Sequence record: MK327941.1
Direction: 5' to 3' (one strand)
Origin: Escherichia phage vB_EcoM_G37-3
DNA: 64,000 bases
Shown here: positions 1-64,000 of the stretch, piece after piece
Layout of the letters: the number at the start of each line of letters is the position of its first letter
Position numbering within the stretch: position 1 is the stretch's first letter
Notes under the pieces: generated by a model
The model's database searches: none
Told to the model about the DNA's origin: nothing
What the model saw: the letters and a program-made list of their open reading frames with translations, nothing else
Made by a program: the position numbers and the translations under genes

Positions 1-224
1 ATACTGGTTCCTTCTGCCGGAGTTTCTTCTTCCATTTCGGAAGCCAGTTTAGTTAATTCGGTTTCTACGAACTCGATCATGTTCTCTAGTGAGAACGTCT
101 TTTTGACCTTAATATCAAATTGTTTTGCGTAGTCCGCTAATTCTGTTTTAGCGGTTTTCTGTGCTTCTTTGTCGTCGGACGCCGCAATAGCGCGGAGTTC
201 TTCGAAATATTCTTTATCAAACAT
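1..224 (-). CDS. hypothetical protein, N-terminal part only (ORF runs off the window start)
   Basis: ATG at 224-222 preceded by GGAGAATAAC; open frame MFDKEYFEELRAIAASDD... continues to position 1. Confidence 0.5.
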   Translation of the reverse strand, partial: MFDKEYFEELRAIAASDDKEAQKTAKTELADYAKQFDIKVKKTFSLENMIEFVETELTKLASEMEEETPAEGTS

Positions 225-250
225 GTTATTCTCCTGATTGGGGGTGTTTG

Positions 251-258
251 TATAAATA
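251..258 (+). promoter_or_regulatory. T4-type late promoter motif TATAAATA upstream of uvsW
   Basis: exact TATAAATA about 40 nt upstream of the uvsW ATG. Confidence 0.4.
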
Positions 259-294
259 TTTGTATACTGTATTTATTGAGTGAGGCTATTCGCT

Positions 295-1982
295 ATGCAA
301 GATATTAAATTCACTTTCTGAACTACTCCCATGTTCAAATTGAATGTAGCGATTCAATTTTATTAGAAATGCGAGATTATTTTAGTTTTGAAGTCGAGGG
401 AGCGCGGTTTCAAAAAAGATTTAAGTATGGTGGATGGGATGGGCGTATTCGTCTTTTAGATTACAACGGAAAGCTGCCAATCGGTCTAACTAAAACCGTG
501 GGAATCTTCGCTAAAAATATGGGCTATAGCGTATGGGTAGATCCTCGCTTATTCGAAAAAGAACAAGTTACAGAAGAAGAAATTACAAAATGGTGTAATA
601 ACTTAGAATTATATTCCGGTGCTAACAGGATCACCCCTCATTGGTATCAATCAAAGGCCGTCTTTGAAGGTATTTCATCATAAACGCCGTATGTTAGTTT
701 TGCCTACGTCCGCTGGTAAATCTGCGATTGCTTGTATGTTGTCTCGTTGGTACTTAGAGAATTACGAAGGGAAAGTGTTGATCATCGTTCCTACCACGTC
801 GCTAGTGCTGCAAATGCGTGATGACTTTGTTGATTATCGCCAGTTTCCTTATGAAGCAATTCATACTATCATGAGCGGTACTAGTAAACACGTAGGTGAT
901 CGCCTGATCGTTGTTAGTACGTGGCAATCTGCATGTAAACAACCTAGTGAGTGGTTCCAACAATTCGGGATGGTTATTGTTGACGAATGTCACAAGGCCA
1001 CTGCTAAAACCTGCTAAACATCGTTACTGATATGGATCATTGTCAATTTAAGATCGGCATGACTGGTTCCCCTCGTGACGGGAAAGCTAACATGATGCAG
1101 TATGTCGGGCTTTTCGGTGATATTTCTAAGATCGTGAGTATTGACCGCCTGATGGAAGAAGGGCAGGTGACAAAACTGAAAATTAACTGTCTTTTCCTTC
1201 GTTATACCGATGAGGAATAGCGCGGTTAAGGGGCGAGAATATGCGGAAGAGATCAAGTACATTACATCTAACCCACGACGAAATAAGTTTGCTTGTAATT
1301 TGGCGCTAAAACTCGCTAAGAAGGGCGAAAACGTATTCCTGATGTTCCGCAACACTAAGCACTGAAAATTAACTGTCTTTTCCTTCGTTATACCGATGAG
1401 GAATGTAGCGCGGTTAAGGGGCGAGAATATGCGGAAGAGATCAAGTACATTACATCTAACCCACGACGAAATAAGTTTGCTTGTAATTTGGCGCTAAAAC
1501 TCGCTAAGAAGGGCGAAAACGTATTCCTGATGTTCCGCAACACTAAGCACGGAAAACTTATGTATGATGCGTTACAGAAGGTACACGACAAGGTTTATTA
1601 TATTGACGGTGGAGTTAAGACAGAAGAACGTGATGAATTTAAGAAATTAGCGGAAGGGGAAACCGGGATCATTTGCGTTGCATCCTATGGTGTGTTCTCT
1701 ACTGGTGTTTCCATCAAGAATTTGCATCATGTTATTTTCGGTCATCCAGTGAAGGAATCAACTATCGTTCGTCAGAGTATCGGTCGTGCATTGCGTAAAC
1801 ATGGTTCTAAGGATATTGCAACGGTCTGGGATCTTATAGATCATCTGGCGGTGAAGACAAAGAGCAATAATGCTAAGAAACAGTTTAGCCACCTTAATTA
1901 TGCTCTTAAACATGCGCTTGAAAGAATAAAAATTTACAACACCGATCGATTCGAATATGTCACGAAAACAATCGAGATTTAA
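295..1982 (+). pseudogene. uvsW: UvsW-like helicase gene, disrupted by three frameshifts and an internal tandem duplication
   Basis: Pieces in three frames (ATG 295; 369..683; 619..1017; 1032..1220; 1488..1982) together align along T4 UvsW (SAGKS Walker A, DECH box, C-terminal helicase domain); 1-nt frame breaks near 309-311, 672-680, 1009-1019; premature TAG at 1218. Confidence 0.85.
1176..1549 (+). repeat. imperfect direct tandem duplication (copy 1 1176..1361, 186 bp; copy 2 1362..1549, 188 bp) inside uvsW
   Basis: Copies identical except GT at 1405-1406, absent from copy 1, which gives TAG stop at 1218-1220. Confidence 0.9.
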
Positions 1983-1987
1983 TAAAT

Positions 1988-2010
1988 AGGGGCTTTAATG
2001 CCCCTTTATT
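1988..2010 (+). terminator. rho-independent terminator-like hairpin after uvsW
   Basis: AGGGGC-TTTA-ATGCCCCT followed by TTATT. Confidence 0.45.
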
Positions 2011-2025
2011 CTACGGAGATTAAAA

Positions 2026-2262
2026 ATGATTAGCTTTAAACGTTTTTTGGTTGAGGCCGCTATTGACGGTTTCATGCGTAAGATTTATTCTTGTAATACT
2101 ATCGAGGGATTAAATGAACTTGAGGCATATTATGAGAAGCGCAAGAAAGAAACAGAATTGAAACCTGCTGATGATATTTCGATCCGTGATGCCATCGCTG
2201 GACGCCGTAAGCAATTGGAAGCGGACAACGAGCCAGAAGAGGAGCCGGAAGAGGATTTTTAA
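2026..2262 (+). CDS. hypothetical acidic protein (78 aa)
   Basis: ORF with GGAG 8 nt upstream of ATG; acidic C-terminus. Confidence 0.6.
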   Translation: MISFKRFLVEAAIDGFMRKIYSCNTIEGLNELEAYYEKRKKETELKPADDISIRDAIAGRRKQLEADNEPEEEPEEDF

Positions 2263-2267
2263 GATAT

Positions 2268-2296
2268 AAAAAAGCCCCATCAATGATGGGGCAAAA
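2268..2296. terminator. bidirectional terminator-like hairpin between convergent genes
   Basis: AAAAAAGCCCCATCAATGATGGGGCAAAA; perfect 8-bp stem flanked by A run and T run (minus strand). Confidence 0.5.
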
Positions 2297-2325
2297 TAAA
2301 CCAATTAAAATCGGTTATCAACAAA

Positions 2326-2502
2326 TTACATTAACAGCATTGTTTGCTCTACGAGTTGTTCTTGTTCTTCGCCGTTCGCATCTTCACTAATCGAACGTTC
2401 TGTTACTAGCTGTAAGCAGTAGCCAGTGTGAACAACGCCGTTTTCTGTCTGGACGGATAACGCATCCTCGACAGGTTGTTTACAACAAATACAGATTTTC
2501 AT
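2326..2502 (-). CDS. small Cys-rich protein (58 aa), in the uvsY.-2 position; not in ORF track
   Basis: AGGAGGAATTTTT-ATG; MKICICCKQPVED...; directly downstream of uvsY. Confidence 0.5.
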   Translation of the reverse strand: MKICICCKQPVEDALSVQTENGVVHTGYCLQLVTERSISEDANGEEQEQLVEQTMLLM

Positions 2503-2523
2503 AAAAATTCCTCCTGCATGTAT

Positions 2524-2931
2524 TTAGCGACCAGATTCCAGCATACGCAATTCTATAGCATTCTTGATCGCAAAGCCACGAGATTTAACGATATCAAGTG
2601 CGCGACCAGCGAAATCCATTACCATCTGGTAATATGCAATTTTCGTATCAAGCGGTAAGATCTCGTCGTCTGCTGCCATGACAACTTTCAATTCTGATTT
2701 CTCATATTCAGCACGACACCAGTCATCACTACGGTTAGTGTAAAAGTCAAGACGATTTTTCATAGCCTTTTTCTTTTTAGCCTCAAGAGCAATCGTCTCT
2801 CTTTTCGCCTCGCTGTAAATCCTTAACCACTTTGAGTATACTACCGGATTATTCAGCGCCTCCCATTGCAACTTAGTCGCATCGATCTTCATGTCAGATT
2901 CTAATTGTTCTTTCAAATCGTTTAGGTCCAT
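2524..2931 (-). CDS. uvsY: UvsY recombination mediator protein
   Basis: 135 aa; aligns with T4 UvsY (LQWEA.NN...YSKWL, KSRGFAIK). Confidence 0.9.
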   Translation of the reverse strand: MDLNDLKEQLESDMKIDATKLQWEALNNPVVYSKWLRIYSEAKRETIALEAKKKKAMKNRLDFYTNRSDDWCRAEYEKSELKVVMAADDEILPLDTKIAYYQMVMDFAGRALDIVKSRGFAIKNAIELRMLESGR

Positions 2932-2978
2932 AATATCCCCTTATTCACACTAAGACCTATATCATATCACACACAAAA

Positions 2979-3377
2979 TCACTTTGCAAGTCTTATGCGT
3001 AGTTGTTCAAGATCATCTGGGTTATCTATTACTGAAAAGTAGATTGATACTATGATTGAGTTATCGTCGTACTGCGGAGTTACTTCTACTGTCAGGTTTC
3101 GGACCCGTGGTTCATAGTTTCGGATCGCCTCATTGATGTTTTTTGATAAGGTATCCACCGTCAGTGGGTTCATGTTCTCAAACAGTGATTTATTGAGATC
3201 GCATCCAAACAGTGGATCAAATGGACGAGATCCCTTGCGAGTAGTCACGATCAGTAGAATAGAATCTTTAACCGCTTTAATCCCTATGTTCTTTTTAACG
3301 TCGTTATTCCACGATCTGGATATATTGAGATCCAAATCAGTATACATCTGATTAATAGTTGCCATGTTATACCTCAA
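2979..3377 (-). CDS. 25: baseplate wedge protein gp25
   Basis: 132 aa; TTRKGSRPFDPLFGCDL and FSVIDNPDD motifs match T4 gp25. Confidence 0.9.
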   Translation of the reverse strand: MRYNMATINQMYTDLDLNISRSWNNDVKKNIGIKAVKDSILLIVTTRKGSRPFDPLFGCDLNKSLFENMNPLTVDTLSKNINEAIRNYEPRVRNLTVEVTPQYDDNSIIVSIYFSVIDNPDDLEQLRIRLAK

Positions 3378-4003
3378 AGAATTTTAAGGAAACTGGATAG
3401 ACCTGATAATGAATATACACCAGATTCCCCGCATTCGCACTTGATCGGTACTGCCAGCGTGATTTGATTTCTTGTTAGCTCGTCGATCACTTCTTCCACT
3501 TTATCCGTGGTAAGCATATCCAGCACGCGGTCAAAGTCCTGTGCGTTCAGGTCGTCTATATTGAATTGCTGATCGCCGATCACGATATATTCGATACATG
3601 CAATTACCATCTGCATAATATCAACATCTTCTGTAAACTTAGGTTGACGAAATTTGATTTTTACTTGCCCTAAGTCCAGAATATACGGTTCAACTTCTGG
3701 TATCTGTGTGCGTGAAACATCAAGAGAGTATACTTTCTCTTTATTGCATACACCACACACCCAAGTAGCATCAATTTTCATCTTATTGAGGCTGTGACAC
3801 CATAAGAGAAGAAAAATATATTCTGCTTCGCATTTCTCTAGCTCTAATGCATTGATCCCCGTACATTCATGTATGATCTCTATAACAACCTCTGACAGCT
3901 TGCCAGTCTCTTTTGCTGCTACCAGTTTTTGAAATTCGCCGAAGGTGAAAGCACGGGCGTGTATCAACTTTTCGCCTAATTGGATCTTGAAAAAGTATTG
4001 CAT
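3374..4003 (-). CDS. 26: baseplate hub protein gp26
   Basis: 209 aa, size and position as T4 gp26; 4-nt overlap with gene 25. Confidence 0.75.
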   Translation of the reverse strand: MQYFFKIQLGEKLIHARAFTFGEFQKLVAAKETGKLSEVVIEIIHECTGINALELEKCEAEYIFLLLWCHSLNKMKIDATWVCGVCNKEKVYSLDVSRTQIPEVEPYILDLGQVKIKFRQPKFTEDVDIMQMVIACIEYIVIGDQQFNIDDLNAQDFDRVLDMLTTDKVEEVIDELTRNQITLAVPIKCECGESGVYSLSGLSSFLKIL

Positions 4004-4045
4004 AATAAAACACCCTTTATAAACACATAGAATTATTTAGTATTT

Positions 4046-4053
4046 TATAAATA
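4046..4053 (+). promoter_or_regulatory. T4-type late promoter motif TATAAATA upstream of gene 51
   Basis: exact TATAAATA about 20 nt upstream of the gene 51 ATG. Confidence 0.45.
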
Positions 4054-4073
4054 CCCGAAAGGGGGATTATACC

Positions 4074-4844
4074 ATGAATATTATCCGAATAAAACTACCG
4101 GAAGGTGTGCAGAGATTTAAACCATTCACGGTAAAAGATTATAGAGATTTCCTTCTGGTGTCAACTGAAATTAAGATGAATCCAGAAGAAGAACAAACGA
4201 TTCTTGATGAGCTATTAGAAGAAATATATCCAGACGTAGATCCGGCATTTCGTGAATATATTTTCCTGAATGTCTTTACTAGTTCAATTGGTAAAACTAA
4301 GATACCGCTTTGTTTTACTTGCCCGACTTGCAACAAAGAAAGAAGAATGTTGCTTAACTTACAGGTTGAAGCACTAAAACCAATCGTTCTAGAGGCCGCA
4401 GGGCTTAAAATAACTTTCCGGTATGTTAAACCATCAACCGACTATGCAAAAACGTTTCTGGATGCGATAGAGCGTGTATCTGATGGTATTAATGACTATC
4501 TATGGACTGAATTGCCGGAAGAAGTTAGAGAACAGGTTATCGATTCAATCTCATTTTCTGAATTTGAAGAAGTTGTTAAGCAGATGCACACAATCAAGAT
4601 CGAACAAAAGATATCTTGTTGTGAGAGTCATGACCTGAAATACATAGGTCTTCTTCCATTATTCAAATTGTTGTTGAATCCAGATGAGTTATTCATCTTT
4701 TATCGAATAAACCATCTATTGGCAAAATCAAATTATTCTATCAGTGATCTTATGGACATGTTACCCGTCGAGAGAAACATTGCACTGACACTGGTCGAGA
4801 AAGACGTAAAAGAGGCAAACAATGCAAAGAACGGGGTTTCCTAA
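4074..4844 (+). CDS. 51: baseplate hub assembly protein gp51
   Basis: 256 aa; synteny between 26 and 27; CxxC pair (CFTCPTC). Confidence 0.75.
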   Translation: MNIIRIKLPEGVQRFKPFTVKDYRDFLLVSTEIKMNPEEEQTILDELLEEIYPDVDPAFREYIFLNVFTSSIGKTKIPLCFTCPTCNKERRMLLNLQVEALKPIVLEAAGLKITFRYVKPSTDYAKTFLDAIERVSDGINDYLWTELPEEVREQVIDSISFSEFEEVVKQMHTIKIEQKISCCESHDLKYIGLLPLFKLLLNPDELFIFYRINHLLAKSNYSISDLMDMLPVERNIALTLVEKDVKEANNAKNGVS

Positions 4845-5931
4845 TGTCTCAATAAAACTTTATCAGGATTATGAGGCATTTCTAAATCATCGCTTTATAG
4901 AATTGGGTGCTACCTTTGTTACAATGACTCTGCGTGATTCGATTCGTGGGGTGAACGAAGGATTGTTGCAATTCTATGATAATAAGGCGATGCATACAAA
5001 ATTAAACGGGAGAGAGATCATTCAGATTTCGCTATCCACTGCTAATACAGATGAAGTGTTTAACCGAATCTATGGGATCTCTCATAGTAATGTAACAATT
5101 GACCAAAAATCCGACAACATTTTAACATTCCAGTTAAAGAGCTATCACGAATCATTAAACCTTAAATTTTCTCGCTCATTGACAAATAACGCGGTTAATA
5201 ACGTAACTAGCATGATTGATGCCATCTATAAGGAAGTTCCTTTATGGAAACCTACTATAAAGGGTGATAACGTTGTTATTCCTCGTTGTCCGTGGGTTAG
5301 TACCATAAATGACTATATGGATTTTGTGAGGGCATACGGGCAAAGCGTAGAAACCGAGTCTTTCGTGTATTGCTGGGAAGATTTTGATGGTATAACGATC
5401 GCTGGACACGATACAATATTAAAAAATGAGCCAATACCAGCTATAATCTGTGAGCCTAGACTCATGGGGCAGTTTATTGATATGTCGCCTAATCTGATGG
5501 TTTTTAATTTCGAGTGGCAGACTAAGAGCAATGCTAAAGTTAAAAATTCATTTAGCAATGTGACATACACAACTATTGATTTTGTTACTAAGCAGTATAA
5601 TAAAATTATTGTTGGTAATGGGGATAACATTGCACACTTTGCTCATGGTGGCGCTTATGGCGATTTAACTTATAAGAATGCGTTTTTGGAAGGTTCTAAA
5701 CTTGCCACAATAGAACAATATGATTCATATGCTACCGCCGTGTGTCACGGTAATTTTTCGTTGCGCCCCGGTATGGTTATTCGATTCTTTGATGAGAAGC
5801 AACAAGCACGCAATGATTTTATTGTTGACGAAGTTGTGCATGAAATTAGCCGAGAGCAATCATTAACTCACCTGTATATGATCGGTAACAGCGAAGAATT
5901 ACAGGAAGTCAAATTTGAAGGTAAGATATAA
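4822..5931 (+). CDS. 27: baseplate hub protein gp27
   Basis: 369 aa; synteny and size. Confidence 0.8.
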   Translation: MQRTGFPNVSIKLYQDYEAFLNHRFIELGATFVTMTLRDSIRGVNEGLLQFYDNKAMHTKLNGREIIQISLSTANTDEVFNRIYGISHSNVTIDQKSDNILTFQLKSYHESLNLKFSRSLTNNAVNNVTSMIDAIYKEVPLWKPTIKGDNVVIPRCPWVSTINDYMDFVRAYGQSVETESFVYCWEDFDGITIAGHDTILKNEPIPAIICEPRLMGQFIDMSPNLMVFNFEWQTKSNAKVKNSFSNVTYTTIDFVTKQYNKIIVGNGDNIAHFAHGGAYGDLTYKNAFLEGSKLATIEQYDSYATAVCHGNFSLRPGMVIRFFDEKQQARNDFIVDEVVHEISREQSLTHLYMIGNSEELQEVKFEGKI

Positions 5932-6449
5932 TGACAGAAACTAAACCTATGTTAAAATTTGTTGTTCCTGTAAAAAAATTAGAGATAAACGGGAAACATA
6001 TCAAGATCCCAAAAATGGGGATTAAGCAACATCGATTATTAAAAGATGTTCGTAGCTGTGATGAAACATTAAAGATTCTTCTTGATTCAATCTGTCCTGG
6101 GTTAAACGCTGCCGAGTCTGAATTGGTTATGCTTAACCTTTGTGCGTTTAATGGTAAGTGTCTGGAAGAAAAAGATGGTCTTAAGCTGTCTGATGTGTAT
6201 ATTTGTACAGAGACTGAATTTACTTTAAATGGTAAAGTCTTTAAATTTAAAAATCCAATGTATACTTCTGACCCCATTATCGATGACGCTGATTTCTTGA
6301 GTCATCATTATCACGATCCTAGTGTAGACTTCCATGATTTCCCAGCTTTTATTATGGATTGGGCTACAGGATTAAGAAAAACTATTGCACTGGATACACC
6401 GGAAGGTACTATCTATGGTGGAATTAACATATTGGATCGCCTATCATGA
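5931..6449 (+). CDS. 28: baseplate hub distal subunit gp28
   Basis: 172 aa; synteny and size; start overlaps stop of 27. Confidence 0.8.
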   Translation: MTETKPMLKFVVPVKKLEINGKHIKIPKMGIKQHRLLKDVRSCDETLKILLDSICPGLNAAESELVMLNLCAFNGKCLEEKDGLKLSDVYICTETEFTLNGKVFKFKNPMYTSDPIIDDADFLSHHYHDPSVDFHDFPAFIMDWATGLRKTIALDTPEGTIYGGINILDRLS

Positions 6450-6473
6450 ATGACGCATTAACATCATTTCGGG

Positions 6474-8177
6474 ATGCGCAAGGAAGCGGAAGAAAACCCG
6501 ATTGATAAACTTAACAAATTAGATAAACTTGATTCTATTGATAATTTGCAAGCCGCTACCGAATTGGTGGCGGAGACAGTGGAACAAAAATCTAATGAAG
6601 TTGTTGGTGCGGTAGAGGATAACACCGCAGCCAATGAATTGACGGCAGAAAATACACAATCTACCGCTGGCAATACCCAAAAAACTTATGAAGAATTGCA
6701 AAAACTCAATAATTTCTCTTCTCAGATGAATGAGAAATTACGTGGTTTTGGTGTTATGATGGAACGTAGATTTGGTGTTGTCAGTAAAATGGCTAGCGGT
6801 ATTGGTGCGATTGAAGAAGCATTGAAAAAACCGGAACAACCGCAAACAATGCCATCACCTCAGCCAGTTTTGCCTACTGTGCCGGAACAGCCTAATAATG
6901 ACAACTATCAAGGTCTTCCAAAGAAAAAACCAGATGTTGAGGAACGGAAGAAAAAGAACGCCACAGATAAGCGTAATGCAGATTCTATGGAAAATCTTCT
7001 TAAAGTTGTTCGTGGAGGATTTAAAGAAACCATAGGTATCTCTAATAAGGTCTTAGGGATGTTATTTAAGATCACTTTGACCGCTATGGCAGAAGCCGCA
7101 AAATGGGGTGCTATTTTGATGGGTATTGTTTTTGTCATTGATACCCTGATGGTTCATTTCAGATATTGGAGCGATTTATTCGAGACAAAGTTCAGTGAAT
7201 TTATGGATAAGGCCGGAGAATGGGCTGGTCCTATTAGCGATATTTTAACTACTGTTCGTCAGGTTCGAGATTATTGGTCTAAAGGCGAATATGGGGAGTT
7301 AATTAAATCTCTTGTTATGGGTATTGGTGATGCATTCTATAAAACCTTTATCCAACTTGATCGAATTATCACTACTGGTATTGCTAAAATTCTTCGCATG
7401 ATCCCTGGTATGGGTGATTATGCCGATAAGTTAGAATATGGTGCTTTAAAATCTGCTGTCGCTCAAGGCTATACGCCAAATGAAAGAGAACTCGAATTAA
7501 TGGATAAGATCGAGTCTGAACACGAAGAAGACAAATATGGAGAGCGCACAGGATGGACAGGAAAAGCCCGTGATATTGGCGAAGCTATTGGGGATTCTAT
7601 TAAGGATAAAGTTAACGAAGGTCTTGTTAGTCTGGGCTGGAGAGATCAAAAGGATGTTGACGCAGAGAAACGACAAGAAGAATTAAAACGCGGGGAATAT
7701 AAGTCTGTTTCTGCTGAACAACGATCTGCTAGTCGTAAACTTAGAATTAAAAGCGAGGGCGCGATCAATAATATTAATGAAGTTATGGAGAATTTGAGCG
7801 GTGACTATGACAAAGAAAGAATGGGAGAGTTGAAAAAGGATATTGATGTTTACCGTGAGCAAGTTCAAGATCCTACATTAGTTGAAAGTGATCGTTCTCA
7901 GTTAGAGCGTCTTATTGAAAAATTTGATGAGATGTATGCTGATAAAACTAAGGGTGTGGTTCCAACTAATCCTGTTCCTGCAACTGAAACGGAAACAGCA
8001 AAACAAGCGGAACGTACTGAACAAATGCAGAAACAAGCTGCAATCCAGCAACAAACGACAAATCAGACCTCAAACGTAAATAATACACAAATTGTAACAA
8101 ACAATAGAACTATTAAACAGGGTGCACCAACAACTAGAATTGATGCTCCCGGTACAATTAATATGGGGAACTTTTAA
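6474..8177 (+). CDS. 29: baseplate hub / tail length determinator gp29
   Basis: 567 aa; N-terminus resembles T4 gp29; start choice uncertain (weak RBS). Confidence 0.8.
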   Translation: MRKEAEENPIDKLNKLDKLDSIDNLQAATELVAETVEQKSNEVVGAVEDNTAANELTAENTQSTAGNTQKTYEELQKLNNFSSQMNEKLRGFGVMMERRFGVVSKMASGIGAIEEALKKPEQPQTMPSPQPVLPTVPEQPNNDNYQGLPKKKPDVEERKKKNATDKRNADSMENLLKVVRGGFKETIGISNKVLGMLFKITLTAMAEAAKWGAILMGIVFVIDTLMVHFRYWSDLFETKFSEFMDKAGEWAGPISDILTTVRQVRDYWSKGEYGELIKSLVMGIGDAFYKTFIQLDRIITTGIAKILRMIPGMGDYADKLEYGALKSAVAQGYTPNERELELMDKIESEHEEDKYGERTGWTGKARDIGEAIGDSIKDKVNEGLVSLGWRDQKDVDAEKRQEELKRGEYKSVSAEQRSASRKLRIKSEGAINNINEVMENLSGDYDKERMGELKKDIDVYREQVQDPTLVESDRSQLERLIEKFDEMYADKTKGVVPTNPVPATETETAKQAERTEQMQKQAAIQQQTTNQTSNVNNTQIVTNNRTIKQGAPTTRIDAPGTINMGNF

Positions 8178-9235
8178 TGAAAATTAGTGTTATCAATGAT
8201 GCCGTTGATAGCTTTAAAGCGGGGGTTAAAACCTCCGCTGGTTTTACCTCAAAAAATAAAGGGAAAACATTAACCGCTCAATTCCCCGCTGAACGTGCTA
8301 GCGGTAATGATGCTAGCGGTTATTATATCAACGACTTATATAATAATGGTCTGTTATTCACTGCATACGATTATACATCTCGTACTACTGGTTCGTTGCG
8401 TGATTTCAGGAAAAAGAAAAATGTTGCTAGCGGTTTTGGCGGTAGCGTTAATATCGCTGGTTTTGATTTAAATTTGGGTGGGAGAAATGCTGCATTTGAC
8501 CGAGAGGCAATTGCTAATATTCTTCTTCCTCGTAGTCAATCTGACGTTGACGCTGCTAGCCATAAGTTTAATGATGTTGGTGAATCTGTTATTTCTCGCG
8601 GTGGTGGTACTTTAGGCGGTGCTCTTTCTAATATGGCATCTACTGCCGTTTTTGGCGGTATCGAAAGTATTACTGGTGGATACCTTGCCGATCACGGTGA
8701 GCAGATTTATAATACTGCGCGAAGTATGTATGCTGGTGCTGACGCACGAACTAAAAACTACGTATGGCATCTAACCCCACGTAGTATTGAAGACCTTCGC
8801 AATATTCTGATCATATACGAAACGTTTTTAGAATTGTCTTATGGTTCTAGTGGTATTTCCAGCACCGCAAAAGAATTAAAAGCGGAAGTTGATGCGTGGT
8901 ATAAAAATACACTATTGAGAAAATCCACCCCAGAGGAAGCGAAGAGAAATGATACTCTGTTTGAAGGGATCACCGATTTTCTATCAAACGTAATTACTGT
9001 ATCTAACCCGACAATATGGATGATCTCTAACTTCGGCAAGCGTACATCGTTTGAAGGGCGTAGCGATGCATTTGGTCCCGCTCAGATCTCAAGTGTACGT
9101 CTGGACAAGTCGCCTGATGGTAAGTTTAATGGCCTTGCTATTTCTCCTAACTTGCCGAGTACCTTTGTTCTGGAAGTATCATTTAGAGAGATCTTGACAC
9201 TTTCCCGTGGTACTATATTTGGGAGTGCGGCATAA
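8177..9235 (+). CDS. 48: baseplate tail-tube junction protein gp48
   Basis: 352 aa; synteny and size; ATGA overlap with 29. Confidence 0.85.
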   Translation: MKISVINDAVDSFKAGVKTSAGFTSKNKGKTLTAQFPAERASGNDASGYYINDLYNNGLLFTAYDYTSRTTGSLRDFRKKKNVASGFGGSVNIAGFDLNLGGRNAAFDREAIANILLPRSQSDVDAASHKFNDVGESVISRGGGTLGGALSNMASTAVFGGIESITGGYLADHGEQIYNTARSMYAGADARTKNYVWHLTPRSIEDLRNILIIYETFLELSYGSSGISSTAKELKAEVDAWYKNTLLRKSTPEEAKRNDTLFEGITDFLSNVITVSNPTIWMISNFGKRTSFEGRSDAFGPAQISSVRLDKSPDGKFNGLAISPNLPSTFVLEVSFREILTLSRGTIFGSAA

Positions 9236-10167
9236 TGTTTGATTTAAATGATTTTAACGAACAAGCCGCTAACCTTGACTTTCAGCGATCTAACTTATTC
9301 AGCGTGGCATTTGCCACCACTCCAAGTAATAAGACACAAGCGATCCTAGAAAGTATGGGTGGTGCGGTATATGATATTATACCAAATGCATTAAATGACT
9401 ATTTCGGGATTACTCGTGGTGATTATACTGACGCATTAACAAATCTTGCTGTACAGGGTGTTAGGCGTGCTGTTGATTCATCTGGTGTCAAAAAGTATCT
9501 TTTAGGTGCAATGTCATCCCGCGTAGTTCAATCTCTTCTGGGGCAATTTGATGTTGGTACATATGCGCTTGACTGGTTCAATATGGCATATAAGACAAGC
9601 GGTCTTCTGGTGTATGCTGTTAAGGTTCCAGAAAACAGATTGAATTATGAAATGGACCGTAACCACAATGCGCCAAACATTCGAATTACCGGACGTGATT
9701 TTGATCCGCTTGTATTGAGCTTTAGAATGGACTCTAGCGCATCAAACTATAGAGCAATGCAGGATTGGGTTAACTCAGTAGAAGACCCCGTTACAGGGCT
9801 TCGTGCGCTTCCTGTTGACGTTGAAGCAGATATTCAGGTTAACTTACATAACCGAATGGGAGTTCCTCACACGATCATGATGTTTAATGGTTGTGTTCCT
9901 GTTGGTGTGAGTGCACCGGAATTAACCTATGAAAATAACAACGAAATTACAACATTCGATGTTACTTTTGCGTATAGGACTATGCAAACTGGTGCTGTAG
10001 GAGAGCAAGCCGCGCGAGAATGGATTGAGGATAAGGCAATAAACGCAATAACAAACACTTTCGGTAATAATTTACTTGATAGTGGGTTATCTGCTGCTGG
10101 TAATGCTTTATCGCGTCTAAATGGCGTTGGTGGGCGTGTGGTGAATACTGTCACTAACTGGTTCTGA
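9235..10167 (+). CDS. 54: baseplate tail-tube initiator gp54
   Basis: 310 aa; synteny and size. Confidence 0.85.
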   Translation: MFDLNDFNEQAANLDFQRSNLFSVAFATTPSNKTQAILESMGGAVYDIIPNALNDYFGITRGDYTDALTNLAVQGVRRAVDSSGVKKYLLGAMSSRVVQSLLGQFDVGTYALDWFNMAYKTSGLLVYAVKVPENRLNYEMDRNHNAPNIRITGRDFDPLVLSFRMDSSASNYRAMQDWVNSVEDPVTGLRALPVDVEADIQVNLHNRMGVPHTIMMFNGCVPVGVSAPELTYENNNEITTFDVTFAYRTMQTGAVGEQAAREWIEDKAINAITNTFGNNLLDSGLSAAGNALSRLNGVGGRVVNTVTNWF

Positions 10168-10176
10168 TAAACGAAA

Positions 10177-10201
10177 GGCGGGGATTATCCCCGCCTTTTT
10201 A
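10177..10201 (+). terminator. rho-independent terminator after gene 54 (bidirectional)
   Basis: GGCGGGGATTATCCCCGCC followed by TTTTTA. Confidence 0.65.
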
Positions 10202-10711
10202 TTTGATTAAATCATCACATTGTTTGCGTAGTTTATAGCGATACTGTTTTGATTGTAGCAATTGAAGTTTTTCATAATCCCCTTCCTCATATGCAGCCGA
10301 AAGATCATCTTGATATGCTGCTTCCGTCCCGATTACACATACTCCAAATTTTCTACGACGGTCGGCATCTTCCATTGCTTTGCGATTCATTTCTTCAATT
10401 GAATTTTCATGACCATAATAATATTCGTAAATGCGTTTCTTCTCTGCTTCTTTATCTGCCTTAATCTTTGCGATCTGTTCTGCTGATTCCGGTTGACGAC
10501 CTAAACGCTGTAATGAGGCGTCTTTCTTTTCAAGGTAGTCAATCACGCAATCTTCAACGCTATTAAATGGAAAACGTGACTCTTTCTGCCATCGTTCACA
10601 TGACCGTACAAACTCGTGTGTATTCTTAGATGCAAGTGCCAGATCATGCACAGCGCACCCATTAAGCATAGCCACTAAAGCCGCAAGACCAATCAGTTTA
10701 ATCATTTTCAT
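10199..10711 (-). CDS. putative lipoprotein (170 aa)
   Basis: signal peptide with lipobox LNGC (MKMIKLIGLAALVAMLNGC). Confidence 0.6.
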   Translation of the reverse strand: MKMIKLIGLAALVAMLNGCAVHDLALASKNTHEFVRSCERWQKESRFPFNSVEDCVIDYLEKKDASLQRLGRQPESAEQIAKIKADKEAEKKRIYEYYYGHENSIEEMNRKAMEDADRRRKFGVCVIGTEAAYQDDLSAAYEEGDYEKLQLLQSKQYRYKLRKQCDDLIK

Positions 10712-11532
10712 TTAGTCACCTCACCGAAAATTGTAAATTGTCTACGATTCTCATCGCCGAAAGATTCTACTACGTCGTTTACCTTGACGCAAGTCCCGCG
10801 CGGTAAAATTACTTCACATTCGCAAGGGTTCCATGCAATTGACCCAACAACAAAACCTTTATGATCTTTTACGTCAATTACCCATGATACATTACAAGAA
10901 TGTTGCATCTTTCCGGTCATTGATTCATATCGATTCTCACAATAAAGGCTAGTGCTGTTTGATAGCCATCCTCCAAAGATGATTGGTGTCATGCTGGTAG
11001 ATACAAAGTTTTTAAAGGTAAACTCCTTATCTTCAATGATACGCTCTATTGTCTGAATGTCAAGATGTTGACCGCGATAAAGAGTACCGTTTAACTTTTC
11101 GGTTTTATCCATGACGCAATCCATCAAATCGACAATCTCTGATATCTCATCGGTCATGTCTTCTTCCCCTAAGAGAGCACCATTTACCCATTCGTATTGT
11201 TCAGACACATAATCACAGATTGCATTATATTCTGCTGGGGTTATGTTGTTATGTTTGTAATGTTTGAATACATTATCTCCAAAGTCTTCGGAGTGTACTT
11301 CATACATCACATTAATGATTTTCTTGACAAATCCATAATCTTGTGTCTCACGCTCAAGGAAGCGGATAACCTTCACATAATCATCAAAGTTAATCTGATC
11401 GCTAATCATCTCAGTGATCATGTAACCATTAATCCCCTCAATGTCATATGTTTCAATATAATTGTCCATACGTTCCATCATTGATTCGCGTGATTCTTCC
11501 GAAAGACGAAAATCCTGTAATTTCTTGAACAT
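10708..11532 (-). CDS. ADP-ribosyltransferase, Alt/Mod-like (274 aa)
   Basis: R-S-E motifs: LYRG, FVSTS, CECEVILPRG; paralogous to C-terminus of Alt. Confidence 0.7.
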   Translation of the reverse strand: MFKKLQDFRLSEESRESMMERMDNYIETYDIEGINGYMITEMISDQINFDDYVKVIRFLERETQDYGFVKKIINVMYEVHSEDFGDNVFKHYKHNNITPAEYNAICDYVSEQYEWVNGALLGEEDMTDEISEIVDLMDCVMDKTEKLNGTLYRGQHLDIQTIERIIEDKEFTFKNFVSTSMTPIIFGGWLSNSTSLYCENRYESMTGKMQHSCNVSWVIDVKDHKGFVVGSIAWNPCECEVILPRGTCVKVNDVVESFGDENRRQFTIFGEVTK

Positions 11533-11566
11533 TTTAAACCTCCCATATAACAGAAAACGGGGCTAG

Positions 11567-11594
11567 TATAAAACTAGTCCCCGTTTGAGTCAAC
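11567..11594 (-). terminator. terminator-like hairpin downstream of the ART gene
   Basis: ACGGGGCTAGT-ATAAAA-CTAGTCCCCGT with flanking T run on minus strand. Confidence 0.4.
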
Positions 11595-11610
11595 CATTAT
11601 TTCTTAAAAA

Positions 11611-13662
11611 TTACATTTTAAATTTATCTGGCATTGCGTCTACAGATACCAGATCAGCGATAAGCTGACGTAGAGTTGCCTTATCTGCTTTCTTACGTTC
11701 GGTTTTAGCTTCGCTAATGAAGCTGGAGAAAGACAGGTCAGAAGCAGGTTTAACAACACCTTCACGGATGAATGCATCGCCGTCCGCGATCATCTCGCCA
11801 GATTCTTGTAATGCTGCCAGTTCATTTTTGTTCATAATATGTGCCTCAATGTAATAAGTTTCTTGTGAATCCGTCGATGCCGTAGCACGAGTTACCGTAT
11901 CAAAGGATAACACAACACCGCGAGGAAGTAAAATCTCGCATTCTTTGTAAGCAAATGCTTTGTTACCTACTGGCAAGACAGGGATGTTTTCCGCGCCAGC
12001 AATGGAGAAAGCAACATTAGCGCCACCTTCACCGCGAGAGCCAGCCATAGAATCAACACCAGCAACGGCACTAGCCACGTTTGCATTCCAGCCGCCAAAA
12101 ATGTTAGGTGCAAGGGAAGTGCTCACATAGTTTTTAAAGTAAAACGCTTTTTGCTTACGTGCAGTTTCCCACATTTGCGACCGGAAGTCCATACCACGAT
12201 ACAGAATAGTACCAGGATCAAGTTTAACGCCATAGTTAGAGAAGGCATTATCCAGTGCATCGCACATCTTGACCAATTCTTCTGGATCTGCGATTCCCTC
12301 AAACTCTTCCAGCTTACGGTCGGTTAGGAAGTTGTTCATATTGATGTATGCTGCATCGGCATATTCGCTCAACACAAAACCTTCCGCGCCTGGTAGATCA
12401 AGATCAATATCTGCCATCATTTCACCCATGTTGCTAGCAATTGCTTCAAACATACCGGAAGCAACATTACGTAGGGCATCGGTTTTAATCTGGGTGATAT
12501 GACTACGCAGCATTTCAGCTTTTACATCTGCTGGCATAGACTGGTCTACTCGATCCATTGCCAGGGCGGTGATCTTGTTTTCGAATACTTCCTCGCTCAT
12601 GATTTCTTTTAAGCGTTTGATTGATGCTGCGATAACTTCCGCAGACAATGGATCATATTGATCCTGAACTTTTACCAGTTCGCTTACTGCGTATTTTGCA
12701 TCGGCTTCGCTTTCAAAAATAGTACGCATGAAACCATAGCGAGTGATAATATCACTTGTCCAGTCATTCAGAGAACGGGCGGTTGAACGTTCTAAGGCTT
12801 GACGATCAATCAGAGTATTAAACTGTTTCTTAGGTTCGGCTTCGGTGATATCTTCTTCCGGTTTAAGATTAATTTTTTCTGGATGATTCACATAGTCGCT
12901 GTTATAGGTCGCTTGAGTTTTCAGCATTTCTTCTTTAGTCAAACGAGATTTAGCCGCTACGCGTTGTTCCGCTTCCGCGTTTCGTTCTTCTTCTGACACC
13001 AGACTAGCCGCATACGCCTCATCTTTAGTCAGAGATTCACCAGTAGCCTTAGATACCCAGCGATCACCTAAATCACTTTCTACTTTAGTGAACAAGGAAT
13101 CATCAAGTTTAATCCCTTTAATCTTATCAATCGCCATACCGCGACGCTTGACAACAACTAAAGCGATCTTTTTGCTGGTCATTACTTCCTGCTGGAATAC
13201 TTCAAACTTCGGTGTACGACGCACCAAACGCTCTATAACGCGCTTAACCAGTTCGGTCTTACCTTTCATGCGGGATACGTTAAAACGGAACATAACAGCG
13301 TCTAATTGCGCTTTACGGGCTGTTTCCATAACCACATCAAAAGCACTTGCCATAACTGCAATCGGGTTATCGCCTAGACCATTTTTAAGCTGTACAATAC
13401 GACCGCTTTTGTTCATTTCGCACAGTACAACATGCGCTGTCTTGTCACCCATACGAATGATTTTAGGTGTTTTGTTGGTGAAGTTACAAAGACGGACAAT
13501 CACATCTTTATCGCGTGTCTGTACTGCAAAAAGCTGTTTAGGATTCTGCTTAGGCTTTAAGCACTGTACCGGAGCAATACTACCAAAGTTTTCTTCCTCT
13601 TCCGTCAACAGCCATTTCTCGAAAGATTCAATCATTAGGTCGTCGATTTCTAAGTTAAACAT
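11611..13662 (-). CDS. alt: ADP-ribosyltransferase Alt
   Basis: 683 aa (T4 Alt about 682 aa); ILYRG, YVSTS, ECEILLPRG motifs. Confidence 0.9.
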   Translation of the reverse strand: MFNLEIDDLMIESFEKWLLTEEEENFGSIAPVQCLKPKQNPKQLFAVQTRDKDVIVRLCNFTNKTPKIIRMGDKTAHVVLCEMNKSGRIVQLKNGLGDNPIAVMASAFDVVMETARKAQLDAVMFRFNVSRMKGKTELVKRVIERLVRRTPKFEVFQQEVMTSKKIALVVVKRRGMAIDKIKGIKLDDSLFTKVESDLGDRWVSKATGESLTKDEAYAASLVSEEERNAEAEQRVAAKSRLTKEEMLKTQATYNSDYVNHPEKINLKPEEDITEAEPKKQFNTLIDRQALERSTARSLNDWTSDIITRYGFMRTIFESEADAKYAVSELVKVQDQYDPLSAEVIAASIKRLKEIMSEEVFENKITALAMDRVDQSMPADVKAEMLRSHITQIKTDALRNVASGMFEAIASNMGEMMADIDLDLPGAEGFVLSEYADAAYINMNNFLTDRKLEEFEGIADPEELVKMCDALDNAFSNYGVKLDPGTILYRGMDFRSQMWETARKQKAFYFKNYVSTSLAPNIFGGWNANVASAVAGVDSMAGSRGEGGANVAFSIAGAENIPVLPVGNKAFAYKECEILLPRGVVLSFDTVTRATASTDSQETYYIEAHIMNKNELAALQESGEMIADGDAFIREGVVKPASDLSFSSFISEAKTERKKADKATLRQLIADLVSVDAMPDKFKM

Positions 13663-13702
13663 TTTATATCCTCTAGTTGATAACCTATAAACCTATATTT
13701 AT

Positions 13703-13730
13703 GAAAACGGGGCTTAACGCCCCCTTTTTA
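13703..13730. terminator. terminator-like hairpin between small early gene and alt
   Basis: GGGGC-TTAAC-GCCCC followed by CTTTTTA. Confidence 0.45.
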
Positions 13731-13943
13731 TTATAATGCACCATCGAGCAATTGCTCTAAGGTGTATCCTGAATAGTCTTTTTCAATCAGGATATATTTT
13801 CCTACTCGTTTAATACAACCGCGCATTTCAACATATTCTGCGTAGTTGATGGTGCGAGTTGTTCCATCTTCTAGCAAAGCAGTACCGATTTCGTTAATGC
13901 GGTCATAAGTTACGTAGGTAATGATGATTTCGATGTTAGCCAT
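13731..13943 (-). CDS. small early protein (70 aa)
   Basis: True start MANIEIII at 13943 with AAGGAG; the longer track ORF reads through the promoter. Confidence 0.6.
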   Translation of the reverse strand: MANIEIIITYVTYDRINEIGTALLEDGTTRTINYAEYVEMRGCIKRVGKYILIEKDYSGYTLEQLLDGAL

Positions 13944-13977
13944 TTGATACTCCTTAGTAGTTCGTTTCGGTATGTGT

Positions 13978-14006
13978 ATTATAGGGGATCGATGATCCCC
14001 TGTCAA
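13978..14006 (-). promoter_or_regulatory. early sigma70-type promoter cassette (PeSL-like, palindromic spacer)
   Basis: minus strand TTGACA-GGGGATCATCGATCCCC-TATAAT, AT-rich UP region. Confidence 0.6.
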
Positions 14007-14014
14007 CAACTTTT

Positions 14015-14533
14015 TTAGTTATTTTTTAATTGCTCATCTTGCAATAGGGCAATCACATGCTGGCGATGTTCTTCCGATTGAGGCACACCGAAAAAGTTTG
14101 TTTTGTAGAAATACTCTAATCGGTCTTCTCGTGTGCTCTCTTCCATCATGATCGCGGGTAGTCCGAGATTTCGGAAACGTCGCTTTTCTGCTGGCGTAAA
14201 ATCACTGTAATACAACATAGAATCATCATTACCAGCAATGCTAAACTCATCTTTCATAAAGGAGAATATTGCGTTTAAACGCTGTTTACCGTCCACGATT
14301 TCGATCTCATAGCGAGAGCCATCATCAATCTTAGCCATTGCGATAGCACCAACCGGAAAATCATTAATCAGGTTTTCGATAAACATACGTTTGTTTTCGG
14401 TGTCCCATACCAAAGGACGCTGATAATCTGGGTTCATGTTGATATATCCATCTTCTAACCACGCCTCATAAACAGAGATGACAAAGTTTTTAGTATTGGT
14501 ATAGTAACGGCGTTTAGGCGTTAAACGGTTCAT
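14015..14533 (-). CDS. DUF262 / ParB-like nuclease domain protein (172 aa)
   Basis: PDYQRPLVW and IVDGKQRL (DGQQR-type) motifs; start MNRL at 14533 with AGGAG; last gene of 5-gene operon. Confidence 0.7.
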   Translation of the reverse strand: MNRLTPKRRYYTNTKNFVISVYEAWLEDGYINMNPDYQRPLVWDTENKRMFIENLINDFPVGAIAMAKIDDGSRYEIEIVDGKQRLNAIFSFMKDEFSIAGNDDSMLYYSDFTPAEKRRFRNLGLPAIMMEESTREDRLEYFYKTNFFGVPQSEEHRQHVIALLQDEQLKNN

Positions 14534-14534
14534 G

Positions 14535-14867
14535 TTATAGTCTCCTGAATGGATCATCACGTAAATCAATATCTTTTAAGAACTCATCCCATGAATGGCG
14601 GATATTGTTCTTAATTCTCCAGATAAGCGCAGGGATTGAACGCTCTCCCATCTGGAAGTATGGATCATATGATCCGTATGCCCAATATGCTACTACAATT
14701 CCACAATCAGAGCAATAGTATTCTATTTCACTTGCTGGCGACCAAAGTCCATCAATATGATCGGTGATCTTGCTTTCGATGTTATGGCTATGACAATCAG
14801 GGCAACGGATGCAATGACCTTGTTTATCGTAATTTGACGTTAGCGAATACTTAAACAATCTCATCAT
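14535..14867 (-). CDS. zinc-ribbon-like Cys-rich protein (110 aa)
   Basis: CIRCPDC ... CSDCG; translationally coupled to neighbours. Confidence 0.6.
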   Translation of the reverse strand: MMRLFKYSLTSNYDKQGHCIRCPDCHSHNIESKITDHIDGLWSPASEIEYYCSDCGIVVAYWAYGSYDPYFQMGERSIPALIWRIKNNIRHSWDEFLKDIDLRDDPFRRL

Positions 14868-15580
14868 AGATCCTTATTGGCTTCAAATACTGCCTTTGCG
14901 AATCCTCGCGGGGTAAGTGACCTTATAGTCTTTGTTTTCGTTCCTTTCCCGCCTAGCTTAGAATGCTGTTTACTGTACCCTTTATTAATCTGCAAAGGTT
15001 TCTTTTCTGGCATCATAAAGCCTTGTCCGGTCCATAAGCAAGTCTTTTTCGGGTACATATCACGGGCGGCAATATACTCAGGAAACGTAGGATGCTTATC
15101 ATCTTCCGGCAAATAACCGCCATATTCCCACGGATGAAACATATAATCAGGCTTACGCCACATGCTAGAGATAACGCTTACAGGATTCTCTATCATGTAG
15201 GGAACTCCTAGCCATTCACCCAAATAAGCGGTTATTTTAGCTGCCCGTACATCATGAACTTGAATCAATGGTCCTTGTTCTCGTTTCTTTCGTTCAAAGT
15301 GCGCAGCGCCACTAACAGCTAAATTGGTGCACGGTGGGAATGCAAAGATAATATCCGGTTTCCCCCATTCAAGGTCCATTGCTCTTTCCAGCCAGTTCAA
15401 ATCAATCCATGTGTTTACATAGGTAATGTTTGGATGTTCAAATCTGGTATTATACTTTTTGTATGTGCCGTGGTCGCCATCATCAGCATTAAAGCAGATC
15501 ACCTTATGACCTGCTTTAGCCCATTCTAGCCCCATTATCCCCGATCCGTCAAAGTTACAGAATATTAATTTTTGTTTCAT
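14864..15580 (-). CDS. compact C5-cytosine methyltransferase-like protein (238 aa)
   Basis: motif I-like FDGSGIMG, motif IV-like FPPCTNLAVSG (Pro-Cys nucleophile), motif VI-like ENP; no large target-recognition domain. Confidence 0.55.
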   Translation of the reverse strand: MKQKLIFCNFDGSGIMGLEWAKAGHKVICFNADDGDHGTYKKYNTRFEHPNITYVNTWIDLNWLERAMDLEWGKPDIIFAFPPCTNLAVSGAAHFERKKREQGPLIQVHDVRAAKITAYLGEWLGVPYMIENPVSVISSMWRKPDYMFHPWEYGGYLPEDDKHPTFPEYIAARDMYPKKTCLWTGQGFMMPEKKPLQINKGYSKQHSKLGGKGTKTKTIRSLTPRGFAKAVFEANKDL

Positions 15581-15822
15581 ATACGCCCCTTTAATCCAAC
15601 ACAGATTTTAGAAGGTTCTTTGCCGTGCCACATTAAGTAAAGTCCGTTAATGCGGCCTTGTTTTGTATATGATTCTTTTCTGATCTTCTTATAGTGTCGT
15701 GTTTCCTCAGCCGATTGTTTAGAATACCAATCATAAAGGAAGATGAACAAAGGCCACCCATTAGCGGCCTTAATGCAGTTATTCAAAAATTCCTTATTGC
15801 GTTTAATTAATTTTCTTTTCAC
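15577..15822 (-). CDS. hypothetical protein (81 aa)
   Basis: ORF with 4-nt overlaps to both neighbours. Confidence 0.55.
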   Translation of the reverse strand: MKRKLIKRNKEFLNNCIKAANGWPLFIFLYDWYSKQSAEETRHYKKIRKESYTKQGRINGLYLMWHGKEPSKICVGLKGRI

Positions 15823-16070
15823 GCTGCCCCCATTGGTTTGATAGTAACAGAATCTAAAAGACCTTTGTTAGCCAGTTCGCGGCAAGTTTTCAGATCCGCA
15901 ACTTCCCAACCAGCCGCAATCAGGTTATCAATCAGGCTGTTAGCAACTTCTTCGCTCATGAAAGAGCACTGTTTGCCGATGGTGTAGCGTACACGCTGTA
16001 ATTTCAGTTTACGGAAGCCTTTAACGTTCAGGTCTTTAGCGATTTTCTTTGCGGTTTCGATGTTAGCCAT
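15819..16070 (-). CDS. hypothetical protein (83 aa), first gene of operon
   Basis: ORF immediately downstream of promoter cassette. Confidence 0.6.
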   Translation of the reverse strand: MANIETAKKIAKDLNVKGFRKLKLQRVRYTIGKQCSFMSEEVANSLIDNLIAAGWEVADLKTCRELANKGLLDSVTIKPMGAA

Positions 16071-16110
16071 TGTTTGATTCTCCTAAGTGGTATCTCGTCT
16101 TGATGGTTGT

Positions 16111-16139
16111 ATTGTAGGGGAGTTATCCTCCCCTGTCAA
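16111..16139 (-). promoter_or_regulatory. early promoter cassette (PeSL-like)
   Basis: TTGACA-GGGGAGGATAACTCCCC-TACAAT on minus strand. Confidence 0.55.
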
Positions 16140-16153
16140 CACTTTTTATAAAA

Positions 16154-16321
16154 TTATTTGTTAATTTCTGGTGCGTTGCTAGGATAGTAACCTTCTTTAA
16201 CACCCAGATATTTTGCAACCATCCCTACAATCTTCTGTGCTACTACAATGTCAAATTTCAGATAATCTTCGCCGTGGGTTTCAATGATATATGCTTCACA
16301 TGCTGCTTTAGTCTCGAACAT
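16154..16321 (-). CDS. small protein (55 aa), copy 1 of duplicated gene; not in ORF track
   Basis: GGAGAATCAAA-ATG; MFETKAACEAYIIETHGEDYLKFDIVVAQKIVGMVAKYLGVKEGYYPSNAPEINK. Confidence 0.55.
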   Translation of the reverse strand: MFETKAACEAYIIETHGEDYLKFDIVVAQKIVGMVAKYLGVKEGYYPSNAPEINK

Positions 16322-16354
16322 TTTGATTCTCCTATTTCGTTTCGTTATGTGTGT

Positions 16355-16383
16355 ATTATAGGGGATCTCCCGATCCCCGTCAA
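16355..16383 (-). promoter_or_regulatory. early promoter cassette (PeSL-like)
   Basis: TTGACG-GGGATCGGGAGATCCCC-TATAAT. Confidence 0.6.
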
Positions 16384-16397
16384 CAACTTTTTTAAAA

Positions 16398-16679
16398 TTA
16401 TTCGTGATTAGTTTCGATGTTGTGCATTTTGCACCAGTTCAGCCAATCACCCAGATCCTGATAGTTAATGCTTTTATCTGCTGCCATCGTTTTTGTCTTG
16501 ATACCCATATGTGCGTTATGAGTAAGCATTTTTACAGTGAACTCAATTTTATCACCTTTAGCTTTAACATCAACCAGTTTGGTCCACTGGCTACCAGCGC
16601 CGCGAATGTTCATACCAACGATGTTTCCGATGTATGCTTCTTTGTTTTTCAGGATTTCGGTTGCTTTGATGAATTTCAT
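16398..16679 (-). CDS. hypothetical protein (93 aa)
   Basis: ORF with conserved leader and GGAG. Confidence 0.6.
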   Translation of the reverse strand: MKFIKATEILKNKEAYIGNIVGMNIRGAGSQWTKLVDVKAKGDKIEFTVKMLTHNAHMGIKTKTMAADKSINYQDLGDWLNWCKMHNIETNHE

Positions 16680-16749
16680 TTTTGATTCTCCAGTTCGTTT
16701 CGGTATGTGTGTATTATGCTATGTTCTTACTTTGGTGTCAACAACTTTT

Positions 16750-17019
16750 TTAGATATTTTCAGAAATAAATTTTAAAACTTGACGTAAATGTTTCTCATC
16801 TTTGATAGTCGCCGGAAGTTCTTCTTTTACTTCCTGTGCAAGATAGATATTTCCGTTCCAAGTGAAAGATCCGTCTTCGTTTACGCGATAGCTGAACATC
16901 CACTCGCAATCATTTTCGATTTCATATACACACAGAAGGGTGTAATCGTTAAAGCTATTGATTTCAAGGTCGAAGCCGTGACGTTTTGCAAAGTTGGTAG
17001 TGGTTTTAGTCAGAGCCAT
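16750..17019 (-). CDS. hypothetical protein (89 aa)
   Basis: ORF with conserved leader. Confidence 0.6.
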   Translation of the reverse strand: MALTKTTTNFAKRHGFDLEINSFNDYTLLCVYEIENDCEWMFSYRVNEDGSFTWNGNIYLAQEVKEELPATIKDEKHLRQVLKFISENI

Positions 17020-17098
17020 TGTTTGATTCTCCTAAATGGTATCTCGTTTCGATGTGTGTATTATGCTATAGGCCGGATCTGGTGTCAATGCCTTTTTT

Positions 17099-17123
17099 AA
17101 AAAAGCCGACACTAAGGTCGGCT
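17099..17123 (-). terminator. rho-independent terminator downstream of 17131 gene
   Basis: AGCCGAC-CTTAGT-GTCGGCT then TTTTTT on minus strand. Confidence 0.5.
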
Positions 17124-17130
17124 AATAAAA

Positions 17131-17439
17131 TCATTTAGACAAGTAATCATTCTGTGCAATACGGTCGGCGTATGCTGGTGTTATGTCAATCGCCAGCACT
17201 TTAACGCGTGCTTTCTTGCGACCTGGGTTTTCTCGTAACCAGTGCTCATGACCGTGAACATTTTTATACTTTGATGCTTCTTCAAATGTACGGATCGGAC
17301 CTGGGTAATCAGCGTAAAGGATCTCTAGGTCTTCGGTGATGTAAAAATATACATCGTAATTACTGTTCTCTAGTTTAAGCAGAGAGTTGCGAAATTGTGG
17401 TAAATTCTCGCGGGTAAATTCAACTACAAGATTTTTCAT
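17131..17439 (-). CDS. small protein family member (102 aa), HxHW / LAxD family
   Basis: YFYITEDL ... HGHEHW ... VLAIDI; paralog of six neighbours. Confidence 0.65.
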   Translation of the reverse strand: MKNLVVEFTRENLPQFRNSLLKLENSNYDVYFYITEDLEILYADYPGPIRTFEEASKYKNVHGHEHWLRENPGRKKARVKVLAIDITPAYADRIAQNDYLSK

Positions 17440-17489
17440 AGTGATATCCTCATTCAGATAGATTAAAAGGGGGCTTAACGCCCCGTATA

Positions 17490-17777
17490 TTAAAACAGTC
17501 CTTCCTGTACACCGTAGTAGAGTTCATCGCTGATAATTTCATTAATGCGACGGTGTGCATATTCCTGATTTGCGAAGTTATCAGCAAGTTCTACTTTAGT
17601 TTCGCCGTCATGAGTCCATTTAGTGATAACTTTACCATCTGCAAATTTGAAGTTGAACTCTTTAGCTACTGCATCGCGTACCAGACGTGCGAACTTGTTG
17701 TTACGGATTGCATTATCGGTTTCGTGTGCAGCGTGAGCGAATTTGTTAACTTTCAGAGTGATAGTAATGTATGCCAT
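17490..17777 (-). CDS. hypothetical protein (95 aa); paralog of 21019..21330
   Basis: shared AxR..VR.A.AKEFN.K motif. Confidence 0.6.
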   Translation of the reverse strand: MAYITITLKVNKFAHAAHETDNAIRNNKFARLVRDAVAKEFNFKFADGKVITKWTHDGETKVELADNFANQEYAHRRINEIISDELYYGVQEGLF

Positions 17778-17823
17778 AATTTGATTCTCCTAGTTAGAAA
17801 GTGTATCTCGTTTCGATGGGGAT

Positions 17824-17852
17824 ATTATGCTATATCCCCGATCCGGTGTCAA
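17824..17852 (-). promoter_or_regulatory. early promoter cassette (PeSL-like)
   Basis: TTGACA, 17-nt spacer, CATAAT. Confidence 0.5.
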
Positions 17853-17858
17853 CACTTT

Positions 17859-18137
17859 TTATAAAATAATTTTTTGATATTTTTCTATGATGTTCGTGTA
17901 AGTCACATCAACCGCTAGCACCGTTGCTTCGAATCCACCGTTTAGCCAATGGCTATGATCATGATCGTGAAAGAAACCTAGACCAGTACGAAGACCTTCT
18001 TTATATTCTGCGCGTACATTCAGTTTGTCGTCGATAAACAGATAAAACCATGAATTTTTACTAGGATTGATGATACAACCTTTCAGATTAGGGAGAATAT
18101 CACGACTAAGAATAAACTTATCACCTACTTTGAGCAT
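17859..18137 (-). CDS. small protein family member (92 aa)
   Basis: start MLKVGD with GAGGAA; FYLFIDDKL ... HDHSHW ... VLAVDV. Confidence 0.6.
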   Translation of the reverse strand: MLKVGDKFILSRDILPNLKGCIINPSKNSWFYLFIDDKLNVRAEYKEGLRTGLGFFHDHDHSHWLNGGFEATVLAVDVTYTNIIEKYQKIIL

Positions 18138-18151
18138 AATATTTTCCTCAC

Positions 18152-18460
18152 TTATAAAGTTTGACCGTTGTTTTTCGCGTAATGCTGAATGCGTGCTTGA
18201 TCTGCTTCCGCTGGTGATAGATTCCATGCGATCACTACAACTTCTGACGCATCATGATCATTATCACTTACCCAATGATTATGATTCATACAATTGTTTG
18301 CTATCGCGTGAGCAAATGATCTCATTACCGGAGACGTATAATCATAGTAACGGATTTTCAGATTTTCATCAACGTACAAGTAGATCGTATACGGCTTATA
18401 TTCAGTAACCAGTAACAGACAGTTACGCAATTCTGGGAAAATCTTTTTAGTTAATTTCAT
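18152..18460 (-). CDS. small protein family member (102 aa)
   Basis: start MKLTKK with GAGGA; YLYVDENL ... NHNHW ... VIAWNL. Confidence 0.6.
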   Translation of the reverse strand: MKLTKKIFPELRNCLLLVTEYKPYTIYLYVDENLKIRYYDYTSPVMRSFAHAIANNCMNHNHWVSDNDHDASEVVVIAWNLSPAEADQARIQHYAKNNGQTL

Positions 18461-18461
18461 T

Positions 18462-18680
18462 TTATAATCCTCGGTCGCGGCTATAGTACACGGTACGCCA
18501 TACAATTTCATGTTTCGTGTCGCTCCAGCACACGATCTCATTTACTCTTAAATCTTTGTTATCAACAAAAGATGAACATTGTGACGCTTCTTTCATCATT
18601 TTATCTGCTGTTTTCTCATCAAATACAGCACAGATTTCTTTATACACTCGATAATCTTTGAATTGACTCTGGATACTCAT
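18462..18680 (-). CDS. hypothetical protein (72 aa); paralog of the next gene
   Basis: SQFKDYRVYKEICAVFDEKTADKMMKEASQCSSF. Confidence 0.55.
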   Translation of the reverse strand: MSIQSQFKDYRVYKEICAVFDEKTADKMMKEASQCSSFVDNKDLRVNEIVCWSDTKHEIVWRTVYYSRDRGL

Positions 18681-18682
18681 AA

Positions 18683-18892
18683 TTAACACCAATCAAGAGT
18701 TTTTGAGAAAACCTCTATCCATTGTTGAGTATATGCGGTTTCTTTCCATGATACAATACCAGTAGAATAATGGTTTTTGTTTCCAGAAAAGGACGGGCAT
18801 TTTGATGCATCTTCCATCATCTTTTCGGCGAACTCTGGTTCGTATACCCGCAAAATCTGTTGATATGCTTTGTATTCTTTAAATTTGCTCAT
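18683..18892 (-). CDS. hypothetical protein (69 aa); paralog of previous gene
   Basis: SKFKEYKAYQQILRVYEPEFAEKMMEDASKCPSF. Confidence 0.55.
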   Translation of the reverse strand: MSKFKEYKAYQQILRVYEPEFAEKMMEDASKCPSFSGNKNHYSTGIVSWKETAYTQQWIEVFSKTLDWC

Positions 18893-19157
18893 AATCATTC
18901 ACTACCTTATCAGCTTCTTTTGTTGTTTTTACATCAACTGCGATAACCCGTAAAGGTTCGTCATGGTTCCACCAATGATCGTGAATATCGGCTTGTGATT
19001 TATCACCAAAGGAATCACGAATATCATTTTTACATTTATAGCTAATGTGACCGTCATAGTCAACATAAAGGTAATTATCGAAAATCGGCGTTTTTAAGAT
19101 CATACCGAAAAATCTTTCTTTGTGTGTCTTATCCAGTGTTGCAGTAATTCGCATCAT
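18879..19157 (-). CDS. small protein family member (92 aa)
   Basis: YLYVDYDGH ... HDHWW ... VIAVDV. Confidence 0.6.
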   Translation of the reverse strand: MMRITATLDKTHKERFFGMILKTPIFDNYLYVDYDGHISYKCKNDIRDSFGDKSQADIHDHWWNHDEPLRVIAVDVKTTKEADKVVNDYEQI

Positions 19158-19169
19158 AATATATTCCTC

Positions 19170-19349
19170 TTAGAAAGGGATGGTCATTTCTTGAGCTTGT
19201 ACATTCTCGTTAGGATTAAACTTCATCCAACCGATATTGTCTACCAGCATATGTACATTTTTATCATATCCTACGTGAGTAGTCAACACTAAATGTGCTT
19301 TACCTTCAACGATGATTTCCATGTACTTCTGAACTTCGATAGCTTTCAT
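19170..19349 (-). CDS. small protein (59 aa); not in ORF track
   Basis: GGAGAATCAAA-ATG; MKAIEVQKYMEIIVEGKAHLVLTTHVGYDKNVHMLVDNIGWMKFNPNENVQAQEMTIPF; own promoter cassette upstream. Confidence 0.5.
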   Translation of the reverse strand: MKAIEVQKYMEIIVEGKAHLVLTTHVGYDKNVHMLVDNIGWMKFNPNENVQAQEMTIPF

Positions 19350-19413
19350 TTTGATTCTCCGTTTGTTGTCTTGATGGGAGTATCTTACTACTCCCTTTAA
19401 TCATTGTCAACGA

Positions 19414-19581
19414 TTATTTGTTAATTTCCGGTGCGTTGCTTGGATAGTAGCCTTCTTTAACACCCAGATATTTTGCAACCATTCCGGTGATCTTCTGTGC
19501 TACTACGATATCGAATTTCAGGTAGTCTTCACCGTGGTTTGCTACAATGTATGCTTCGCATTCTGCTTTAGTCTGGAACAT
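19414..19581 (-). CDS. small protein (55 aa), copy 2 of duplicated gene; not in ORF track
   Basis: about 85 percent nt identity to 16154..16321; MFQTKAECEAYIVANHGEDYLKFDIVVAQKITGMVAKYLGVKEGYYPSNAPEINK. Confidence 0.55.
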   Translation of the reverse strand: MFQTKAECEAYIVANHGEDYLKFDIVVAQKITGMVAKYLGVKEGYYPSNAPEINK

Positions 19582-19615
19582 TTTTGATTCTCCTATATCT
19601 CGTTGGTATGTGTGT

Positions 19616-19644
19616 AGTATAGGGGATCACCGATCCCCTGTCAA
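19616..19644 (-). promoter_or_regulatory. early promoter cassette (PeSL-like)
   Basis: TTGACA-GGGGATCGGTGATCCCC-TATACT. Confidence 0.6.
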
Positions 19645-19652
19645 CAACTTTT

Positions 19653-19943
19653 TTATTCTTTATACGCATATTTCATAAATTTGTCTGCTACTTCATCGGC
19701 ATGTTCCGATTCTACGCCGGATTCGAGAACAATAGCAAGGTCGGTTTCGTCGTGACCTTCGTACCAGTGATTATGTGTGTCGTTTGAATCAATATAGAAT
19801 TTATCACCTTCGTAAGTTCGAGCAAATACATCTAAATTCTCGTCGATGTAAAAGATCCAATCTTCATAAAGAATAACCGTATTAGCAAGGTTCTTATTAC
19901 CTTCAACGAAAGGTTCGGCTACAAACAAATCAGTACGTTCCAT
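19653..19943 (-). CDS. small protein family member (96 aa)
   Basis: FYIDENL ... THNHW ... LAIVLE. Confidence 0.6.
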   Translation of the reverse strand: MERTDLFVAEPFVEGNKNLANTVILYEDWIFYIDENLDVFARTYEGDKFYIDSNDTHNHWYEGHDETDLAIVLESGVESEHADEVADKFMKYAYKE

Positions 19944-19958
19944 AGTATTTTCCTCAAA

Positions 19959-20120
19959 TTAAGAAAAAGCGTTGAAAACACCCGCCAACACAACTACGTT
20001 AGCGATAAGGCTTAAAAAGCATTTCTTGATACTTTCAGTGCAGATACCAATACTGGCAGGAATTACACCGATCACGATAGCATAAAGAATAACTGCGATT
20101 TCTTGAAATACACCGTTCAT
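19959..20120 (-). CDS. small hydrophobic membrane protein (53 aa); not in ORF track
   Basis: GAGGATAATATT-ATG; MNGVFQEIAVILYAIVIGVIPASIGICTESIKKCFLSLIANVVVLAGVFNAFS. Confidence 0.5.
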   Translation of the reverse strand: MNGVFQEIAVILYAIVIGVIPASIGICTESIKKCFLSLIANVVVLAGVFNAFS

Positions 20121-20176
20121 AATATTATCCTCAATTTGTGGGAGAGTATTACCCTCCCGATTATTGTTATACTACA

Positions 20177-20479
20177 TTACGCAAAATGGCGTGTCAATAC
20201 TTCTTTTGCTGTTCCGCTAAGATTCTCGATCTCTCCTGGCATAACATCAACCGCCAGAACTTCTACAACATCCTCTGATCCTAACCAGTGAGTATGACCT
20301 TTGTAGAACTTGATATCCCATTTATCGCTATCGCTAGCCCACCACACATCACCGTCTATAAAGTTGATGTAAAGCACACTACGACACATTGAATTAGTTA
20401 CTTTCAATACTGCGCCTTTCATCTCTTCCACGGTATGGTCTTCCATTTTGAAGACCTCGCCTACCTTAACTTTTGCCAT
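20177..20479 (-). CDS. small protein family member (100 aa)
   Basis: start MAKVKV; LYINFIDGD ... GHTHW ... VLAVDV. Confidence 0.6.
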   Translation of the reverse strand: MAKVKVGEVFKMEDHTVEEMKGAVLKVTNSMCRSVLYINFIDGDVWWASDSDKWDIKFYKGHTHWLGSEDVVEVLAVDVMPGEIENLSGTAKEVLTRHFA

Positions 20480-20480
20480 G

Positions 20481-20747
20481 TTACATGCTCCGAATATGTT
20501 TAGATGCATCTTCCAGTTCGTCGATAGTGACACTGTGAGCCAGTAAGTGTACTGGTTGTGGTTCTTCACCTTCCATAGTATTGATCAGATGACCGTTTCC
20601 TGGGTGGAATGTATCGTTGCCGTTCCAAATAGCATACACATCATCTTCTGTTACGTAGATAATAAGTCCAATCGGTGATTCTGGTAATTGAAAAATTTTA
20701 CCCACTGCATCTTTGCGATTGTTTACGATATCTTTTACTGTCTTCAT
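20481..20747 (-). CDS. small protein family member, divergent (88 aa)
   Basis: IIYVTEDD ... GNGH ... LLAHSV. Confidence 0.5.
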   Translation of the reverse strand: MKTVKDIVNNRKDAVGKIFQLPESPIGLIIYVTEDDVYAIWNGNDTFHPGNGHLINTMEGEEPQPVHLLAHSVTIDELEDASKHIRSM

Positions 20748-20766
20748 TTAGTTACCTCTCGTTAAA

Positions 20767-20946
20767 TTACATCACAATCACGCCAGCCGTTGAAAGTTGA
20801 TGTTTCAACTGAGCATTTTCTGCTACTGTCAAATCAATGATTTCTTGTGACGCTGCAATCATATAGCCATTGGTGATATTGTTTTGCATCAGTTCAATGG
20901 TTTCTTCGTTGTAGCGGATTTTAGCGATGATTTCGTTGAAGTTCAT
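20767..20946 (-). CDS. small protein (59 aa); not in ORF track
   Basis: GGAGAATCAAAC-ATG; MNFNEIIAKIRYNEETIELMQNNITNGYMIAASQEIIDLTVAENAQLKHQLSTAGVIVM. Confidence 0.5.
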   Translation of the reverse strand: MNFNEIIAKIRYNEETIELMQNNITNGYMIAASQEIIDLTVAENAQLKHQLSTAGVIVM

Positions 20947-20980
20947 GTTTGATTCTCCTAGTTCGTTTCGGTATGTGTGT

Positions 20981-21010
20981 ATTATAGGGGAGTTTAACCT
21001 CCCTTGTCAA
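20981..21010 (-). promoter_or_regulatory. early promoter cassette (PeSL-like)
   Basis: TTGACA-AGGGAGGTTAAACTCCCC-TATAAT. Confidence 0.6.
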
Positions 21011-21018
21011 CAACTTTT

Positions 21019-21330
21019 TTAAAGTTTTTCCATGATAACGGTCATAATTACATCTTCTGCGCGGGCGGTCAGATTATCAGCGTCAGCATGTGGGCGGTTG
21101 GTTGTTACAGAGATAACACCGTTGCGCACTGGTTTGATATTGATATCAAGATGATCCGCGAAACGTTCGCCAGTTACAGAATGAATTTTGGTGTTAAATT
21201 CTTTTGCCAGTGCCTTGCGAACTTCACGAATCAGGATAGCGTTTTTCAGTTGGTTCTCCGCGCTCATGGTCTTCTGGGTGTTCATGGTTCCGTCGAAGTC
21301 AATCATTGGCAGCGTTACGATGTATTTCAT
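21019..21330 (-). CDS. hypothetical protein (103 aa); paralog of 17490..17777
   Basis: ORF with conserved leader. Confidence 0.6.
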   Translation of the reverse strand: MKYIVTLPMIDFDGTMNTQKTMSAENQLKNAILIREVRKALAKEFNTKIHSVTGERFADHLDINIKPVRNGVISVTTNRPHADADNLTARAEDVIMTVIMEKL

Positions 21331-21375
21331 TTTTGATTCTCCGTTTAAGAAAGTGTGTTTCGTTTTGATGTGTGT

Positions 21376-21404
21376 AGTATAGGGGATACGTGATCCCCTG
21401 TCAA
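21376..21404 (-). promoter_or_regulatory. early promoter cassette (PeSL-like)
   Basis: TTGACA-GGGGATCACGTATCCCC-TATACT. Confidence 0.6.
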
Positions 21405-21417
21405 CAACTTTTTTGAA

Positions 21418-21762
21418 TTATTTTTTCATGAGCTTAATGGCTTCTTCCATAGCCAGCACATTTCGATAGTTAGGGTATCGTGTTAGATCGTCATACATTC
21501 GCTTAAGGGTGGAAACTTCCTCAAACTCTGGGTTTTCTAGATACAGTTGAACAAATTGTTTCTCTACCATCTCGGCTTTTAGCTTGTCTGCTTGTTCCTG
21601 TTCATATGATTTCGTTGGACCCAACACCAACAAAATGATAAAGGTGATCAACGGGCTAATGATCAATGATAGGATAACATAACCGATAACGCTACGGTTT
21701 AAACGGCTTGCGTACATGCCTACCAGGAAAACAAAAAGGATATAGATAAACAGAAAGAACAT
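21418..21762 (-). CDS. membrane protein (114 aa)
   Basis: two hydrophobic N-terminal segments. Confidence 0.6.
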   Translation of the reverse strand: MFFLFIYILFVFLVGMYASRLNRSVIGYVILSLIISPLITFIILLVLGPTKSYEQEQADKLKAEMVEKQFVQLYLENPEFEEVSTLKRMYDDLTRYPNYRNVLAMEEAIKLMKK

Positions 21763-21769
21763 ATAATGG

Positions 21770-22243
21770 TTACTCCTTATTTTCGCGCTCGTACTTTTCG
21801 AAATAAAATTCTACTGGCTGGTCATGAATTGACAGCAAGCCAAAGCGTTTAGCCGCTCGCAATCCCATATTGCGCTGAATGTACTTCTGGAAGTTCTCGC
21901 GTATACACTTACGCCAGTATTCTAAGCCCATACAGCTTTTATAAAGATTGCATTGCACACACGCCGGATTCATGTTATCAAGTATATCATGTTCCGGTTT
22001 ATGCATTCCTACAACCTTATACTTCCACGATCCATCATCATTACGGGCAATTCGTCCATTTTCATCATAGACTACCTTTGAGCGTCGCAATACTGGTTTG
22101 ATGTGGTCTGCGTGCCAGCGATCCCCTAGTTCCTCGCCACAATAGGCACAACGTCCACCATATTTCATTTTCAGGATCTGGCGTTGCTCTTTCTTTGACA
22201 ATTTTTTAGGTTTAGGGGCTTTCGCCCCTTCATTATCACACAT
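21770..22243 (-). CDS. small HNH endonuclease-like protein (157 aa)
   Basis: CAYCGEEL ... HADHIKP ... PACVQCN (HNH zinc-finger pattern); overlaps ligase stop. Confidence 0.65.
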   Translation of the reverse strand: MCDNEGAKAPKPKKLSKKEQRQILKMKYGGRCAYCGEELGDRWHADHIKPVLRRSKVVYDENGRIARNDDGSWKYKVVGMHKPEHDILDNMNPACVQCNLYKSCMGLEYWRKCIRENFQKYIQRNMGLRAAKRFGLLSIHDQPVEFYFEKYERENKE

Positions 22244-23738
22244 CGAATACCTCTTTTACTGTATTTGCAGTGGTCTTGTCGTAGCGAATACGTTTGATGA
22301 TCGGGAGAAATAAAGAGAACTCCGGTTCATCTTCTTTACGTGATTTGCTGCGGATATACCCGTTGCATGTCATCTCAATGACTTTTCCAATCAGGTTATG
22401 ACGGTCAGCCCATAACATTTCTCGGTCGAGTTCATTTCGACGATCGAACGGAATTACACGTTCAATACCATCATCACCTTTTTCGGTTGTAGTGTCGGTT
22501 AATCCCGATCCGGTGTTAGTCATCATTCGTCCGCACGCACTACGGACAGTAAAACCGCCTACCTTATTGGGGTCTTTACTATGCGGATATACATCAACAA
22601 TTTCCGCGTCGAAGTCAATCACTTCTTTAAATTTAACCTGATCTTTACTACGGCGATCTTCAAATACACCATGTAAATTTTTAAGGATAATACCTTCTAA
22701 GCCCATGTTTACATAGCGATGATATACTTCGCGAGCTTCATCTATATTGTTAACTACAGTGTTTTCGATTATCTGAACACGAGGATCGTTAAGTTCTTCA
22801 ACAATCTGTTTTAGTTCTTCGAATCGATCTTTATATTGCTTCGTTGCTTTCTCGTTTCCGTAATACACATCACGGTCGATAACATCCCAGACAGTATAAA
22901 CAATACATTGGGCTTCTTCTTTTGGAATAGTTCCTTTAAGTGATTTGTTGAGGATACCATTTCCGGTCTGACGGTCTGCAACAACGGATTCTTTTACTGC
23001 TTCCGCTACTGGCGTTAATGGCATTTCCTCTTCTTCAAATATCCATGACAGAGTACCATCATAAACGCTTTCAACGAAGTTCTGCGCTGGTGTTTGCGAA
23101 AGGGTAGGCATATATACCAATTCGCCATCTAGAACAATTCCACGGCCTCGTAGACGCTCTAAAACCGCAAACAAATCATCAAGTCCCTGATAGGTATTAC
23201 CTGAACGGGTATAGATTGCTAATGTTTCCCCGTCAATATCAGCCATACCACGAGCACCATCGCTTTTAAGTTGTGCATACGCCGGATACTTGATATTAGC
23301 AATAGCCTTATCAGAATATGACGATGCAAGGTGACACGGTTGCTGGGGGATCAGTTTCTTCCATACCTTGTTTGCAGTGGTAGCGGAACAACCACATTCC
23401 AGATCACGATTCAGGACCATCATTGCAACTTTAGCATCATCTTCTGACAAGCAAGTCAGAGTATCGGTAACTAGCTGTAATGCTGCGTTACCAGTTACTT
23501 GACGCGTGGCAAGTTTATTTTTAAAGACCTGTAATGCACCGGATAAAGACAATACAGACGAATAACGCGATGGTTTATCGTATTTCTTTACGCCAAACGT
23601 AACCTGTTTGCAATATGCCAGATAAAAGCATTCTTTCAGTGTTTCATTGCTTGCAGATTCTTTCAGGATCTTTTCTTTCAGCGATGTTTTGTCTGTTGCT
23701 GCAAGCTGGTTAATGATATTAAGAATTGACATTTTCAC
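22236..23738 (-). CDS. 30: ATP-dependent DNA ligase gp30
   Basis: 500 aa; KSDGAR active-site motif; aligns with T4 ligase. Confidence 0.9.
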   Translation of the reverse strand: MKMSILNIINQLAATDKTSLKEKILKESASNETLKECFYLAYCKQVTFGVKKYDKPSRYSSVLSLSGALQVFKNKLATRQVTGNAALQLVTDTLTCLSEDDAKVAMMVLNRDLECGCSATTANKVWKKLIPQQPCHLASSYSDKAIANIKYPAYAQLKSDGARGMADIDGETLAIYTRSGNTYQGLDDLFAVLERLRGRGIVLDGELVYMPTLSQTPAQNFVESVYDGTLSWIFEEEEMPLTPVAEAVKESVVADRQTGNGILNKSLKGTIPKEEAQCIVYTVWDVIDRDVYYGNEKATKQYKDRFEELKQIVEELNDPRVQIIENTVVNNIDEAREVYHRYVNMGLEGIILKNLHGVFEDRRSKDQVKFKEVIDFDAEIVDVYPHSKDPNKVGGFTVRSACGRMMTNTGSGLTDTTTEKGDDGIERVIPFDRRNELDREMLWADRHNLIGKVIEMTCNGYIRSKSRKEDEPEFSLFLPIIKRIRYDKTTANTVKEVFDV

Positions 23739-24198
23739 CTCGTTTTGTTAAACGTTCACGAATATCATTGAGGATACTACAAAATTCCGATTCAGTCAAT
23801 ATAGTCTTTAACGGATCAGTTCCACCTATGCTATGACGTAATTTCTTATTTCCTGTAGCGAGTAATGCTTTACAAAATTCTGGGTTATTCCGTGCCATCG
23901 TAACAAATGCCAGATGTACCAGTCTGTAATAATGCTCACTCATTCGATGAATCGGGCGACCCTGAAAATATAACATGTGATTCTCAATCTTTTCAGTTCT
24001 TCCGGTTCTTTTTGCTTTGCCACCGTGCATCAAAAAGATTTCTCTTTGTCTCTGAGGGTTCTTAAATCTTAGCCCCTGTAAAAATCCTTCTGTGCTGTTA
24101 ATATCGCAACCAAATAGACGGAATGGTCTTTTATTGAAATTACTCAATTCACCAGATGGATAAGGTCCACCCGCATAGATATCAATTTCAGAAGTCAT
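23719..24198 (-). CDS. NADAR (YbiA-like) domain protein (159 aa)
   Basis: SNF, STEGFLQGLRF (cf. SEHYFQAQKF), GGKAKRTGR, ALLATGNKKL motifs. Confidence 0.65.
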   Translation of the reverse strand: MTSEIDIYAGGPYPSGELSNFNKRPFRLFGCDINSTEGFLQGLRFKNPQRQREIFLMHGGKAKRTGRTEKIENHMLYFQGRPIHRMSEHYYRLVHLAFVTMARNNPEFCKALLATGNKKLRHSIGGTDPLKTILTESEFCSILNDIRERLTKRGENVNS

Positions 24199-24352
24199 TG
24201 AAACTAATCTCGCTAATCAGAGAGAACGGATCATAATCGTCATTAGGAATATCGATAGTAATCGAATGAGGATTTACCCATACACCAAACTGGTCTTCTT
24301 CGGTGAATACTTCGGTATGGATTTCGTGGATGTTTACATTCATAGTTTTCAT
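24188..24352 (-). CDS. small protein (54 aa); not in ORF track
   Basis: AAGGAATTTTATT-ATG; stop overlaps NADAR-like gene start. Confidence 0.4.
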   Translation of the reverse strand: MKTMNVNIHEIHTEVFTEEDQFGVWVNPHSITIDIPNDDYDPFSLISEISFNDF

Positions 24353-24397
24353 AATAAAATTCCTTAATAATCAATAACTTACAAAATCATATAGCCA

Positions 24398-24423
24398 AAA
24401 TATAGGCGGGATTATTACCCGCC
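24398..24423 (-). terminator. rho-independent terminator after gene 31
   Basis: GGCGGGTAATAATCCCGCC followed by T-rich tract on minus strand. Confidence 0.5.
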
Positions 24424-24434
24424 GTTTAAAATCA

Positions 24435-24758
24435 TTAACCGTAAACTACCACAATATTCTGTTTGTGCGTTACAGTCCATTTCAGGTCGATCTCTTCTTC
24501 CTTCTTAACGCCGTTAATAACGTCTGGATGAGGAACTTTATTAAGTTTCCCATGAGGAAGCAATACAGTCTTGCCCAGCAATTCTTTATCAACGTTATCA
24601 CCGATATCAATAATCTTACCGACTAAAGGAATCTCTCCCATAGTTCGTTTTTGCTCTATGATAATACCAAAATCGCTCTTTACTTCGGTCCCTGCGCTTT
24701 CCGCTTTAGCTTCAATGATCACATAGTCACCAAGTGCTTTAGGAGTTTTAACGGTCAT
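24435..24758 (-). CDS. 31: co-chaperonin GroES-like gp31
   Basis: 107 aa; GroES-like pattern (LGDYVII, AESAG); T4 position between ligase and cd. Confidence 0.7.
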   Translation of the reverse strand: MTVKTPKALGDYVIIEAKAESAGTEVKSDFGIIIEQKRTMGEIPLVGKIIDIGDNVDKELLGKTVLLPHGKLNKVPHPDVINGVKKEEEIDLKWTVTHKQNIVVVYG

Positions 24759-24799
24759 AATTTTCTTACCTCTTCAATTCATCTCAATAGTAAATTATT

Positions 24800-25410
24800 T
24801 TATTTCGCGACCTTTGGATTTCGCCGCAGACCGGAATGTATTTGCGCTATACAACAATAAGAAACATTAAACATATCAGCTATAATTTGCTTCTTAACTT
24901 TTCCTTTAAGCCGCATTATTTCTTCGACTTGCGCATTTGTCAGTTTTGCCCGTGAGTGGTTTTCACCGACATTGTTATTGAGTCCAGTTCTAAATGAATG
25001 TCTCATATTTTCTAGTAAGGTTACTATTTCTAGATTCCACACATAATTGCAGGTTTTACACCATTGATGTGATTAACCTCAAGTCCGGTAACGTCTCCTA
25101 GAAATGCATTTGCTACAAGTCGATGTATCTTTTCGGCTTTAACTGAGATTTTACCATTGTCTTTTTGTTTTGACAATGTTGAATAATAATATCCATATCG
25201 GTCTAAAATTGGTTTTATTATTTTACCAACACGTTTTTGTTTTACGAGCTTAATATTACCGGGAGAAACTTCTCTATAAAATTCGATACTTCGGTCAATA
25301 GATCTCAATCTACCATAATTAGAGATTTCATACCACGGATAACCTACAGCTTGTCTCCATTCTTCCGGCGCTGGTAATATGATATTATCATCTTTTGTTT
25401 CCATTGTCAA
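24800..25410 (-). pseudogene. HNH homing endonuclease (NUMOD4 + HNH) split by a -1 frameshift
   Basis: N-part YPWYEISNYGRLRS ... VNHINGVK; C-part CNYVWNLEIVTLLENMRH continues in another frame; shift at TTTT 25054-25057. Confidence 0.6.
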
Positions 25411-25733
25411 CTGCCACCGTAAATTTCGACGATCTGCGCTGGAGTCAGCCCATCCACATTAATCAGACTATCAAGCCCAAAACTACGGAAACCTTCAACT
25501 GCAATTTCATATACTGGCAAAGATGTTTCTGATTCTTTACGCGGTTTTTCAACATTCGGAACTAACCACTTTTCGTATGTTTCAAACGGCATCAGTGCCG
25601 GATCTCGCGTGGCGATCATCTCGCGGACAGTACCATCTTTCTTAGTAAACTGCAAAGAGTGAGTACCGACCGAAAACATTTTCTTTAGTGCTTCACGAAG
25701 TGCGATATTATCAACTTGTTCAGTCATTATCAA
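25407..25733 (-). CDS. hypothetical protein (108 aa)
   Basis: ORF overlapping cd stop. Confidence 0.55.
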   Translation of the reverse strand: MIMTEQVDNIALREALKKMFSVGTHSLQFTKKDGTVREMIATRDPALMPFETYEKWLVPNVEKPRKESETSLPVYEIAVEGFRSFGLDSLINVDGLTPAQIVEIYGGS

Positions 25734-26226
25734 TACCCTTCAAATCAGTCAATAATGCTTTTGGAATACGCGTGATTGTAATATCTGTATTATTCAGAAT
25801 ATCAGCCCAATCACGCCCACCATTTCGATCATATGTGTCGCAATAGTATAAATGTTTAATTCCACTGTTTGCAATTGCTTTAGCGCAATCTGGACACGGT
25901 GAAGCAGTACACCACATACTAGCGCCTTCAATCGATACACCGCTACGGGCAGCAAACAAAATAGCATTTAATTCAGCATGGATCTCGTTTTTCTGTGACC
26001 ATGCACTATGCTCTGGTCGTTTTTCTGGGATCATTTTGCCGTCATCATCCAGCCAACCGTTTTTATGTGCATGACAGCTACAATTTACTTGCCCTGCTGG
26101 AGTTCCGTTAAATCCAGTAGAAATGATTCGCCCGTCTTTTTCGATCAGTGCGCCTACCTTCCACGAAACACATTTAGAGTTCTTTGCGATCAGATAGGCG
26201 ATCTGCATGTAAGTTTGTGACAACAT
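25720..26226 (-). CDS. cd: dCMP deaminase
   Basis: 168 aa; HAELNAI and PCPDCA zinc-binding motifs. Confidence 0.9.
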   Translation of the reverse strand: MLSQTYMQIAYLIAKNSKCVSWKVGALIEKDGRIISTGFNGTPAGQVNCSCHAHKNGWLDDDGKMIPEKRPEHSAWSQKNEIHAELNAILFAARSGVSIEGASMWCTASPCPDCAKAIANSGIKHLYYCDTYDRNGGRDWADILNNTDITITRIPKALLTDLKGIDND

Positions 26227-26247
26227 AATATAATCCTCACATATTAA

Positions 26248-26451
26248 TTAACCGTATACGCGAAAGTATTCTACTGATCCGTCGCTATACTGTTTTACAT
26301 TGAATGTATTCACACCATGATTATTTCTCATGATGACATATACACTGCGACGTTCATCGCTAAACGGCATAACTGGCGCTGGTTCAATATCAACACTAAA
26401 ACCACGGTTAGCAAGTGCTTCGCCTAATTGCTTGAGTTTATCGGTAAACAT
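26248..26451 (-). CDS. hypothetical protein (67 aa)
   Basis: ORF, synteny. Confidence 0.5.
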   Translation of the reverse strand: MFTDKLKQLGEALANRGFSVDIEPAPVMPFSDERRSVYVIMRNNHGVNTFNVKQYSDGSVEYFRVYG

Positions 26452-27350
26452 TAAAATTCTCCGTAGTTAACCTGAAAACATTCTACACCAATTGAGCGGT
26501 ACATGTCAACCACTTGATCGCGGTCATCTACCGCCAAAACAACATGATAACGCGGTGCAATTTCAGAGAAGAAGATCTCTTTCTTCACTTCATGATCAGG
26601 ACGACGATCATTAGTTTCACGTTGAAAGTGATCACTAGGTTCAATACCCTGTTCACGCAGCCATTGCAGAGTATCTTCTTCGCAAACATCCTCACGCCCT
26701 GAGCATGTAATGATACGATAGCCATTATCACGATACAGTTTAAGCATTTCGATCACTTGCGGACGAGGTTTATCTTCTTTGACCTTTGTCCAGTCAAACG
26801 GATGACGACCGCCCTTATCCGCTAATGTCCCATCAATATCAAAGATCACTGCCTTTGGCAGCATGGTATTCGGTTTGTATACTTCTTGACCCATATATTC
26901 CTGCATCAGATAAAATTGGTTACGCAAATGAGAAAGTGGAATTGCTTTCTCGCCGCGATAGAAATTACGTTTCTTTAGTGTCTCAAATGATTCATTGAAC
27001 ACTTGTTCAGTATACACCGCGTTAAATTCTTTTGCAAGTTCTTTGTAGAATACACGATGTTTTTCTTTCAGGTTGGTATCGGAGATAATGATACTCAATC
27101 CGCGTGATAGAGTCTCACGAGCAATCATTCTCTGAATAGACTCTACCAGTTTTTCTTTTTCCTTAGTATACTTGTATTTCAAATGTGAGTCAACACCAAA
27201 CAACATAAGACGAAGATCATCGCGATTCACATTACGATAATTACTAAACCGTTTACACGTTTCCATAGCCCATGTAGTTTTACCGGACCCAGAACAACCA
27301 ACGGTTAAAATCACTTCACATTTCGGCATTATTTCTCCTTCGGTTTGCAC
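26451..27350 (-). CDS. pseT: polynucleotide 5-prime kinase / 3-prime phosphatase
   Basis: 299 aa; GCSGSGKTT P-loop and DIDGTLA HAD motif; aligns with T4 Pnk. Confidence 0.9.
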   Translation of the reverse strand: MQTEGEIMPKCEVILTVGCSGSGKTTWAMETCKRFSNYRNVNRDDLRLMLFGVDSHLKYKYTKEKEKLVESIQRMIARETLSRGLSIIISDTNLKEKHRVFYKELAKEFNAVYTEQVFNESFETLKKRNFYRGEKAIPLSHLRNQFYLMQEYMGQEVYKPNTMLPKAVIFDIDGTLADKGGRHPFDWTKVKEDKPRPQVIEMLKLYRDNGYRIITCSGREDVCEEDTLQWLREQGIEPSDHFQRETNDRRPDHEVKKEIFFSEIAPRYHVVLAVDDRDQVVDMYRSIGVECFQVNYGEF

Positions 27351-27781
27351 CGTTCCTCATTAAGTTCTTTTCGATAATAACACATGATCAACTTACTTTC
27401 AAGTGTATATCTCTTAATATCCGCAAGCCAGACTCTAAATTTTTGGGAGTCCTCCCACGACATAGAAACTCTAGGTTTACCGTCTATTGTATCCACTTTC
27501 AGGTCAATGTCAACTTTTTCTATTGGTGCTGGTAGTGAAGGATGTAATTTCGGTTCCTGTGAATAATGGTCCAGTGTACACGAAGAAAGCGCAAATACAA
27601 TAGGCACAGCGAAAACATGGATTATGGCGGTCTGAAAATTCTTATGTGCTTTCTTAAACATCCAGTGTATCACGAAAATTGAAAACACCATCAGGATAAT
27701 AATGCTTGCACCTATCCCCAGATAATCAACCAGATTAAAATTGCTTATCTGCTCTTGCGTAGGCAATATTTCTATGCTCAT
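27329..27781 (-). CDS. membrane protein (150 aa)
   Basis: two TM segments. Confidence 0.55.
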   Translation of the reverse strand: MSIEILPTQEQISNFNLVDYLGIGASIIILMVFSIFVIHWMFKKAHKNFQTAIIHVFAVPIVFALSSCTLDHYSQEPKLHPSLPAPIEKVDIDLKVDTIDGKPRVSMSWEDSQKFRVWLADIKRYTLESKLIMCYYRKELNEERCKPKEK

Positions 27782-28101
27782 TTAGTAGCCTCCTTTAATT
27801 CTTCGGTAAACTCCTTAAATGAGTCATTAAGCTGTTTCTCTACCAACTTGGGTTTTTGTGCTACTACATAGCCTCGTGTAGCGTCTTTCATTGCTTTGTT
27901 TTGTTCTTCTGCAAACTTAGTTCTTATTCCGTACATCTCCTTTTGTAGTGAGTCTACAATCTTCATCTTTTCATCTGTCTTTTTCTTATACTCTGTAAAT
28001 TCCTGATTCAGTCGATCTACCTCCTTTTTATTTTCCCACCACATATTACCACCTACCCCTAGCAAGACAGAGATGATAACAATGTATATCAGCTTTGACA
28101 T
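27778..28101 (-). CDS. membrane-anchored coiled-coil protein (107 aa)
   Basis: N-terminal TM then charged helical region. Confidence 0.55.
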   Translation of the reverse strand: MSKLIYIVIISVLLGVGGNMWWENKKEVDRLNQEFTEYKKKTDEKMKIVDSLQKEMYGIRTKFAEEQNKAMKDATRGYVVAQKPKLVEKQLNDSFKEFTEELKEATK

Positions 28102-28144
28102 ATTACCCCCAACGACAAAAGGCGGGAACTAGCCCCGCTTATTA

Positions 28145-29314
28145 TTACCAATCAATCTTATCAGCCGGAATCAGTTTCTTATAATTCCGTAGATAGTAAG
28201 TTTTCATTGAATCCAGAATACGGTCATAATCAAGACCATCAAATGCAATCATCAGACACATGAAAATATATGCTTGTGCATCACCGTGTTTACGTGATTC
28301 GATAGTCGCATTTGATGCATATGTCTTTCTGTCTTCTCCCGCGTGTGCGTTATAAAATTCTGTTGCTGTCGTGAAGGCATTGCGAAGAATAGACCTGAAT
28401 GCTTCCTCGAATAGCTCGATTCGTTCCAGTGCTTCCGGTTCGCCTTCATATGCAGCACGCAAATCATCGGTTTCGCTTTCTACGACATAGTAGATCAGGT
28501 TATTAGGAAACATCGATGTGTTTTTAATGTTATGCACACCAATATACCATTCACTCTTCACTTTGAACATTTGACCGTCTTTAGTGCGTGCAACAATTCC
28601 TTCGATACCTTCTGCGATCCGAACTTCATCAAGAATATTGCTAAAACGCGCTGAATCAACCTGTAACGCATTTACCAGATGAGAACGTAGGATTGCGTCA
28701 GCAAATAGCATTTGATGCGGTACGTACTCTCCTGTGACGTTATGGCGTACATTCAGAAGTGTTAGCGACGGTTCAGAATATTCTACAACAATTCGGTTGC
28801 TGGGCGCTGTATATTCAAAGTTGAAAGTATAATCAGACCCAATATCAGCAATCTTAGCGCGTAGATCCGCATACTTCTCTGAATACAGAAGACCGTTTGC
28901 TCTCTCTGCTTGGCTTGAGTACAAGGCCGCTTTAGACTTCAACTGAACATAGCCGTTATCAATGTATGTGCTTACTAGACTACCGTCCATTTTGTCCATG
29001 ACCATTTCCACATCTTCCGGCTTAAAGCGAGCGCGATCATTCTCACCCAAATTAAAAAACTTCTCCATAGGACGAGATGCGATGCGGACCGGACGACCTT
29101 TATCGTCAATTTCAAACATGATCCCGCGACACTCTAACGCATCTGGTTTATTCCACATTTCCGGTTTGCTCAAGTACAGATAGCTAAAAATGCGCATACG
29201 GGTTTGCATCGCCGTAATTTCATCTTTGTAATAGAACGTATCAGATCCGTCACATAGTGCCATCAGATTTTTGAACAATGCTAAAACTTTTTTGTTGTTT
29301 TCTTTTGTTGACAT
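28145..29314 (-). CDS. rnlA: RNA ligase 1
   Basis: 389 aa; ALECRGIMFE, RIASRPMEKFFNL match T4 Rnl1. Confidence 0.85.
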   Translation of the reverse strand: MSTKENNKKVLALFKNLMALCDGSDTFYYKDEITAMQTRMRIFSYLYLSKPEMWNKPDALECRGIMFEIDDKGRPVRIASRPMEKFFNLGENDRARFKPEDVEMVMDKMDGSLVSTYIDNGYVQLKSKAALYSSQAERANGLLYSEKYADLRAKIADIGSDYTFNFEYTAPSNRIVVEYSEPSLTLLNVRHNVTGEYVPHQMLFADAILRSHLVNALQVDSARFSNILDEVRIAEGIEGIVARTKDGQMFKVKSEWYIGVHNIKNTSMFPNNLIYYVVESETDDLRAAYEGEPEALERIELFEEAFRSILRNAFTTATEFYNAHAGEDRKTYASNATIESRKHGDAQAYIFMCLMIAFDGLDYDRILDSMKTYYLRNYKKLIPADKIDW

Positions 29315-29711
29315 AATTTGTGTTCCATTCTGGTTTAAATTTGGTGATCAAAACAGGTTCTTCGATATCGGCAGTGCTTATAATATCTTTACCCGTTGGA
29401 TTCTCAATATATAACTCAAAGCACTGGCGGTAATAGAATGTTACTGTCTTCCCTTCCTCTAGCGCCTTATGAATATTCTTACTCTTGCGAGTATCCGCTG
29501 TTGGTGTTTGTCTGTTAATGCTAGTCCGGTAATAATTGATCCGCTTTCTGAGATTGACAGTCTGACCAATGTATACCAGTTCATCATCAACCACAATAGC
29601 ATAAAGAACATTTAAACGGTTCTTCTGAGGCGGTAGAATCACATCACCATCTTTACACTCTAAACATGAATATTTAACGAATCCATAGTTTTCTATTAGC
29701 TCATTAATCAT
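29250..29711 (-). CDS. denA: endonuclease II (GIY-YIG)
   Basis: 153 aa; VYIGQTVNLRKRINYYR matches T4 EndoII; 3-prime end overlaps rnlA start by about 65 nt. Confidence 0.85.
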   Translation of the reverse strand: MINELIENYGFVKYSCLECKDGDVILPPQKNRLNVLYAIVVDDELVYIGQTVNLRKRINYYRTSINRQTPTADTRKSKNIHKALEEGKTVTFYYRQCFELYIENPTGKDIISTADIEEPVLITKFKPEWNTNYVNKRKQQKSFSIVQKSDGTM

Positions 29712-29761
29712 TATCCTTTCCTCACGTCACAACAAAGGCGGGATTTCTCCCGCCCACCTTA

Positions 29762-30160
29762 TTAACTTTCCAGAATATCGCGAGCTTCGTTACGCTCCTT
29801 GATGATTTTCAGGACAAATTCCAGTTTTTCTTTGTTTAGTGTTCCGTTTTCCATTGCTTCTTTGACGGTAAACACTCCGCCACCTTGCCCGTATACAGTG
29901 ACAGTGATTTCACCTAACATCGTGGTATGAAAACCGCCAATTTTCGGTGATTCGAAAGAAACAATTACCTCGCGGACAGTATTACCGTCGTTGATTTCTG
30001 AGAGGGTAATGTCGTTTTTGTAGGCGGTTGCTTTAACCATACGGATCAGCATAGTCTGATCTGGGGAGATGGTCATTTTGTCCATTGCATGTTGCAATGC
30101 AGCGTAACCGAAAACTTTAACGAAGTCCAGAACGTCTTTGCGAGTTTGAAATTTAATCAT
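29762..30160 (-). CDS. hypothetical protein (132 aa)
   Basis: ORF behind promoter cassette. Confidence 0.6.
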   Translation of the reverse strand: MIKFQTRKDVLDFVKVFGYAALQHAMDKMTISPDQTMLIRMVKATAYKNDITLSEINDGNTVREVIVSFESPKIGGFHTTMLGEITVTVYGQGGGVFTVKEAMENGTLNKEKLEFVLKIIKERNEARDILES

Positions 30161-30193
30161 CTTGATACTCCTTAGTTGTTTTGGTATGGGAGT

Positions 30194-30222
30194 ATCTTAC
30201 TACTCCCGTGATATGCTGTCAA
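30194..30222 (-). promoter_or_regulatory. early promoter cassette (PeSL-like, stem-loop overlapping -10)
   Basis: TTGACA, 17-nt spacer, TAAGAT inside GGGAGTA..TACTCCC hairpin. Confidence 0.5.
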
Positions 30223-30230
30223 CTGCTTTT

Positions 30231-30380
30231 TTATGCAACCGCAAACATCAACATTTGAACATTCTTGGCTGTCTGGCTTTCAAAGTTCTGACATTCTTTG
30301 ATAATGTCCTCTACTTTCTCGCCGGAGATCTCCGCGTAAGTTTCGATTGCCATTTTAAGTACCGCGTCAAAGTTGTTCAT
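30231..30380 (-). CDS. small protein (49 aa); not in ORF track
   Basis: GGAGAATCAA-ATG; MNNFDAVLKMAIETYAEISGEKVEDIIKECQNFESQTAKNVQMLMFAVA. Confidence 0.45.
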   Translation of the reverse strand: MNNFDAVLKMAIETYAEISGEKVEDIIKECQNFESQTAKNVQMLMFAVA

Positions 30381-30418
30381 TTGATTCTCCTTAAAGTGTA
30401 TTTCGTTTCGATGGGGGT

Positions 30419-30447
30419 ATATTACTACCCCCGTTTCATGCTGTCAA
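30419..30447 (-). promoter_or_regulatory. early promoter cassette (PeSL-like)
   Basis: TTGACA, 17-nt spacer, TAATAT within GGGGGTAGTAATATACCCCC. Confidence 0.5.
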
Positions 30448-30666
30448 CTACTTTTTAATGACAAGTTCGAATTTTGCTACCTTGCGTCCTCGTTTATTGA
30501 AAGCAACCCACGGACGGTTTTCAATGTAGAACAATTCTTCACCAATAATGAATACTGGCTGATTGTAAAGGCGACCCATCAGGTCACGCTGGCGAATGGT
30601 AGTAGATTCGTATACTTCGCCCACTACAAAGTGTTTGCTGATAGAGTCGGTGCAAGTAAATTTCAT
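30448..30666 (-). CDS. hypothetical protein (72 aa); paralog of 59498..59704
   Basis: shared C-terminal VAKFE motif. Confidence 0.55.
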   Translation of the reverse strand: MKFTCTDSISKHFVVGEVYESTTIRQRDLMGRLYNQPVFIIGEELFYIENRPWVAFNKRGRKVAKFELVIKK

Positions 30667-30699
30667 TTTGATTCTCCTTTGTTTCGTTTCGATGGGAGT

Positions 30700-30728
30700 A
30701 TCTTACTACCCCCGTTATTCAGTGTCAA
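30700..30728 (-). promoter_or_regulatory. early promoter cassette (PeSL-like)
   Basis: TTGACA, 17-nt spacer, TAAGAT. Confidence 0.5.
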
Positions 30729-30735
30729 CTACTTT

Positions 30736-30954
30736 TTACTTGTTGTATTCATTCCACCATTGGGTGAGCTTATCAATTATTTTTGTGTTTCTATCCAACT
30801 TCTCCCACCGTTTTCTAGGGTTTATCAACCGGAATAGGTAAGGTGTACTTGTTAAGTGAACTCGGTCAATGTAGTGATTGATGTACTGCTTTTCGATTCT
30901 AAGTTTCATCTTTTTACGATGAAAATATGCAATGACTTGTTCTTCTGTTTCCAT
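30736..30954 (-). CDS. hypothetical basic protein (72 aa)
   Basis: ORF behind promoter-like element. Confidence 0.55.
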   Translation of the reverse strand: METEEQVIAYFHRKKMKLRIEKQYINHYIDRVHLTSTPYLFRLINPRKRWEKLDRNTKIIDKLTQWWNEYNK

Positions 30955-31015
30955 ATGTTCCTCCGTTTCGATGTGCGTATTATGCTATGGCAAGATCAGA
31001 TTGTCAACACCCAAT

Positions 31016-31043
31016 AACAAAAAAGTCGCCACGATGGGCGACT
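31016..31043 (-). terminator. rho-independent terminator downstream of HAD-like gene
   Basis: AGTCGCC-CATCGT-GGCGACT then TTTTTTGTTATT on minus strand. Confidence 0.5.
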
Positions 31044-31054
31044 TTGAACAAACA

Positions 31055-31531
31055 TTAATCATGACCGTGATTTGCAATATCCGCTCGCGTCTTATCTTTG
31101 TGATTTCCTACGTCAAAGACACGATAACCATTTTCACGCAAAACTTTAATCACTTCTGGGTTATCCTCAAAGACTCCGACAACTTCATCTTTATCAAAGG
31201 ATTTAATTACCTCTAATTTGATGTGATAGTCTTTACGGGAATCGGTACGGCCTCTCATAAAGATTTTATCAAAACACACCCCGTTAGAAATTAACCAATC
31301 AATTGTTTCCATGTAAGCATGTGAACTTCGTCCGGTGAGGATGTAAATCAAATGCCCGTTGTCGGAAAGAGCATTAATAACACGAATTACATCGTAAATG
31401 GGGGAATCTCCCCCACATGCCTTGTTATATTCGATCCATGACTCGACTTTATCAAGATTTTCGGTTGGCATCTTTGCTAGTCGATGCGTTGGATCTGTGA
31501 TCGTAAAATCTAAATCGACAAAATATATCAT
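31055..31531 (-). CDS. HAD-superfamily phosphatase-like protein (158 aa)
   Basis: N-terminal VDLDFTIT (DxD) motif. Confidence 0.6.
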   Translation of the reverse strand: MIYFVDLDFTITDPTHRLAKMPTENLDKVESWIEYNKACGGDSPIYDVIRVINALSDNGHLIYILTGRSSHAYMETIDWLISNGVCFDKIFMRGRTDSRKDYHIKLEVIKSFDKDEVVGVFEDNPEVIKVLRENGYRVFDVGNHKDKTRADIANHGHD

Positions 31532-32691
31532 AGATATTTCCCGAATCGGTTGTAGTCGTCGTCTGTTAAATCGGTATTAACCTGAGATACCAGATACATA
31601 ATCTCTACTTCTTGCGCTGCATTCTGTACTTCGTCAGAGTTCAACCATTTACGCATCCACGGTAACGGATGACGACGAACACTAAACGGGCTTTTCAGTC
31701 CGGCAGCACGCATACGGGAATCTGCCAGGTATTCTACATAGGTTTTCAGAATTTCCGGTGACAGGTTAGGAATTGCCCCCATTGCGAATAGGTGGTCTAC
31801 CCATTCTTTTTCTTGCTCGACAACATCCAGAAAGATTTTCGTTGCTTCACCTTCAAGTTCTTCCGCAATCTGTTTCCACTCATCACCATCAACCCCCGTT
31901 TGCCATTGACGAATAATGTATTGTGTGCCTTTTAAGTGAAGTTGTTCATCACGCGCAATAAATTTCATGATCTTCGCGTTACCTTCCAGTAAACCACGTT
32001 CGGCAAAGCTGAAAGTACATGCAAAGGACACATAAAAACGAATTGCTTCCAGTGCATTGACGCAGTGTGCACACAGATAAATCGAAGCCATCAGATCTCG
32101 TTTTGTATCTTCAAAAAATCTTCTTGCATCATCTAATGCTGTCTGGTCGTCTCGTTCTTCCCAATAGCGGAGATCTTCTTTTGCATTCTCATACTTACGA
32201 ATCCAATAAAGAACATCATCATAATATTTCCCGATAGATTCCGCTCGCTTCATGATAGCAGGGTTATCGATGATCTGGTCGAACTCACTAGCCGGATCAA
32301 TGAAACAGTTACGCATAATGTGTGTATAGCTTCGGCTATGAATCGTTTCGCTGAATGTCCATGTTTGCAACCATGTATCGAGAGTTGGATCAGATACAAT
32401 TGGACCAAATACACGGGCTGGCGCTCTGCCTTGAATCGAATCTAGCAAAGTTTGATAACGTAAGTTCTCGGTGAAGAAACGCTTTTCAACATCGCTCATA
32501 TTCAGATATTGAATGCGGTCAGTTGCAAGTGAAATCTCTTCTGGACGCCAGAAAAATGACAACTGCTTCTCGATCAACTCTTCAAATACTTGATGACGCT
32601 GAATATCATAACGAGCAATCCCTAAATCACTACCAAAAAACATCGGTTCGGTCATAATATCAACATGTTCACGATTAAATACGCTCATCAC
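31528..32691 (-). CDS. nrdB: ribonucleotide reductase small subunit
   Basis: 387 aa uninterrupted; synteny. Confidence 0.9.
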   Translation of the reverse strand: MMSVFNREHVDIMTEPMFFGSDLGIARYDIQRHQVFEELIEKQLSFFWRPEEISLATDRIQYLNMSDVEKRFFTENLRYQTLLDSIQGRAPARVFGPIVSDPTLDTWLQTWTFSETIHSRSYTHIMRNCFIDPASEFDQIIDNPAIMKRAESIGKYYDDVLYWIRKYENAKEDLRYWEERDDQTALDDARRFFEDTKRDLMASIYLCAHCVNALEAIRFYVSFACTFSFAERGLLEGNAKIMKFIARDEQLHLKGTQYIIRQWQTGVDGDEWKQIAEELEGEATKIFLDVVEQEKEWVDHLFAMGAIPNLSPEILKTYVEYLADSRMRAAGLKSPFSVRRHPLPWMRKWLNSDEVQNAAQEVEIMYLVSQVNTDLTDDDYNRFGKYL

Positions 32692-33230
32692 TATTCTCCA
32701 TCAATTTTGTTTATATTGTAACCCATGTTGCCTTTTTCTATTTCTCTCAACGCAACTGAATTAAACGCTCTTGCCGCATCTTGTTCGCTATCAAATCTCC
32801 CTATATGAACACTCTTTCCTTGTATATTAATATGAACTAGCCATCTATTTGTGTACTTACACCAACTTACCCCGTTATATTTTGATGATGCACCTTTAAA
32901 TTTAGTTCTGTTTCGATTGTTGACAGAATAATCAGTACCTCGTAAATTTTCTATATGATTGTTCAGCTTGTTTCGGTCGATGTGATCTATAACTTTAGGC
33001 TTATGCCCGTGAAACATATGATAAATCACATGATGTATTAACTTCTTTCTATTGTCTACTGTTAGTTGAAGATATCCCCCATTATGTGGACTTCCAACCT
33101 CATCACCAACTTTAACTTTATTGCTTGTTGAAACCTTTCTGAAAAGTTTACCATCTTCGTATTTAAATAGATAATGATACCTTTCGTAAAGTATTCGGTC
33201 CTCTTCCGTATAATGTATTACCTCATACAT
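32691..33230 (-). CDS. HNH + AP2-domain homing endonuclease (mobE-like position)
   Basis: 179 aa; IDHIDRNKLNN (HNH) and YNGVSWCK...HIGRFDSEQDAARAFN (AP2-like). Confidence 0.7.
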   Translation of the reverse strand: MYEVIHYTEEDRILYERYHYLFKYEDGKLFRKVSTSNKVKVGDEVGSPHNGGYLQLTVDNRKKLIHHVIYHMFHGHKPKVIDHIDRNKLNNHIENLRGTDYSVNNRNRTKFKGASSKYNGVSWCKYTNRWLVHINIQGKSVHIGRFDSEQDAARAFNSVALREIEKGNMGYNINKIDGE

Positions 33231-33606
33231 AATATTTTACTCACTTTTTAACACAAAAGAACTTAGTATTTCTGTTAACTTCGCTATCCTGCTGCAATTC
33301 CTGCACAGCTTCAAAACAATTTTGATGTGATGAAAACTCTACGCTGGTAACAGTTCCTTTATTATATACGCCTACGCTAACGGAAAGCAATAACCATACA
33401 GTAGCCATTATCCTACAACCTCAAAGCATTTATCATCAGGAAGAATAGCCCATTCTACGCCATATTCATCCTCAACGTAGTAGCAAGCCCCATCATGTCG
33501 AGCATCATATACATCACCGACAACAAAGCTATCAGCTAGCTAAAAATCTACAGCAACACATTTTAATTTGGTCATAATAAAATCCTCACTTGTTTTTGAT
33601 GGTTGT

Positions 33607-33635
33607 ATTATAGCGGGGATTTCTCCCCGCGTCAA
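33607..33635 (-). promoter_or_regulatory. early promoter cassette (PeSL-like) downstream of nrdA
   Basis: TTGACG-CGGGGAGAAATCCCCGC-TATAAT. Confidence 0.5.
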
Positions 33636-33643
33636 CAGTTATT

Positions 33644-35887
33644 TTACAGCTTACAGGATGAACACTCGCTAGCGTCTTCCGTACCATCAGCACCATCACG
33701 CACGTTAGCGTAATACAGTGTCTTGAGGCCGTAATATTGAGCAAACAGCATATCATCTAACACATCAGCAATATCGACTTTACCAGTCTTATAAGTGCTT
33801 GGATCATAGGATGTATTGGAACTAATCGCCTGATCTACAAACTTCTGCATGATCGCTGCCAGTGTCAGATAGGGCTTGTTACCTTTCTTGATCAGTGTCC
33901 AAAGCAGGTCAATAACATCAGCATTATTCTCTACGTTCGGAATAACCTGATTAAATTGCCCTTCTTTCGATCCTTTAACCGATACAATCCCGCGAGGCGG
34001 TTCAATACCGTTTGTGCTGTTAGATACCTGAGAAGATGACTCACAAGGCATCAGCGCCGAAAGCGTACTGTTACGAATGCCATATTTTTTCAGGTCTTCG
34101 CGCAGTTCTTCCCAATCCATCTCATACACCGGATCAACCAGTTCATCTACTGTCTTTTTGTACCAGTCGATAGGAAGTTCACCGCGACCATAGCGTGTTT
34201 CGTGCATCAGTTCGCAAGCACCCTTCTCTTTAGCCAGTCGCACACTAGCCTTAATCAGAGCATATTGCAAGCGTTCAAACGTTTTATGCGTAAACTCGTT
34301 AGCGTCTTCATATGTGAAGAAATTATCTGCTAGATATGATGCAAAGTTAGTCACGCCAACGCCCAGAGATCGACGTTTTTTGGCTGTCAGAGCTTGTTCT
34401 ACAGGATAATCCTGATAATCTAACAGGTTGTCAAGTGCACGCACCATAACCATAGCAATGCGTTCTACTTCTTCCATATTTTCGATATCGAAATTACCTA
34501 AAACATATGCTGCCAAAGTACATAGGCTAATTTCTGAATCATCACGACCCATCGGTTTTGTTGGCAGAGCAATTTCACAACACAGGTTAGATTGTTTAAT
34601 CGGTGCTACATTACGAATAAACGCCCCGTGATTGTTCATGTTGTCTGTGAACGCTGGATAGATTCGACCAGTGTTAAAACGTTCAATTGCCACCGCTAAA
34701 AACAGGTCTTCGGCTTTAACACGAGTTTTACGAACACTCGGATCTTTTTCCAGTTTTTCGTAAAGCTGACGGAAACCTTCCTCATCTCGGAAGTACAGAT
34801 CCCACAACAAGCCACCTGCAACATCTGGACTAAACAGAGTAATGTAATCCCGTTTAAGGAATCGCTCTACCATCAGGTTATTAATCTGTACGCCGTAATC
34901 AAGATGACGAATGCGGTTATCTTCTACCCCCTTATTGTTCTTTAACACAATCAGACTTTCAAACTCTAAATGCCACATTGGGTAATAGAGAGTCGCCGCC
35001 CCGCCACGAATACCGCCTTGTGAGCATGACTTAACGGCAGTCTGAAAATGTTTCCAGAATGGGATAACTCCAGTATGACGAACTTCACCATGCCCGATCT
35101 TAGATCCTTCCGCGCGAATCATGCCAGCGTTGATACCGATACCAGCACGCTTGCTAATATACTTGATGATTGCATTTGCGGTTTCATTAATACCCTGCAA
35201 TGAGTCATCACTTTCAATCACCACACACGAACTAAATTGGCGTGTTGGGGTACGCACACCTGCCATAATCGGAGTAGGCAGAGAGATTTGCTTATTCGCA
35301 ACCGCATTATAAAAATCAATCACATGTTCAAGTCGATTTTCTGTCTCTTCTTGATGCAAGCACATACCGATCAGCATATACGCAAATTGCGGTGTTTCGA
35401 TGATTTTCTTAGTGCTGCGATCCTGAACAAGATATTTCTCTTTTAACTGCATCGCACCAGCATAGGTCATTTTAAAATCAAGTTTATGGTCGATGAATTT
35501 CTCCAGATATTCCACTTCTTCACGGGAATACTTTTGCAGAATTTCACGATCATATTTTCCGGTTGCAATATTACGCTCAATATGGCTGTAAAAATCAATC
35601 GGTTGGAATTGACCGTATACTGATTTGCGAAGCGCGAACATTGCAAGGTTACTTGCTACATATTGATAATCAGGTGTTTCTACAGTAATGTTATCTGCTG
35701 CGACCTTAATCAATACTTTCTGGATATCATTGGTAGACATACCTTCTGTCAGAAGTGGTTCAACCATATCAAACAATTCATATGGATCAACGTTATGACC
35801 TTCGGCTGCCGCTTCCAGAATTTTCATTACTTTTTCTTTTTCAAACGGAACAGTCAGACCGGAAGACTTAACAACATTTTTAATCAT
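33644..35887 (-). CDS. nrdA: ribonucleotide reductase large subunit
   Basis: 747 aa; ATP-cone N-terminus, C-terminal CSSCKL-type tail. Confidence 0.9.
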   Translation of the reverse strand: MIKNVVKSSGLTVPFEKEKVMKILEAAAEGHNVDPYELFDMVEPLLTEGMSTNDIQKVLIKVAADNITVETPDYQYVASNLAMFALRKSVYGQFQPIDFYSHIERNIATGKYDREILQKYSREEVEYLEKFIDHKLDFKMTYAGAMQLKEKYLVQDRSTKKIIETPQFAYMLIGMCLHQEETENRLEHVIDFYNAVANKQISLPTPIMAGVRTPTRQFSSCVVIESDDSLQGINETANAIIKYISKRAGIGINAGMIRAEGSKIGHGEVRHTGVIPFWKHFQTAVKSCSQGGIRGGAATLYYPMWHLEFESLIVLKNNKGVEDNRIRHLDYGVQINNLMVERFLKRDYITLFSPDVAGGLLWDLYFRDEEGFRQLYEKLEKDPSVRKTRVKAEDLFLAVAIERFNTGRIYPAFTDNMNNHGAFIRNVAPIKQSNLCCEIALPTKPMGRDDSEISLCTLAAYVLGNFDIENMEEVERIAMVMVRALDNLLDYQDYPVEQALTAKKRRSLGVGVTNFASYLADNFFTYEDANEFTHKTFERLQYALIKASVRLAKEKGACELMHETRYGRGELPIDWYKKTVDELVDPVYEMDWEELREDLKKYGIRNSTLSALMPCESSSQVSNSTNGIEPPRGIVSVKGSKEGQFNQVIPNVENNADVIDLLWTLIKKGNKPYLTLAAIMQKFVDQAISSNTSYDPSTYKTGKVDIADVLDDMLFAQYYGLKTLYYANVRDGADGTEDASECSSCKL

Positions 35888-35956
35888 ATTACCTCACTTC
35901 ATATTTTAGCAGGAACAAGTTTTATCCTCCATATTGGGGGCTTTCGCCCCCTTTGT

Positions 35957-37177
35957 TTATACTGCCATTTGAGCGGTGATCGCTGGATGGCTTTGATAGT
36001 TGTGAATTTTAAAATCTTTCGGAGTCTTTGTCAATACCTCATCTAAAGATTTAAATTCCGGCAACTCAATTGTTGGTTTATCAAACGGAACACGGCTTAA
36101 CTGTTCCATAACTTGATCAAAATGGTTTTTGTAAATGTGAGTATCTCCACCAGAGAAAATCAGTTCTCCTACCTCAAGATCACACATTTTCGCTATGATG
36201 TGAGTTAACAGCGCATAGCTGGCGACGTTAAAGGGCAAGCCCAAAAAGCAGTCTACGCTTCGCTGAAACCACATACAAGACAGTTTACCTTCATTGACGT
36301 AGAATTGTACGAACGGATGACATACACCCAATACAGCATTATGTGTTCCTTGTACGTTCCATGAGTCAATGATGATACGTCGATCCGTTGGATTGTTTTT
36401 AATTTGTTCAATCACGTTTTGTAACTGGTCTTCCCAAATCTTCGGGCGATAGACATATTCTTCATCGTCTTTAGTGCTTGATGTGTCTACGTCCATACTA
36501 ACAAACATCGTGGTATCCGGTGCTATAATATCCCCACCCAGATAATCACTATCAAGCAGATAACCGAAATAACCATCATCTACCCATTCCTGGAATCCCC
36601 ACAAGCAATATGCATCATTAACAAAATTAGATTGAGTCTTCCAGTGGTCTGCTACCAGAATATAATCAAACTCTTCATAACGCATACCACGCCAGATAGC
36701 ACATAAACGGTCTTCTGTGTCATTGGTTGGCGTAAAGTCTTCTACCCACGGGTGCTTAAATGTATGTGTATATTTGCTCTTAACGCGCTTAATTTTGATT
36801 TCACCATGTGGATGAATCGGTTTGCGTCGCCACGCCATACCATACATATTGCCGACATTATAACCATTGAATCGCAAGGGATTCTTTTCTTTCATATCAA
36901 GACAGTTGCCGCGCCAAATATCAAAGGCTTCCTCGTCAAACTTGCCGCGTGTAATTTCCTGTAAGCGACGGCGGTCAAGTGATCCATCCATAAACCATAG
37001 CAATTCGCCAATTACAGAGGCTGTAGCCATCTTTTTAGTGGTCAGTAATGGGAAACCCTTGCTTAAATCAATTCGCATCTCTGCGCCGAATTTAGAGAGC
37101 GTACCTACCCCCGTGCGGTCTTCACGAGGACAGCCATTATCAAGAACATCACGCAATAGTTTCAAATATTCTTTCAT
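35957..37177 (-). CDS. td: thymidylate synthase with about 120-aa internal insertion
   Basis: 406 aa; DRTGVGT, DRRIIIDSWN, CHPFVQFYV, FLGLPFNVASYALL; insertion between WRRK and DQLQNV. Confidence 0.85.
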   Translation of the reverse strand: MKEYLKLLRDVLDNGCPREDRTGVGTLSKFGAEMRIDLSKGFPLLTTKKMATASVIGELLWFMDGSLDRRRLQEITRGKFDEEAFDIWRGNCLDMKEKNPLRFNGYNVGNMYGMAWRRKPIHPHGEIKIKRVKSKYTHTFKHPWVEDFTPTNDTEDRLCAIWRGMRYEEFDYILVADHWKTQSNFVNDAYCLWGFQEWVDDGYFGYLLDSDYLGGDIIAPDTTMFVSMDVDTSSTKDDEEYVYRPKIWEDQLQNVIEQIKNNPTDRRIIIDSWNVQGTHNAVLGVCHPFVQFYVNEGKLSCMWFQRSVDCFLGLPFNVASYALLTHIIAKMCDLEVGELIFSGGDTHIYKNHFDQVMEQLSRVPFDKPTIELPEFKSLDEVLTKTPKDFKIHNYQSHPAITAQMAV

Positions 37178-37418
37178 CCCACATCACCTTTTTCTTATTG
37201 ATTGCTTTCTTACGCAGTTTTGCTACTGTCTCGTCAATGTCTATAAAGATAACACCACGGTCGAATATAGTAGCAGGTCTTGATATATCGCTATTTTCTT
37301 GCACAGGAAGCCATGATGCGCTCGCTTCATCATAGAGATATTGTAAACCGTAATAATCTACGGCTACTGCGTAGTTTTCACTGGTAGCTGACCATAATTG
37401 AATAATACCGACTTTCAT
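37149..37418 (-). CDS. hypothetical protein (89 aa from MKVGIIQ)
   Basis: ORF between frd and td; start uncertain. Confidence 0.45.
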   Translation of the reverse strand: MKVGIIQLWSATSENYAVAVDYYGLQYLYDEASASWLPVQENSDISRPATIFDRGVIFIDIDETVAKLRKKAINKKKVMWDERIFETIA

Positions 37419-37511
37419 TATTGTTCCCGTCCGCAATGTAAACACCGACTACCAGCAAACATCAAAGATTCACCACAATGTTTGCACTCATAATCTGTCA
37501 GAATTTTCATG

Positions 37512-38093
37512 TTACGCCTTCTTACGTTCTAAAATTTGTTCGCTGATCAGGTAATCATCAAGGAAGTAATTATGTTCTTCTTTTGTTGCAAAGTCAAAAT
37601 ATAATTCCTGAATCATTTCCTTAGAGATGCCAACATCATATTCAAACGGATCATTAATTCCTGGTCGTTGAACATACGTTAACACAATACGGTCCGCAAA
37701 GTCAACTGCTTTTTCAATCAGGGAAGGTCCGCCAATAACGCTTACCAAACCTTGCAATTTCTCTATGACTTCTAATAATTCCTTCAATCCACCATCATTA
37801 GTAATCGCGGTATACACATCTGGTTGGTCGCCGTTTTTTGCTTTCGGTGCTGGCTTACTGGTATCGGTGCTAACAACCACATTCACACGACCTTCCAGTG
37901 CTTTAGGGAGACTTTCAAAGGTATTACGTCCCATTACAACCGCCGCAAGATCAACATCTCCCATAGTGCGCATTTTAAAGTTTTCCATGTCCTTTTTGAT
38001 TGGACGTCCCCACGGTAAACCGCCTTTAAAACCAAAAGCCCAATTTTCATCTGACATTTTAGTATCACCAATCGCAAATACACATTGAATCAT
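37512..38093 (-). CDS. frd: dihydrofolate reductase
   Basis: 193 aa; GGLPWG, MGRNTFESLP motifs. Confidence 0.85.
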   Translation of the reverse strand: MIQCVFAIGDTKMSDENWAFGFKGGLPWGRPIKKDMENFKMRTMGDVDLAAVVMGRNTFESLPKALEGRVNVVVSTDTSKPAPKAKNGDQPDVYTAITNDGGLKELLEVIEKLQGLVSVIGGPSLIEKAVDFADRIVLTYVQRPGINDPFEYDVGISKEMIQELYFDFATKEEHNYFLDDYLISEQILERKKA

Positions 38094-38108
38094 AATATAA
38101 ATCTCCCA

Positions 38109-38471
38109 TCAAATCAGTTTGAAATAGTTTTCGTTTACATTTTCTTCTGTGATTGCTGTCTTAAATTCTTGACCGTTATCCGGTGTGATGAAATAACGGT
38201 CAGAATAATCACGAAAACGTTTTAAGTGAGATACCCCAACATTAACACCATTTTCCCAAAAACGAAAGGTAATCATTTTTGGTTCATATCGATAGTCGCT
38301 GGTTAACACAGTACCATCACCGCGACGGGCTTCATAAACCGTAATACATTCACGATTAGCGGCTTTAAGGCATTCTTCAATAGTGCCGCATGAGATAATA
38401 CTTACTTTTTCATCTACGATTTGTTCTACAGTCCACATAATATAATCCTCTCTTTGTTTCGATATGTGCAT
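38109..38471 (-). CDS. hypothetical protein (120 aa)
   Basis: ORF with promoter cassette at 38461..38488. Confidence 0.6.
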   Translation of the reverse strand: MHISKQREDYIMWTVEQIVDEKVSIISCGTIEECLKAANRECITVYEARRGDGTVLTSDYRYEPKMITFRFWENGVNVGVSHLKRFRDYSDRYFITPDNGQEFKTAITEENVNENYFKLI

Positions 38472-38488
38472 TATACACTATTGCGTTA
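38461..38488 (-). promoter_or_regulatory. early promoter cassette
   Basis: TTGACA, 16-nt spacer, TATAAT. Confidence 0.5.
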
Positions 38489-39709
38489 CGCTGTCAACTC
38501 TTTTTCAAAAGATTTTACGATATACATGATGGTGCTCAATTCGGACGGCGCTACTGTCTCTGTGTAGCCATCCGGCATATCTTCTTTCGAGATATAGGAA
38601 GTTTTACCTTTCATTGCTTCCTTGATTTTGTTCTCTAATTCTAAGATCTTTTGACCGTCTTGTAAAGTCAATTCATAAAAGATCTCATGATCGAACTTTG
38701 AAACACGAGATTGGTTTCTCATGCGCTCATGTGTTTCTTTGTTTGTTATTCCAAATTTCACGCCAACAAAGGAATCATTGTTGGTTAATTTCTGTATATA
38801 AAGAGTTCCTGTCTTTAATGCCTGATAACCATGCTTAGAACACAACGGGCAGCGTGTTCCGCGATTAACAAAATTATCAATAGTTACATCCCATTCATGG
38901 TTACGTTCGCATGTCAGAAGTATTCTTGTTAATGCACCTTTCCACTTTCCTGAAATCCCAATAAATTTTAGTCTGTTGGTTTCGCATATTTTTTTAATTT
39001 GTTTTAATCGGTCACTTTTTGTTATTGGTGCTGTTCCGCTACATTTGCGACACCGACGACCTAGTTTGAACTTATCATAACTTTGTTCGTAAATGTGATT
39101 ATTAGGACACTCAAATTTAAGTTTAGTTTTTGTTCCTCTCCATTCCCCAATTATACCCAAAAATTTATAATCTCCTTTATTTTCATTTATATAAGATAAG
39201 GAATCTTCTTTATCATGCATCTTGCCCCCGTTACATAAAGGACATCTTGTTTTTTGATGAATGAAATCTGTATATGTTGGTTGGTATGTGTGTCCGTTTG
39301 TACAGTTCATAATGAGTCTTGTTCTGCTATTTTTATACTCCCCACCAACAAAACCAACAAATACATCGTTTGTTTCTTGTTTTATTCTTTCTATCACATT
39401 GTTTGGGTTTAATCTTTGAGAATCAACCACACATTTCTTACACGAAACTTTTTTCCTGATATTTGCTAGAGTTGATGTGTATTCATGCTTGTTATTACAT
39501 AATATAAGAGCTTTTGTTTTGAGACCAGACCATTCTCCAACAAACCCCATGAAAGAATAACCAACTTCCAAACATGAATTTTTTACAACATTTTCCCAAT
39601 AGAAGGGAGTTTTCGTGTTTCCTTTTATTTCTATACGAATCTCGTGTGCTTGACGTACCAACATATTTTTATCCTCCGTTGTTTCGATGATTGTATTATA
39701 CATTACCAC
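38486..39709 (-). CDS. protein with four tandem Cys-containing repeats and C-terminal GIY-YIG / T5orf172-like domain (407 aa)
   Basis: four roughly 45-aa repeats (FxGxxGEWxGxKTK...CxNxHxY, CPLC / CRKC) then LYIQKL...VKFGITNK...DGYTETV. Confidence 0.55.
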   Translation of the reverse strand: MVMYNTIIETTEDKNMLVRQAHEIRIEIKGNTKTPFYWENVVKNSCLEVGYSFMGFVGEWSGLKTKALILCNNKHEYTSTLANIRKKVSCKKCVVDSQRLNPNNVIERIKQETNDVFVGFVGGEYKNSRTRLIMNCTNGHTYQPTYTDFIHQKTRCPLCNGGKMHDKEDSLSYINENKGDYKFLGIIGEWRGTKTKLKFECPNNHIYEQSYDKFKLGRRCRKCSGTAPITKSDRLKQIKKICETNRLKFIGISGKWKGALTRILLTCERNHEWDVTIDNFVNRGTRCPLCSKHGYQALKTGTLYIQKLTNNDSFVGVKFGITNKETHERMRNQSRVSKFDHEIFYELTLQDGQKILELENKIKEAMKGKTSYISKEDMPDGYTETVAPSELSTIMYIVKSFEKELTA

Positions 39710-39723
39710 ATCAGCATGTCAAT
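39695..39723 (-). promoter_or_regulatory. early promoter cassette
   Basis: TTGACA, 17-nt spacer, TATAAT. Confidence 0.5.
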
Positions 39724-39752
39724 ACATTTTCATAAAATTTTAGGCAATAAAA

Positions 39753-39775
39753 AAGCCTTCCCGAAGGAAGGCTTT
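39753..39775. terminator. bidirectional rho-independent terminator after gene 32
   Basis: AAGCCTTCC-CGAA-GGAAGGCTT flanked by A run and T run. Confidence 0.6.
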
Positions 39776-39783
39776 AAAATTCA

Positions 39784-40758
39784 TTACATCCCTAACAGAG
39801 CGTCAAGATCATCCAGATCAGAAGCGGAGGAAGTACCGCCACCCAGGTCCAGAGATGCCATCAGATCATCAGCGGAAGAATCTAACGCCGTGCTAGCTGC
39901 GTTAATACCAACTACAGTGCTAACCGCGTTAATACCAGCATCGAATGCATTCATCTGTGCGTCAAAATCGTCAAGCTGGCTGTTAATCGCTGCCGCAGCA
40001 CTGGAAGCCGCAGCACCAGCTACCATAGACACACCCATAGTTTTCTTAAATTTGGTTTCCAGTTCATCGAACGGTTTAAACTGGCTAGGCGCTACAATCT
40101 CACTCAGGTCAACCATGTTTTCCATCAGATATTTCTGATATGCTTCGTCTTCAATTTTCGGAAGCTGTGATTGCTGCATGAAACGAGAATCATCATAGTT
40201 CTGGTGTTTATCAACCTTCTTAGCTTTCAGGAGGAAGTTAGCACCGGAGAACACACAAGTTACATCTACCGGAACTTCGCCCATATCGGTATTCACGTTC
40301 ACCATTGCAACGATCTTATCATAAATTTTCTGACCGAAGCGGAATTTGAATACCTTACCTTCATTTTCTGGTGCTTGAGGATCTTTCAGTACCAGAATAT
40401 TTGCGTAGTAAGAGGCTTTACGCTTAATCAGTTGCCATTCGGTTTTATCGGTATTGTACAGGTCTTTTTCGTTAATATATTTGCACACAGGGCAAGAATC
40501 AAAATCACCGTGGGTGCTTGAGCAGTTTTCCCAATACCATTTACCATTAACTTTGAAGGAATGGTTTACCAGTTTCACAATCGGCAGACCGTCTTCTGTC
40601 TTAGACGGCAGGAAGCGAATCAGGGCTTCACCGTTACCTGCTGCATCAGTCTTAATCTTCCACTCTTTCGGATCTTCTTTGGAGAAACCGTTGCCACCTT
40701 TCAGTGCGGCCAGTTGAGCTTGCAGTTTGGAAGAATCTTGGCGTTTAAACATATTCAC
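39784..40758 (-). CDS. 32: single-stranded DNA-binding protein gp32
   Basis: 324 aa; [19 protein letters not shown] zinc site, acidic C-terminus. Confidence 0.9.
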
Positions 40759-40788
40759 TATTCCTTCTTTTGATTAATTTACTAGACT

Positions 40789-40816
40789 ATTATACAGATT
40801 TAAATTTACTTGTCAA
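40789..40816 (-). promoter_or_regulatory. sigma70-type promoter upstream of gene 32
   Basis: TTGACA, 16-nt spacer, TATAAT about 35 nt upstream of ATG. Confidence 0.5.
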
Positions 40817-41493
40817 CTATTTGTTTCGGCTTTTAATTGAGATATTTCTTTACACTCTTTAACTACTTTAACAAATAATGCTCTTGCTTTTGCGGCGTCA
40901 ATAACAAGTAGTTTCTTGTACGCCTTCATTTTAACACTATAAGTTTGCCAAATCAAGTCTTTGGCTACCTTGTCGTGTTCGTCGATTATATTTAGAAAGC
41001 TATCTAACAACATAAACGACTCAAACGATATAATCCGATTTTGCAGTAGTTTAAAGATACCGCTAGTTTCGGTTGCGGGATTGTATGTAATTAGCTCTTT
41101 AAGAGTAACCCCGCGTTTCTCTGAGAAGTATACCAGACTTTTAATGTCATCGTCAAATCGTGTTGCTGCATCGGTTATCTTTCCTATGTATTCCATATAA
41201 AAGCCGTATGCGTCAACATCAGTGATTTCACCTACCCATGCATCGGTATTAGCTACCAGATTGCTTAGGAATAGGAAGTATAATTCTCTTAGATTGTACT
41301 TTTCCGCTAATTTTGCGAAATAATACTTATCTCTGCGTTTATTGAATGCGGCATCAGACAACCGCATCCTCCAATTGTATTTTACGCAATCATAACGCCC
41401 GTTCATGTGAGCTTTCATCATGCAATATAACATATACACAGATTTAGCATTAATTCGCATATCTGGATCTGGAGGAAGACGGTTTCTGATCAT
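40813..41493 (-). CDS. 59: helicase loader gp59
   Basis: 226 aa; aligns with T4 gp59 (YKLYLMIK..HMNGKYD, ISFESF.LLDSFLNIID). Confidence 0.85.
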   Translation of the reverse strand: MIRNRLPPDPDMRINAKSVYMLYCMMKAHMNGRYDCVKYNWRMRLSDAAFNKRRDKYYFAKLAEKYNLRELYFLFLSNLVANTDAWVGEITDVDAYGFYMEYIGKITDAATRFDDDIKSLVYFSEKRGVTLKELITYNPATETSGIFKLLQNRIISFESFMLLDSFLNIIDEHDKVAKDLIWQTYSVKMKAYKKLLVIDAAKARALFVKVVKECKEISQLKAETNS

Positions 41494-41502
41494 ACATACC
41501 CC

Positions 41503-41772
41503 TTAAATATCGAGAGTGTTTGTCGGTTCGTCGATCACTCCCTTCCTGAGCGTTCTATTTACTATACATTCTTGTGTGATCTTGTCAATAATGGACACTG
41601 GAATATATTTCTGATAGTGACCATATTCGATAGAGTTTTCCTCTACAAACTGCGTTGTCGCTTCAAGATAAGTCAATCCATCTTCAACAACCAGTTTTTC
41701 GATTGCAAGACCGTTTGCTGTTTTATTCGCGGCTTTTACCGCATGTTCATTAAGCATTGAACACCCGATCAT
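41503..41772 (-). CDS. 33: late transcription co-activator gp33
   Basis: 89 aa; YLEATTQFVEENSI matches T4 gp33. Confidence 0.7.
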   Translation of the reverse strand: MIGCSMLNEHAVKAANKTANGLAIEKLVVEDGLTYLEATTQFVEENSIEYGHYQKYIPVSIIDKITQECIVNRTLRKGVIDEPTNTLDI

Positions 41773-42025
41773 AGAGTTCTACCGCTTCGTCGCGTTCTGC
41801 TTCGAAGGTTTCGCGCTGTTGCTGGTGATACAGTTTAAACAGAATGCCCCACATTTTACCATCTACGCCTAATTCTTCTTTAGCACGCTGTTTGATCTCT
41901 TTGATCTTATCGCCATATGCTTCTTGAATGGTTTTCTGATCGCTGGCTTCTTTAATCAGTTGTGCCAGGGTATTTCCGTGTACATTTTCATCGAATACTA
42001 CTTTTTCTTTTTTCTGTTCAGTCAT
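41750..42025 (-). CDS. dsbA: dsDNA-binding protein DsbA-like
   Basis: 91 aa; size and position between 33 and rnh. Confidence 0.55.
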   Translation of the reverse strand: MTEQKKEKVVFDENVHGNTLAQLIKEASDQKTIQEAYGDKIKEIKQRAKEELGVDGKMWGILFKLYHQQQRETFEAERDEAVELYDRVFNA

Positions 42026-42030
42026 AATAT

Positions 42031-42627
42031 TTAACCCTCTTTCGTCATTAATTGAAAACCACGTTCAGCTTTTGAGATTTCGCTAGGACTTAAATCGTCA
42101 CCCACATATTCTAGCATCATTTCTCGGATAATGTCAAGTGCTTTTTCATCACCTGATTTTAACTCGAACTCAAGTTCATAGTGAGCGTCTCCCATTACTT
42201 CGCCGACTTTGCAATAATAGAAAGTGTCTTTGCACATTTCCACTATAGCACCCTCAAGGTCAAGTGTCAATGACTTGCGGTATGTCATGACTTGCAGTAA
42301 AGGAACGATAAGGTCGGAGTTTACGCCTAGACTATCAACATAGTGATAGAAATCATCCATTGTTGAAAAAGTAATTTCTTCTCGGTTGAAGAGTCCAGAT
42401 TCACTATCACCTATTTTGACCATGATCAATGATCTATTAACGTCAAGTCGAGCATAAATTCCTTTTCGACGCAGTGCATGATCTTCGGTATCATAATAAA
42501 ATTCGTGTTTTAGAGTGTTAGCACGATCTACTAGATTGCACCCGTCATACATTGCCACCCACAAATCACAGATGGTTTCGACGCCAATTTGTGAGTGTGC
42601 ATAGTATTTTAATTCAAGTTCTTTCAT
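42031..42627 (-). CDS. CYTH-like (triphosphate tunnel metalloenzyme) domain protein (198 aa)
   Basis: N-terminal ELELK (ExExK) and C-terminal ELEFELK acidic motifs. Confidence 0.45.
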   Translation of the reverse strand: MKELELKYYAHSQIGVETICDLWVAMYDGCNLVDRANTLKHEFYYDTEDHALRRKGIYARLDVNRSLIMVKIGDSESGLFNREEITFSTMDDFYHYVDSLGVNSDLIVPLLQVMTYRKSLTLDLEGAIVEMCKDTFYYCKVGEVMGDAHYELEFELKSGDEKALDIIREMMLEYVGDDLSPSEISKAERGFQLMTKEG

Positions 42628-42637
42628 CTGTCAACCC

Positions 42638-43585
42638 TTAGAACTCACCAATTTTCTGCAACATTTTAACTAACGCATTTGTTACAAAATAGTTATAAAT
42701 TTTACCGCGTGGTGCTGGTTTAGATTTCTCCCATGCTAACAAAATTTCATATTCGATGTTATCGGGAATAAATTCAAAATCAATAAGTTCGCGGTTTTCG
42801 TCAAAGCGTCGTGCTTCTTCCTCTGTCATCAAAGACTTTGGATCTTCGGCATCGAAAATTTGCTCTAACCATTTGGTTGCAATTGGTTTAGCTCGTTCTC
42901 CTTCAAGTCGTGAGATAATGAAATCACTACGGCACTTGATCGAAGCTACACCGTCTTTTGCGTCACCCTTAACACATTTTACCATAAGGTCTTTGTAAGG
43001 GCTACCATATTTGCATTTCTTCCATGCTTTCTGTACTGGCGCCCACTGTTTCACGTTTTTGTATTTGTGCAACTGTGTGTAGTCACCATCGCCGGAGTTG
43101 ATTAGCACCTGACGACCTTCTACAGAAAACTTTTTAGTTAATACAGCGATTATATCATCCGCTTCAACTTTGTCAACCTTAATAACGTGATAAGGCATGT
43201 TCTCTTTAAACTCTTCGGTGATCTTATTGATCGCAGCAAAGATCATCTCCCAATCACGCGGATCTGCGTCTCGTTTTTCCTTACGGTTGCGTTTATAGTA
43301 AGGGGCGATATCACGTCGCCAGTAACCTTTACTTGAATCAAAGGCAAGTACCGTAATAGGGTATTGCTCTTTGAATTTTGTCATATTATAACGCATGGTG
43401 TCAAGGATAAGATGACGGATCATGCCTTCATTAATAGGATCTTCCGGTTTAAAGGTATGCGAGATAGTAGCAATCATAAGCTGCGACATATCAATCAAAT
43501 GCACACCTTCCGGCAGTTTATCTTCTGGATCATCGAAGAAATCATTAAGTGTAGCGGTAGTTTTTGTAAACGGGTTATACGTCAT
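42638..43585 (-). CDS. rnh: RNase H / 5-prime-3-prime exonuclease
   Basis: 315 aa; aligns with T4 RNase H (GYWRRD, SGDGDYTQLHKY, PRGKIY). Confidence 0.85.
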   Translation of the reverse strand: MTYNPFTKTTATLNDFFDDPEDKLPEGVHLIDMSQLMIATISHTFKPEDPINEGMIRHLILDTMRYNMTKFKEQYPITVLAFDSSKGYWRRDIAPYYKRNRKEKRDADPRDWEMIFAAINKITEEFKENMPYHVIKVDKVEADDIIAVLTKKFSVEGRQVLINSGDGDYTQLHKYKNVKQWAPVQKAWKKCKYGSPYKDLMVKCVKGDAKDGVASIKCRSDFIISRLEGERAKPIATKWLEQIFDAEDPKSLMTEEEARRFDENRELIDFEFIPDNIEYEILLAWEKSKPAPRGKIYNYFVTNALVKMLQKIGEF

Positions 43586-43587
43586 AA

Positions 43588-43773
43588 TTAAGTTCTCTCC
43601 ACTCTCACAACAACATATTCGCCAAACGAGTTAGATACTTCACGATCATACCCGTATTTCTCCATAACTCGCAGAATTGCATTGTTTAGTTCTGCGCGAA
43701 AATAATTATAATCCTTATCAGGTATTCTGTCAACTATCCATTTTGCACCGTCTGACAAATCAAATTTAACCAT
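43588..43773 (-). CDS. hypothetical protein (61 aa)
   Basis: ORF, coupled to rnh. Confidence 0.5.
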   Translation of the reverse strand: MVKFDLSDGAKWIVDRIPDKDYNYFRAELNNAILRVMEKYGYDREVSNSFGEYVVVRVERT

Positions 43774-43779
43774 AATATA

Positions 43780-44361
43780 TCATCCTCTTTTTGGAAAATT
43801 TAAATAAGCATACTCGCCAACTATTTCATGTGCTGCACGGTCATAAGCCTTAGCCGCCTCAACTTCTGTCTCAAAGTATCCTAGATGTATATTCTTTCGA
43901 TTGATAACAATATACGCCTTCCACGGCTTTTTCTTGCTTGGTGATAATGATACACCTTTATATTTGCTATGGCAAGCCTTTTTCTTTGAGACGTTAAACT
44001 GATTTTGCTGTTCGGTTGCTTCTCTCATGTTTGACGGTCTATTGTTAGTTTTGTCTTGGTCTATGTGATCTATTCGTTCAACCTGAGTACCATACTCTAA
44101 AAACCAGACAACTCTATGTACAAACAGATTAAGTTTATGACCATTGTTGTAAAATGTAAAGTATAAATATCCTTCTTTATGGAGACATACCCTTACCACA
44201 TCACCTTTTTTGTATATGGACCCTTCTTTTCGGAATCCAGCAGCTACAGAATCCTTTAAATGGTATAATATTCCATCGACATGATAGAATCTACCTTTTA
44301 TCGCTTTCTGTGTCTCGATATCCCAAAATTTTGTTTTTGCCACAACAAACACCTCACACAA
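43780..44361 (-). CDS. HNH + AP2-domain homing endonuclease (193 aa)
   Basis: IDHIDQDKTNN (HNH) and YKGVS...HLGYFETEVEAAKAYD (AP2-like); paralog of 32691..33230. Confidence 0.7.
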   Translation of the reverse strand: MCEVFVVAKTKFWDIETQKAIKGRFYHVDGILYHLKDSVAAGFRKEGSIYKKGDVVRVCLHKEGYLYFTFYNNGHKLNLFVHRVVWFLEYGTQVERIDHIDQDKTNNRPSNMREATEQQNQFNVSKKKACHSKYKGVSLSPSKKKPWKAYIVINRKNIHLGYFETEVEAAKAYDRAAHEIVGEYAYLNFPKRG

Positions 44362-44395
44362 TAAATAATTTCATATTATAACAGGAGACCCAATA

Positions 44396-47300
44396 ATGGC
44401 AGATTTTTCTCAACATTTCAAGGCCACCTTTGGCTTTGACGCTGGTAATGAAAAGGTCGTCAATGTAGCATACGCAGATAAAAACACATCAACGGATGCG
44501 GTCAACGTTGAATTTTTCAATTACCATAATGGTATTACTCAGTATGACACAACTCGCGGTTATGATCAATACGGAACTACAATCTATCAAAACCGTCCGT
44601 ATTATGCAAAAGAAGATATCACAAAGCCAGCGGGTGATTTTGACCCGACGAAATGGCAAGCACTGCGCAACGATCCACGTTGGGATTATATTGCAGCAAC
44701 TTCCGGTGATACTCCTTTAAAGTCTGGTGATTATATCGCAGCAGATGGTCAATTTGCAAACTTGACTTTCTCTATGCCAAACAAACCAGCAGAGGGAGAC
44801 ACTATAACAGTAAAAGATATCGGTGGCAAGTGTGGTGTTAACGAATTATCGTTCTTGAGTTCAGGGCATGAGTTTTACCATAACGGTAATGTGTATAACC
44901 GAAAATGGTATTGCACTACCCCGTATGCAATGAACTATTTCATCTTTGTTCGTAATCGTTGGCATGTTTATCAGACAGGAACAGAGCCACGCGGTGTGTA
45001 CGCACAGCCAGCGATTGATGCTATTCAAATGCAGAATGGTGATCAGGTATTTCGTCGTAGTTCGTTGGGTAATATTACCTTAGTGCTTCCTAAGTTTGCC
45101 AACAATGGCGACATGATCCAGACTACAGATCTTGACGGGTTAACCGCAACCAACCACGTTACGGTTAAAGTTCATGAGCACGCAGAAGAACAATCAATTG
45201 GCACGTCCGGTCTAAAAGAGATTATCGGTAAGCGTAGCGGTCATGGTGTATTCATATTTGACAAACCGGAAAACTTATGGCGTTTGTGGGATGGTGATCA
45301 GTCTGTTCGCTTGAATCCTATCATTAGTGATACTCGCTTATCCCCTAATAGCTATGTTGCAGTATTTGGTGATCGTGATGTTGCCTTGACTTTACCGACC
45401 AATGTCGAGCCGGGTGATCGCATTCAAGTTTCTATGCAGTATATGCACGGAAACCAGACTTGCCGAATCATTACCTCAGAAGAGGATACAAAAATCCTTA
45501 TGCAGAAAAACATGGTTCAGTTTCCTAAGCGTAGCGAGTACCCATTCAATGGGACCGATACATGGACGGGAGTATCTGAATTGTCTTTCAACGCTGCAAA
45601 TGATTATGTACCTTATCTGGAGTTCTCTTATTCAGAAGGTGATGATGGTAAGAAATACTGGTTGGTGGCACATGCTCACCCGATTGTAGAACGAGTAGAT
45701 CCGACTCGTAAAGATCGTGTTGGTGTAATTGCACTGGCTACCCAGGATGAAACAAACAAAAACCATGAAGATAATCCTAGCGACGAAGTTGCGGTGACTC
45801 CAAAGGTTCTGGCTAACAAAACAGCCAACGAAACTCGACGCGGTATTGCTCGCATTGCGACTCAAGCGGAAACGCATCAAGATACTGGTTCCAGCTTCCT
45901 GGATGATGTTATCGTTACGCCTAAAAAGTTAAATGATTGTGTTGCTACCGAAGCCCGTCGTGGTGTAATGGAAATTGCAACTCAACATGAAACCAACGAA
46001 GGTTTAGACGATACTCGCGCAATAACTCCTAAGAAGTTAGAAGAACGTCGCGCTTCCGAAGATCTCGCTGGTATTGCTGAAATTGTTCAGGTTGGCGGTA
46101 GTGCTGCCACTCGACGTGGCGAAGCTGGTACAGGGATCTATAACATCAACGACCATGCTAAAATTGTTACGCCACAAAACATCAACGAAGTCAAGGCGAC
46201 CGAAACTTCCCGTGGTGTTGGCTATCTGGCAACTGACGCGGAAGTGCAAGGGGCTACAGAATCAACCCCGCAAGATGCTTTACTAATCACGACTCGCACG
46301 CTAACGAAGCGTACTGCTACAGAATCGCGTACTGGTATCGCTGAAATTGCAACTCAGGAAGAAACAAACTTAGGTCAAAGTGATAACCATATCATCACGC
46401 CTAAAAAGCTGCATACTCGCCGCGCAACGGAAACTTTACACGGTTTAGCAGAAATTGCAACTCAGTCGGAATTTGACGCAGGTCGTGACGATGCTCGCAT
46501 TTCTACCCCATTGAAGATTAAAACCTTCTTTGAGAATGCACAGCGTTTGAAAGTAGATCCGACTCAGGGGCTTAACCTTACGGGTGACTTGTGGCAAGGT
46601 ATCACGATCAGCGGTCTTGATGCAACCGAAGACACAAAAGGTGTCGCTAAAGTTGCTACTACTCAGCTTACGGATGTTGGTCAAGATGATACTACAATCA
46701 TCACGCCTAAAAAGCTGCAAGGCAAAAAAGCCACCGAAGGTAAAGAAGGTATTATCCGCGTTGGTACTCAAGCCGAAACCGTGGCTGGTACACTGGCTAA
46801 TGTAGCAATTTCTCCGAAGAACTTCAAATATGTTGTTCAGACAGAGGATACATGGAAAGCAACCGAAGCTCGTCGTGGATTCTTGAAAGTTGCTACTCAG
46901 GAAAACTGTTTTGTTGGTGATAATCTGCAAGGTTCTACTCAAGAACTAGGAAACTACCAGCATGACGGAATTGCTGTTACCCCTAAAGGATTAAACTACG
47001 CACTTGCTAATTTCTTACCTAAGATGGCAACTGCCCAGAATAGTTTGAAATTGGGTAACGTAGATGCCGCTAAATGGGCGCGTAGAGACATTGACCAGAC
47101 CATTGAGAGCAATTACACGTTTAATAAAAACGTTAACGTGAAGGGCGATTTAGAGTGCTTAAAATCAGGTTCCTTTGAAACTCTGTTTGTGACTAAGAAC
47201 TCGACTGATGATCCGAGTAATGGTCATCTGGTGTTGGGTGAGCGTGGAGTTGACGGTCACACCGGAATTACTCTGCATGGCACAACCGCATCGGAAGGCA

Positions 47301-48136
47301 TGGAAAACTCATGGTCTATTATCGTTGGTGGCACTGGAACATCTCAAGTTGTTGATAGTAATGCTATCGCTTTCGGTAAAATCAATGATGGTGGAGTCGT
47401 CGAGCATTACGCCTTTGCTATGGAACACAATGGCGACGCGACAGCATATAGAGACTTTATTGCAGGTCGTAACCTGTATGCGAAACAAGGCGGTTTATAC
47501 ATTGTTGACCAGTCTAATCCGGCAATGACTCGTTCCCCAGATGGTATGCTGAATATCGGTCACGGTGGAAGTGTTAACATCAAGGCAGGTCATCAAACGT
47601 TAACTACAGAGATCGCCGGACAGAAATATCAGATCGTCCACGCAGGAAACGCAGACGAAGTTCTTAACCGTCAGTTTGTTAAGAATGCTGGCGATACAAT
47701 GGTCGGTAAGCTGACTATGGATAATGCGCCTATTGTTTCTGTTAAGCATGAAGCTAGCGCGGCAACCGCTCCGGCAATCAGCAACATCGGTTTCTGGAAT
47801 ATGCGCGTTACTACCCAGAACATCAAAGAAACTTATCCAGAGAAGAAAAACGGTACTCTGATGCAATGGGGTACTGACGCGGACGGGCTTACCCAGCTTT
47901 GGTCCCCCGATGGTACTCATAAACATTATATCCGTTCCGGTACTGGTGGTCAATGGACCGCATGGGGTGAAATTTACACCAAACAGAATAAGCCTACCGC
48001 TCAGGAAATCGGGGCAGTAGTTGCAGAAGGTGGTTTAATGAACTCTATGACGGTTCGTGACTGGATCAAAGTTGGTAATGTTAAAATCATCGCCAATAAT
48101 CTGACTCGTACCGTAGACTTTATCTGGGAAGACTAA
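44396..48136 (+). CDS. 34: long tail fibre proximal subunit gp34
   Basis: 1246 aa; repeated (T/S)PKKL, ATQ.E motifs; synteny. Confidence 0.9.
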   Translation: MADFSQHFKATFGFDAGNEKVVNVAYADKNTSTDAVNVEFFNYHNGITQYDTTRGYDQYGTTIYQNRPYYAKEDITKPAGDFDPTKWQALRNDPRWDYIAATSGDTPLKSGDYIAADGQFANLTFSMPNKPAEGDTITVKDIGGKCGVNELSFLSSGHEFYHNGNVYNRKWYCTTPYAMNYFIFVRNRWHVYQTGTEPRGVYAQPAIDAIQMQNGDQVFRRSSLGNITLVLPKFANNGDMIQTTDLDGLTATNHVTVKVHEHAEEQSIGTSGLKEIIGKRSGHGVFIFDKPENLWRLWDGDQSVRLNPIISDTRLSPNSYVAVFGDRDVALTLPTNVEPGDRIQVSMQYMHGNQTCRIITSEEDTKILMQKNMVQFPKRSEYPFNGTDTWTGVSELSFNAANDYVPYLEFSYSEGDDGKKYWLVAHAHPIVERVDPTRKDRVGVIALATQDETNKNHEDNPSDEVAVTPKVLANKTANETRRGIARIATQAETHQDTGSSFLDDVIVTPKKLNDCVATEARRGVMEIATQHETNEGLDDTRAITPKKLEERRASEDLAGIAEIVQVGGSAATRRGEAGTGIYNINDHAKIVTPQNINEVKATETSRGVGYLATDAEVQGATESTPQDALLITTRTLTKRTATESRTGIAEIATQEETNLGQSDNHIITPKKLHTRRATETLHGLAEIATQSEFDAGRDDARISTPLKIKTFFENAQRLKVDPTQGLNLTGDLWQGITISGLDATEDTKGVAKVATTQLTDVGQDDTTIITPKKLQGKKATEGKEGIIRVGTQAETVAGTLANVAISPKNFKYVVQTEDTWKATEARRGFLKVATQENCFVGDNLQGSTQELGNYQHDGIAVTPKGLNYALANFLPKMATAQNSLKLGNVDAAKWARRDIDQTIESNYTFNKNVNVKGDLECLKSGSFETLFVTKNSTDDPSNGHLVLGERGVDGHTGITLHGTTASEGMENSWSIIVGGTGTSQVVDSNAIAFGKINDGGVVEHYAFAMEHNGDATAYRDFIAGRNLYAKQGGLYIVDQSNPAMTRSPDGMLNIGHGGSVNIKAGHQTLTTEIAGQKYQIVHAGNADEVLNRQFVKNAGDTMVGKLTMDNAPIVSVKHEASAATAPAISNIGFWNMRVTTQNIKETYPEKKNGTLMQWGTDADGLTQLWSPDGTHKHYIRSGTGGQWTAWGEIYTKQNKPTAQEIGAVVAEGGLMNSMTVRDWIKVGNVKIIANNLTRTVDFIWED

Positions 48137-48142
48137 TTAAAG

Positions 48143-48158
48143 GGGGCGAAAGCCCCCC
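48143..48158 (+). terminator. hairpin after gene 34
   Basis: GGGGGCGAAAGCCCCC; weak T tract. Confidence 0.35.
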
Positions 48159-48170
48159 TATGGGGTTATT

Positions 48171-49310
48171 ATGACACAAGAGATAGAATTACGCAACACT
48201 GGAATTAGGTTTGCGCATTTCGACGAAGACTCTGCGACATTTACCAGCATTTCAGAAAATAACTCTGTGATGTATAAGCTGGAAGTGCGCGGATCTAATG
48301 CGGATTCTACCAAACCAGCAAGAATTAGATTTAATGGAGTGGAGATCGTCGGGACTGGCTATGAGACTGGCCTAAACTTTAAAGTTTTTACTCCAACTGG
48401 ACAATTGCACGAAGAAAAGGTATTCTATGGTCGTGGTGCTGTATTGGCAATGCGTGATTATCTTTATTTGCTAAAAGGCGACTATATCATTGCGATGGCA
48501 ACGCATGGAGAATTGTTTGCAGATCCGATAAGTGATGATATATTTTCTAAGCTGGGATCTGTATCATTCCCGAATCACATTTTGTTACAGCAAATGCCTC
48601 GTGTATCCTATGCAGCAATTTATTCTACTAAAATGGGTAAAATTGTGTGCGAAGGGATGCAAGCAACGCACGGAGAAGGTCAAGATTCGTCTATACAAAT
48701 TGAGAAAGTTTATGATACTATAGACGATCTTGCAATAACAGGAACACCACAACGATTTTTAGATTATCCGGTTGAGTATGTTAGCGAAGATGCCGAACAT
48801 TTCGAGATAATACAATGGCCTCATGATGAGATCAGCGCACCACTTGAACATTTTAACATAAAGGCAGGTGACAAACTATCAATATCCTTTGAATTGTTCC
48901 GTGATAGTGCCGCAGCCGCAGCCAACGTAACAGCGCGTTTCTATCACAACTACTTCACTGATGGACAATATCAAACTGGCGTTCGTTATAATGCCAGCCA
49001 GAAAGATCAATGGGAAAAGTTTGAAACCGTCTATACCGTACCGGAAGGAGTTGATAGTGTTGCCACTGGTTGTATCAGATATCCAACCAACTCAAATGAA
49101 GGTATTGTTAAAATTAGAAACATACTAATAACGCCGATCAGTGGAGTCGTCAAAACTACTGGTCCTACTTCCTTTGGTGTTAACGGTATTAGAACAACTC
49201 ACATTCAGGATAACGGTAATTTCGATAACCCTGTTATGAGTCTTCTTAAACTACCTAGAGACAATAAACATATCACATCCAACAACTTTAAAGAGTTCGA
49301 TGTTGATTAA
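48171..49310 (+). CDS. 35: long tail fibre hinge protein gp35
   Basis: 379 aa; synteny and size. Confidence 0.8.
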   Translation: MTQEIELRNTGIRFAHFDEDSATFTSISENNSVMYKLEVRGSNADSTKPARIRFNGVEIVGTGYETGLNFKVFTPTGQLHEEKVFYGRGAVLAMRDYLYLLKGDYIIAMATHGELFADPISDDIFSKLGSVSFPNHILLQQMPRVSYAAIYSTKMGKIVCEGMQATHGEGQDSSIQIEKVYDTIDDLAITGTPQRFLDYPVEYVSEDAEHFEIIQWPHDEISAPLEHFNIKAGDKLSISFELFRDSAAAAANVTARFYHNYFTDGQYQTGVRYNASQKDQWEKFETVYTVPEGVDSVATGCIRYPTNSNEGIVKIRNILITPISGVVKTTGPTSFGVNGIRTTHIQDNGNFDNPVMSLLKLPRDNKHITSNNFKEFDVD

Positions 49311-49471
49311 CATTTTTAACAAGCCGATCCTCGTGGTCGGCTTTATTTTTATACAGTTGGTTAAAACATAACCAAAACGAAGAAAGATCTTTAGAATAAT
49401 AGAAAATTTGTTTCGGTTAAAAAATAGTCAGTGCCTACGGCACGTCGCGAAGCGATATTTTGTTAACATTC

Positions 49472-49479
49472 TATAAATA
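49472..49479 (+). promoter_or_regulatory. T4-type late promoter motif TATAAATA upstream of gene 36
   Basis: exact TATAAATA about 35 nt upstream of ATG. Confidence 0.5.
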
Positions 49480-49512
49480 CTCGGAACTATAACTAATTTT
49501 TGAGGTTACTTT

Positions 49513-51003
49513 ATGGCAGATTTGAAACATGGATCTACTGTAGGCGGATCTCCCATTTGGACGCAAGGAAACTTGACGATCCAGCCAGCGGGGGATCAGC
49601 TTTTCTACAAAGGTCATAAAATCTATACCGCTTTTGATAAACCTTCGGCTGCCGATTTTGATGCTGTTAGTGCATCCGAAGGTGGCACATTTCAAAAGCA
49701 AGTTCATTTCGAGGAAGGTTTAAGCGTAGGTAGCGCATCGGCTGGAGAAACCAAAAAGAACGGGATCTTTAAAGGAAATAGTGATGCGGCTAACTTTGAT
49801 GGTGTAAGTTGGGGTTTGCATTCGTGGAAATCTATTGGTTTTGTTAATGCTCGTGATGATGTTATCATGGCTTATATTGACACTACCACAGGTGATTTTA
49901 AAACTAAAGGGACTATCGAAGGGACAACCATTAAAGACACAGGTCAACGCGTCTATAGCCCTGTTAATAAACCAACGAATAATGATTTAGATTTGGTGTC
50001 TCGTCGCGGTGATACCCTCACAGGAACATATAATTTAAACACTGTCACTGTTAAACTATCGGTTGATTCGAAATTAATTGCAAGGGAACGTGATTTAATT
50101 AATTTTGATGCGACTAAGATCTATTATGGTAACGTTCTTGATACGTTGGTCTTCCGAAGTAAAGATGAGCCTACCATTTTTGTTAATGGCAGAGAAGGTC
50201 GTTTTTATCACACCAACAATAAACCAACTAAAGCCGATGTTGGGCTAGGCAATGTCACCAATGATGCACAGGTTAAACGTGCTGGTGATATTATGGAAGG
50301 TAACTTGCAAGCACCTAGAATGTTGGCGACAAACGATCCTGCTGGTCCTAATGAATTGGTTCGTTTGAGCTACTTTGAGAGAAAATCAATGGTAGCAAAT
50401 CCAACCATCATTGGAAACGTTGATTGGAACACTCTTATTAATCGCGGTATCTATCGTGTGGAAAATGCTGGGTCAGGTACTAATAAACCGTCTGATAGCT
50501 ATTATAACGGCGTTTTGATGGTATATCGCCCAGAAGATGCGGTCGGTACTCGTCGAATTGTTCAGGTGTATTATCCTGAATCTATTGACCATCCGATGTG
50601 CTGGCGTTCTTGTTCTAATGAATCATGGACTGCATGGAACTATGTAGATCACCGTAAATTGGCTGATATTCGCTATGTTAACGTCACTGGCGATACCATG
50701 ACAGGACCGTTAACTGTTCCGGCTGCAAACGGTGTTAGAACGGCTAGAGGTGCATATAATGGTGATAACTACTATGCCGGGTTAAATAGTGCTGACGGCA
50801 CGGCTATGATTCACCGTATCAGCGATATTAAAGCCACTGAAAAATTGGGTATTACACATGATTCGAAAGCTGTTTTCGTTAAATCGCGTGGAAATACTCA
50901 AGCCACAGACCGCTATGAACTTTACCACGAAGGGCATAAACCTACCCCTGCCGAAGTTGGTGCGGTTCCACTTAATGCGGTGATTGATTTCGGTACTTTC
51001 TAA
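49513..51003 (+). CDS. 36: long tail fibre distal connector gp36 (enlarged, 496 aa)
   Basis: synteny between 35 and 37; repeated YxxxNKPT motifs. Confidence 0.7.
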   Translation: MADLKHGSTVGGSPIWTQGNLTIQPAGDQLFYKGHKIYTAFDKPSAADFDAVSASEGGTFQKQVHFEEGLSVGSASAGETKKNGIFKGNSDAANFDGVSWGLHSWKSIGFVNARDDVIMAYIDTTTGDFKTKGTIEGTTIKDTGQRVYSPVNKPTNNDLDLVSRRGDTLTGTYNLNTVTVKLSVDSKLIARERDLINFDATKIYYGNVLDTLVFRSKDEPTIFVNGREGRFYHTNNKPTKADVGLGNVTNDAQVKRAGDIMEGNLQAPRMLATNDPAGPNELVRLSYFERKSMVANPTIIGNVDWNTLINRGIYRVENAGSGTNKPSDSYYNGVLMVYRPEDAVGTRRIVQVYYPESIDHPMCWRSCSNESWTAWNYVDHRKLADIRYVNVTGDTMTGPLTVPAANGVRTARGAYNGDNYYAGLNSADGTAMIHRISDIKATEKLGITHDSKAVFVKSRGNTQATDRYELYHEGHKPTPAEVGAVPLNAVIDFGTF

Positions 51004-51007
51004 TTTT

Positions 51008-51033
51008 AGCGGGGATTCTCTCCCCGCTTTTCT
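51008..51033 (+). terminator. rho-independent terminator after gene 36
   Basis: AGCGGGGA-TTCTC-TCCCCGCT then TTTCT. Confidence 0.5.
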
Positions 51034-51073
51034 AAATAATATTATTCTAATAACCGTTTAAGGATTTTATAAA

Positions 51074-53938
51074 ATGGCAGATTTAAACAGAATCCAATTT
51101 AAACGCACTAGCACTAAAGGTCGTAAACCTGATGCTAGTACGATGTATCCGGGGGAATTGGCAATCAACCTTGCGGATCAATACATGTTTACTAAAAATG
51201 ATTCGGGGACTCTCATCAATTTAAGTTGTCCTCCGGTGTATAACCGTGACGTTATAATGGCGGGTAAGGTTAAAGGGAATGATTATATTTTAAGCAAAAC
51301 CGCTAATTATTTTGAAGACCAAACCGCGCGAGATCTTAATTATTTTGGTGCGTTTCGACCGAATAATGCTGATGGTTGGTCTAACTTGATTCTGAACATT
51401 CCTCATCCCAGCGGTAAAGCACACGGTCGCGGTTTTGAGTTCCAATATGGGTCCAGCTCACCTCAAGTTAAAACCTATGGCTTTGATAAAGATGGTAATA
51501 AGCGATTCAGCTTTCGCATGTATCACGAAGGTGATAAGCCTAGTCCGTCAGAATTAAATGTGTACAGCAAACAAGAAGTAGATCGGATGTTCCAAAAGAC
51601 ACTTGATTTTGGAACTGAGTCTGGTTGGTTTAAAATTGCTACTGTATATCTTCCGCAACACTTCGGTCGTAGTGCTAAAATTAGATTGGTTGGTGGTAAT
51701 GGCTATAATGTAGGAAAGACAGATCGATGTAATATTATTGAATTAGTGTTGCGGAATGGCAACAATGCCCCTAAAGGAATTAATATTGTTGCTTATCATC
51801 ACATTTCTGGGGGTGAAAACCAATTTTGTGCTATTAATACAAGCGACGATAATTATGATATATATGCTTATTATTTCGGACATACATCATTTGTTCTTGC
51901 TGAATATCAAGCGTCTACCGGTGTTAATTTAACTGTACTTGATCGACCTGAATATGTCGGCGAAAAACCTGTAGCTGATCATATCTATGATGCATATACA
52001 ATATACTCCTTTAACAGTTTCAGTAACCGTGGAACGTTAAATTTTGCTGGAAACCCTCAAGGCCAATATGACATTGAGCATATGAACGAACAACCGACAA
52101 ATGCTAAAAAGATGTTGCGTCGGTTTAGAAGCTCTGCTCTTTCCACTATCTGGCATGAAACCGTTGATGACCAGAATTATCGTCTTGCCACTGGCTTTAC
52201 AGATTCAGGTCAACAATTATTGCTGACAACAACCGGGTTACATGTCAAGAGATTAACATTGGATGGCGGTGCTGCGGGTGGAAATGCTGGTATTGATATT
52301 CGTCGAGGACCAAACGAAGCAAGCCATTTTAATTTTATGGATTATCGCACTGGTCAAGATGTTCGTAATGGCTGGTTTGGTTTTGGTGATTTGACGACCA
52401 AAGATTTTATTTGGTGGAACGATAACGGTCAAAACTCGATAAACTTGGTCGAAAACGGTGAATTACAGATTTCTGGCGGTAAAGGCCAGAAAATTGTAAT
52501 GAATAGCGAAGTTGCATTATCTGAAAATGCTCGTTTGGCTGTTAGAGGTGGTAATTATGGCGTGATATTCCGTAATGATGGAACGAGCTTTCATCTGCTT
52601 ACTACCGATTTAAAAGATTCTTTTGGTAGTTGGAATAATCGCAGACCGTTCAGTTATGATTTCGCCGAAGGTGGATTAGATCTAGGTGGCACAACGACCG
52701 CTCGTTGTTTACATCTGGGAATTGATGGTAGTACCCGCATCGAGGATAACTTAGTTTTCCGGGCTGGATCTCGTCAATCAATGGACTATATTGAAATGAT
52801 CCATTGGGGTAACAGTAATATCGCTCGTGACAACGTTTTGAGTATGAAAGACTCGAAAGGATTCCTTGCTGAATTTGAACGCGTGGGTGGGACTAACGGC
52901 GTTAAAACCAGATTATTTGGCGAAACCTTCACTGACGGTACATTATACCTAAATCAGATGAATAATAGCTCTGAACGATTCTCTATCAACAATTGGGGAA
53001 ATTCAGAAGTTGGACGCGCGGCAGTAATGGAGATCGGTGATTCCAAAGGTTATCACTTCTATACTGAACGTAGAACAGATAACACCGTTTTATTTGATGT
53101 AGCTGGTGCTTTGACCGTGCATGGACCTAACGGAATAACCATCAAAAACTCAACTGGTGCACGCCATATCTGGTTTAGAGATGACAGCGAATCGGAAAAG
53201 GCTGTTATCTGGGCTACAGATGAGGGTATTTTACATATTCGCAATAACCACGGTGGACAATTTAGTCATCACTTCCAGGGTGCAATGATTAAAGCGGGAG
53301 AGCGTGTTCCATATAATAGTGAATACGCTCTTATCCGTGGTGATATTTCCGGTGGTGCATGGGTAGACTGGCGAGCGCGTCCGGCTGGATTGTTGGTAGA
53401 CTGTCAGGACTCACGAAATCAAGCATATAACATTTGGAAAGCTACTCATTGGGGCGAACAGCACCTTGCGGCGATGGGTGTTCATGCTGGCGGTGGTAAT
53501 CCTCATGTTGTATTGCATGTGGGTGGGAATGATTATGCATTTGCATCTAACGGTGATTTTACTGCTGGTGCTGCTGTATATTGTAACGACGTTTATATTC
53601 GTTCTGACCGTCGTCTGAAAATTAATGTTGAAGACTACGAAGAGAATGCGGTAGATAAGGTAAATAAACTCAAAGTTAAAACCTATGATAAAGTTAAATC
53701 TCTTTCTGACCGCGAAGTTATCGGCCATGAGATTGGTATTATCGCACAGGATTTGCAAGAAGTATTACCGGAAGCTGTTAGCACTTCTAGTGTCGGATCT
53801 CAGGATAACCCAGAAGAAATTTTAACAATTTCAAACTCCGCAGTGAACGCGCTGTTAATTAAAGCGATCCAAGAAATGAGCGAAGAAAATAAAATCCTTC
53901 GTGAACGTCTTGCTGCAATTGAGGCTAAATTAGGGTAA
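51074..53938 (+). CDS. 37: long tail fibre distal subunit gp37 with C-terminal intramolecular chaperone (peptidase S74-like) domain
   Basis: 954 aa; C-terminal about 110 aa IRSDRRLKINVEDYE...IGIIAQDLQEVLPEAV...NALLIKAIQE typical of auto-cleaving fibre chaperone domains. Confidence 0.85.
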   Translation: MADLNRIQFKRTSTKGRKPDASTMYPGELAINLADQYMFTKNDSGTLINLSCPPVYNRDVIMAGKVKGNDYILSKTANYFEDQTARDLNYFGAFRPNNADGWSNLILNIPHPSGKAHGRGFEFQYGSSSPQVKTYGFDKDGNKRFSFRMYHEGDKPSPSELNVYSKQEVDRMFQKTLDFGTESGWFKIATVYLPQHFGRSAKIRLVGGNGYNVGKTDRCNIIELVLRNGNNAPKGINIVAYHHISGGENQFCAINTSDDNYDIYAYYFGHTSFVLAEYQASTGVNLTVLDRPEYVGEKPVADHIYDAYTIYSFNSFSNRGTLNFAGNPQGQYDIEHMNEQPTNAKKMLRRFRSSALSTIWHETVDDQNYRLATGFTDSGQQLLLTTTGLHVKRLTLDGGAAGGNAGIDIRRGPNEASHFNFMDYRTGQDVRNGWFGFGDLTTKDFIWWNDNGQNSINLVENGELQISGGKGQKIVMNSEVALSENARLAVRGGNYGVIFRNDGTSFHLLTTDLKDSFGSWNNRRPFSYDFAEGGLDLGGTTTARCLHLGIDGSTRIEDNLVFRAGSRQSMDYIEMIHWGNSNIARDNVLSMKDSKGFLAEFERVGGTNGVKTRLFGETFTDGTLYLNQMNNSSERFSINNWGNSEVGRAAVMEIGDSKGYHFYTERRTDNTVLFDVAGALTVHGPNGITIKNSTGARHIWFRDDSESEKAVIWATDEGILHIRNNHGGQFSHHFQGAMIKAGERVPYNSEYALIRGDISGGAWVDWRARPAGLLVDCQDSRNQAYNIWKATHWGEQHLAAMGVHAGGGNPHVVLHVGGNDYAFASNGDFTAGAAVYCNDVYIRSDRRLKINVEDYEENAVDKVNKLKVKTYDKVKSLSDREVIGHEIGIIAQDLQEVLPEAVSTSSVGSQDNPEEILTISNSAVNALLIKAIQEMSEENKILRERLAAIEAKLG

Positions 53939-53977
53939 TTGGAAAGCGGGGAGAAAATCCCCGCTAAGGATTCTTAT

Positions 53978-54274
53978 ATGGGATATTGGGTCAGTAGTGA
54001 AATTAATACTAAAATCGATGCTTTAAAATGGCATGTATTTGATATTCCTAACGGCTATGGTACTGCTCGCGCTGGCGTTGCTGTCATGCGTCATAATGCT
54101 GGTGGTGGATGGTCTGATGCACATATTAACGTAGATGGTTTGACCGTTGCTCGTCGTCGTGGTGGGTCCAATTGGGGATCTACTATAAATTCGTTTGTTC
54201 CTGCTGGCTGTACCGTCTCCTTTGGTTTAGGGGGTGAAGGTGGTGTTGAATATTTTAAATTCATGGAGTTTTAA
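53978..54274 (+). CDS. small Gly-rich protein, paralog 1 of 3 (98 aa)
   Basis: AAGGA-N7-ATG; MGYW...FDIPNGYG...GGGW; hairpin 53946..53964 just upstream. Confidence 0.6.
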   Translation: MGYWVSSEINTKIDALKWHVFDIPNGYGTARAGVAVMRHNAGGGWSDAHINVDGLTVARRRGGSNWGSTINSFVPAGCTVSFGLGGEGGVEYFKFMEF

Positions 54275-54276
54275 TT

Positions 54277-54582
54277 ATGGCTGGATGGATAAATCAAAGA
54301 ATGTCAAACGCTATTAGTATTTGGGCTAATGGTGGATATTTTGATATCCCTAACGGTTGGGTCACTGATTCATGCGGAATTGTTTTTGCTCATATGGAAG
54401 CCATTAACGGTGCTGGTGATCTTGGTTCTGAATTGGCTGTAAATGGATTGATTGAATCAGGTCATCACGCTGGTAATGCCGGAAGTTGGGGCGCTAGTTC
54501 TTTAGTTGGCGCTGGTGCTACCGTTAGCTTTACATTGGGTAAAGGTAGTTTGCATTATTTCAAATTCAGGAGAATGCACTAA
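54277..54582 (+). CDS. small Gly-rich protein, paralog 2 of 3 (101 aa)
   Basis: MAGW...FDIPNGW...; ends YFKFRRMH. Confidence 0.6.
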   Translation: MAGWINQRMSNAISIWANGGYFDIPNGWVTDSCGIVFAHMEAINGAGDLGSELAVNGLIESGHHAGNAGSWGASSLVGAGATVSFTLGKGSLHYFKFRRMH

Positions 54583-54884
54583 TGGCATTTTGGGTAGATG
54601 GCGCTTTGGGGAATAGGGCGGGTAAAGCAAATCAAGGATGGTTTGATATTCCTAACGGTTGGACAGCCGACGCTTTCGGGACTATTTCATTTTCCGCTCA
54701 TTCTTCCGGTGGTGGCGGCGGTGACTCTGAATTGTTTATTCATGGTTTTTGTGTTTCTGGAAGCCATAAGGGTCATGATTGGGGACAGATCCATTCTTGT
54801 ATTGCACCGCAAGGGGCGGTAATTACCGTTAGCACAAATAGGGGGGTCGCTCATCTTCGTTATAGACGTTTGAGCAACCGCTAA
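54582..54884 (+). CDS. small Gly-rich protein, paralog 3 of 3 (100 aa)
   Basis: AGGAG RBS; MAFW...FDIPNGW...GGGGGD. Confidence 0.6.
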   Translation: MAFWVDGALGNRAGKANQGWFDIPNGWTADAFGTISFSAHSSGGGGGDSELFIHGFCVSGSHKGHDWGQIHSCIAPQGAVITVSTNRGVAHLRYRRLSNR

Positions 54885-54939
54885 ATAAATAGAATTACGG
54901 AAAACTCCCAGGGAAGGGAACTACTAAGGAGAAACGGCT

Positions 54940-55179
54940 ATGGTCTATAATATCGTCATTGGTGCTTTGTCTAATTTCGGAATGAAACTATTGTCAAAGT
55001 TAATTAGTGAAAAGATGCTCACTAAAATTTTCTTCTATTGCGCTCGTCGTCTTGCGGCTTATACCAATACGCCAATTGATGATCGTTTTGTGGAAGAGCT
55101 TTATAAGGAGTTTAATAAAGATCAGTCAGAAGATAGCAACGAGCAAAATAAAAATAGTGATAGTCAAGTACCTAAATAA
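54940..55179 (+). CDS. hypothetical protein (79 aa)
   Basis: AAGGAG RBS; hydrophobic N-terminus, acidic C-terminus. Confidence 0.55.
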   Translation: MVYNIVIGALSNFGMKLLSKLISEKMLTKIFFYCARRLAAYTNTPIDDRFVEELYKEFNKDQSEDSNEQNKNSDSQVPK

Positions 55180-55212
55180 GAATACACTGTCATAGTTATC
55201 TTAGGGCATTAT

Positions 55213-55869
55213 ATGCAAGTTTCTGAAAAAGGGAAAGACTTTGCTATCTCAAATGTCCTGCGCGCTATTTTCACAACTAAAAGCACGGAGTTGCTCGTAC
55301 TTCGTGTTTTTGCTGCCGTCGTGTTGTCTATATTAGCATTTGTCGTTTATAGTAAAAACGAGTTATTTGCCTTGTATAAAGAGACTCGTTATGAGACTTA
55401 TGCTCACGTTCTCCAGGTAGAGAAAGACCGCAATTTTGATAATGCAGCACAGGAGCAGTTACAGATAGTTCATGTGTCGGCTAATGCCGATTTTTCTGCT
55501 GTTTTTAGTTTTCGTCCGAAAAACCTAAACTATTTTGTTGATTTGGTGGCATATGAAGGAAAGTTACCTCATACAATCGACGAAAAGAATTTAGGCGGAT
55601 TCCCTATCAATAAAACGAGTGAAGAATATCGTAGGCATCTTTTAGGTAAATCCTATTTTACCGATAAAGATTTCCAGTATATTCCATCAAGAGAAAAGAA
55701 ATTAGAGAGTATCGATATAGGGTTTATGTATTCTTGCCCTATATTCAATCTCGATAATGTCTATTCTGGTAGTATCGCCATTGCATGGAAGAATAAACCG
55801 GATATTGACATTGAGAATTTAGATACTCTTTGCAATCAATCTGCCAGAATCCTCGGAAGGATTAGATAA
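55213..55869 (+). CDS. t: holin t
   Basis: 218 aa; single N-terminal TM; LQIVHVSANADFSAVFSFRPKNLNYFVDLVAYEGKLP matches T4 holin. Confidence 0.85.
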   Translation: MQVSEKGKDFAISNVLRAIFTTKSTELLVLRVFAAVVLSILAFVVYSKNELFALYKETRYETYAHVLQVEKDRNFDNAAQEQLQIVHVSANADFSAVFSFRPKNLNYFVDLVAYEGKLPHTIDEKNLGGFPINKTSEEYRRHLLGKSYFTDKDFQYIPSREKKLESIDIGFMYSCPIFNLDNVYSGSIAIAWKNKPDIDIENLDTLCNQSARILGRIR

Positions 55870-55875
55870 CTTAAA

Positions 55876-55908
55876 GGGGAAGCCTTTCGGCCTCCCCTTC
55901 TTTTTTAT
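55876..55908. terminator. bidirectional rho-independent terminator after holin
   Basis: AGGGGAAGCC-TTTC-GGCCTCCCCT then TTCTTTTTTATT. Confidence 0.6.
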
Positions 55909-56153
55909 TGGCGCATAGAAGCCCCTGAATCACATTTTGACGCTGTATGATGAAAACATGTAGCGTACCAGTCATCGGCTTGTTTGTCTTCGTCAGAAAA
56001 CGCATAATTTCGTTGTATGCCGTTTTCTACTTTGACCAGTGCAATAGCTGTTTCTGGAAGATCAATCAATCGGACAAAATCACCATCTTCCCACTCTACA
56101 CGAGCAATATCATAGCCCATCTCAAAGTATACAATCGCTTGTTCTAATTTCAT
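55905..56153 (-). CDS. DUF2829-like (Tad2-like) small protein (82 aa)
   Basis: N-terminal FEMGYDIARVEW and C-terminal AFSDEDKQADDW resemble the DUF2829 pattern. Confidence 0.45.
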   Translation of the reverse strand: MKLEQAIVYFEMGYDIARVEWEDGDFVRLIDLPETAIALVKVENGIQRNYAFSDEDKQADDWYATCFHHTASKCDSGASMRQ

Positions 56154-56479
56154 TCTGGAAACTTCCCGTAAACATTCTCTGCTAGCTTACGTGCATCTTT
56201 TACAATATCTTTCATGTAATGACTATAATTTTTAGCTAGATCAATGATACAATCAACAAAGAAGTAATAGCGTCGCAGTGCTACCAGCTCAACATCTTCA
56301 AGATGACCATTTTCTCCAATCGCTGAAATGTGTTTAAATTCCTTTCGGATCGCGTCCATCGCTACATTAACTTCTTTTATAATATCTTTCGTATTATATG
56401 CACCTCGACTAATCAAAATTTTGGTTAGGTCTTCTGCTTTTTCGTGAAAGTTGTCAATTTCAAACTCGATCATAATCAC
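56150..56479 (-). CDS. hypothetical protein (109 aa); paralog of 56588..56920
   Basis: shared helical pattern, both end ...EN(V/I)(Y/F)GKF. Confidence 0.55.
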   Translation of the reverse strand: MIMIEFEIDNFHEKAEDLTKILISRGAYNTKDIIKEVNVAMDAIRKEFKHISAIGENGHLEDVELVALRRYYFFVDCIIDLAKNYSHYMKDIVKDARKLAENVYGKFPE

Positions 56480-56587
56480 CTCTCATAATTTCACGCTGTT
56501 GTTTCAACATTTTTTCGTGGTTTGCTAATTCTATACCTTGTAATAGCATAACCAGTGCAATTTTCAATGATTCATCATCTTTCATAA

Positions 56588-56920
56588 TCAAAATTTACCG
56601 AAAATATTCTCTGTCATAATTCTTGCTTCGTCGATTATTTTCGTCATGTTCATGGTGTAGTTATGATCATTTAGTGCCTTAATAACAACGAGCAAGGAAT
56701 CTAAAAACACTCGATACCGGGTATATTCTACGCTATTTGTGAATACCGATGTTTTCTCTACTTTATCGATCAGATAGCCTAAAGCCGATAGCGCCTCGTT
56801 TACTTCCCTTGTTACTTTATCGGCGCTAAACAACACCGGATAAAGACGCGGTGTGATTAACCGCGCTGCCTCTTTCAATTCGGTCGCTTTCCATGATTCA
56901 TATTTGTCATAGTTAAACAT
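56588..56920 (-). CDS. hypothetical protein (110 aa); paralog of 56150..56479
   Basis: see paralog. Confidence 0.55.
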   Translation of the reverse strand: MFNYDKYESWKATELKEAARLITPRLYPVLFSADKVTREVNEALSALGYLIDKVEKTSVFTNSVEYTRYRVFLDSLLVVIKALNDHNYTMNMTKIIDEARIMTENIFGKF

Positions 56921-56931
56921 TGTATAATCTC

Positions 56932-57264
56932 TTACAGATGAAAACCTGTTACGATCACCGCATCGATCATACCGCTAGGAATAAACGGTTCGCCCTCTTT
57001 TATTTCAACTTTGAATTGATGCCATTTCGCTAATACTTCTTCCGGTACACCCAGCGATTCGGCGTCTGCTTTAGTTTCATCCATAATCCAACTAGGCTGC
57101 ATGAGAGCATAGTTTACATAGTCCATTTCTTGGGTCATGTCATCAATGTTAATATATTTGCAGTTGACGCGTTTCAGAATTTCAAATTCTTTATTATCAA
57201 CCTGTACCATGTATAATTCAGTAGTTTCTGGAATCAGTTCCCACACAATCAGTACATTTTTCAT
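56932..57264 (-). CDS. hypothetical protein (110 aa)
   Basis: ORF in small-gene block. Confidence 0.55.
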   Translation of the reverse strand: MKNVLIVWELIPETTELYMVQVDNKEFEILKRVNCKYINIDDMTQEMDYVNYALMQPSWIMDETKADAESLGVPEEVLAKWHQFKVEIKEGEPFIPSGMIDAVIVTGFHL

Positions 57265-57272
57265 AGTTCACC

Positions 57273-57641
57273 TCACTTAACAAAGATTTTCTTTAATGCT
57301 TTCAGGATCGTTGCTTCCGGCGCTTCTTCCGGTGGAGGAAGCAATTCTACCACTTCCTCTTCCAACTCGATATAGTCTACCAGATATTCTACATAGAATG
57401 CAAGTGCTTCCATGAAATTAGATGCTACATCCGATTCACCACACGCGCCTACATGCATTGTATAAACATCACTGCGATCAAGTTTGTGAATACTCCCCAG
57501 ATAGTTCCGGTTATACCAGACTTCCCACACTTTCAGCTTTCCGGTTTTGGTTGATGTTTTATAATCGGTTTCGTAATGATGCAATTGACGTTGCAGATCA
57601 TTGATAATAACACATTTTTCGTAATTGTTTTGAATTTCCAT
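57273..57641 (-). CDS. hypothetical protein (122 aa)
   Basis: ORF in small-gene block. Confidence 0.55.
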   Translation of the reverse strand: MEIQNNYEKCVIINDLQRQLHHYETDYKTSTKTGKLKVWEVWYNRNYLGSIHKLDRSDVYTMHVGACGESDVASNFMEALAFYVEYLVDYIELEEEVVELLPPPEEAPEATILKALKKIFVK

Positions 57642-57651
57642 GATGTAATCC

Positions 57652-57843
57652 TCACTTATCGTTAAGAAGTTCTAAAACTTTCTGTCGTACTTTGTCAATA
57701 TTAGTTGATTCAAAAACTGTACGGTATCCCCAGCTTTGACCGTATGAGCGGTTGCAATCTCCATATCCCCATTGTTCAACCTGATAGTATTCAAGGAATG
57801 GATGCTGCCGAACTATGATACCATCGCGATTAAAAATTACCAT
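57652..57843 (-). CDS. hypothetical protein (63 aa)
   Basis: ORF. Confidence 0.5.
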   Translation of the reverse strand: MVIFNRDGIIVRQHPFLEYYQVEQWGYGDCNRSYGQSWGYRTVFESTNIDKVRQKVLELLNDK

Positions 57844-57866
57844 AATATAATCCTCACGTCAACAAC

Positions 57867-58154
57867 TTATTTTCGGTTGTGGTCACGATATGTTTTAAAA
57901 TATCCCTCGTACCACGGTAAAACATCTGGATTTTTACCACTATACAGACCTTTAACCATCATGTCAATAAGACCGTCCGGTGTTTGATAATTACCAGCTT
58001 TTATAAGCTCTCTGATTAAAATTTCCCTGTATATGTCTTTCGGATCTTCGTAATCAACTTGTATCGTGGTTGTAGTCTCATTCAATTTGGTTTCTGGAGT
58101 ATCTTGCATCGCCTTCCACCAATCTTTTGTAATCTTCATGTTATTGAATTGCAT
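57867..58154 (-). CDS. hypothetical protein (95 aa)
   Basis: ORF. Confidence 0.55.
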   Translation of the reverse strand: MQFNNMKITKDWWKAMQDTPETKLNETTTTIQVDYEDPKDIYREILIRELIKAGNYQTPDGLIDMMVKGLYSGKNPDVLPWYEGYFKTYRDHNRK

Positions 58155-58165
58155 AATTTAACCTC

Positions 58166-58924
58166 TTACTTGCAAACGTATTGATCTACATCAATTGCGC
58201 CACCGAATGTAGGATGACGTTTTTCGAATCGAATAGTTCCGTCGTTTGGTTCGAAAACGGAGTATTCATATAGATCTTTCTTGCCAACATTCTTATAAAA
58301 CCCGCCTTTAGTCATAACGGTTTCTTGTACGTTTGCTTTGTGTACGTTGTATTCATCAATGTATACAAAATCAACCATCTTCCCATTTTTAATTGTTACT
58401 TTAAGATCTCCTGGTTGGTTTCCATATTTTGCATACAGTGGCGCTTCTTTAATTTTTGTGGAAATTCCATCTTTCATACTCCACTCATAACGAACGGTGC
58501 ATTGATAGGTAAAAGTTTCGACCTTCGGTTCTTCCACCACTTTTTCTTCCTGTTTCGGTTGTTCTTCTTCAACCTTCGCAGAAGTCTCTGAATCGCTTTC
58601 TGACGCGGTTTCTTCTTTAGGTAATACATTCATCAAGTTTTGGATTTGAGCGTTGTATACAGCCTCCAGTGGCTGAATCTGCCCGATATTGATCATTGTA
58701 TCACGAACAGTTTTATTCCAGTTTCGTTGCTCTTGTTTCAGAGACGGATCAATCTTAACAGCCTTAACATACACCTCATGAAGTTTAGAGTCCAGTGCGG
58801 AGATAGACTCATTAGCACAAATAAACTTCTCTGATTTGGTAGTAGCTTTAGCGCAATCGAAGGACGCAGCGTTAGCACCGAAAGCAGTAGCAGAAAGAAC
58901 GATAGCAGCGATAATGTTTTTCAT
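58166..58924 (-). CDS. secreted protein with LprI / DUF1311-like N-terminal domain (252 aa)
   Basis: signal peptide MKNIIAAIVLSATAFGANA; CAKATTKSEKFIC...LDSKL...Y pattern. Confidence 0.6.
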   Translation of the reverse strand: MKNIIAAIVLSATAFGANAASFDCAKATTKSEKFICANESISALDSKLHEVYVKAVKIDPSLKQEQRNWNKTVRDTMINIGQIQPLEAVYNAQIQNLMNVLPKEETASESDSETSAKVEEEQPKQEEKVVEEPKVETFTYQCTVRYEWSMKDGISTKIKEAPLYAKYGNQPGDLKVTIKNGKMVDFVYIDEYNVHKANVQETVMTKGGFYKNVGKKDLYEYSVFEPNDGTIRFEKRHPTFGGAIDVDQYVCK

Positions 58925-58958
58925 AATATATTCCTCAGTGTTTTGTCTTGATGTGAGT

Positions 58959-58987
58959 ATGTTACTACTCCCTTAATCCGGTGTCAA
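58959..58987 (-). promoter_or_regulatory. early promoter cassette (PeSL-like)
   Basis: TTGACA, 17-nt spacer, TAACAT within GGGAGTAGTAACATACTCAC. Confidence 0.5.
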
Positions 58988-58994
58988 CTACTTT

Positions 58995-59150
58995 TTAAAT
59001 TTCTTCTACAGTAAAGTCTTCAATGTTGTTGTGCTCGGAGAACGTTGCCAGACCAGCATTCCATGCATCATCCTCAGAGAAGAATACGCCGTAACGTTCA
59101 TATCCTTTAGAGCCTTCAAATTTAACCATTAATTTGTGAGTATGTTTCAT
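58995..59150 (-). CDS. small protein (51 aa)
   Basis: true start MKHTHK with AAGGAG; the track ORF N-terminus MLTGDRRSPI is translated promoter sequence. Confidence 0.5.
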   Translation of the reverse strand: MKHTHKLMVKFEGSKGYERYGVFFSEDDAWNAGLATFSEHNNIEDFTVEEI

Positions 59151-59181
59151 TTTGATTCTCCTTCGTTGTCTTGACGAGTTT

Positions 59182-59210
59182 AGTATAGGGGATCGGCGAT
59201 CCCCTGTCAA
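59182..59210 (-). promoter_or_regulatory. early promoter cassette (PeSL-like, palindromic spacer)
   Basis: TTGACA-GGGGATCGCCGATCCCC-TATACT. Confidence 0.6.
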
Positions 59211-59220
59211 CAACTATTTT

Positions 59221-59433
59221 TTAATTTTTACCCGCTCGTGCATTAATACGCATTTTCTGCATAGCCATGATCTGGCTTACTGCTTCTTCTTTACGTTCTT
59301 GCGTGATAACGTGACCAGATTCCGCAAACTCTCCAGCAACTTCTTCTACGATCTCGCGAACTTGAGAACGTCCAAAGATGCGGTTTCCTTCGTAGCTCAT
59401 AAATTCAGTCACTACTTGCTCAATAGATTTCAT
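59221..59433 (-). CDS. hypothetical protein (70 aa)
   Basis: start MKSIEQ with AAGGAG. Confidence 0.55.
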   Translation of the reverse strand: MKSIEQVVTEFMSYEGNRIFGRSQVREIVEEVAGEFAESGHVITQERKEEAVSQIMAMQKMRINARAGKN

Positions 59434-59462
59434 GTGATTCTCCTTTCGTTTGGTATGGGAGT

Positions 59463-59491
59463 ATAATACTACTCCCATTATTCAGTGTCAA
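59463..59491 (-). promoter_or_regulatory. early promoter cassette (PeSL-like)
   Basis: TTGACA, 17-nt spacer, TATTAT within GGGAGTAGTATTATACTCCC. Confidence 0.55.
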
Positions 59492-59497
59492 TAGATT

Positions 59498-59704
59498 TTA
59501 TTCGATTATTTCAAATTTTGCTACCGGATCACCGTTTCGTTTGGTTGCAGTAAGTTGTTGTTTGTCAAAGTAAAACCAAATATAGTCACCATGAACTACA
59601 TCAAATGTGTTTCCGCTATTGTCCGTGAATACATCAACATCATAATCACACCCGACACCAAAGCTATAATTGATGTGATCGGTTTCAATGCAACGTACTT
59701 TCAT
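59498..59704 (-). CDS. hypothetical protein (68 aa); paralog of 30448..30666
   Basis: shared VAKFE C-terminus. Confidence 0.55.
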   Translation of the reverse strand: MKVRCIETDHINYSFGVGCDYDVDVFTDNSGNTFDVVHGDYIWFYFDKQQLTATKRNGDPVAKFEIIE

Positions 59705-59775
59705 TTTTTGAATCTCCTTTTTGTTTCACTGTGTGTATTATGCAATGCTGGATTATGGAAGTCAAACAACTTTTC

Positions 59776-59803
59776 AAATAAAAAAGCCGACCACAAGGAT
59801 CGG
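59776..59803 (-). terminator. rho-independent terminator
   Basis: AGCCGA-TCCTTGTGG-TCGGCT then TTTTTTATTT on minus strand. Confidence 0.5.
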
Positions 59804-59815
59804 CTTAATAATCAG

Positions 59816-60211
59816 TTACTTACTAAATTTCTTTTTGGCTTCGTCTACTGCATGAGATGCCAGTACCGCCGCCGCATGTGCACTTTTATCTGTGTTGCAG
59901 AGAACACCCAGATAAACATCACGCCAAAGTTTAATCATCTCGTAGATCATATCAATATCATTTTCTTGTTTGTTGGCGATGCTATTCGTCGTTATCTGGT
60001 AAGGTAACGGCTTGATCTGTACTGGTTCCGTCATCGGGCTAATCGGTTTCGGATCAGTCATAATAGGTGCTGTTGTGGGTGGTGTTTTCCATACGCCATT
60101 ATTCCACGGTTTAATCGTTGTGTCGTAAAGTTTATAAGGATTTTTGTCTTGGTCAACCATCCATGCATGATGAGTACCCAAACCATTTGAAGTGATGCGT
60201 CGTTCAGTCAT
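59816..60211 (-). CDS. hypothetical protein (131 aa)
   Basis: ORF. Confidence 0.55.
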   Translation of the reverse strand: MTERRITSNGLGTHHAWMVDQDKNPYKLYDTTIKPWNNGVWKTPPTTAPIMTDPKPISPMTEPVQIKPLPYQITTNSIANKQENDIDMIYEMIKLWRDVYLGVLCNTDKSAHAAAVLASHAVDEAKKKFSK

Positions 60212-60214
60212 AAT

Positions 60215-60418
60215 TTATTTCCTCTCTGAAAATTCTTTCATCAAGCTGTCGATCTTTGCTCTGTGTTCTGGCGTGTTTGTCATCTCTGCTAATTTGCTCA
60301 GAGATTCACTGGTGATCCGGTTGGATTCTTCCAGTGTTTCAACGACAATTGGAACAATCTTTTTATTGTTGTACAGAAATGCAATATAACCGCCTTCTGG
60401 ATATTCTTTCATAATCAA
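60215..60418 (-). CDS. hypothetical protein (67 aa)
   Basis: ORF coupled to gene 52. Confidence 0.5.
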   Translation of the reverse strand: MIMKEYPEGGYIAFLYNNKKIVPIVVETLEESNRITSESLSKLAEMTNTPEHRAKIDSLMKEFSERK

Positions 60419-61776
60419 CCCTTCTTAAGTTCTTTAAGATCTTTCTTATATTCCTTCATTGCGGTCGTCTTTGTCCAATACTCATATTCACTATGATGTT
60501 TCTCGGCATCTTTGACCAGTCGATCATACTCTTCTTGAGTAACGCTATACAATGGCATAGAAACTAGCTTATCGGCGTATGGACGCAGTTTTTCATGTCC
60601 ATTGATGGATTGCATTACCTCGGCCTTTTTCTTGCCCTGTAGCTCGATTTCGCCCTTAATTACGAGATCGATAAATTCGGCTTTAGCCATTGCATAATTG
60701 TATGCTTCCAGCGTTTCCGCTTGCATCAATTCAATGCGTTTATCGACATACCCCAATCGGATTTCGACGAATCGACGGACCAGTTCGCTCGCTTTCTCGA
60801 ATACTTCTACTAAACCACGTTCATTAACCACTACGATATTCTGGGCTACTAACTGCGTTAGTTTAAAATCCTTCATGATTTGCTCATGTCGAGCGGATTC
60901 ATCTTCGCTTTTGAAATAATCGCGTTTCAGTGTTACTTCAAATCTGAATCCGTCCTTAGAGCAACGGTCATTATACGATACAATCAGATCTTTTTCTTCC
61001 AGTGCATCCAGTACCGCTACATATTCTTCACGGTCGAACTTATAAGGAACTTCTGATATTGTCAGTTTAGTCTTGCCGTTTAGTTCATATGTACCCTCAA
61101 GAATCACACCATCGCGATCATCTCGCGGGATAACTTTACCCGTGAATTTTGGGAATTGAACACTAGGTTCTTTATCCAGTTTTCCGACAAGTGCTAGCTC
61201 TGTGCATTCAATGAGGCTTTCCAGTGAATGCGGTAAAATGTCAGTTTTATACCCTGTAGCAATACCACTAATACCATTAGCCAATACCATTGGCACAACT
61301 GGCAAGTAGAACGCTGGCGGGATGTGTTCCAGATCTTCGTGCTTAGGTGCGCAATTCATATCTTTATAGATTTTAAAGAAGTTTTCATGCACACGAGCAA
61401 AGATATAACGTGCTGCACCTGCTTTCTGGACTAAACGCGATCCGAAGTTACCTTGACCGTCAAGCAGTGGAGTATTATTGCTCCATGTATTCGCCATTAG
61501 TGATCCGGCTTCTACGGCATTAGTTTCCCCGTGGTGATACCCCAACTCAGCAACACCAGACCCAATATCTGCCATCTTACGGAATTTCTTACGGTCGCCT
61601 TTACTCTTTTGAAGTGCACATTCCATAACAAAGCGTTGCACTGGTTTAAGCCCATCTACCAATTGAGGAATCCCGCGTTCCTCGGCAGAATAGATCGCAT
61701 ATTCCTTAGCTTCATTATGTACAATGCTTTCAAGGCTACGGTAAGTAACTGATTTATTCATCTTCACCTCATACAC
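60415..61776 (-). CDS. 52: DNA topoisomerase II medium subunit gp52
   Basis: 453 aa; GyrA-like N-terminus (LKPVQRF). Confidence 0.85.
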   Translation of the reverse strand: MYEVKMNKSVTYRSLESIVHNEAKEYAIYSAEERGIPQLVDGLKPVQRFVMECALQKSKGDRKKFRKMADIGSGVAELGYHHGETNAVEAGSLMANTWSNNTPLLDGQGNFGSRLVQKAGAARYIFARVHENFFKIYKDMNCAPKHEDLEHIPPAFYLPVVPMVLANGISGIATGYKTDILPHSLESLIECTELALVGKLDKEPSVQFPKFTGKVIPRDDRDGVILEGTYELNGKTKLTISEVPYKFDREEYVAVLDALEEKDLIVSYNDRCSKDGFRFEVTLKRDYFKSEDESARHEQIMKDFKLTQLVAQNIVVVNERGLVEVFEKASELVRRFVEIRLGYVDKRIELMQAETLEAYNYAMAKAEFIDLVIKGEIELQGKKKAEVMQSINGHEKLRPYADKLVSMPLYSVTQEEYDRLVKDAEKHHSEYEYWTKTTAMKEYKKDLKELKKG

Positions 61777-62131
61777 GCTTACAAATCACATTCTTTACTT
61801 TATCAGATTTATCAGCCCAATCCAATAGCCATTTTAACGGAAGGATTGACACAATAAACGGGGCAGCAATCAAAGCAAACATGATACACCTGATAATCAG
61901 GAAAACGCAAGTGACAAAACTAGCGATAGTGATCCCGACAAAACAAAATACCATAGAAAACAGAGTAATGATATAGAAAGGCCAGAATACCCACTCCCGC
62001 ATCTTAACGCCTTTGTATTCTCTGAATTGCTTAAAATCTACAAACAACTCTCGGATAGACGCGTACAGGACCGAAAAATCATCTTTCATTGCTCTGAATG
62101 AGCAATCTTCTATTTTAGAATGACCTAGCAT
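61769..62131 (-). CDS. membrane protein (120 aa)
   Basis: two or three TM segments. Confidence 0.55.
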   Translation of the reverse strand: MLGHSKIEDCSFRAMKDDFSVLYASIRELFVDFKQFREYKGVKMREWVFWPFYIITLFSMVFCFVGITIASFVTCVFLIIRCIMFALIAAPFIVSILPLKWLLDWADKSDKVKNVICKRV

Positions 62132-62133
62132 TA

Positions 62134-62427
62134 TTAACCGCCTTTCATCATTGATACTGGAATTGTTTTCTGATTTGTGTATAACTGGCCTACTTCAATT
62201 TTTTCTTGAATCACCACGACGTTACAATATCCACTGTCTTTAAGTTTTCTGATAATAACTCGCTTTTGTTCGTCGGTGATAGGATTGACTGTTCTCACCA
62301 ATTCACCGCAAATAATAGCACCATCTTTACAATTACCAGTAACTTTCATGCTACGACCGTGAACAACAACCACGTCACCGTAAATCACATTTTCGTCGTC
62401 GTATTTGGTAATAACCGTGACCGTCAT
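62134..62427 (-). CDS. hypothetical protein (97 aa)
   Basis: ORF. Confidence 0.5.
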   Translation of the reverse strand: MTVTVITKYDDENVIYGDVVVVHGRSMKVTGNCKDGAIICGELVRTVNPITDEQKRVIIRKLKDSGYCNVVVIQEKIEVGQLYTNQKTIPVSMMKGG

Positions 62428-62443
62428 AATGTATTCCCTCTAA

Positions 62444-62470
62444 GAAAGGCCGCGCAAAGCGGCCTATGTT
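62444..62470. terminator. terminator-like hairpin
   Basis: AGGCCGC-GCAAA-GCGGCCT. Confidence 0.45.
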
Positions 62471-62472
62471 GA

Positions 62473-62799
62473 TTATTGTTCTACAGTATAACCGTTGTTT
62501 TCAAGCCATGCAATAACAATCTTTTCACCAATTTCATCGAGCATTTCATCAGAGCCATATTCTTTGATGAAAATCGATGGATCATTATTGCTTACTACGT
62601 GCTGGATCACAACATGTTCAGGAATTGCGTCTAGTAGTTCGCTATGATCATACTCATTAACGATATCTTCAACACTAACATTATTAACCAAATCAACATC
62701 ATCCATAGTCACAGTAACGCGACCGGACGGACGCAATGAATATTGGCTACTTTCAACTTCAACATGTGCACTTTCGCAAGTAACTTTCATATCAACCAT
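62473..62799 (-). CDS. hypothetical acidic protein (108 aa)
   Basis: ORF. Confidence 0.5.
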   Translation of the reverse strand: MVDMKVTCESAHVEVESSQYSLRPSGRVTVTMDDVDLVNNVSVEDIVNEYDHSELLDAIPEHVVIQHVVSNNDPSIFIKEYGSDEMLDEIGEKIVIAWLENNGYTVEQ

Positions 62800-62813
62800 A
62801 ATTAATTCCTCTG

Positions 62814-63815
62814 TTAGTAATGGCTAAAACCTTCGGTTACATCTTCAACCACATAGTAACGATGGCAGCGCATTTTGGCATTCGCATAATCTTTCGGGAT
62901 ACTTACAACGTGACGCGGATCAACTTTACATTTAATGATTCGGCCTCGTCCACCGCCATAGTGCGGAATATAGTGTTTCGCTGCAACGTGGAGGCCATTA
63001 GAGCAAGTGCGATCATCATCTGGGTCCACGTCTTTACGCTTCATTTTAACCGTGCGACCTGGGCTATTATCAAACGTATGCGTAAAGAAATCTTTATAAT
63101 CAACATCAACACGTTTCCATGCATAGAAACAACCATCTTCCACGATCTCAATGTCGTTGTGCTCTAAGAAGTCAAATAGACGATCTACGGCCTTACGGCT
63201 AGGGTTTTTCTTGCACTTCTCAAAGAAGTTAAGATAGTGCGTATATGGCTTATTCTCTTTAATCGACTCCACAACTCGACGAGTCAGATTATTATCAAGA
63301 ACAATATTATGATAATACACAATACCATTTTCGATACGGAAAGCGCCGTGATAATATACTTCAACCGCTTTCTTAATGTCAATCAGCGTAATAGCTTTGA
63401 TGAAATCATTATGTTTAATCGCTTCCAGTGCTTCCTTAAAGTTAACATGTGATGGATCAGCAGTATAAACAATGTCACCACATGTAATAGTAATAAACTT
63501 AGTTGAGGCTATGGCTACGATTTTTGAGGAAGTAGTTACGGGCTTTTTTGCGCGTTCACCGCCTTTTCCTTTACTGGTTTTACGGCGTGCTTTACGTTTT
63601 TCTAGTGCCTTGCGACCTTCCGCTACTGCGTCTTTCTGAATCAGTAATACACGGGAGGCAGTGCGACGAGATACACCAAATGCTGCCGCAAGTGCTTCGC
63701 GGGTAGTAAACTTACCTTCGCCCCACTGTTTAGCCAGTTTGATTTGTTTCGCAGAATCCAGACATTGAACGTTACGGTCAGAGACGGTGATTTTTGCTTT
63801 AGTCATAGTATTCAT
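62814..63815 (-). CDS. rIIB: rIIB protein
   Basis: 333 aa; AVDRLFDFL..DIEIVEDGCFYAWK, IPHYGGG, DPRHVVSIPKDYANAKMRC match T4 rIIB; start may be ATG 63806 (better SD spacing). Confidence 0.75.
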   Translation of the reverse strand: MNTMTKAKITVSDRNVQCLDSAKQIKLAKQWGEGKFTTREALAAAFGVSRRTASRVLLIQKDAVAEGRKALEKRKARRKTSKGKGGERAKKPVTTSSKIVAIASTKFITITCGDIVYTADPSHVNFKEALEAIKHNDFIKAITLIDIKKAVEVYYHGAFRIENGIVYYHNIVLDNNLTRRVVESIKENKPYTHYLNFFEKCKKNPSRKAVDRLFDFLEHNDIEIVEDGCFYAWKRVDVDYKDFFTHTFDNSPGRTVKMKRKDVDPDDDRTCSNGLHVAAKHYIPHYGGGRGRIIKCKVDPRHVVSIPKDYANAKMRCHRYYVVEDVTEGFSHY

Positions 63816-63857
63816 TCCTCTATTAGTTGGGCGACTATCGCCGCCCGATTCACATCA

Positions 63858-63989
63858 TTATTTTGCTTCGACAACCTTGCGGATTGTGCGGTCTGATACA
63901 TTATAGATTCGTGCCAGTTCGCCTTTAGTCAAACCGCGAGCGTATTGTTTACGGATGGTTTCTTTCTGGATGGCGGTCAGTTTAGTCAT
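63858..63989 (-). CDS. small HTH protein (43 aa), or the C-terminal end of a longer gene (rIIA) running off the window
   Basis: GAGGTGATATT-ATG; ...GLTKGELARIYNVSDRTIRKVVEAK resembles rIIB N-terminal HTH; frame stays open to window end. Confidence 0.35.
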   Translation of the reverse strand: MTKLTAIQKETIRKQYARGLTKGELARIYNVSDRTIRKVVEAK

Positions 63990-64000
63990 AATATCACCTC

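What the first reader, a model, noticed from the sequence alone, without database searches (positions are those of the whole stretch)
36445..36820. Thymidylate synthase has a roughly 120-residue in-frame insertion and no intron
td encodes 406 aa against about 286 aa in T4 and 264 aa in E. coli. The extra residues (about 120-245, PIHPHGEIKIKRVKSKYTH...VDTSSTKDDEEYVYRPK) sit between the WRRK and DQLQNVIEQIKNNPTDRRIII segments, the site of the variable small domain in some thymidylate synthases. It lacks intein junction residues and is not at the T4 td intron position. td and nrdB also appear uninterrupted by group I introns.
Basis: partly seen in the sequence, partly recalled or inferred. Interest (0 to 1): 0.4.

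Follow-up and report, generated by a model that had tools for sequence, protein, structure and literature searches.

The report
Decayed endonuclease-like module inside thymidylate synthase
The phage's thymidylate synthase carries a 131-residue, translated, non-splicing insertion that is the cut-down relic of a homing-endonuclease-like module, a module that in other phages sits full-length and apparently mobile in the same loop of the enzyme.

The parts
35957..37177 (-). td gene, 406-aa thymidylate synthase carrying the insertion
   Evidence: ORF list. Pfam PF00303 E 1.2e-84 in two stretches. PDB TS chains E ~7e-69. All catalytic residues are conserved: R21, E58, W88, Y112, R266/R267, C286, H287, Q305, R306, S307, D309, N317, H347, Y349.
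36824..37177 (-). TS N-terminal core, aa 1-118, ending in the conserved YGMAWR motif
   Evidence: Aligns to E. coli TS 1-99/100. dN/dS 0.034-0.037 among Krischvirus relatives.
36431..36823 (-). 131-aa in-frame insertion (aa 119-249): relic of a homing-endonuclease-like module
   Evidence: No TS homology. A profile of long inserts built without this sequence hits it at E 9.4e-17. PHROG 2081 'HNH endonuclease' matches only weakly, E 0.068. AF2 10-residue block pLDDT means over the insert are 81-98. dN/dS 0.25. Net charge -11, pI 4.7.
36788..36826 (-). Ascending strand of the beta-hairpin stalk (aa 118-130, RKPIHPHGEIKIK)
   Evidence: DSSP strand E118-130 in the AF2 model. The PxxPHG..I.R flank is shared by TS inserts but absent from free-standing relatives.
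36578..36721 (-). Retained helical core of the module (aa 153-200: LCAIWRGM..., HWKTQSNFVND, LWGFQEWV)
   Evidence: Helices H153-171, H177-180, H182-189 and H195-200. They are collinear with W..M..RCY / RW.NF.NF / GFQE.V of the long inserts and free-standing proteins.
36497..36562 (-). Degenerate beta-hairpin that corresponds to the conserved (D/E)KD...YSPxTCxF motif (aa 206-227: YLLDSDYLGGDIIAPDTTMFV)
   Evidence: Strands E206-209 and E224-227. K158, D159, Y168 and S169 (P0145 numbering) are invariant and N181 nearly invariant in 36 free-standing relatives. Here the motif is DSD, and the following helix with the conserved Asn is deleted.
36428..36457 (-). Descending strand of the stalk (aa 241-250, EYVYRPKIWED) rejoining the TS core
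   Evidence: Strand E241-250. The V.RP.I flank is conserved in TS inserts.
35957..36430 (-). TS C-terminal core, aa 250-406 plus stop, with catalytic Cys286
   Evidence: Aligns to E. coli 110-264. dN/dS 0.029 when the mosaic alleles are excluded.

Best explanation
The 131-residue insert is the decayed, in-frame remnant of a homing-endonuclease-like module that entered td without any splicing element.

Proposed history:
- The intact module is about 240 aa. It has an N-terminal small beta-domain, a helical core ending in a beta-beta-alpha unit with a conserved (D/E)KD...YSPxTCxF...N motif, and a short C-terminal beta/alpha part.
- It is collinear with free-standing phage proteins that carry AP2, NUMOD or HTH DNA-binding tails.
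- In many phages it sits in-frame at the tip of a surface hairpin loop of TS, directly after the conserved YGxxWR motif. It is translated as part of the enzyme. The loop tolerates a domain, so no intron or intein is needed.
- In at least one jumbo phage lineage the module moved together with flanking td sequence into a previously empty allele, which fits endonuclease-driven gene conversion.

State in the ancestor of Krischvirus and its metagenomic relatives:
- The element became fixed and then decayed. Two internal in-frame deletions removed the N-terminal beta-domain and the C-terminal part, including the helix of the beta-beta-alpha unit.
- The DKD motif degenerated (DSD here) and the domain changed from basic to strongly acidic.
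- What remains is a compact folded knob on a two-stranded stalk. It is translated, does not splice and leaves a fully intact TS active site.
- It is kept mainly because imprecise deletion would destroy an essential enzyme. Possibly the occupied site also escapes cleavage by related endonucleases.

Shown: the insert's existence, translation-level constraint, homology to the long module and to free-standing proteins, loss of motifs and domains, the charge switch, and the filled/empty polymorphism with flanking replacement in UE-S1.

Inferred: nuclease activity of the intact module, homing as the transfer mechanism, inactivity and lack of new function in the relic, and target-site immunity.
For: Existence and translation:
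- The TS match is split at aa 118/250.
- The insert is present in all 58 close relatives.
- Among 9 non-mosaic Krischvirus alleles the insert has 18 synonymous-only and 16 amino-acid-changing variable codons. The binomial p against neutrality is 1.3e-5, dN/dS is 0.25 versus 0.03 in the core, and Fisher p against the core is 6e-4.
- An in-frame 4-codon indel is tolerated.
- The AF2 model has mean pLDDT 93.8 and pTM 0.92, with the insert as stalk plus helices plus hairpin.

Not an intron or intein:
- There are no Rfam hits.
- Apart from one sub-threshold hit (Cas3-like_C, E 0.16), Pfam finds only TS.

Homology series:
- TS proteins of 401-613 aa carry inserts of 126-283 aa at the same site with shared flanks.
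- The long-insert profile hits the window insert at E 9.4e-17.
- The UE-S1 insert hits PHROG 'HNH endonuclease' families at 4e-32, 7e-25 and 8e-21.

Free-standing relatives:
- About 55 proteins of 137-337 aa were found, with AP2, I-HmuI NUMOD-like, HTH or DUF723 modules.
- They are collinear with the long inserts.
- BFVD fold matches include proteins named homing endonuclease.
- The family has 26,800 representatives at E<=1e-3, and 77 of the 147 new top representatives are TS.

Mobility:
- Four long-insert TSs have cores closer to insert-less TSs than to other insert-bearing ones, for example P0017-P0099 at 86%.
- P0318 carries the module in a different TS loop.
- UE-S1 versus 121Q: the outer td parts are 95-98% identical in nucleotides, while the central cassette (27 codons, the module, then ~90 codons) is only 47-63% identical. 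UE-S1 is the only one of 48 related records that covers at least 80% of the query, so it alone matches the whole filled allele.

Decay:
- The window lacks the N- and C-terminal parts and the Asn helix, and the DKD motif reads DSD.
- All 8 short inserts have pI 4.7-6.1, whereas all 24 long inserts and 10 free-standing proteins have pI 7.1-9.4.
Against: - The nuclease nature of the module is not established. No Pfam, NCBIfam or PDB sequence match exists.
- Foldseek against PDB finds nothing.
- hhalign of the free-standing family against the window's own canonical HNH_3+AP2 protein aligns only the AP2 part.
- The conserved motif has Lys where HNH enzymes have the catalytic His.
- The 'HNH' labels of PHROGs and BFVD are annotations, not experiments.
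- The UE-S1 cassette replacement could result from ordinary homologous recombination.
- Within Krischvirus the insert is fixed, so no mobility can be shown for this copy.
- dN/dS 0.25, retention down to 62% core identity and a very conserved DAYCLWGFQEWVD stretch also fit an acquired function.
- The AF2 model has no experimental support, and I could not inspect its coordinates to check clearance from the dimer interface and active site.
Confidence: 0.68

Rival explanations
1. Exapted domain. The insert has the same mobile-element origin, but the remnant now does something useful for the phage. It could be an acidic protein-protein interaction knob that docks TS to partners such as DHFR, RNR or the dNTP-synthesising and replication machinery. 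It could also mimic nucleic acid to regulate or shield something.
For: - Purifying selection acts on the insert (dN/dS 0.25, p 1.3e-5 vs neutrality).
- It is retained in a clade reaching 62% core identity.
- The DAYCLWGFQEWVD stretch is strongly conserved in the short-insert relatives P0001-P0006.
- The fold is confident and rigidly placed (pTM 0.92).
- All short inserts show the same switch to an acidic surface.
Against: - Selection is about 8-fold weaker than on the core.
- The conserved residues are mostly aromatic or hydrophobic, as expected for fold maintenance alone.
- Short inserts differ in length (126-162 aa) and carry in-frame indels.
- No partner or motif is identifiable.
- Any in-frame insert in an essential enzyme is constrained simply to stay folded.
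Confidence: 0.22
2. The short insert is still an active site-specific endonuclease domain that drives its own homing.
For: It is homologous to a module whose relatives are annotated as homing endonucleases. A mosaic patch begins at the insert's 3' junction in JSE and KFS-EC.
Against: - The DKD motif and the Asn helix are lost.
- The N-terminal beta-domain and C-terminal part are lost.
- Net charge is -11.
- The insert is fixed in all 58 relatives, so there is no empty target to invade.
Confidence: 0.03
3. Native TS elaboration. The insert is an expansion of the enzyme's own variable 'small domain' (as in L. casei TS), unrelated to mobile elements.
For: TS is known to vary in length in this general region. 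Many phage TSs have 27-32 residues in this loop.
Against: - The L. casei insert is in a different loop.
- The insert is homologous to free-standing non-TS proteins with AP2 or NUMOD tails.
- The same module occurs in another TS loop.
- There is a filled/empty polymorphism within one genus.
Confidence: 0.03
4. Spliced element (group I intron read through in frame, or an intein), or a sequencing or assembly artefact.
For: td is a classic host of introns (T4) and inteins (actinophage thymidylate synthases, bioRxiv 10.1101/2025.01.02.630785).
Against: - There is no Rfam hit even at E<=10 or anywhere in the window.
- There is no Hint or intein Pfam domain and no junction residues (sequence).
- Selection acts at the codon level and the domain is predicted to fold.
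- The insert is present in 58 independently sequenced genomes.
Confidence: 0.02

Closest known systems
ShiLan domain: non-splicing homing insertion in a mycobacteriophage DNA methylase (Arsenault, Gosselin & Gogarten 2025, PMC11855218)
   Same: It is an insertion read through in frame with the host gene. It has no intron or intein features, is predicted to loop out of the host protein on a hairpin, has a disjoint distribution suggesting homing, and is associated with an HNH-type endonuclease.
   Different: In ShiLan the endonuclease is encoded out of frame and the in-frame product is only a loop. Here the endonuclease-like module is itself in frame and becomes a folded domain of the enzyme. 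No alternative-frame ORF of >=40 aa lies within nt 36431-36741, the bulk of the insert. The host gene here (td) sits in the core nucleotide-metabolism cluster, and the window's copy is a decayed relic.
Inteins with homing endonuclease domains (including HNH-type inteins in phage proteins)
   Same: They are in-frame insertions at conserved sites of conserved enzymes, translated with the host protein. Their endonuclease domains are prone to decay into 'mini' forms, and thymidylate synthases are reported intein hosts in actinophages.
   Different: There is no Hint splicing domain, no Cys/Ser N-junction and no His-Asn/Cys-Ser-Thr C-junction (sequence). The insert must stay in the mature protein.
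T4 td group I intron with I-TevI
   Same: The host gene is the same. A mobile endonuclease-associated element sits next to highly conserved td codons, and flanking exon co-conversion is the expected footprint.
   Different: That is an RNA-splicing element with a GIY-YIG endonuclease at a different site (window aa ~313 equivalent). Here there is no ribozyme and the element is protein-coding in frame.
Free-standing HNH-AP2 homing endonucleases of T4-like phages (MobE type)
   Same: Free-standing relatives of the module have the same layout, a putative catalytic core directly upstream of an AP2 domain. The window itself has a canonical HNH_3+AP2 gene between nrdA and nrdB.
   Different: The module's core is not detectably similar in sequence to HNH_3. 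It has DKD instead of DH and an extra N-terminal beta-domain. In td it is embedded in the target protein, not placed between genes.
L. casei-type small-domain insert and eukaryotic TS inserts
   Same: These are length variation in surface loops around the conserved YGxQWR motif, tolerated by the TS fold.
   Different: The L. casei 50-aa insert is on the other side of the motif. Those inserts are helical TS-specific segments with no relatives outside TS.
R.PacI (PDB 3M7K), minimal HNH restriction endonuclease
   Different: Sequence identity is 9%. The Zn-binding Cys4 motifs were not examined. Foldseek does not recover the match.

Membership tests
Thymidylate synthase ThyA (PF00303) | Significant match to the TS family profile and to solved TS structures over the whole core | tested here: met
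   PF00303 E 1.2e-84. E. coli TS chains E ~7e-69, two stretches covering E. coli 1-~107 and 110-264.
Thymidylate synthase ThyA (PF00303) | Catalytic Cys and substrate-binding residues (E. coli R21, E58, Y94, R126, R127, C146, H147, R166, S167, D169, N177, H207, Y209) | tested here: met
   All are conserved in the window protein. N317 (= N177) indicates dUMP specificity and not dCMP specificity.
Thymidylate synthase ThyA (PF00303) | dTMP synthase activity as a homodimer | not testable with these tools
   Only inferred from dN/dS 0.03 on the core.
Intein | Hint splicing domain | tested here: not met
   No intein or Hint Pfam family at E<=1 for the protein or for the insert alone.
Intein | Junction residues: Cys/Ser at the N-terminus; His-Asn at the C-terminus followed by Cys/Ser/Thr | tested here: not met
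   The junctions read WRR|KPIH and PKIWE|DQL.
Group I intron | Match to the group I intron covariance model / ribozyme core | tested here: not met
   No match at E<=10 in 33000-40000 and none at gathering score in the whole window.
Group I intron | Sequence not constrained as codons in the host frame | tested here: not met
   The frame is open, there is an excess of synonymous change (p 1.3e-5) and the insert has protein homologues.
HNH (beta-beta-alpha-metal) homing endonuclease | beta-beta-alpha-metal fold | tested here: inconclusive
HNH (beta-beta-alpha-metal) homing endonuclease | Catalytic His (general base) and Asn/His metal ligand; match to HNH profiles | tested here: not met
   The window has LDSD and no Asn helix. 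Even intact modules have DKD...N, with no Pfam HNH hit and no hhalign match to HNH_3.
HNH (beta-beta-alpha-metal) homing endonuclease | Modular DNA-binding tails (AP2, NUMOD, HTH) | tested here: not met
   These are present in free-standing relatives but absent from the window's insert, which is acidic.
HNH (beta-beta-alpha-metal) homing endonuclease | Site-specific cleavage of the empty allele and super-Mendelian inheritance | not testable with these tools
   There is only indirect evidence for the full-length element: the filled/empty polymorphism with flank replacement in UE-S1 vs 121Q and the patchy distribution.
ShiLan-type non-splicing homing insertion | Insertion read through in frame, no splicing signals, looped out of the host protein | tested here: met
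ShiLan-type non-splicing homing insertion | Endonuclease hidden in an alternative reading frame of the insertion | tested here: not met
   No alternative-frame ORF of >=40 aa lies within 36431-36741 on either strand. Two short ORFs (41 and 70 aa) overlap only its 5' edge.
L. casei-type TS small-domain insert | Insertion between the IWDEW segment and the GDLGxVYGxQWR motif | tested here: not met
   In alignment A6 the window's insert follows the WR of that motif.

The most novel reading that the evidence does not exclude
Plain in-frame domain insertion may be a third, splicing-free way, beside introns and inteins, for homing endonucleases to colonise an essential gene. In this reading the endonuclease-like module is expressed as a loop domain of thymidylate synthase. 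The obligate TS dimer could even supply the pairing needed for double-strand cleavage. The module spreads with co-converted td flanks and then decays in place, and the Krischvirus insert is the late stage of that cycle. TS genes would then record the whole life cycle: free-standing gene, active full-length insert, truncated acidic relic.
Probability: 0.4. Interest if true: 0.75.

Novelty: new variant of a known kind. Interest (0 to 1): 0.55.

Why it matters
Homing endonucleases are thought to survive inside essential genes only by riding on self-splicing introns or inteins, or else by sitting between genes. Here an endonuclease-like module is simply translated as an extra domain in a permissive loop of thymidylate synthase, in dozens of 50%-identity clusters of phage TS. 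One genus (Asteriusvirus) shows a filled/empty polymorphism and another (Krischvirus) a fixed, decayed relic. If the intact module is an active nuclease, this widens the known repertoire of selfish-element strategies beyond the single ShiLan-type precedent. It would also give a natural example of domain-insertion tolerance in a drug-target enzyme, and it explains why RB49-like phages have a 406-aa TS that annotation pipelines pass over. It flags mis-annotation as well: whole TS genes are labelled 'HNH endonuclease' in Vibrio phages D181, D148 and D69.

Tried and rejected
1. The big-database word-index search with the 131-aa insert alone returned nothing. This was a sensitivity quirk, because the full protein and the profile worked.
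2. Pfam, NCBIfam and PDB sequence searches with the insert and with the long-insert profile gave no family.
3. Foldseek against PDB gave no significant hit, and the afdb50 library was unavailable.
4. hhalign of the free-standing family against the window's canonical HNH_3+AP2 protein aligned only AP2, so sequence-level HNH homology is not shown.
5. The filled/empty DNA comparison P0017/P0099 had flanks only 75-78% identical, too diverged to show a homing footprint. UE-S1/121Q was informative instead.
6. The genomic context of two free-standing relatives was uninformative beyond 'small lone phage genes'.
7. Ten large non-TS carriers of the module have no Pfam domains, so I could not tell whether other enzymes are also invaded.
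8. Literature searches found no description of the RB49/Krischvirus td insert.
9. I considered and rejected an intron, an intein, an artefact, translational bypass (393 nt in frame under codon selection) and the L. casei-type small domain.

Full report
**1. Observation**

The minus-strand ORF 35957..37177 encodes a 406-aa protein. Pfam PF00303 (E 1.2e-84) and solved TS structures (E ~7e-69) match it in two stretches, residues 1-~117 and 250-406, which correspond to E. coli TS 1-~107 and 110-264. Alignment with E. coli, L. casei and T4 TS fixes the insert at aa 119-249, nt 36431-36823. I recalled the L. casei and T4 sequences from memory and verified them as identical to PDB 1lca and 1tis. The insert lies between E. 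coli R99 and D110. All catalytic and substrate-binding residues are intact, including C286 and N317. The window is a Krischvirus (RB49-like) phage, 99.5% identical in td to phage kvi. All 58 phage records whose td is >=90% identical carry the insert at 91-100% identity. It is therefore not an assembly error.

**2. Not an intron or an intein; it is translated**

- No Rfam family matches the region at E<=10, and none matches anywhere in the window at gathering score.
- nrdB is one continuous ORF.
- Apart from one sub-threshold hit (Cas3-like_C, E 0.16), Pfam finds only TS, and the junctions (WRR|KPIH ... PKIWE|DQL) lack intein residues.
- The T4 intron position (after T4 codon ~183, from memory) maps to window aa 313.
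- Among 11 Krischvirus td genes the insert has dN/dS 0.25 against 0.03-0.04 for the core.
- Among the 9 non-mosaic alleles there are 18 synonymous-only and 16 amino-acid-changing variable codons. The binomial p against neutrality is 1.3e-5, and selection is relaxed relative to the core (Fisher p 6e-4).
- A 4-codon in-frame indel (SEYN) segregates inside the insert.
- AlphaFold2 with a 56-sequence alignment gives mean pLDDT 93.8 and pTM 0.92.
- In that model the insert is a two-stranded stalk (118-130 and 241-250) bearing helices 153-171, 177-189 and 195-200 and a hairpin at 206-209/224-227.

**3. The site**

The L. casei 50-residue small-domain insert lies upstream of GDLGxVYGxQWR. The window's insert lies downstream of that motif. 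In many phage TSs this loop already holds 27-32 residues. In the closest filled/empty pair the first part of the insert aligns weakly with the first half of the native loop, which suggests insertion at the tip of an existing hairpin.

**4. What the insert is**

- tblastn with the insert finds distant copies (31-34% identity) at the same site in the 517-aa TS of jumbo phages UE-S1, KP13-7 and phiKp_21. It also finds them in 477-aa TS-like genes of Vibrio phages D181, D148 and D69, which are annotated 'HNH endonuclease'.
- The protein database gives a graded series of TSs of 401-613 aa with inserts of 126-283 aa. All sit in this loop and share the flanks PxxPHG..I.R and V.RP.I.
- The UE-S1 insert matches PHROG families labelled HNH endonuclease (E 4e-32, 7e-25, 8e-21), whereas the window insert matches only weakly (E 0.068).
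- A profile of 12 long inserts, built without the window sequence, hits the window's td at E 9.4e-17 and nothing else in the window.
- The same profile finds about 55 free-standing proteins of 137-337 aa without TS. These carry AP2, I-HmuI NUMOD-like, HTH or DUF723 modules.
- The long inserts are collinear with those proteins from an N-terminal beta-domain, through W..M..RCY and RW.NF.NF, to (D/E)KD...YSPxTCxF...N.
- An exhaustive search finds 26,800 representatives at E<=1e-3. Of the 147 new top representatives, 77 are TSs carrying the module, nearly all in the same loop.

**5. Is it a nuclease?**

The long module folds confidently when modelled alone (pLDDT 89.4). The conserved motif lies on a beta-beta-alpha unit. 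The evidence is mixed.

For a nuclease:
- BFVD matches include phage proteins named homing endonuclease.

Against, or not supporting:
- Foldseek against PDB is negative.
- No Pfam, NCBIfam or PDB sequence match exists.
- hhalign against the window's own canonical HNH_3+AP2 gene aligns only the AP2 part.
- The motif has Lys where HNH enzymes have His.

I therefore call the module 'homing-endonuclease-like'. The architecture and the distribution fit, but activity is untested.

**6. Mobility of the intact element**

- In a neighbour-joining tree of TS cores, four long-insert TSs nest among insert-less ones. Their cores are closer to empty alleles than to any other filled allele, for example P0017-P0099 at 86% against 77%.
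- P0318 carries the module in the other variable loop, between IWDAW and DLGPVYGQMWR.
- UE-S1 is the only one of 48 related jumbo-phage records that covers at least 80% of the query, so it alone matches the whole filled allele.
- Its congeners (121Q, PBECO4 and others) have a 309-aa TS at the same locus.
- Between UE-S1 and 121Q, td codons 1-91 and the last ~75 codons are 95-98% identical in nucleotides.
- The central cassette is only 47-63% identical. It comprises 27 codons upstream of the module, the module itself and about 90 codons downstream.
- This is the footprint expected of gene conversion from a diverged filled donor with co-conversion of flanks. Ordinary recombination cannot be excluded.

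**7. State of the window's copy**

Relative to the intact module, the window's copy shows these losses:
- It lacks the N-terminal beta-domain.
- It lacks the C-terminal beta/alpha part.
- It lacks the helix bearing the conserved Asn.
- The DKD motif reads DSD, and TQK, SCD, SCK or SLV in its relatives.

Every short insert (126-162 aa) is acidic (pI 4.7-6.1; the window's has net charge -11). Every long insert and every free-standing protein is basic (pI 7.1-9.4). The short form is retained in a clade reaching 62% core identity, with insert identity of 36-54%. The simplest reading is a dead relic, kept folded because it sits inside an essential enzyme. An acquired function is the main rival (about 0.2).

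**8. Comparison with known systems**

The closest precedent is the ShiLan domain, a non-splicing in-frame insertion in a phage methylase with an HNH hidden out of frame (PMC11855218). Here the module is itself in frame, and no alternative-frame ORF of >=40 aa lies within nt 36431-36741, the bulk of the insert. Inteins, the T4 td intron with I-TevI, MobE-type free-standing genes and the L. casei small domain each share some features but fail defining tests (see the membership table). I found no paper describing the Krischvirus td insert.

**9. Verdict**

The feature is a new variant of a known kind: a homing-endonuclease-associated insertion, in a splicing-free in-frame form, seen here at a decayed stage. 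Interest is 0.55. The window's copy alone is a relic, but it points to a widespread and apparently undescribed way for endonuclease-like modules to live inside thymidylate synthase.

Noticed in passing
window 32691-33230 (-): A 179-aa ORF lies between nrdA and nrdB with canonical HNH_3 (E 1e-9) and AP2 (E 4e-7) domains. It is a free-standing homing-endonuclease-type gene in the position mobE occupies in T4.
   Followed up: partly
window 38486-39709 (-): A 407-aa ORF upstream of frd has four CapR-homology repeats (E 1e-29) and a treble-clef zinc finger (DUF4379). The C-terminal ~110 aa (GTLYIQKL...VKFGIT) are unassigned. It may be the ORF that an older paper lists as RB49ORF239c with a weak DUF723 hit; I did not check the correspondence.
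   Followed up: partly
L006 (JSE) and L013 (KFS-EC), td codons ~251-350; equivalent to window ~36130-36430: In two Krischvirus genomes a ~300-nt patch beginning within a few codons of the insert's 3' junction is replaced by a diverged allele (50-88% nt identity against 95-100% elsewhere). The patch spans the catalytic Cys and the position equivalent to the T4 td intron site, and resembles the P0003-P0005 alleles.
   Followed up: partly
window ~36640-36660 (aa ~172-176); L004, L009, L010, L012, L013: A 4-codon in-frame indel (SEYN) segregates inside the insert among Krischvirus genomes, at the place where the long module has its NPRxNHxSY segment.
   Followed up: yes
L002 1955-3508 (UE-S1) vs L018 756-1685 (121Q): Within the genus Asteriusvirus one genome has the 517-aa module-bearing TS and its relatives have a 309-aa TS. 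The whole central third of td differs (47-63% nt identity) while the ends are 95-98% identical.
   Followed up: yes
P0318 (545 aa, metagenomic): The same module, here with an HTH/NUMOD-like tail, is inserted in frame in the other variable TS loop, upstream of DLGPVYGQMWR. This TS also has a long native loop at the usual site.
   Followed up: partly
L001 2638-4071 (Vibrio phage D181; also D148, D69): A 477-aa gene annotated 'HNH endonuclease' is a divergent TS-family protein (PF00303 E 2e-47) with a 195-aa module in the loop. Its core is unusually diverged (about 35% identical to other TSs), so its substrate may differ.
   Followed up: partly
literature, PMC13390438; td of phage SAP = hit H98: Krischvirus phage SAP is reported to have glucosylated hydroxymethyl-type cytosines. 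Its 99.96%-identical relative TB34 has plain C, and no 5hmC-synthase homologue is known in the genus. The insert-bearing td is a TS-superfamily gene of these phages, but it keeps the dUMP-specific Asn (N317), so I see no link.
   Followed up: no
window 37149-37445 (-): A 98-aa ORF overlaps the td start by 29 nt and is annotated as a hypothetical protein in RB49 (RB49ORF236c). It has only a weak, sub-threshold Pfam hit to a glycosyltransferase DXD region (E 0.037).
   Followed up: no
P0193, P0199, P0202, P0259 (661-724 aa) and others: Large non-TS proteins carry one to six copies of the module and have no Pfam domains at all. Whether these are other invaded host genes or multi-module nucleases is unknown.
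   Followed up: partly

Follow-up and report, generated by a model that had tools for sequence, protein, structure and literature searches.

A CapR zinc-finger array joined to a T5orf172-like nuclease domain in a polymorphic slot beside gene 32 of Escherichia phage vB_EcoM_G37-3

Escherichia phage vB_EcoM_G37-3 is a Krischvirus, an RB49-like coliphage of the T4 type, and the 64,000-nt stretch of its genome analyzed here (the window; sequence record MK327941.1) contains, next to gene 32, a gene for a modular protein with the features of a zinc-finger nuclease. The region from 38000 to 40200 shares 99.0% identity with AV108 and 98.9% with GEC-3S. All of its genes lie on the minus strand, in the order gene 59, gene 32, nuclease gene, 109-aa ORF, frd, 89-aa ORF, and td (Table 1). 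The gene had been placed between frd and gene 32, which is the right location, with the amendment that a 109-aa ORF intervenes between the nuclease gene and frd.

Table 1. Features of the nuclease locus and its neighbors in the window, listed along the direction of transcription.
Feature	Position	Strand	Details or basis
Gene 59	40813–41493	-	
Gene 32	39784–40752/8	-	Pfam gp32, E 1e-51
Gene 32 terminator hairpin	39752–39775	-	10-bp stem, then T run; terminator annotation also in GEC-3S
Upstream promoter/RBS direct repeat copy (PeSL-like)	39661–39742	-	72–83% identity to downstream copy in related loci
Own sigma-70 consensus promoter	39695–39722	-	TTGACA-16 nt-TATAAT, 12/12; promoter annotation also in GEC-3S
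Shine-Dalgarno GGAGGA	39672–39677	-	7 nt upstream of ATG 39664; direct sequence reading
CDS, 392-aa CapR-finger/T5orf172-like nuclease	38486–39664	-	ORF list, SD + ATG, GEC-3S RefSeq, PHROG 681
Swappable cassette, segment differing between related phages	38506–39660	.	Pairwise blastn against four related loci
N-terminal leader, residues 1–23 (MLVRQAHEI...)	39596–39664	-	Partly conserved among alleles
Zinc-finger repeat 1, residues 24–88	39401–39595	-	Putative ligands C56, H60, C75, C78; repeat statistics, motif, CapR, AF2 model
Zinc-finger repeat 2, residues 89–153	39206–39400	-	Putative ligands C121, H125, C141, C144; repeat statistics, motif, CapR, AF2
Zinc-finger repeat 3, residues 154–219	39008–39205	-	Putative ligands C186, H190, C205, C208; repeat statistics, motif, CapR, AF2
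Zinc-finger repeat 4, residues 220–281	38822–39007	-	Putative ligands C252, H256, C272, C275; repeat statistics, motif, CapR, AF2
C-terminal GIY-YIG-like (T5orf172/MUG113-type) nuclease domain, residues 282–392	38489–38821	-	
Stop codon of nuclease CDS	38486–38488	-	
Downstream promoter/RBS direct repeat copy	38435–38517	-	
Second sigma-70 promoter	38470–38497	-	12/12, 16-nt spacer; serves downstream 109-aa ORF
109-aa ORF, between nuclease gene and frd	38109–38438	-	
frd	37512–38093	-	
89-aa ORF, between frd and td in gene order		-	

The maximal ORF in the ORF list (38486–39709, 407 aa, GTG start), from which the original prediction set out, exists, but on the minus strand, and translation almost certainly begins at the ATG at 39664. 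The 407-aa reading was rejected because its GTG at 39709 falls inside the gene's own promoter, between the -35 and -10 hexamers at 39722–39695; since ATG 39664 is preceded by a GGAGGA Shine-Dalgarno sequence, the product has 392 residues. The GEC-3S RefSeq annotation has the same length and names the product "endonuclease", and a PHROG search returned PHROG 681, "endonuclease" (E 6.5e-101). The gene was correctly supposed to have a promoter cassette of its own: a perfect TTGACA-16-TATAAT promoter (12/12 positions) precedes it, and the terminator hairpin of gene 32 sits just upstream of that promoter. The -35 hexamer of a second promoter, which serves the downstream ORF, is embedded in the 3' end of the nuclease gene, within its final codons (ELTA*). 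In composition, the gene stands out by its low GC content of 34.7% (33.9% in the finger array, GC3 25.4%) compared to 40.1 ± 2.2% in same-size segments, which puts it in the lowest 0.5%. The full protein has 55 homologues at E ≤ 1e-5, and a tblastn search found no paralogue within the whole window. Among 43 homologues, the short N-terminal leader follows the consensus MLVRxAHEIEW.

The leader is followed by four tandem repeats with a period of approximately 65 aa. Four repeats with a CxxC pair had been foreseen at a length of roughly 45 aa; their number stands, and the 45 aa correspond to the conserved core of each unit. When the units were anchored on their Cys-x3-His motifs and aligned locally under BLOSUM62 against shuffled partners (500 shuffles), unit-versus-unit scores of 81–110 were obtained compared to 22–24 ± 4–5 for the shuffles (z = 12.8–21.3; no shuffle out of the 500 scored as high), whereas the repeat units scored against the C-terminal domain in the same manner gave z ≤ 1.1. 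Every unit contains a C-x3-H motif and, 14–15 residues further on, a C-x2-C motif, and the finger cysteines are invariant or nearly so in the 43 homologues. The four stretches match the CapR homology domain (Pfam PF21817; E 6.6e-29, 100.3 bits against a gathering score of 24.2), the best of them being repeat 4, in which residues 221–276 align to positions 4–67 of the 67-position profile. A second match was found to DUF4379, a "probable treble clef zinc finger" (PF14311; E 2e-11, 44.3 bits against a gathering score of 24.5). Each unit would supply two zinc-ligand pairs, with a putative ligand set of C-H-C-C instead of C-C-C-C. No DNA-level tandem repeat was found in the coding repeats by TRF, so the duplication that gave rise to them is old and visible in the protein only.

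In the full-length AlphaFold model (pLDDT 90.1, pTM 0.37), a helix, three strands, and a short helix recur in each unit, and repeat 1 is modeled as a helix, three strands, and the knuckle. The combination of a high pLDDT and a low pTM means, as far as the model goes, that the finger units and the nuclease each fold well but take up no fixed position relative to one another.

The remaining part of the protein, residues 282–392, is the C-terminal domain whose LYIQKL...KFGITN...DGYTET segment had drawn attention to a possible nuclease; the segment is real and conserved, and no other part of the protein is as well conserved as this domain (76–97% identity in 16 cluster representatives of the gene family). 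Profile searches that readily detect the CapR and DUF4379 fingers gave no direct Pfam match to T5orf172 (PF10544), MUG113 (PF13455), or GIY-YIG for the full protein, even at E ≤ 1; NCBIfam and PADLOC searches returned nothing for it, and a profile of the 43 homologues against PDB sequences returned nothing meaningful. Similarly, the I-TevI catalytic domain (its sequence checked with 1MK0/1LN0) did not match a profile of 129 relatives in hhalign. The predicted resemblance to T5orf172 and GIY-YIG nucleases is nonetheless supported through relatives. Using the 118-aa C-terminal piece as a phmmer query against 1.84 billion cluster representatives, relatives of this domain alone were found in 507 of them, and for nearly all of the best 150 of these 507 the match lies at the C-terminus of a protein of 200–600 aa. 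Among 128 relatives scanned, CapR was detected in 82, DUF4379 in 62, MUG113 in 51, DUF723 in 37, and T5orf172 in 19. For example, relative P0139 matches T5orf172 at residues 380–479 with 29.6 bits against a gathering score of 20, and the C-terminal domain aligns to residues 369–477 of the same protein (E 3.9e-11); P0069 matches T5orf172 with 22.9 bits and MUG113 with 25.5 bits, and aligns over 509–618 (E 3.5e-16); and P0065 matches MUG113 with 25.9 bits against 22.3, and aligns over 396–509. These three relatives exceed the gathering scores over the very residues aligned to the C-terminal domain, and in this transitive way the T5orf172 assignment holds. Such sequence homology is one of three independent lines that put residues 282–392 in the T5orf172/MUG113/GIY-YIG group, the other two being predicted structure and residue conservation.

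Structure prediction points to the same group. The C-terminal domain was modeled confidently and has the three-stranded sheet flanked by helices that defines the GIY-YIG fold. Comparison with known structures gave the highest figures for Mhr1/mL67 (5.9), the UPF0213 GIY-YIG protein EF2693 (5.0), and the GIY-YIG restriction enzyme PD-T4-3 (4.4), and lower figures for AtGRXS16-N (4.0), I-TevI (3.6), and Eco29kI (3.3). A Foldseek search of the PDB yielded no significant match (Slx1 appeared at E > 1 only), and a Foldseek search of predicted viral structures yielded 102 matches at E ≤ 1e-3 with TM scores of 0.7–0.9, under names such as CapR homology domain-containing, homing endonuclease, GIY-YIG domain-containing, and T5 Orf172. 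Eight residues (Y289, K303, G305, R314, E344, G366, E369, and T370) are invariant across 129 relatives that share 20–39% identity. By their order and spacing, Y289, R314, and E369 may correspond to Y6, R27, and E75 of I-TevI, and the invariant set would fit the tyrosine of the GIY motif, the "YIG" strand (here KFGIT), the catalytic arginine, and the catalytic glutamate.

Proteins of this general kind have been described in other phages. Putative homing endonuclease genes (HEGs) with repeated, exchangeable zinc-finger domains lie at the boundaries of genetic exchange, with tandem CapR, DUF723, and DUF4379 fingers mounted on T5orf172 domains, for example, in gp174 and gp165 of ICP1; T5orf172 genes are absent from T4 itself (Barth et al., 2023; PMC10448857). 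The G37-3 gene resembles these HEGs in its N-terminal array of CapR-type fingers and C-terminal T5orf172-type nuclease, its free-standing position beside essential replication genes, the variation in repeat number between alleles, and its location at a boundary of sequence exchange. It differs from them in its T4-like Krischvirus host, in a first zinc knuckle of the form C-x3-H rather than CxxC, in a nuclease domain too divergent for a direct Pfam T5orf172 match, and in the presence of many alleles in one slot bounded by promoter repeats.

Two better-characterized proteins share one part each with the G37-3 protein. The CapR repressor of PLE, a satellite of Vibrio cholerae, requires its cysteines for DNA binding, binds DNA sequence-specifically in EMSA, and has zinc-ligand pairs of the form CxxC ... 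CxC (Netter et al., 2021; PMC8096241). It has in common with the G37-3 protein the Pfam PF21817 zinc-finger DNA-binding module, but it is a single-domain repressor without a nuclease, while the G37-3 protein carries four modules and a conserved nuclease domain. DNA cleavage has been demonstrated for the T5orf172 domain of ICP1 Odn (gp88) and is lost in the E180A mutant (Barth et al., 2021; PMC8263062). Odn is a sequence-directed nuclease that, like the G37-3 protein, combines a DNA-binding part with a T5orf172-type domain that keeps the catalytic arginine and glutamate, although its DNA-binding part is RepA_N instead of CapR fingers and its role is anti-satellite defence. Compared to I-TevI and the free-standing Seg proteins of T4, in which the nuclease is N-terminal, the domain order in G37-3 is reversed; moreover, I-TevI has no detectable sequence similarity to the G37-3 protein and combines a zinc finger, a helix, and an HTH in place of a four-fold zinc-finger array. 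As for position, the segG gene of T4 lies between genes 32 and 59.

The occupancy of the locus was compared among 58 Krischvirus records matching the flanks, which were classified by the match spans between the flanks, with representatives of each class checked. The gene proved to be an optional intergenic gene between conserved genes, and the slot is empty, filled by something else, or filled by a nuclease: 6 records are empty, 24 carry an unrelated 109-aa ORF, and 28 carry nuclease alleles. In the empty example JSE, the 109-aa ORF239-like gene comes directly after gene 32. The 109-aa ORF that fills the slot in the second class (G5211 type) is unrelated to the nuclease and has no Pfam match. 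The nuclease alleles hold about one to six fingers and comprise seven G37-3-like genes (392 aa, four fingers), four of the MIZ4 type (182 aa, one finger), a single one in Whisky (486 aa), and 16 with the common nuclease domain and other arrays (checked in RB49, 485 aa, six fingers; Phi1, 460 aa; and JEP8, 541 aa). One of the 28, Makalu_001, carries both the 392-aa gene and the 109-aa ORF, arranged in tandem, each with its own promoter copy.

The alleles differ mainly in their arrays. The nuclease domain is 82–85% identical to those of RB49, Phi1, and JEP8, compared to only 33–41% for the arrays. On the gene 32 side, homology to all other alleles resumes at 39660–39667, that is, at the start codon, and on the far side it resumes at 38505 (G5211), 38590 (MIZ4), or 38800 (RB49), as judged by blastn. 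The RB49 breakpoint coincides with the junction of the finger array and the nuclease domain, which is consistent with the difference in identity between the two parts. When units are compared between alleles, the best-matching ones do not keep the same order (unit 4 is closest to unit 2 of 4 in P0005 and to unit 1 of 3 in P0008); these non-collinear scores are moderate, and the pattern suggests that finger modules may have been reshuffled between alleles.

The variable segment is bounded by two copies of a motif of approximately 80 nt, consisting of an AT-rich tract, TTGACA-16-TATAAT, ATCGAAACAA, a Shine-Dalgarno sequence, and ATG. The empty site of JSE holds a single hybrid copy, the 5' half of which resembles the upstream copy and the 3' half the downstream copy. 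The arrangement recalls the PeSL promoter/stem-loop cassettes of RB49-like phages (Arbiol et al., 2010, PMC2839356; Comeau et al., 2014, PMC4122927), in that an AT-rich upstream tract, a sigma-70 promoter, a Shine-Dalgarno sequence, and a start codon flank the optional ORF on both sides, with one copy left at the empty site. It departs from them in that a hairpin, namely the gene 32 terminator, accompanies the upstream copy only, lying upstream of it, with none found at the second copy, and in that the locus belongs to a block of replication genes rather than to a hyperplastic region. The nuclease gene can also be inserted, lost, or exchanged when the promoter/RBS repeats on its two sides undergo ordinary homologous recombination. 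As a counter-point to homing, the nuclease-free 109-aa ORF fills the slot with the same flanking repeats; slot polymorphism therefore needs no nuclease.

Evidence on movement of the gene itself comes from its wider distribution. Homologues of 41–51% identity in metagenomic Krischvirus contigs are all found at the identical locus, and this persistence of one locus down to 41% identity resembles an allelic series more than it does free transposition. More distant homologues occur elsewhere: P0035 (36% identity) is flanked by a methyltransferase gene and gp9 in another T4-like phage, and P0041 (27%) has an AAA ATPase and RNase H as its neighbors in a different phage. Compared to Skers, the gene is 98–99% identical and the 900 nt just downstream are 81–89% identical, and compared to Makalu_001 the adjoining end of gene 32 falls to 86%; since similar low-identity patches also occur elsewhere in the region, these drops beside the gene are weak evidence for homing. 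In the intergenic DNA, filled and empty loci showed no convincing difference that could mark a target site.

Taken together, we consider it probable, at roughly 0.65, that the gene encodes a free-standing, site-specific homing-type endonuclease with a CapR zinc-finger array and a nuclease domain of the T5orf172 type (GIY-YIG superfamily). The original prediction of a possible homing endonuclease fits a locus that is present, absent, or replaced in the 58 relatives, the relatives at other loci, and the low GC content. By its sequence features, the gene is transcribed early, from its own consensus sigma-70 promoter. As fold and family matches show, its product is built as beads on a string, with four independently folding C-H-C-C modules of approximately 65 aa before one nuclease domain. 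Each module would be expected to hold a single zinc ion, and all four might jointly read an extended DNA site, near which the C-terminal domain would cut by means of Tyr289, Arg314, and Glu369. In a mixed infection, the break in an allele-less genome would then be repaired from the allele-carrying genome, and the gene would be copied in.

An alternative of some weight, although we regard it as improbable, is that the gene is carried along passively in a PeSL-type promoter cassette, moved by homologous recombination between the repeats at its flanks, and that its nuclease serves another purpose, for example, against competing phages or parasitic elements, with the array diversifying in an arms race. 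The two 12/12 sigma-70 promoter and RBS repeat copies at the flanks, the hybrid copy at the empty JSE site, the nuclease-free ORF in the slot, and the tandem cassettes of Makalu_001 all favor this explanation, as do the arrays that diverge and change in finger number at a fixed locus while the nuclease domain is kept and the non-collinear unit matches between alleles. PeSL-mediated shuffling has been shown in RB49 and phi1 (PMC2839356), and Odn provides a precedent for a T5orf172 nuclease used in defence (PMC8263062). On the other hand, no target, satellite, or competitor was identified, PADLOC gave no match, and the downstream repeat copy has no stem-loop. Such a passenger role is in any case compatible with homing and not exclusive of it; the seg and mob genes of T4 likewise cause marker exclusion.

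That the protein is a domesticated DNA-binding regulator whose nuclease domain no longer cuts, comparable to PLE CapR or to the autorepressing I-TevI, seems quite unlikely to us. CapR is indeed a repressor that binds a -35 element (PMC8096241), the 3' end of the nuclease gene overlaps the -35 hexamer of the next promoter, and a direct Pfam nuclease match is lacking. However, CapR has no nuclease domain, whereas here that domain is the part under the strongest conservation, and the Tyr, Arg, and Glu positions are invariant in 129 diverse relatives. The idea that the ORF is fortuitous, and that chance or composition accounts for its repeats and its C-terminal resemblance, has nothing in its favor and is refuted by the repeat statistics (z 13–21), the Pfam match, the numbers of homologues (55 for the protein and 507 for the C-terminal domain), and the confident structure models.

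A further, speculative proposal, which we would hold to be doubtful at present, is that the slot beside gene 32 houses an allelic series in which a single nuclease domain is paired with reshuffled sets of about one to six CapR fingers, the diversity being kept by an arms race of co-infecting Krischviruses in which each allele cuts the other locus states. If this were true, and if the number of base pairs read by each finger of approximately 65 aa is constant, a recognition code of use in engineering could emerge from the series.

As an annotation, the result is routine: RefSeq already lists the gene as "endonuclease" in GEC-3S and RB49, and several records name it "endonuclease" or "GIY-YIG nuclease family protein". 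Genes of this kind have also been published; less familiar are the T4-like coliphage host, the C-H-C-C ligand variant, a nuclease below Pfam detection, and the allelic series at a slot bounded by promoter repeats. Genes that join CapR fingers to T5orf172 domains, which have been studied mainly in the Vibrio phage ICP1, are extended here to T4-like coliphages that are easily crossed and engineered. The locus is a compact natural experiment, with empty, 109-aa-ORF, and nuclease-filled states and with about one to six fingers on a common nuclease domain, and this set of loci could be used to test T5orf172 homing, the relation of finger number to target length, and the cooperation of homing and PeSL recombination in the reshuffling of genomes.

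Gene 32 is flanked by two optional nuclease slots, since an HNH endonuclease gene lies on one side of it in some relatives, between gene 32 and gene 59, and the slot of the finger-bearing nuclease gene adjoins the other. The corresponding gap of the window (40759-40812) contains no HNH endonuclease gene. A further gene, on a metagenomic Krischvirus contig, combines HNH_3 and AP2 domains, the domain pair that characterizes the "IPA-HNH" class (Barth et al., 2023; PMC10448857); a gene of this type is absent from the window.

The slot of the finger-bearing nuclease gene is taken in approximately 24 records by an unrelated 109-aa ORF (G5211 type) without a Pfam match. In Makalu_001, the slot ORF and the nuclease gene stand in tandem, with one copy of the promoter repeat per gene. 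Within the window, three consecutive genes are each preceded by a sigma-70 promoter that matches the consensus (n = 3); over the whole region, the count of promoter-like sites did not exceed that in shuffled sequences.

Coordinates of genes and promoters in the window and at related loci
Feature	Location	Strand	Context or details
HNH endonuclease gene, MIZ4	L004 3949-4545		between gene 32 and gene 59
HNH endonuclease gene, Skers	L016 8820-9416		between gene 32 and gene 59
HNH_3 + AP2 gene, metagenomic Krischvirus contig	L011 449-1024		between rnh and CYTH-like gene
Slot 109-aa ORF, G5211	L003 1995-2324
Slot 109-aa ORF, Makalu_001	L008 1995-2324
td, thymidylate synthase	window 35957-37177	-	406 aa; Pfam ThyA in two stretches
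Sigma-70 promoter	window 40789-40816	-	12/12, 16-nt spacer; before gene 32
Sigma-70 promoter	window 39695-39722	-	12/12, 16-nt spacer; before nuclease gene
Sigma-70 promoter	window 38470-38497	-	12/12, 16-nt spacer; before window 109-aa ORF

The split ThyA match in td, whose second stretch aligns residues 250-406 with profile positions 110-266 (Pfam), implies that the enzyme carries a central insertion of approximately 130 aa. All six related Krischvirus records in which the td annotation was examined (GEC-3S, RB49, G5211, JSE, Phi1, and Skers) list td at the same extended length (406-411 aa), and a divergence hotspot (36200-36499, 80% identity with Skers) lies inside the gene.

Homologues of the nuclease protein are also filed under bacterial names, namely P0024 (Bacillus atrophaeus) and P0053 (Clostridium botulinum), both on short or prophage-size contigs. 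The "Bacillus" homologue (60% identity) sits on a 4.4-kb contig, and its record may represent phage contamination.

The finger array itself (residues 41-235; window 38960-39544) additionally matches PHROG 559, "HNH endonuclease" (E = 7.7e-35), a profile match indicating that other phages carry the same finger modules on a different nuclease class.

Follow-up and report, generated by a model that had tools for sequence, protein, structure and literature searches.

The 198-codon open reading frame that separates dsbA from rnh in the window (the whole 64,000-nt stretch of DNA that was analysed) is a real gene rather than a chance reading frame, and its product is, on the strength of profile matches and a structural model, a member of the triphosphate tunnel superfamily for which an eight-stranded antiparallel β-barrel is predicted. 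By sequence and by modelled structure the YgiF-type bacterial tripolyphosphatases appear as its closest branch, and both lines of evidence make it probable that the protein is a stand-alone YgiF-like CYTH triphosphate tunnel metalloenzyme acting as a two-metal hydrolase. It is an accessory gene already catalogued, whose family assignment has been public since 2003-2006, and the novelty is therefore low; the useful additions made here are its placement on the YgiF-like hydrolase branch, the rejection of the cyclase label, an Arg-to-Asp change in the tunnel and the mosaic pattern of its alleles.

Gene, neighbourhood and annotation history

A reading made from the sequence alone had placed a 198-aa frame between dsbA and rnh and had stated that T4 carries no gene there. 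Both statements are confirmed: the frame opens with ATG and runs on the minus strand, which had been left unstated, and in T4 (NC_000866) the 8 nt between dsbA and rnh are empty. The frame belongs to a block in the order gp32-gp59-gp33-dsbA-CYTH ORF-rnh, all on the minus strand, as follows:

39784-40758, minus strand: gp32 (Pfam and PHROGs)
40813-41493, minus strand: gp59 (Pfam and PHROGs)
41503-41772, minus strand: gp33 (Pfam and PHROGs)
41750..42025, minus strand: dsbA, late-transcription dsDNA-binding protein, the downstream neighbour (Pfam Phage_DsbA, E 5e-22)
42031..42627, minus strand: CYTH / triphosphate tunnel metalloenzyme gene, 198 aa, orthologue of RB49ORF244c
42635..42639, minus strand: AAGGG ribosome-binding site of the CYTH gene, by direct reading of the sequence, overlapping the rnh stop codon
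42638..43585, minus strand: rnh, T4-type RNase H / 5'-3' exonuclease, the upstream neighbour (Pfam RNaseH_C, E 2.6e-37, and 5_3_exonuc_N)

Beyond rnh the minus-strand block continues with a 61-aa ORF and then a homing endonuclease ORF with HNH_3 and AP2 domains (43780-44361, minus strand), after which gene 34 comes next on the plus strand. The endonuclease ORF is a mobile element inserted near the mosaic region described below; RB49 has only a 74-nt spacer at this site, and other Krischvirus genomes vary. On the opposite side of the block, a 407-aa ORF upstream of gene 32 (38486-39709, minus strand) contains four CapR-homology / treble-clef zinc-finger repeats (Pfam CapR, E 1e-29) and matches RB49ORF239c in position, its counterpart in phage Skers being labelled a GIY-YIG nuclease. 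The dsbA and gp33 frames overlap by 23 nt (41750-41772), likewise in T4 and RB49.

The CYTH ORF is full length in 58 of 58 matching phage records, its pairwise dN/dS ranges from 0.07 to 0.34 and its GC content (38.9%) is like that of the window (40.1%), from which we conclude that it is a real gene. Recent horizontal acquisition was also considered and was rejected for want of a compositional anomaly. The gene is tightly packed, with 10 nt between it and rnh on its upstream side and 5 nt between it and dsbA on its downstream side, and this spacing suggests co-transcription with rnh, dsbA, 33, 59 and 32, that is, with replication and late-transcription genes. Two promoter-like sites at the CYTH gene also matched the sigma-70 consensus:

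42108..42137, minus strand: putative sigma-70-like site, TTGACA-18-TAGAAT (TG-extended)
42606-42634, minus strand: promoter-like match, TTGACA-17-TAAAAT, straddling the CYTH start codon

The first of these sites falls within the 3'-terminal part of the CYTH gene, some 85-110 nt ahead of dsbA, and may be a dsbA promoter embedded in the CYTH coding sequence; a distant locus (L015, about 480-520) has a perfect TTGACA-17-TATAAT at the equivalent place despite a different encoded peptide. As regards the second, the TTGACA placed 2-8 nt before the CYTH ATG is conserved even in distant loci (L010, L015 and L016) with otherwise different upstream DNA; a transcript from this putative site would begin inside the CYTH ORF. 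The region 41400-44450 as a whole holds 18 sigma-70-like matches against 9.8 +/- 3.0 expected, and a T4-type late promoter, TATAAATA, was sought near the CYTH gene and not found.

The window phage is a Krischvirus (RB49-like), a 2.3-kb region being 96-98% identical to 58 Krischvirus genomes that include RB49, JSE, Phi1, ELT4 and FL15. The CYTH protein is 99% identical to RB49ORF244c (AAL87844.1), with which it shares its length and its position between rnh and dsbA; two residues differ (C30 for Y30, L122 for I122), and the window has the HNH-AP2 endonuclease two genes upstream of the CYTH gene, which RB49 lacks. The GenBank note of AAL87844.1 reads 'similar to P45267, P30871, HI1598, ygiF', and RB49ORF244c was listed among novel ORFs with a CYTH domain match of 0.0026 (Nolan et al. 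2006, PMC1524935). Most orthologue records are labelled 'hypothetical protein', those of PHB13, AV108 and KMB43 give 'adenylate cyclase' as the product and Makalu phage records give 'inorganic triphosphatase', while PHROGs returns only PHROG 14893, of 'unknown function'. Literature searches on phage CYTH function, on RB49 together with ygiF and on CYTH in anti-phage defence or counter-defence yielded no functional study.

Fold, family branch and active-site residues

The sequence-only reading had assigned the protein to the CYTH-type triphosphate tunnel enzymes and had proposed a Pfam CYTH search and a prediction of the eight-strand tunnel as checks; Pfam, an HMM of bacterial relatives, an AlphaFold2 model and Foldseek all support the assignment. 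Pfam CYTH (PF01928) scores 27.1 bits against a gathering cut-off of 23.2 (E 4.2e-6, residues 42-190), and a precomputed PF01928 match exists for most cluster representatives. When 1.84 billion representatives were searched with a profile built from 20 family members, 215 proteins were retrieved at E<=1e-3, only three of them at about 1e-30 or better; the remaining matches are stand-alone proteins of ~200 aa or proteins of ~500 aa. Seven of the eight bacterial representatives tested with Pfam are bona fide CYTH proteins, one of them also with a CHAD domain, and the eighth, P0049, returned AAA-type domains only. P0049 (462 aa) has an N-terminal region resembling the phage enzyme fused to an AAA_28 / kinase-like domain, an arrangement reminiscent of plant kinase-TTM fusions. 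An HMM built from 146 bacterial CYTH or CYTH-CHAD representatives plus YgiF (147 sequences) matches the window protein end to end with 117 bits and an E-value of 1.7e-37, which is not fully independent because the phage profile had served to recruit these relatives; the Pfam and fold searches are independent of that recruitment.

The AlphaFold2 model (pLDDT 92.4, pTM 0.86) comprises eight long strands (residues 2-10, 31-46, 57-62, 67-76, 79-87, 108-123, 127-140 and 148-159), three interspersed helices and a C-terminal helix predicted at 186-194. Foldseek against the PDB places E. coli YgiF at the top (E 1.9e-12, TM 0.77), and all the matches ranked after it are tunnel enzymes too. The NCBIfam and PADLOC profile libraries gave no match to the protein, and Pfam found no CHAD domain within its 198 residues; many of the bacterial relatives are likewise stand-alone proteins of ~200 aa.

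Residues were mapped on YgiF and the 147 relatives with three alignments, including a profile alignment and MAFFT --add, for 46 phage-clade sequences, and their roles were taken from the structures and mutagenesis of YgiF and AtTTM3 (PMC4641920). The mapped elements are the following:

42607..42621, minus strand: codons 3-7, E-L-E-L-K, the N-terminal ExExK, invariant in the 46 phage-clade sequences; E3 and E5 correspond to YgiF E4 and E6 (metal-2 acidic patch) and K7 to YgiF K8 (ExExK lysine)
42442..42456, minus strand: codons 58-62, Y-A-R-L-D, from the profile and MAFFT --add alignments and a spacing test; R60 corresponds to YgiF R56 (catalytic Arg) and D62 to YgiF R58 (place of the second Arg)
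42415..42417, minus strand: codon 71; K71 corresponds to YgiF K69, which binds substrate and orients the first Glu (PMC4641920)
42376..42384, minus strand: codons 82-84, R-E-E; R82 and E84 are the counterparts of YgiF R81 and E83 (conserved tunnel residues), do not vary within the phage clade and reach 97-98% conservation among bacterial relatives
42157..42177, minus strand: codons 151-157, E-L-E-F-E-L-K, from alignments to YgiF and relatives; E153 corresponds to YgiF E160 (metal-1 ligand) and E155 to YgiF E162 (metal-2 ligand; roles from PMC4641920 and PMC8233210)
42058..42075, minus strand: codons 185-190, S-K-A-E-R-G, start of the C-terminal helix, a motif in common with YgiF-type proteins (SKAARG in YgiF)

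Two of these elements had been recognised by the sequence-only reading and are indeed present, namely the MKELELKYY start with its ExExK (E3-x-E5-x-K7) and the second motif ELEFELK near the C-terminus (residues 151-157, within YELEFELKSG at 150-159). In the SKAERG motif, K is conserved in 99% and R in 88% of bacterial relatives. Altogether, 21 positions strongly conserved in the 147 YgiF-like relatives (E3, E5, K7, Y44, D46, R60, K71, G78, R82, E84, R117, E130, D134, E151, E153, E155, G159, S185, K186, R189 and G190) are kept in >=96% of the 46 phage-clade sequences; most of them do not vary at all, and the conservation extends to alleles with no more than 32-58% overall identity. Across these divergent alleles the invariant residues fall on alternate positions of every strand, as would be expected for a working tunnel enzyme.

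The exception is the position of YgiF R58, which is Arg in 143 of the 147 relatives (97%), while 98% of the phage clade have Asp62. In AtTTM3, catalysis does not require the equivalent second Arg (PMC4641920), and Asp62 consequently does not argue against activity. The phage clade departs from the bacterial consensus at other barrel positions too: Tyr58, two residues before the catalytic Arg, stands where 129 of the 147 relatives have A, S, G or T; Lys40 replaces a Leu (YgiF Leu36); Phe136 replaces a Gly (YgiF Gly145, Gly in 77% of bacteria); and Cys132 and His149 are further departures on barrel strands. The changes at Asp62, Phe136 and Lys40 mean that activity and substrate could differ from those of YgiF. 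An alternative register, obtained with single-sequence and phage-profile HMMER alignments, sets Tyr58 opposite YgiF Arg56 and, if right, would point to an active site that is dead or unusual; it was rejected on spacing. Between the YxDT motif and the catalytic Arg (T43 to R56 in YgiF), 133 of 134 relatives have a distance of 13 residues, as does the phage protein from T47 to R60. The hairpin that follows the catalytic Arg ranges in length from 9 to 21 residues within the family. The register with R60 as the catalytic Arg is thus preferred on the basis of the 13-residue spacing, the variable hairpin and the agreement of two independent alignments.

Distribution and allelic mosaic

The arrangement rnh-CYTH-dsbA or CYTH-dsbA recurs in every locus examined, down to 32-37% identity. 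All close relatives adjoin dsbA in T4-like contigs; P0043, P0044, P0045 and P0192 all lie directly upstream of dsbA-gp33, and rnh adjoins where the contig extends. The loci of P0044 and P0045, reached by a second protein search and contig look-ups, are short T4-like contigs, and a scan of IMG/VR, JGI metagenome contigs and GTDB genomes for these two proteins gave no extra loci. Because this position is conserved in every relative, we conclude that the phage CYTH clade is specific to, and old within, a T4-like phage lineage. The locus identities show that the CYTH protein diverges much faster than its neighbours:

Skers: CYTH 58%; dsbA 100%, gp33 93%
L010: CYTH 44%; dsbA 78%, gp33 79%
L014-L016: CYTH 32-37%; dsbA 65-78%, gp33 67-75%

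Within Krischvirus, this divergence is concentrated in one part of the gene:

42184..42600, minus strand: mosaic, fast-diverging core, codons 10-148, in comparison with L001, L004, L005 and L006

DNA identity in the core is 70-88% for Phi1, JK32 and ECD7 and 41-60% for Skers, against mostly 95-100% for the flanking rnh, dsbA and gp33 among Krischvirus and 83-100% for the last 50 codons of the CYTH gene itself. The dS of core codons 10-148 goes from 0.4 to saturation at a dN/dS of 0.18-0.34. Positive selection as the source of the variable core was discarded on these values, since low dN/dS combined with very high dS points to exchange of old alleles. The pattern thus indicates that recombination at the conserved ends of the gene has exchanged old alleles, which are held under purifying selection. 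Nearby, codons ~265-285 of rnh (42731-42791) contain a 60-nt patch in two allelic forms, EFIPDNIEYEILLAW and DYIPDDIQNQILESW, with 58-68% identity inside a gene otherwise 95-100% identical; the form of the patch does not track the CYTH allele group.

Proposed reaction, alternative readings and related systems

We infer the catalytic activity, the substrate, the expression timing and the biological role of the CYTH enzyme. In the two-metal mechanism that we propose, a complex of triphosphate with Mg2+ or Mn2+ would sit in the centre of the eight-stranded barrel, held by R60, K71, R82, R117, K157 and K186/R189. E153 would complete metal site 1, and E3, E5 and E155 would hold the second metal, which would activate a water for attack on the terminal phosphate, with R60 helping the leaving group. 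Hydrolysis of this kind would release orthophosphate and a diphosphate compound, and hence not a cyclic nucleotide. Inorganic triphosphate (PPPi) or a small organic triphosphate is the most likely substrate. The charge reversal at Asp62, together with Tyr58, suggests a pocket unlike that of the strictly PPPi-specific YgiF, so that the substrate may not be plain triphosphate. W/YxRxR marks thiamine triphosphatases, the aromatic residue stacking on the substrate ring (PMC8233210), and the Krischvirus proteins have Y-x-R-x-D at this site; it is tempting to speculate that their substrate may carry an aromatic or cationic group instead of being bare PPPi. This lead is a weak one because the most distant clade members, P0044 and P0045, have Val or Ile in place of Tyr58.

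The sequence-only reading had named the class IV adenylate cyclase / thiamine triphosphatase family, of which the CYTH superfamily holds and the cyclase very probably does not. A CyaB-type enzyme making cAMP to manipulate host CRP signalling is hardly credible, in spite of the label carried by several GenBank records. According to Vogt et al. 2021 (PMC8233210), class IV cyclases are distinguished by an HF motif four residues before ExExK (HFxxxxExExK), by a small residue where RxR has its first Arg, and by an Ala that replaces the second Glu of ExE. All three determinants are absent here: no HF motif precedes ExExK in the phage protein, where it is in fact impossible because ExExK starts at residue 3, and both the first Arg (R60) and the second Glu (E155) are kept and invariant. 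Class IV cyclases also rank far below YgiF in the structural comparison, and many CYTH 'adenylate cyclase' annotations have been described as historical carry-over (PMC3440374, PMC8233210). Several Krischvirus records are thus most likely mislabelled as 'adenylate cyclase'. The neighbouring RNase H brings to mind an RNA 5'-triphosphatase acting on pppRNA, either on the pppApC primers that RNase H removes or on mRNA, where cleavage of host or phage 5' ends would trigger 5'-end-dependent decay. We regard this as very unlikely, given that the nearest relatives in structure and sequence are small-molecule tripolyphosphatases and not Cet1-like enzymes, and that adjacency in a T4-type genome is weak evidence when T4 manages without the CYTH gene. 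The change of a near-invariant tunnel Arg to Asp, and the existence of non-enzymatic tunnel folds such as Mediator Med18/20 and RESC proteins, found among the fold matches, could instead speak for a triphosphate or nucleotide binder, a sponge or regulator that has kept the fold without catalysis. Both metal sites and the catalytic Arg are nonetheless invariant across alleles down to 32% identity, the pattern expected of an active enzyme, which leaves the binder a most improbable reading.

The triphosphatase that we favour could in principle serve counter-defence, hydrolysing a triphosphate-bearing immune product, with the mosaic diversity as the trace of an arms race; candidate substrates are dITP, the messenger of Kongming, and PPPi set free by defensive dGTPases. 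Triphosphorylated immune nucleotides do exist, namely dITP (bioRxiv 10.1101/2024.12.20.629578) and p3diT (PMC12265719), and Kongming dITP is triggered by a dNMP kinase that T4-like phages carry. Moreover, the CYTH gene is accessory, lineage-restricted, far faster diverging than its neighbours and a recombination hot spot, and its remodelled pocket (Tyr58, Asp62 and Phe136) suggests a substrate other than PPPi. Against these points, the protein matches no defence-related profile and no literature link was found; the dN/dS of 0.18-0.34 speaks for old alleles recombined and not for positive selection; Tyr58 gives way to Val or Ile in P0044 and P0045; the Kongming paper contains no Krischvirus data; and hydrolysis of p3diT would help the host, not the phage (PMC12265719). 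On balance, we consider such a counter-defence function unlikely. It is similarly doubtful that the remodelled YgiF-like hydrolase, with Tyr58, Asp62, Phe136 and Lys40, represents a new counter-defence or metabolic-rescue factor; on that proposal, the allelic mosaic of its core would be kept by selection from different hosts. If an immune nucleotide, or a by-product of nucleotide-depleting defence, did turn out to be the substrate, the protein would represent a new enzyme class in phage counter-defence. As matters stand, the correct annotation of a gene with a ~20-year-old public family assignment, small and non-essential in the T4-type architecture, changes little; what our analysis provides is a residue-level hypothesis of the active site, including a charge-reversed tunnel position that separates the phage clade from YgiF.

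Among the known systems, YgiF (PDB 5A60/5A61) is an E. coli inorganic triphosphatase of 433 aa combining CYTH and CHAD domains, whereas the phage protein has 198 aa and no CHAD; R58, G54, G145 and L36 of YgiF are replaced by Asp62, Tyr58, Phe136 and Lys40, and the β3-β4 hairpin is two residues shorter in the phage protein. The mammalian 25-kDa thiamine triphosphatase, with W/YxRxR in contrast to the YxRxD of the phage protein, is a far more distant structural neighbour than YgiF. CyaB of Yersinia pestis (2FJT/3N0Y) is the opposite of the phage protein at all three class IV determinants given above, and the Cet1-like RNA 5'-triphosphatases are not its closest branch. The CYTH proteins of other phages (Aeh1ORF004c and those of Aeromonas phages 65.2 and D3) have the CYTH domain in common with it but are not close relatives, and the CYTH triphosphatases of jumbo phages, the CYTH proteins of giant viruses and the triphosphatases of capping enzymes, again not close relatives, illustrate that the CYTH domain recurs in viruses.

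Follow-up and report, generated by a model that had tools for sequence, protein, structure and literature searches.

The question raised by this locus is whether gp37, the distal subunit of the long tail fibre, carries its own intramolecular chaperone (IMC) domain, and what such a domain would say about the three small paralogous genes that follow it. An initial annotation of the 64-kb window (the whole 64,000-nucleotide stretch that was analysed) had proposed that the last 110 or so residues of gp37 form a self-cleaving chaperone domain, making fibre folding independent of a gp38-type chaperone and fitting the replacement of gp38 by the three paralogs.

The C-terminal domain of gp37

The gp37 ORF matches PHROG 1699, 'long tail fiber protein distal subunit', with an E-value of 3.7e-164 in a PHROG search, and a Pfam search placed two domains on it, Gp34_trimer at residues 428-528 and Peptidase_S74 at residues 844-902. 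Its translation ends in ...YCNDVYIRSDRRLKINVEDYEENAVDKV...IGIIAQDLQEVLPEAV...NALLIKAIQEMSEENKILRERLAAIEAKLG, and the C-terminal peptide quoted in the initial annotation does close the ORF at 51074..53938 on the + strand. The S74 domain occupies the extreme C-terminus of this distal fibre protein, residues 844-954 of 954. The codon of R843 starts at nt 53600 and the stop codon is 53936-53938, which gives the following features.

51074..53938, + strand: gp37, precursor of the long tail fibre distal subunit, 954 aa, 106.1 kDa (ORF, PHROG 1699)
51074..53602, + strand: predicted mature gp37, residues 1-843, 93.8 kDa, last beta-strand DVYIR (alignment to S16 and fPS phages)
53600..53605, + strand: predicted autocleavage site R843^S844, with nucleophile S844 at 53603-53605 and general base K849 at 53618-53620
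53603..53935, + strand: IMC domain, residues 844-954, 111 aa, 12.3 kDa (Pfam, PDB matches, AlphaFold2)
53603-53779, + strand: S74 core within the IMC (Pfam)
about 53834-53932, + strand: long C-terminal helix of the IMC (AlphaFold2 model, helix 179-211 of the modelled segment)

The HMM search that had been suggested as a check gave a clear match: PF13884 (Peptidase_S74) aligns to residues 844-902 over profile positions 1-57 of 58 with an E-value of 9.2e-15 and 55.1 bits, where the gathering cutoff is 22 bits. In the PDB, phmmer matched gp37 to S16 gp37 (6f45_A, E 5.9e-11), and a profile of 42 sequences recovered 6f45 (4e-13), the ICA domain of MyRF (7dc3, 1e-8) and 8jov (3e-7). Residues 743-954 were modelled with AlphaFold2 as a monomer only, with a mean pLDDT of 80; the IMC blocks reach 86-96 and the mature-tip part is weaker, at 35-84 over residues 743-842. 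This monomer model agrees with the IMC fold, a beta-hairpin 'tentacle' region followed by a long C-terminal helix that forms the trimeric bundle, and its best Foldseek matches in the PDB, 7dc3 (E 7e-6, prob 1.0), 3gw6 and 3gud, are all solved IMC structures. Sequence profile and fold thus both bear out the proposed chaperone domain.

The catalytic-type residues are in place as well. The serine is the first residue of the S74 domain and the lysine lies five residues downstream, S844 and K849 in SDRRLK. S844, D845 and K849 are invariant in the alignment of 42 homologues, the serine and lysine at this spacing are also invariant in 16 fibres from very different phages, and the GxIAQ motif is conserved in the gp37 IMC too. 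S844 aligns with the serine of SDRRIK in S16 and with the serine position of MyRF. The putative cleavage serine falls within SDRRLK, where it had been placed beforehand. The crystallised MyRF chain 7dc3 reads alanine at this position (ADLRAK).

Given these results, we regard it as very probable that residues 844-954 of gp37 are an S74 IMC, autocleaving by homology, of a kind that is ordinary in this class of gp37 and has been described before. The same domain is found on gp37 of RB49, KFS-EC, G2248, UPWr_E1, RB32 and FL04, and the end strand DVYIR^SD is identical in RB32, RB49, KFS-EC, FL04 and the fPS phages. The gp37 IMC is known biology rather than an adaptation peculiar to this phage. For annotation, mature gp37 can be given as residues 1-843, as predicted by alignment of the cleavage site.

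The domain also has a mosaic history, in which S74 travels as a conserved cassette and the tip preceding it varies.

52902..53893, + strand: mosaic segment with the fibre tip and most of the IMC (megablast), common to Tequatrovirus and Mosigvirus gp37 (RB32, RB33, phiC120 and others)

Nucleotide identity over this segment is 94-95% overall by megablast and 98-99% within 53350-53800, and the phages that share it (RB32, RB33, phiC120 and others) carry an adjacent gp38 adhesin. RB32 gp37 shares 91% amino acid and 95-99% nucleotide identity with the tip and IMC of the window, and in its final ~45 nt the gp37 of the window changes over to the KFS-EC/UPWr_E1 type.

Maturation and comparison with known fibres

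In S16, gp37 removes its C-terminal 113 residues by autocleavage at S^SDRRIKK (DLNVS^SDRRIKK) and so exposes the surface on which gp38 docks, and the fPS phages have DVYIR^SDGRLKI, with the same strand as the gp37 studied here (PMC7917993). The gp37 base has three symmetric pockets, to which gp38 attaches through three Trp residues (PMC6851490). The gp37 proteins of T2, T6 and S16 carry an IMC and receptor binding relies on gp38 (bioRxiv 10.64898/2026.05.12.724579), whose role in these phages is that of a tip adhesin, docking once the IMC has been released, and not that of a chaperone (PMC7917993; PMC6851490; bioRxiv 10.64898/2026.05.12.724579).

From the solved homologues we infer a maturation path for gp37, trimer registration included. 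Three nascent chains would be registered through the C-terminal helices and 'tentacles' of their IMCs, and this registration would nucleate folding of the trimeric beta-helical fibre tip, starting from the C-terminal end. After trimer formation, Ser844, activated by Lys849, would cut every chain between R843 and S844 and the 12-kDa IMC would depart, so that the mature 843-residue gp37 would terminate in a flat platform of three DVYIR strands. The most likely docking partner of this platform here would be the three co-translated small paralogs directly downstream. T4 fibres need the general chaperone gp57A. The gp57A locus lies outside the 64-kb window, and at most gp37 folding may be independent of other chaperones.

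The gp37 of S16 (PDB 6F45) and of the T2/T6/RB32 type resembles the one in the window in having a C-terminal S74 IMC of ~110 residues with the cleavage motif x^SDRR[IL]K, and in the S16/T2 type the mature end is likewise a platform on which a tip protein from a separate gene docks. The difference lies in the next gene, which in S16, T2, T6 and RB32 encodes a ~260-aa monomeric gp38 adhesin (PF05268 + PF21721) and here is the first of three paralogs of ~100 aa. More distant relatives share the module only. The IMCs of endoNF (3GW6) and GA-1 gp12 (3GUD) belong to the same Pfam family, have the same predicted fold (Foldseek prob 0.94-1.0) and, by the family description, share Ser-Lys autoproteolysis; they are ~11-17% identical to that of gp37, and their clients are a tailspike stalk and a neck appendage, whereas the client here is a fibre beta-helix tip. 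The best structural match, the MyRF ICA domain (7DC3; TM-score 0.67 normalised to the 7DC3 chain, 126 aligned columns), comes from a eukaryotic transcription factor that has only the trimerise-and-cleave module in common with gp37.

The T4 fibre is like this one in the position of its gene cluster (34-35-36-37-...-t). However, T4 gp37 lacks an IMC and contacts the receptor through a tip of its own, and T4 gp38 is a chaperone released after assembly with no role in host recognition (PMC6851490); neither feature of T4 is found here. The gp37 of the window has an IMC, gave no Pfam match to the T4 tip domains and has no adjacent gp38 of either type.

The three small genes downstream of gp37

The region after the gp37 stop codon holds a hairpin and three closely packed small genes, p1, p2 and p3 (the trio).

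53945..53965, + strand: GC-rich hairpin following the gp37 stop, ahead of the first small ORF (RNA fold -16 to -18 kcal/mol, z = -2.3)
53978..54274, + strand: small paralog p1, 98 aa, ATG at 53978 with an AAGGA Shine-Dalgarno
54277..54582, + strand: small paralog p2, 101 aa, predicted N-terminal helix and C1q/TNF-like beta-sandwich
54582..54884, + strand: small paralog p3, 100 aa, start overlapping the p2 stop (TAATG)

A start of p1 at TTG 53939 was rejected, as the orthologues of G2248, UPWr_E1 and Salmonella begin MGYW. The annotation of G2248 has a putative terminator at the site equivalent to the hairpin; the hairpin here has no T-run and its function is unproven. A scan for promoters and terminators around gp37 and the trio gave nothing above chance.

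None of p1-p3 has a Pfam or PHROG match, and the predicted structure of one of them is a compact C1q/TNF-like jelly roll. One-to-one orthologues of all three, in the same order, were found at every other locus examined, directly after an S74-terminated fibre in every context, whether myovirus, undescribed siphovirus-like element or T7-like fibre. The myovirus long fibres with a trio are those of this phage, G2248 and UPWr_E1, and the trio also accompanies T7-type podovirus fibres and the side fibres of a siphovirus-like element of E. coli/Salmonella. The E. coli element with the closest trio had no match in the plasmid collection and its fibre alone matches known phages; its identification as an SSU5-like phage-plasmid was unsupported. 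We found no description of the trio in the literature on G2248, UPWr_E1, KFS-EC or C1q-like tip adhesins with IMC fibres, and the tip partners of IMC-bearing fibres are acknowledged as under-detected (bioRxiv 10.64898/2026.05.12.724579).

The trio looks like a previously undescribed fibre-tip partner in place of the usual gp38 adhesin. As is the case for gp38 of the T2/S16 type, it is encoded directly after an IMC-bearing gp37. That gp38 is a single polypeptide, built of a polyglycine sandwich and an attachment domain that has three helices and three Trp, whereas the trio is three chains, each predicted to have a short N-terminal helix and a C1q/TNF-like jelly roll. We tentatively suggest, as a reading that falls somewhat short of probable, that the IMC-processed end of gp37 is capped by a p1/p2/p3 heterotrimer (one of each) instead of gp38. 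The helices would dock on the DVYIR platform and the jelly rolls would form a three-lobed receptor-binding head, and the S74 fibre with its three paralogs would be an undescribed, horizontally mobile adhesin cassette interchangeable with gp38 on the same fibre end. The idea of a heterotrimer has its sole basis in the three conserved, co-ordered paralogs and their translational coupling.

It is also possible, though somewhat less likely, that the trio are not tip components but factors for assembly, or accessory genes of unrelated function that are simply carried along with the fibre gene. The trio has no detectable homology to gp38 (hhalign against RB32 gp38, prob 0.3%), as would suit such genes, and with the Pfam and PHROG searches empty a gp38 homologue was rejected. 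Likewise, the N-terminal Trp is not kept in distant members of the family, which have Y, L, M or N; that the MxxW of each paralog mimics one Trp prong of gp38 is speculation, and the N-terminus is no more conserved than the remainder. An intact trio and a gp38 could also be present together in this phage. What speaks against accessory genes is that the trio, in four unrelated phage backgrounds, is strictly linked to S74 fibres, with three orthologues and their order always kept. In addition, the trio carrier G2248 lacks gp38 in a search of its whole genome and UPWr_E1 lacks it at the syntenic locus, but KFS-EC retains gp38 and has a degraded trio. A fold of the C1q/TNF-like kind is typical for the heads of trimeric fibres, and a fibre with its own IMC hardly needs three more chaperones.

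What the chaperone domain says about gp38

A tblastn search of the 64-kb window with two divergent gp38 proteins found no gp38, and neither the ORF list nor Pfam placed a gp38 adhesin (PF05268/PF21721) next to gp37. Krischvirus genomes usually have gp38 at a place beyond the window, near rI and between the equivalents of Phi1 ORF080 and ORF078, so gp38 loss is not demonstrable from the window. Among the Krischvirus genomes checked, the trio and gp38 are apparently mutually exclusive.

That the IMC lets the phage dispense with gp38, and that its presence is a signature of gp38 replacement by the three paralogs, seems improbable to us. Such a causal link would be in keeping with the lack of a gp38 homologue beside gp37 or within the window and with the constant position of the trio directly after an S74 fibre. 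However, IMC and gp38 are found together in S16, with adjacent genes in RB32 (gene order 37-38-t) and FL04, and with gp38 about 55 kb from gp37 in RB49 and KFS-EC, a distance that is normal for Krischvirus and places gp38 outside the window. The IMC of the window is moreover 98-99% identical in nucleotides to that of the gp38-carrying RB32, and the gp38 of this fibre class is an adhesin, not a chaperone (PMC7917993; PMC6851490). Because IMC and gp38 coexist in T2/T6/S16, RB32, RB49 and KFS-EC, the IMC alone is uninformative on gp38 loss, and the earlier view that it explains or specially fits an absent gp38-type chaperone does not hold. What remains of the proposed replacement is the linkage of the trio to S74 fibres and its exclusivity with gp38 in the Krischvirus genomes checked; what the trio would replace is an adhesin and not a chaperone.

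Other readings of the domain and their implications

The S74 domain might be a non-cleaving relic that stays attached as part of the functional fibre tip, but this is very unlikely: neither the catalytic Ser and Lys nor any other part of the core motif varies among the 42 homologues and the 16 diverse fibres, the closest characterised relative, S16, undergoes cleavage (PMC7917993), and the IMC moves as a conserved cassette while the tip before it varies. It is hardly credible that S74 shows gp37 to be a capsule depolymerase or endosialidase, a proposal made for the near-identical protein of phiC120, an S74-bearing distal fibre named a 'novel putative depolymerase' (PMC8022965), given that PF13884 covers the chaperone part alone, that Pfam and PHROG searches placed no glycosidase, sialidase or pectin-lyase domain on gp37, and that its remainder is a gp37-type fibre shaft (PHROG 1699, Gp34_trimer).

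An S74 match on gp37 should then be read neither as a depolymerase nor as evidence about gp38, and by itself the gp37 IMC matters only for correct annotation. The wider interest lies with the trio. Fibres that have an IMC and no receptor-binding domain of their own need an external tip partner, and the trio is a concrete candidate for a new class of such partners. It could explain receptor recognition in Krischviruses that lack gp38, and would give host-range engineering and receptor prediction a compact module that can be swapped.

Results

The phage is a Krischvirus (RB49-like, Straboviridae), with positions 30000-44000 being 95-97% identical to GoldenSnicker, RB49 and their relatives. Its gene 37 is followed by three small ORFs (p1, p2 and p3, together the trio), a dc5-like ORF and the holin gene t.

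Features of the fibre gene cluster (window positions)
44396..48136, gene 34
48171..49310, gene 35
49513..51003, gene 36
51074..53938, gene 37, 954 aa
53603..53935, intramolecular chaperone domain (IMC) of gp37, 111 aa, 12.3 kDa
R843^S844 of gp37, predicted scissile bond
Predicted mature gp37, 843 aa, 93.8 kDa
53978..54274, p1, 98 aa, ATG with AAGGA Shine-Dalgarno
54277..54582, p2, 101 aa
54582..54884, p3, 100 aa
55213..55869, holin gene t

The initial annotation had placed a chaperone domain at the C-terminus of gp37, quoting what is indeed its exact terminal sequence (...GAAVYCNDVYIR|SDRRLKINVEDYEENAVDKVNKLKVKTYDKVKSLSDREVIGHEIGIIAQDLQEVLPEAV...NALLIKAIQEMSEENKILRERLAAIEAKLG), and this is confirmed by family match, PDB homology and predicted fold. 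The Pfam search that it proposed finds Peptidase_S74 (PF13884, 'chaperone of endosialidase') on residues 844-902, covering profile positions 1-57/58 (E 9.2e-15, 55.1 bits, gathering score 22). The distal long-tail-fibre subunit of phage S16 (6f45_A, E 5.9e-11) is found by a PDB sequence search, in which SDRRLK of gp37 aligns on SDRRIK of S16, and a profile built from 42 homologues retrieves 6f45 (4e-13), the MyRF ICA domain 7dc3 (1e-8) and the fibre 8jov (3e-7). Neither the 42-sequence alignment nor one of six phages shows any variation at S844, D845 and K849, and in the latter G888 and A891 of the GxIAQ motif do not vary either. The AlphaFold2 model of residues 743-954, a monomer like all our structure predictions, has a mean pLDDT of 80, with 86-96 across most of the IMC, and shows beta-hairpins followed by a terminal helix of 33 residues. 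Its best Foldseek matches in the PDB are exclusively solved intramolecular chaperones, namely 7dc3 (E 7e-6, probability 1.0, TM-score 0.67 normalised to the target), 3gw6 (endosialidase) and 3gud (GA-1 gp12). The domain has all the testable defining features of the S74 family, its sequence match and predicted fold being shown directly. This is known biology, as near-identical domains are already annotated in RB32-type and phiC120 gp37.

The gp37 gene is a mosaic. Its shaft is KFS-EC/phiS-like (about 80-83% nucleotide identity), and the piece at 52902-53893, comprising the fibre tip and IMC, is 94-95% identical overall to gp37 of RB32, RB33 and phiC120, rising to 98-99% at 53350-53800. Only the last ~15 residues (~45 nt) switch to the KFS-EC/UPWr_E1 type, and the terminal helix of the IMC contains one recombination junction; from 53882 to 55200 the end of gp37 and the trio are of the type seen in G2248, UPWr_E1 and an E. 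coli element. The adjacent gp36 (496 aa, PHROG 16472, with only a weak Phage_T4_gp36 Pfam match) is more than double the length of RB32 gp36 (216 aa), and the distal half-fibre is therefore unlike the Tequatrovirus layout.

The trio genes are tightly coupled, p2 and p3 overlapping in TAATG, and their products are 26-35% identical to each other, with W4 and a block FDIPNGW common to all. In a mechanical list of ORFs, p1 begins with TTG 53939 (111 aa) and reads through a hairpin; we place the start at ATG 53978 because orthologues and the Shine-Dalgarno sequence indicate so. This GC-rich hairpin (53945..53965, GCGGGGAG/AAAAU/CUCCCCGC-like, -16 to -18 kcal/mol) directly follows the gp37 stop, shortly before the p1 ribosome-binding site. 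The G2248 annotation has it as a terminator; it lacks a T-run, and might be an attenuator or a PeSL-type recombination hotspot. No Pfam or PHROG family was found for the three proteins, and a trio profile run against 1.84 billion representative proteins retrieved no more than 19 (E <= 1e-3). In a collection of 50,697 phage records, G2248 and UPWr_E1 alone have the trio, and KFS-EC has a remnant of it. The predicted fold of one family member is a C1q/TNF-like jelly roll, with moderate scores.

In all genomic contexts read, a Peptidase_S74-terminated fibre is followed by three one-to-one orthologous small ORFs in constant order; the linkage statistics come from ~16 loci, of which several are close relatives. 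The contexts are Krischviruses (myovirus), Salmonella (L006, L007, L014) and E. coli (L009-L013) assemblies, and short metagenomic contigs, one of which (L023) has a fibre with a T7-tail-fibre N-domain. The gene calls of L014 include just two of the small ORFs, the first and second, and the p3 DNA of the window matches L014 at positions 7325-7568. S74 was found in 7/7 upstream ORFs tested, all seven sharing a hydrophobic-x-hydrophobic-R^SDx[RN]LK site.

Trio loci
Window, 53978..54884
L003, 5032-5938
L004, 5020-5920
L006, 7645-8640
L009, 6702-7608
L023, 1990-2959

The E. coli and Salmonella loci belong to a siphovirus-like element, apparently undescribed, with an S78 protease-capsid fusion, a pb9-like distal tail protein, a GpJ-type tip and, between head and tail genes, a gp37-like side fibre of 1021-1176 aa; its backbone had no megablast match in phage or plasmid collections, and the assembly collection lists the p2 orthologue in 57 blocks. 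Window positions 51296-54900 are colinear with the E. coli element (85% nucleotide identity), which is the closest relative of the cassette, its trio being 97-99% identical.

Discussion

Once S16 gp37 has trimerised, it cleaves off its own last 113 residues between the serines of DLNVS^SDRRIKK, exposing the gp38 docking surface (PMC7917993). The site reads DVYIR^SDRRLKI in our phage and DVYIR^SDGRLKI in fPS phages (PMC7917993). The gp38 of T2/S16-type phages, a tip adhesin, sits as a monomer on the gp37 base, three tryptophans on three short helices entering three symmetry-related pockets (PMC6851490). By analogy with this cleavage and docking we infer that gp37 is cleaved and its trimer nucleated likewise: the IMC would register and fold the trimeric tip, then remove itself via a Ser844/Lys849 dyad and leave a docking platform on gp37. 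The Peptidase_S74 match in the near-identical distal fibre of phiC120 was published as a 'novel depolymerase' (PMC8022965); the domain is a chaperone only, so this use of S74 as a depolymerase marker looks mistaken.

The initial annotation had also tied the IMC to replacement of gp38 by the trio, which proves only partly right, the IMC not being special to gp38-less phages. The gp37 S74 domain is also present in RB32, FL04, RB49, KFS-EC, G2248 and UPWr_E1; in RB32 a T6-type gp38 (PF05268 and PF21721) directly follows the S74-bearing gp37, and in FL04, a Krischvirus, gp38 adjoins it. Fibres of this class have gp38 as an adhesin, the chaperone gp38 of T4 being exceptional (PMC6851490; bioRxiv 10.64898/2026.05.12.724579). 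Most Krischviruses carry gp38 ~55 kb from gp37, near rI (bioRxiv 10.64898/2026.04.02.716166), as we find in RB49, Phi1, JSE, KFS-EC and GoldenSnicker. No gp38 is found within the 64-kb window, but the usual rI-proximal locus lies outside it, and this absence therefore does not show a gp38-less phage.

At the syntenic rI-proximal locus of G2248 and UPWr_E1, the equivalents of ORF080 and ORF078 follow each other directly; the spacer measures 61 nt and gp38 is missing. A tblastn search with three divergent gp38 proteins gave no match at E <= 1 in the complete G2248 genome, the positive controls working. G2248 also has a hypothetical 714-aa gene inserted beside rI.-1 (L017 8894-11038, record 46893-49037), close to the gp38 position of other Krischviruses. 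KFS-EC retains gp38, 55 kb away, and its trio is degraded by a deletion (window 54245-54708) that runs from the last part of p1 through the whole of p2 into the first part of p3, leaving a p1/p3 fusion of 107 aa (L001 8802-9125, window 53978-54245 joined to 54708 onward).

Taken together, the linkage to S74 fibres and the mutual exclusion with gp38 in the Krischviruses compared are read most economically, if tentatively, in terms of a heterotrimeric tip: the trio proteins would assemble on the fibre end after IMC processing and act as the adhesin in place of gp38, to which they show no homology. The main rival is that p1, p2 and p3 are co-travelling assembly or accessory genes. The literature searched contained no description of a trio and S74-fibre cassette, and a 2026 preprint predicts that IMC-bearing fibres have 'undetected external adhesin partners' (bioRxiv 10.64898/2026.05.12.724579). 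If the tip reading is confirmed, the trio would be a new variant of fibre-tip adhesin that docks after release of the IMC.
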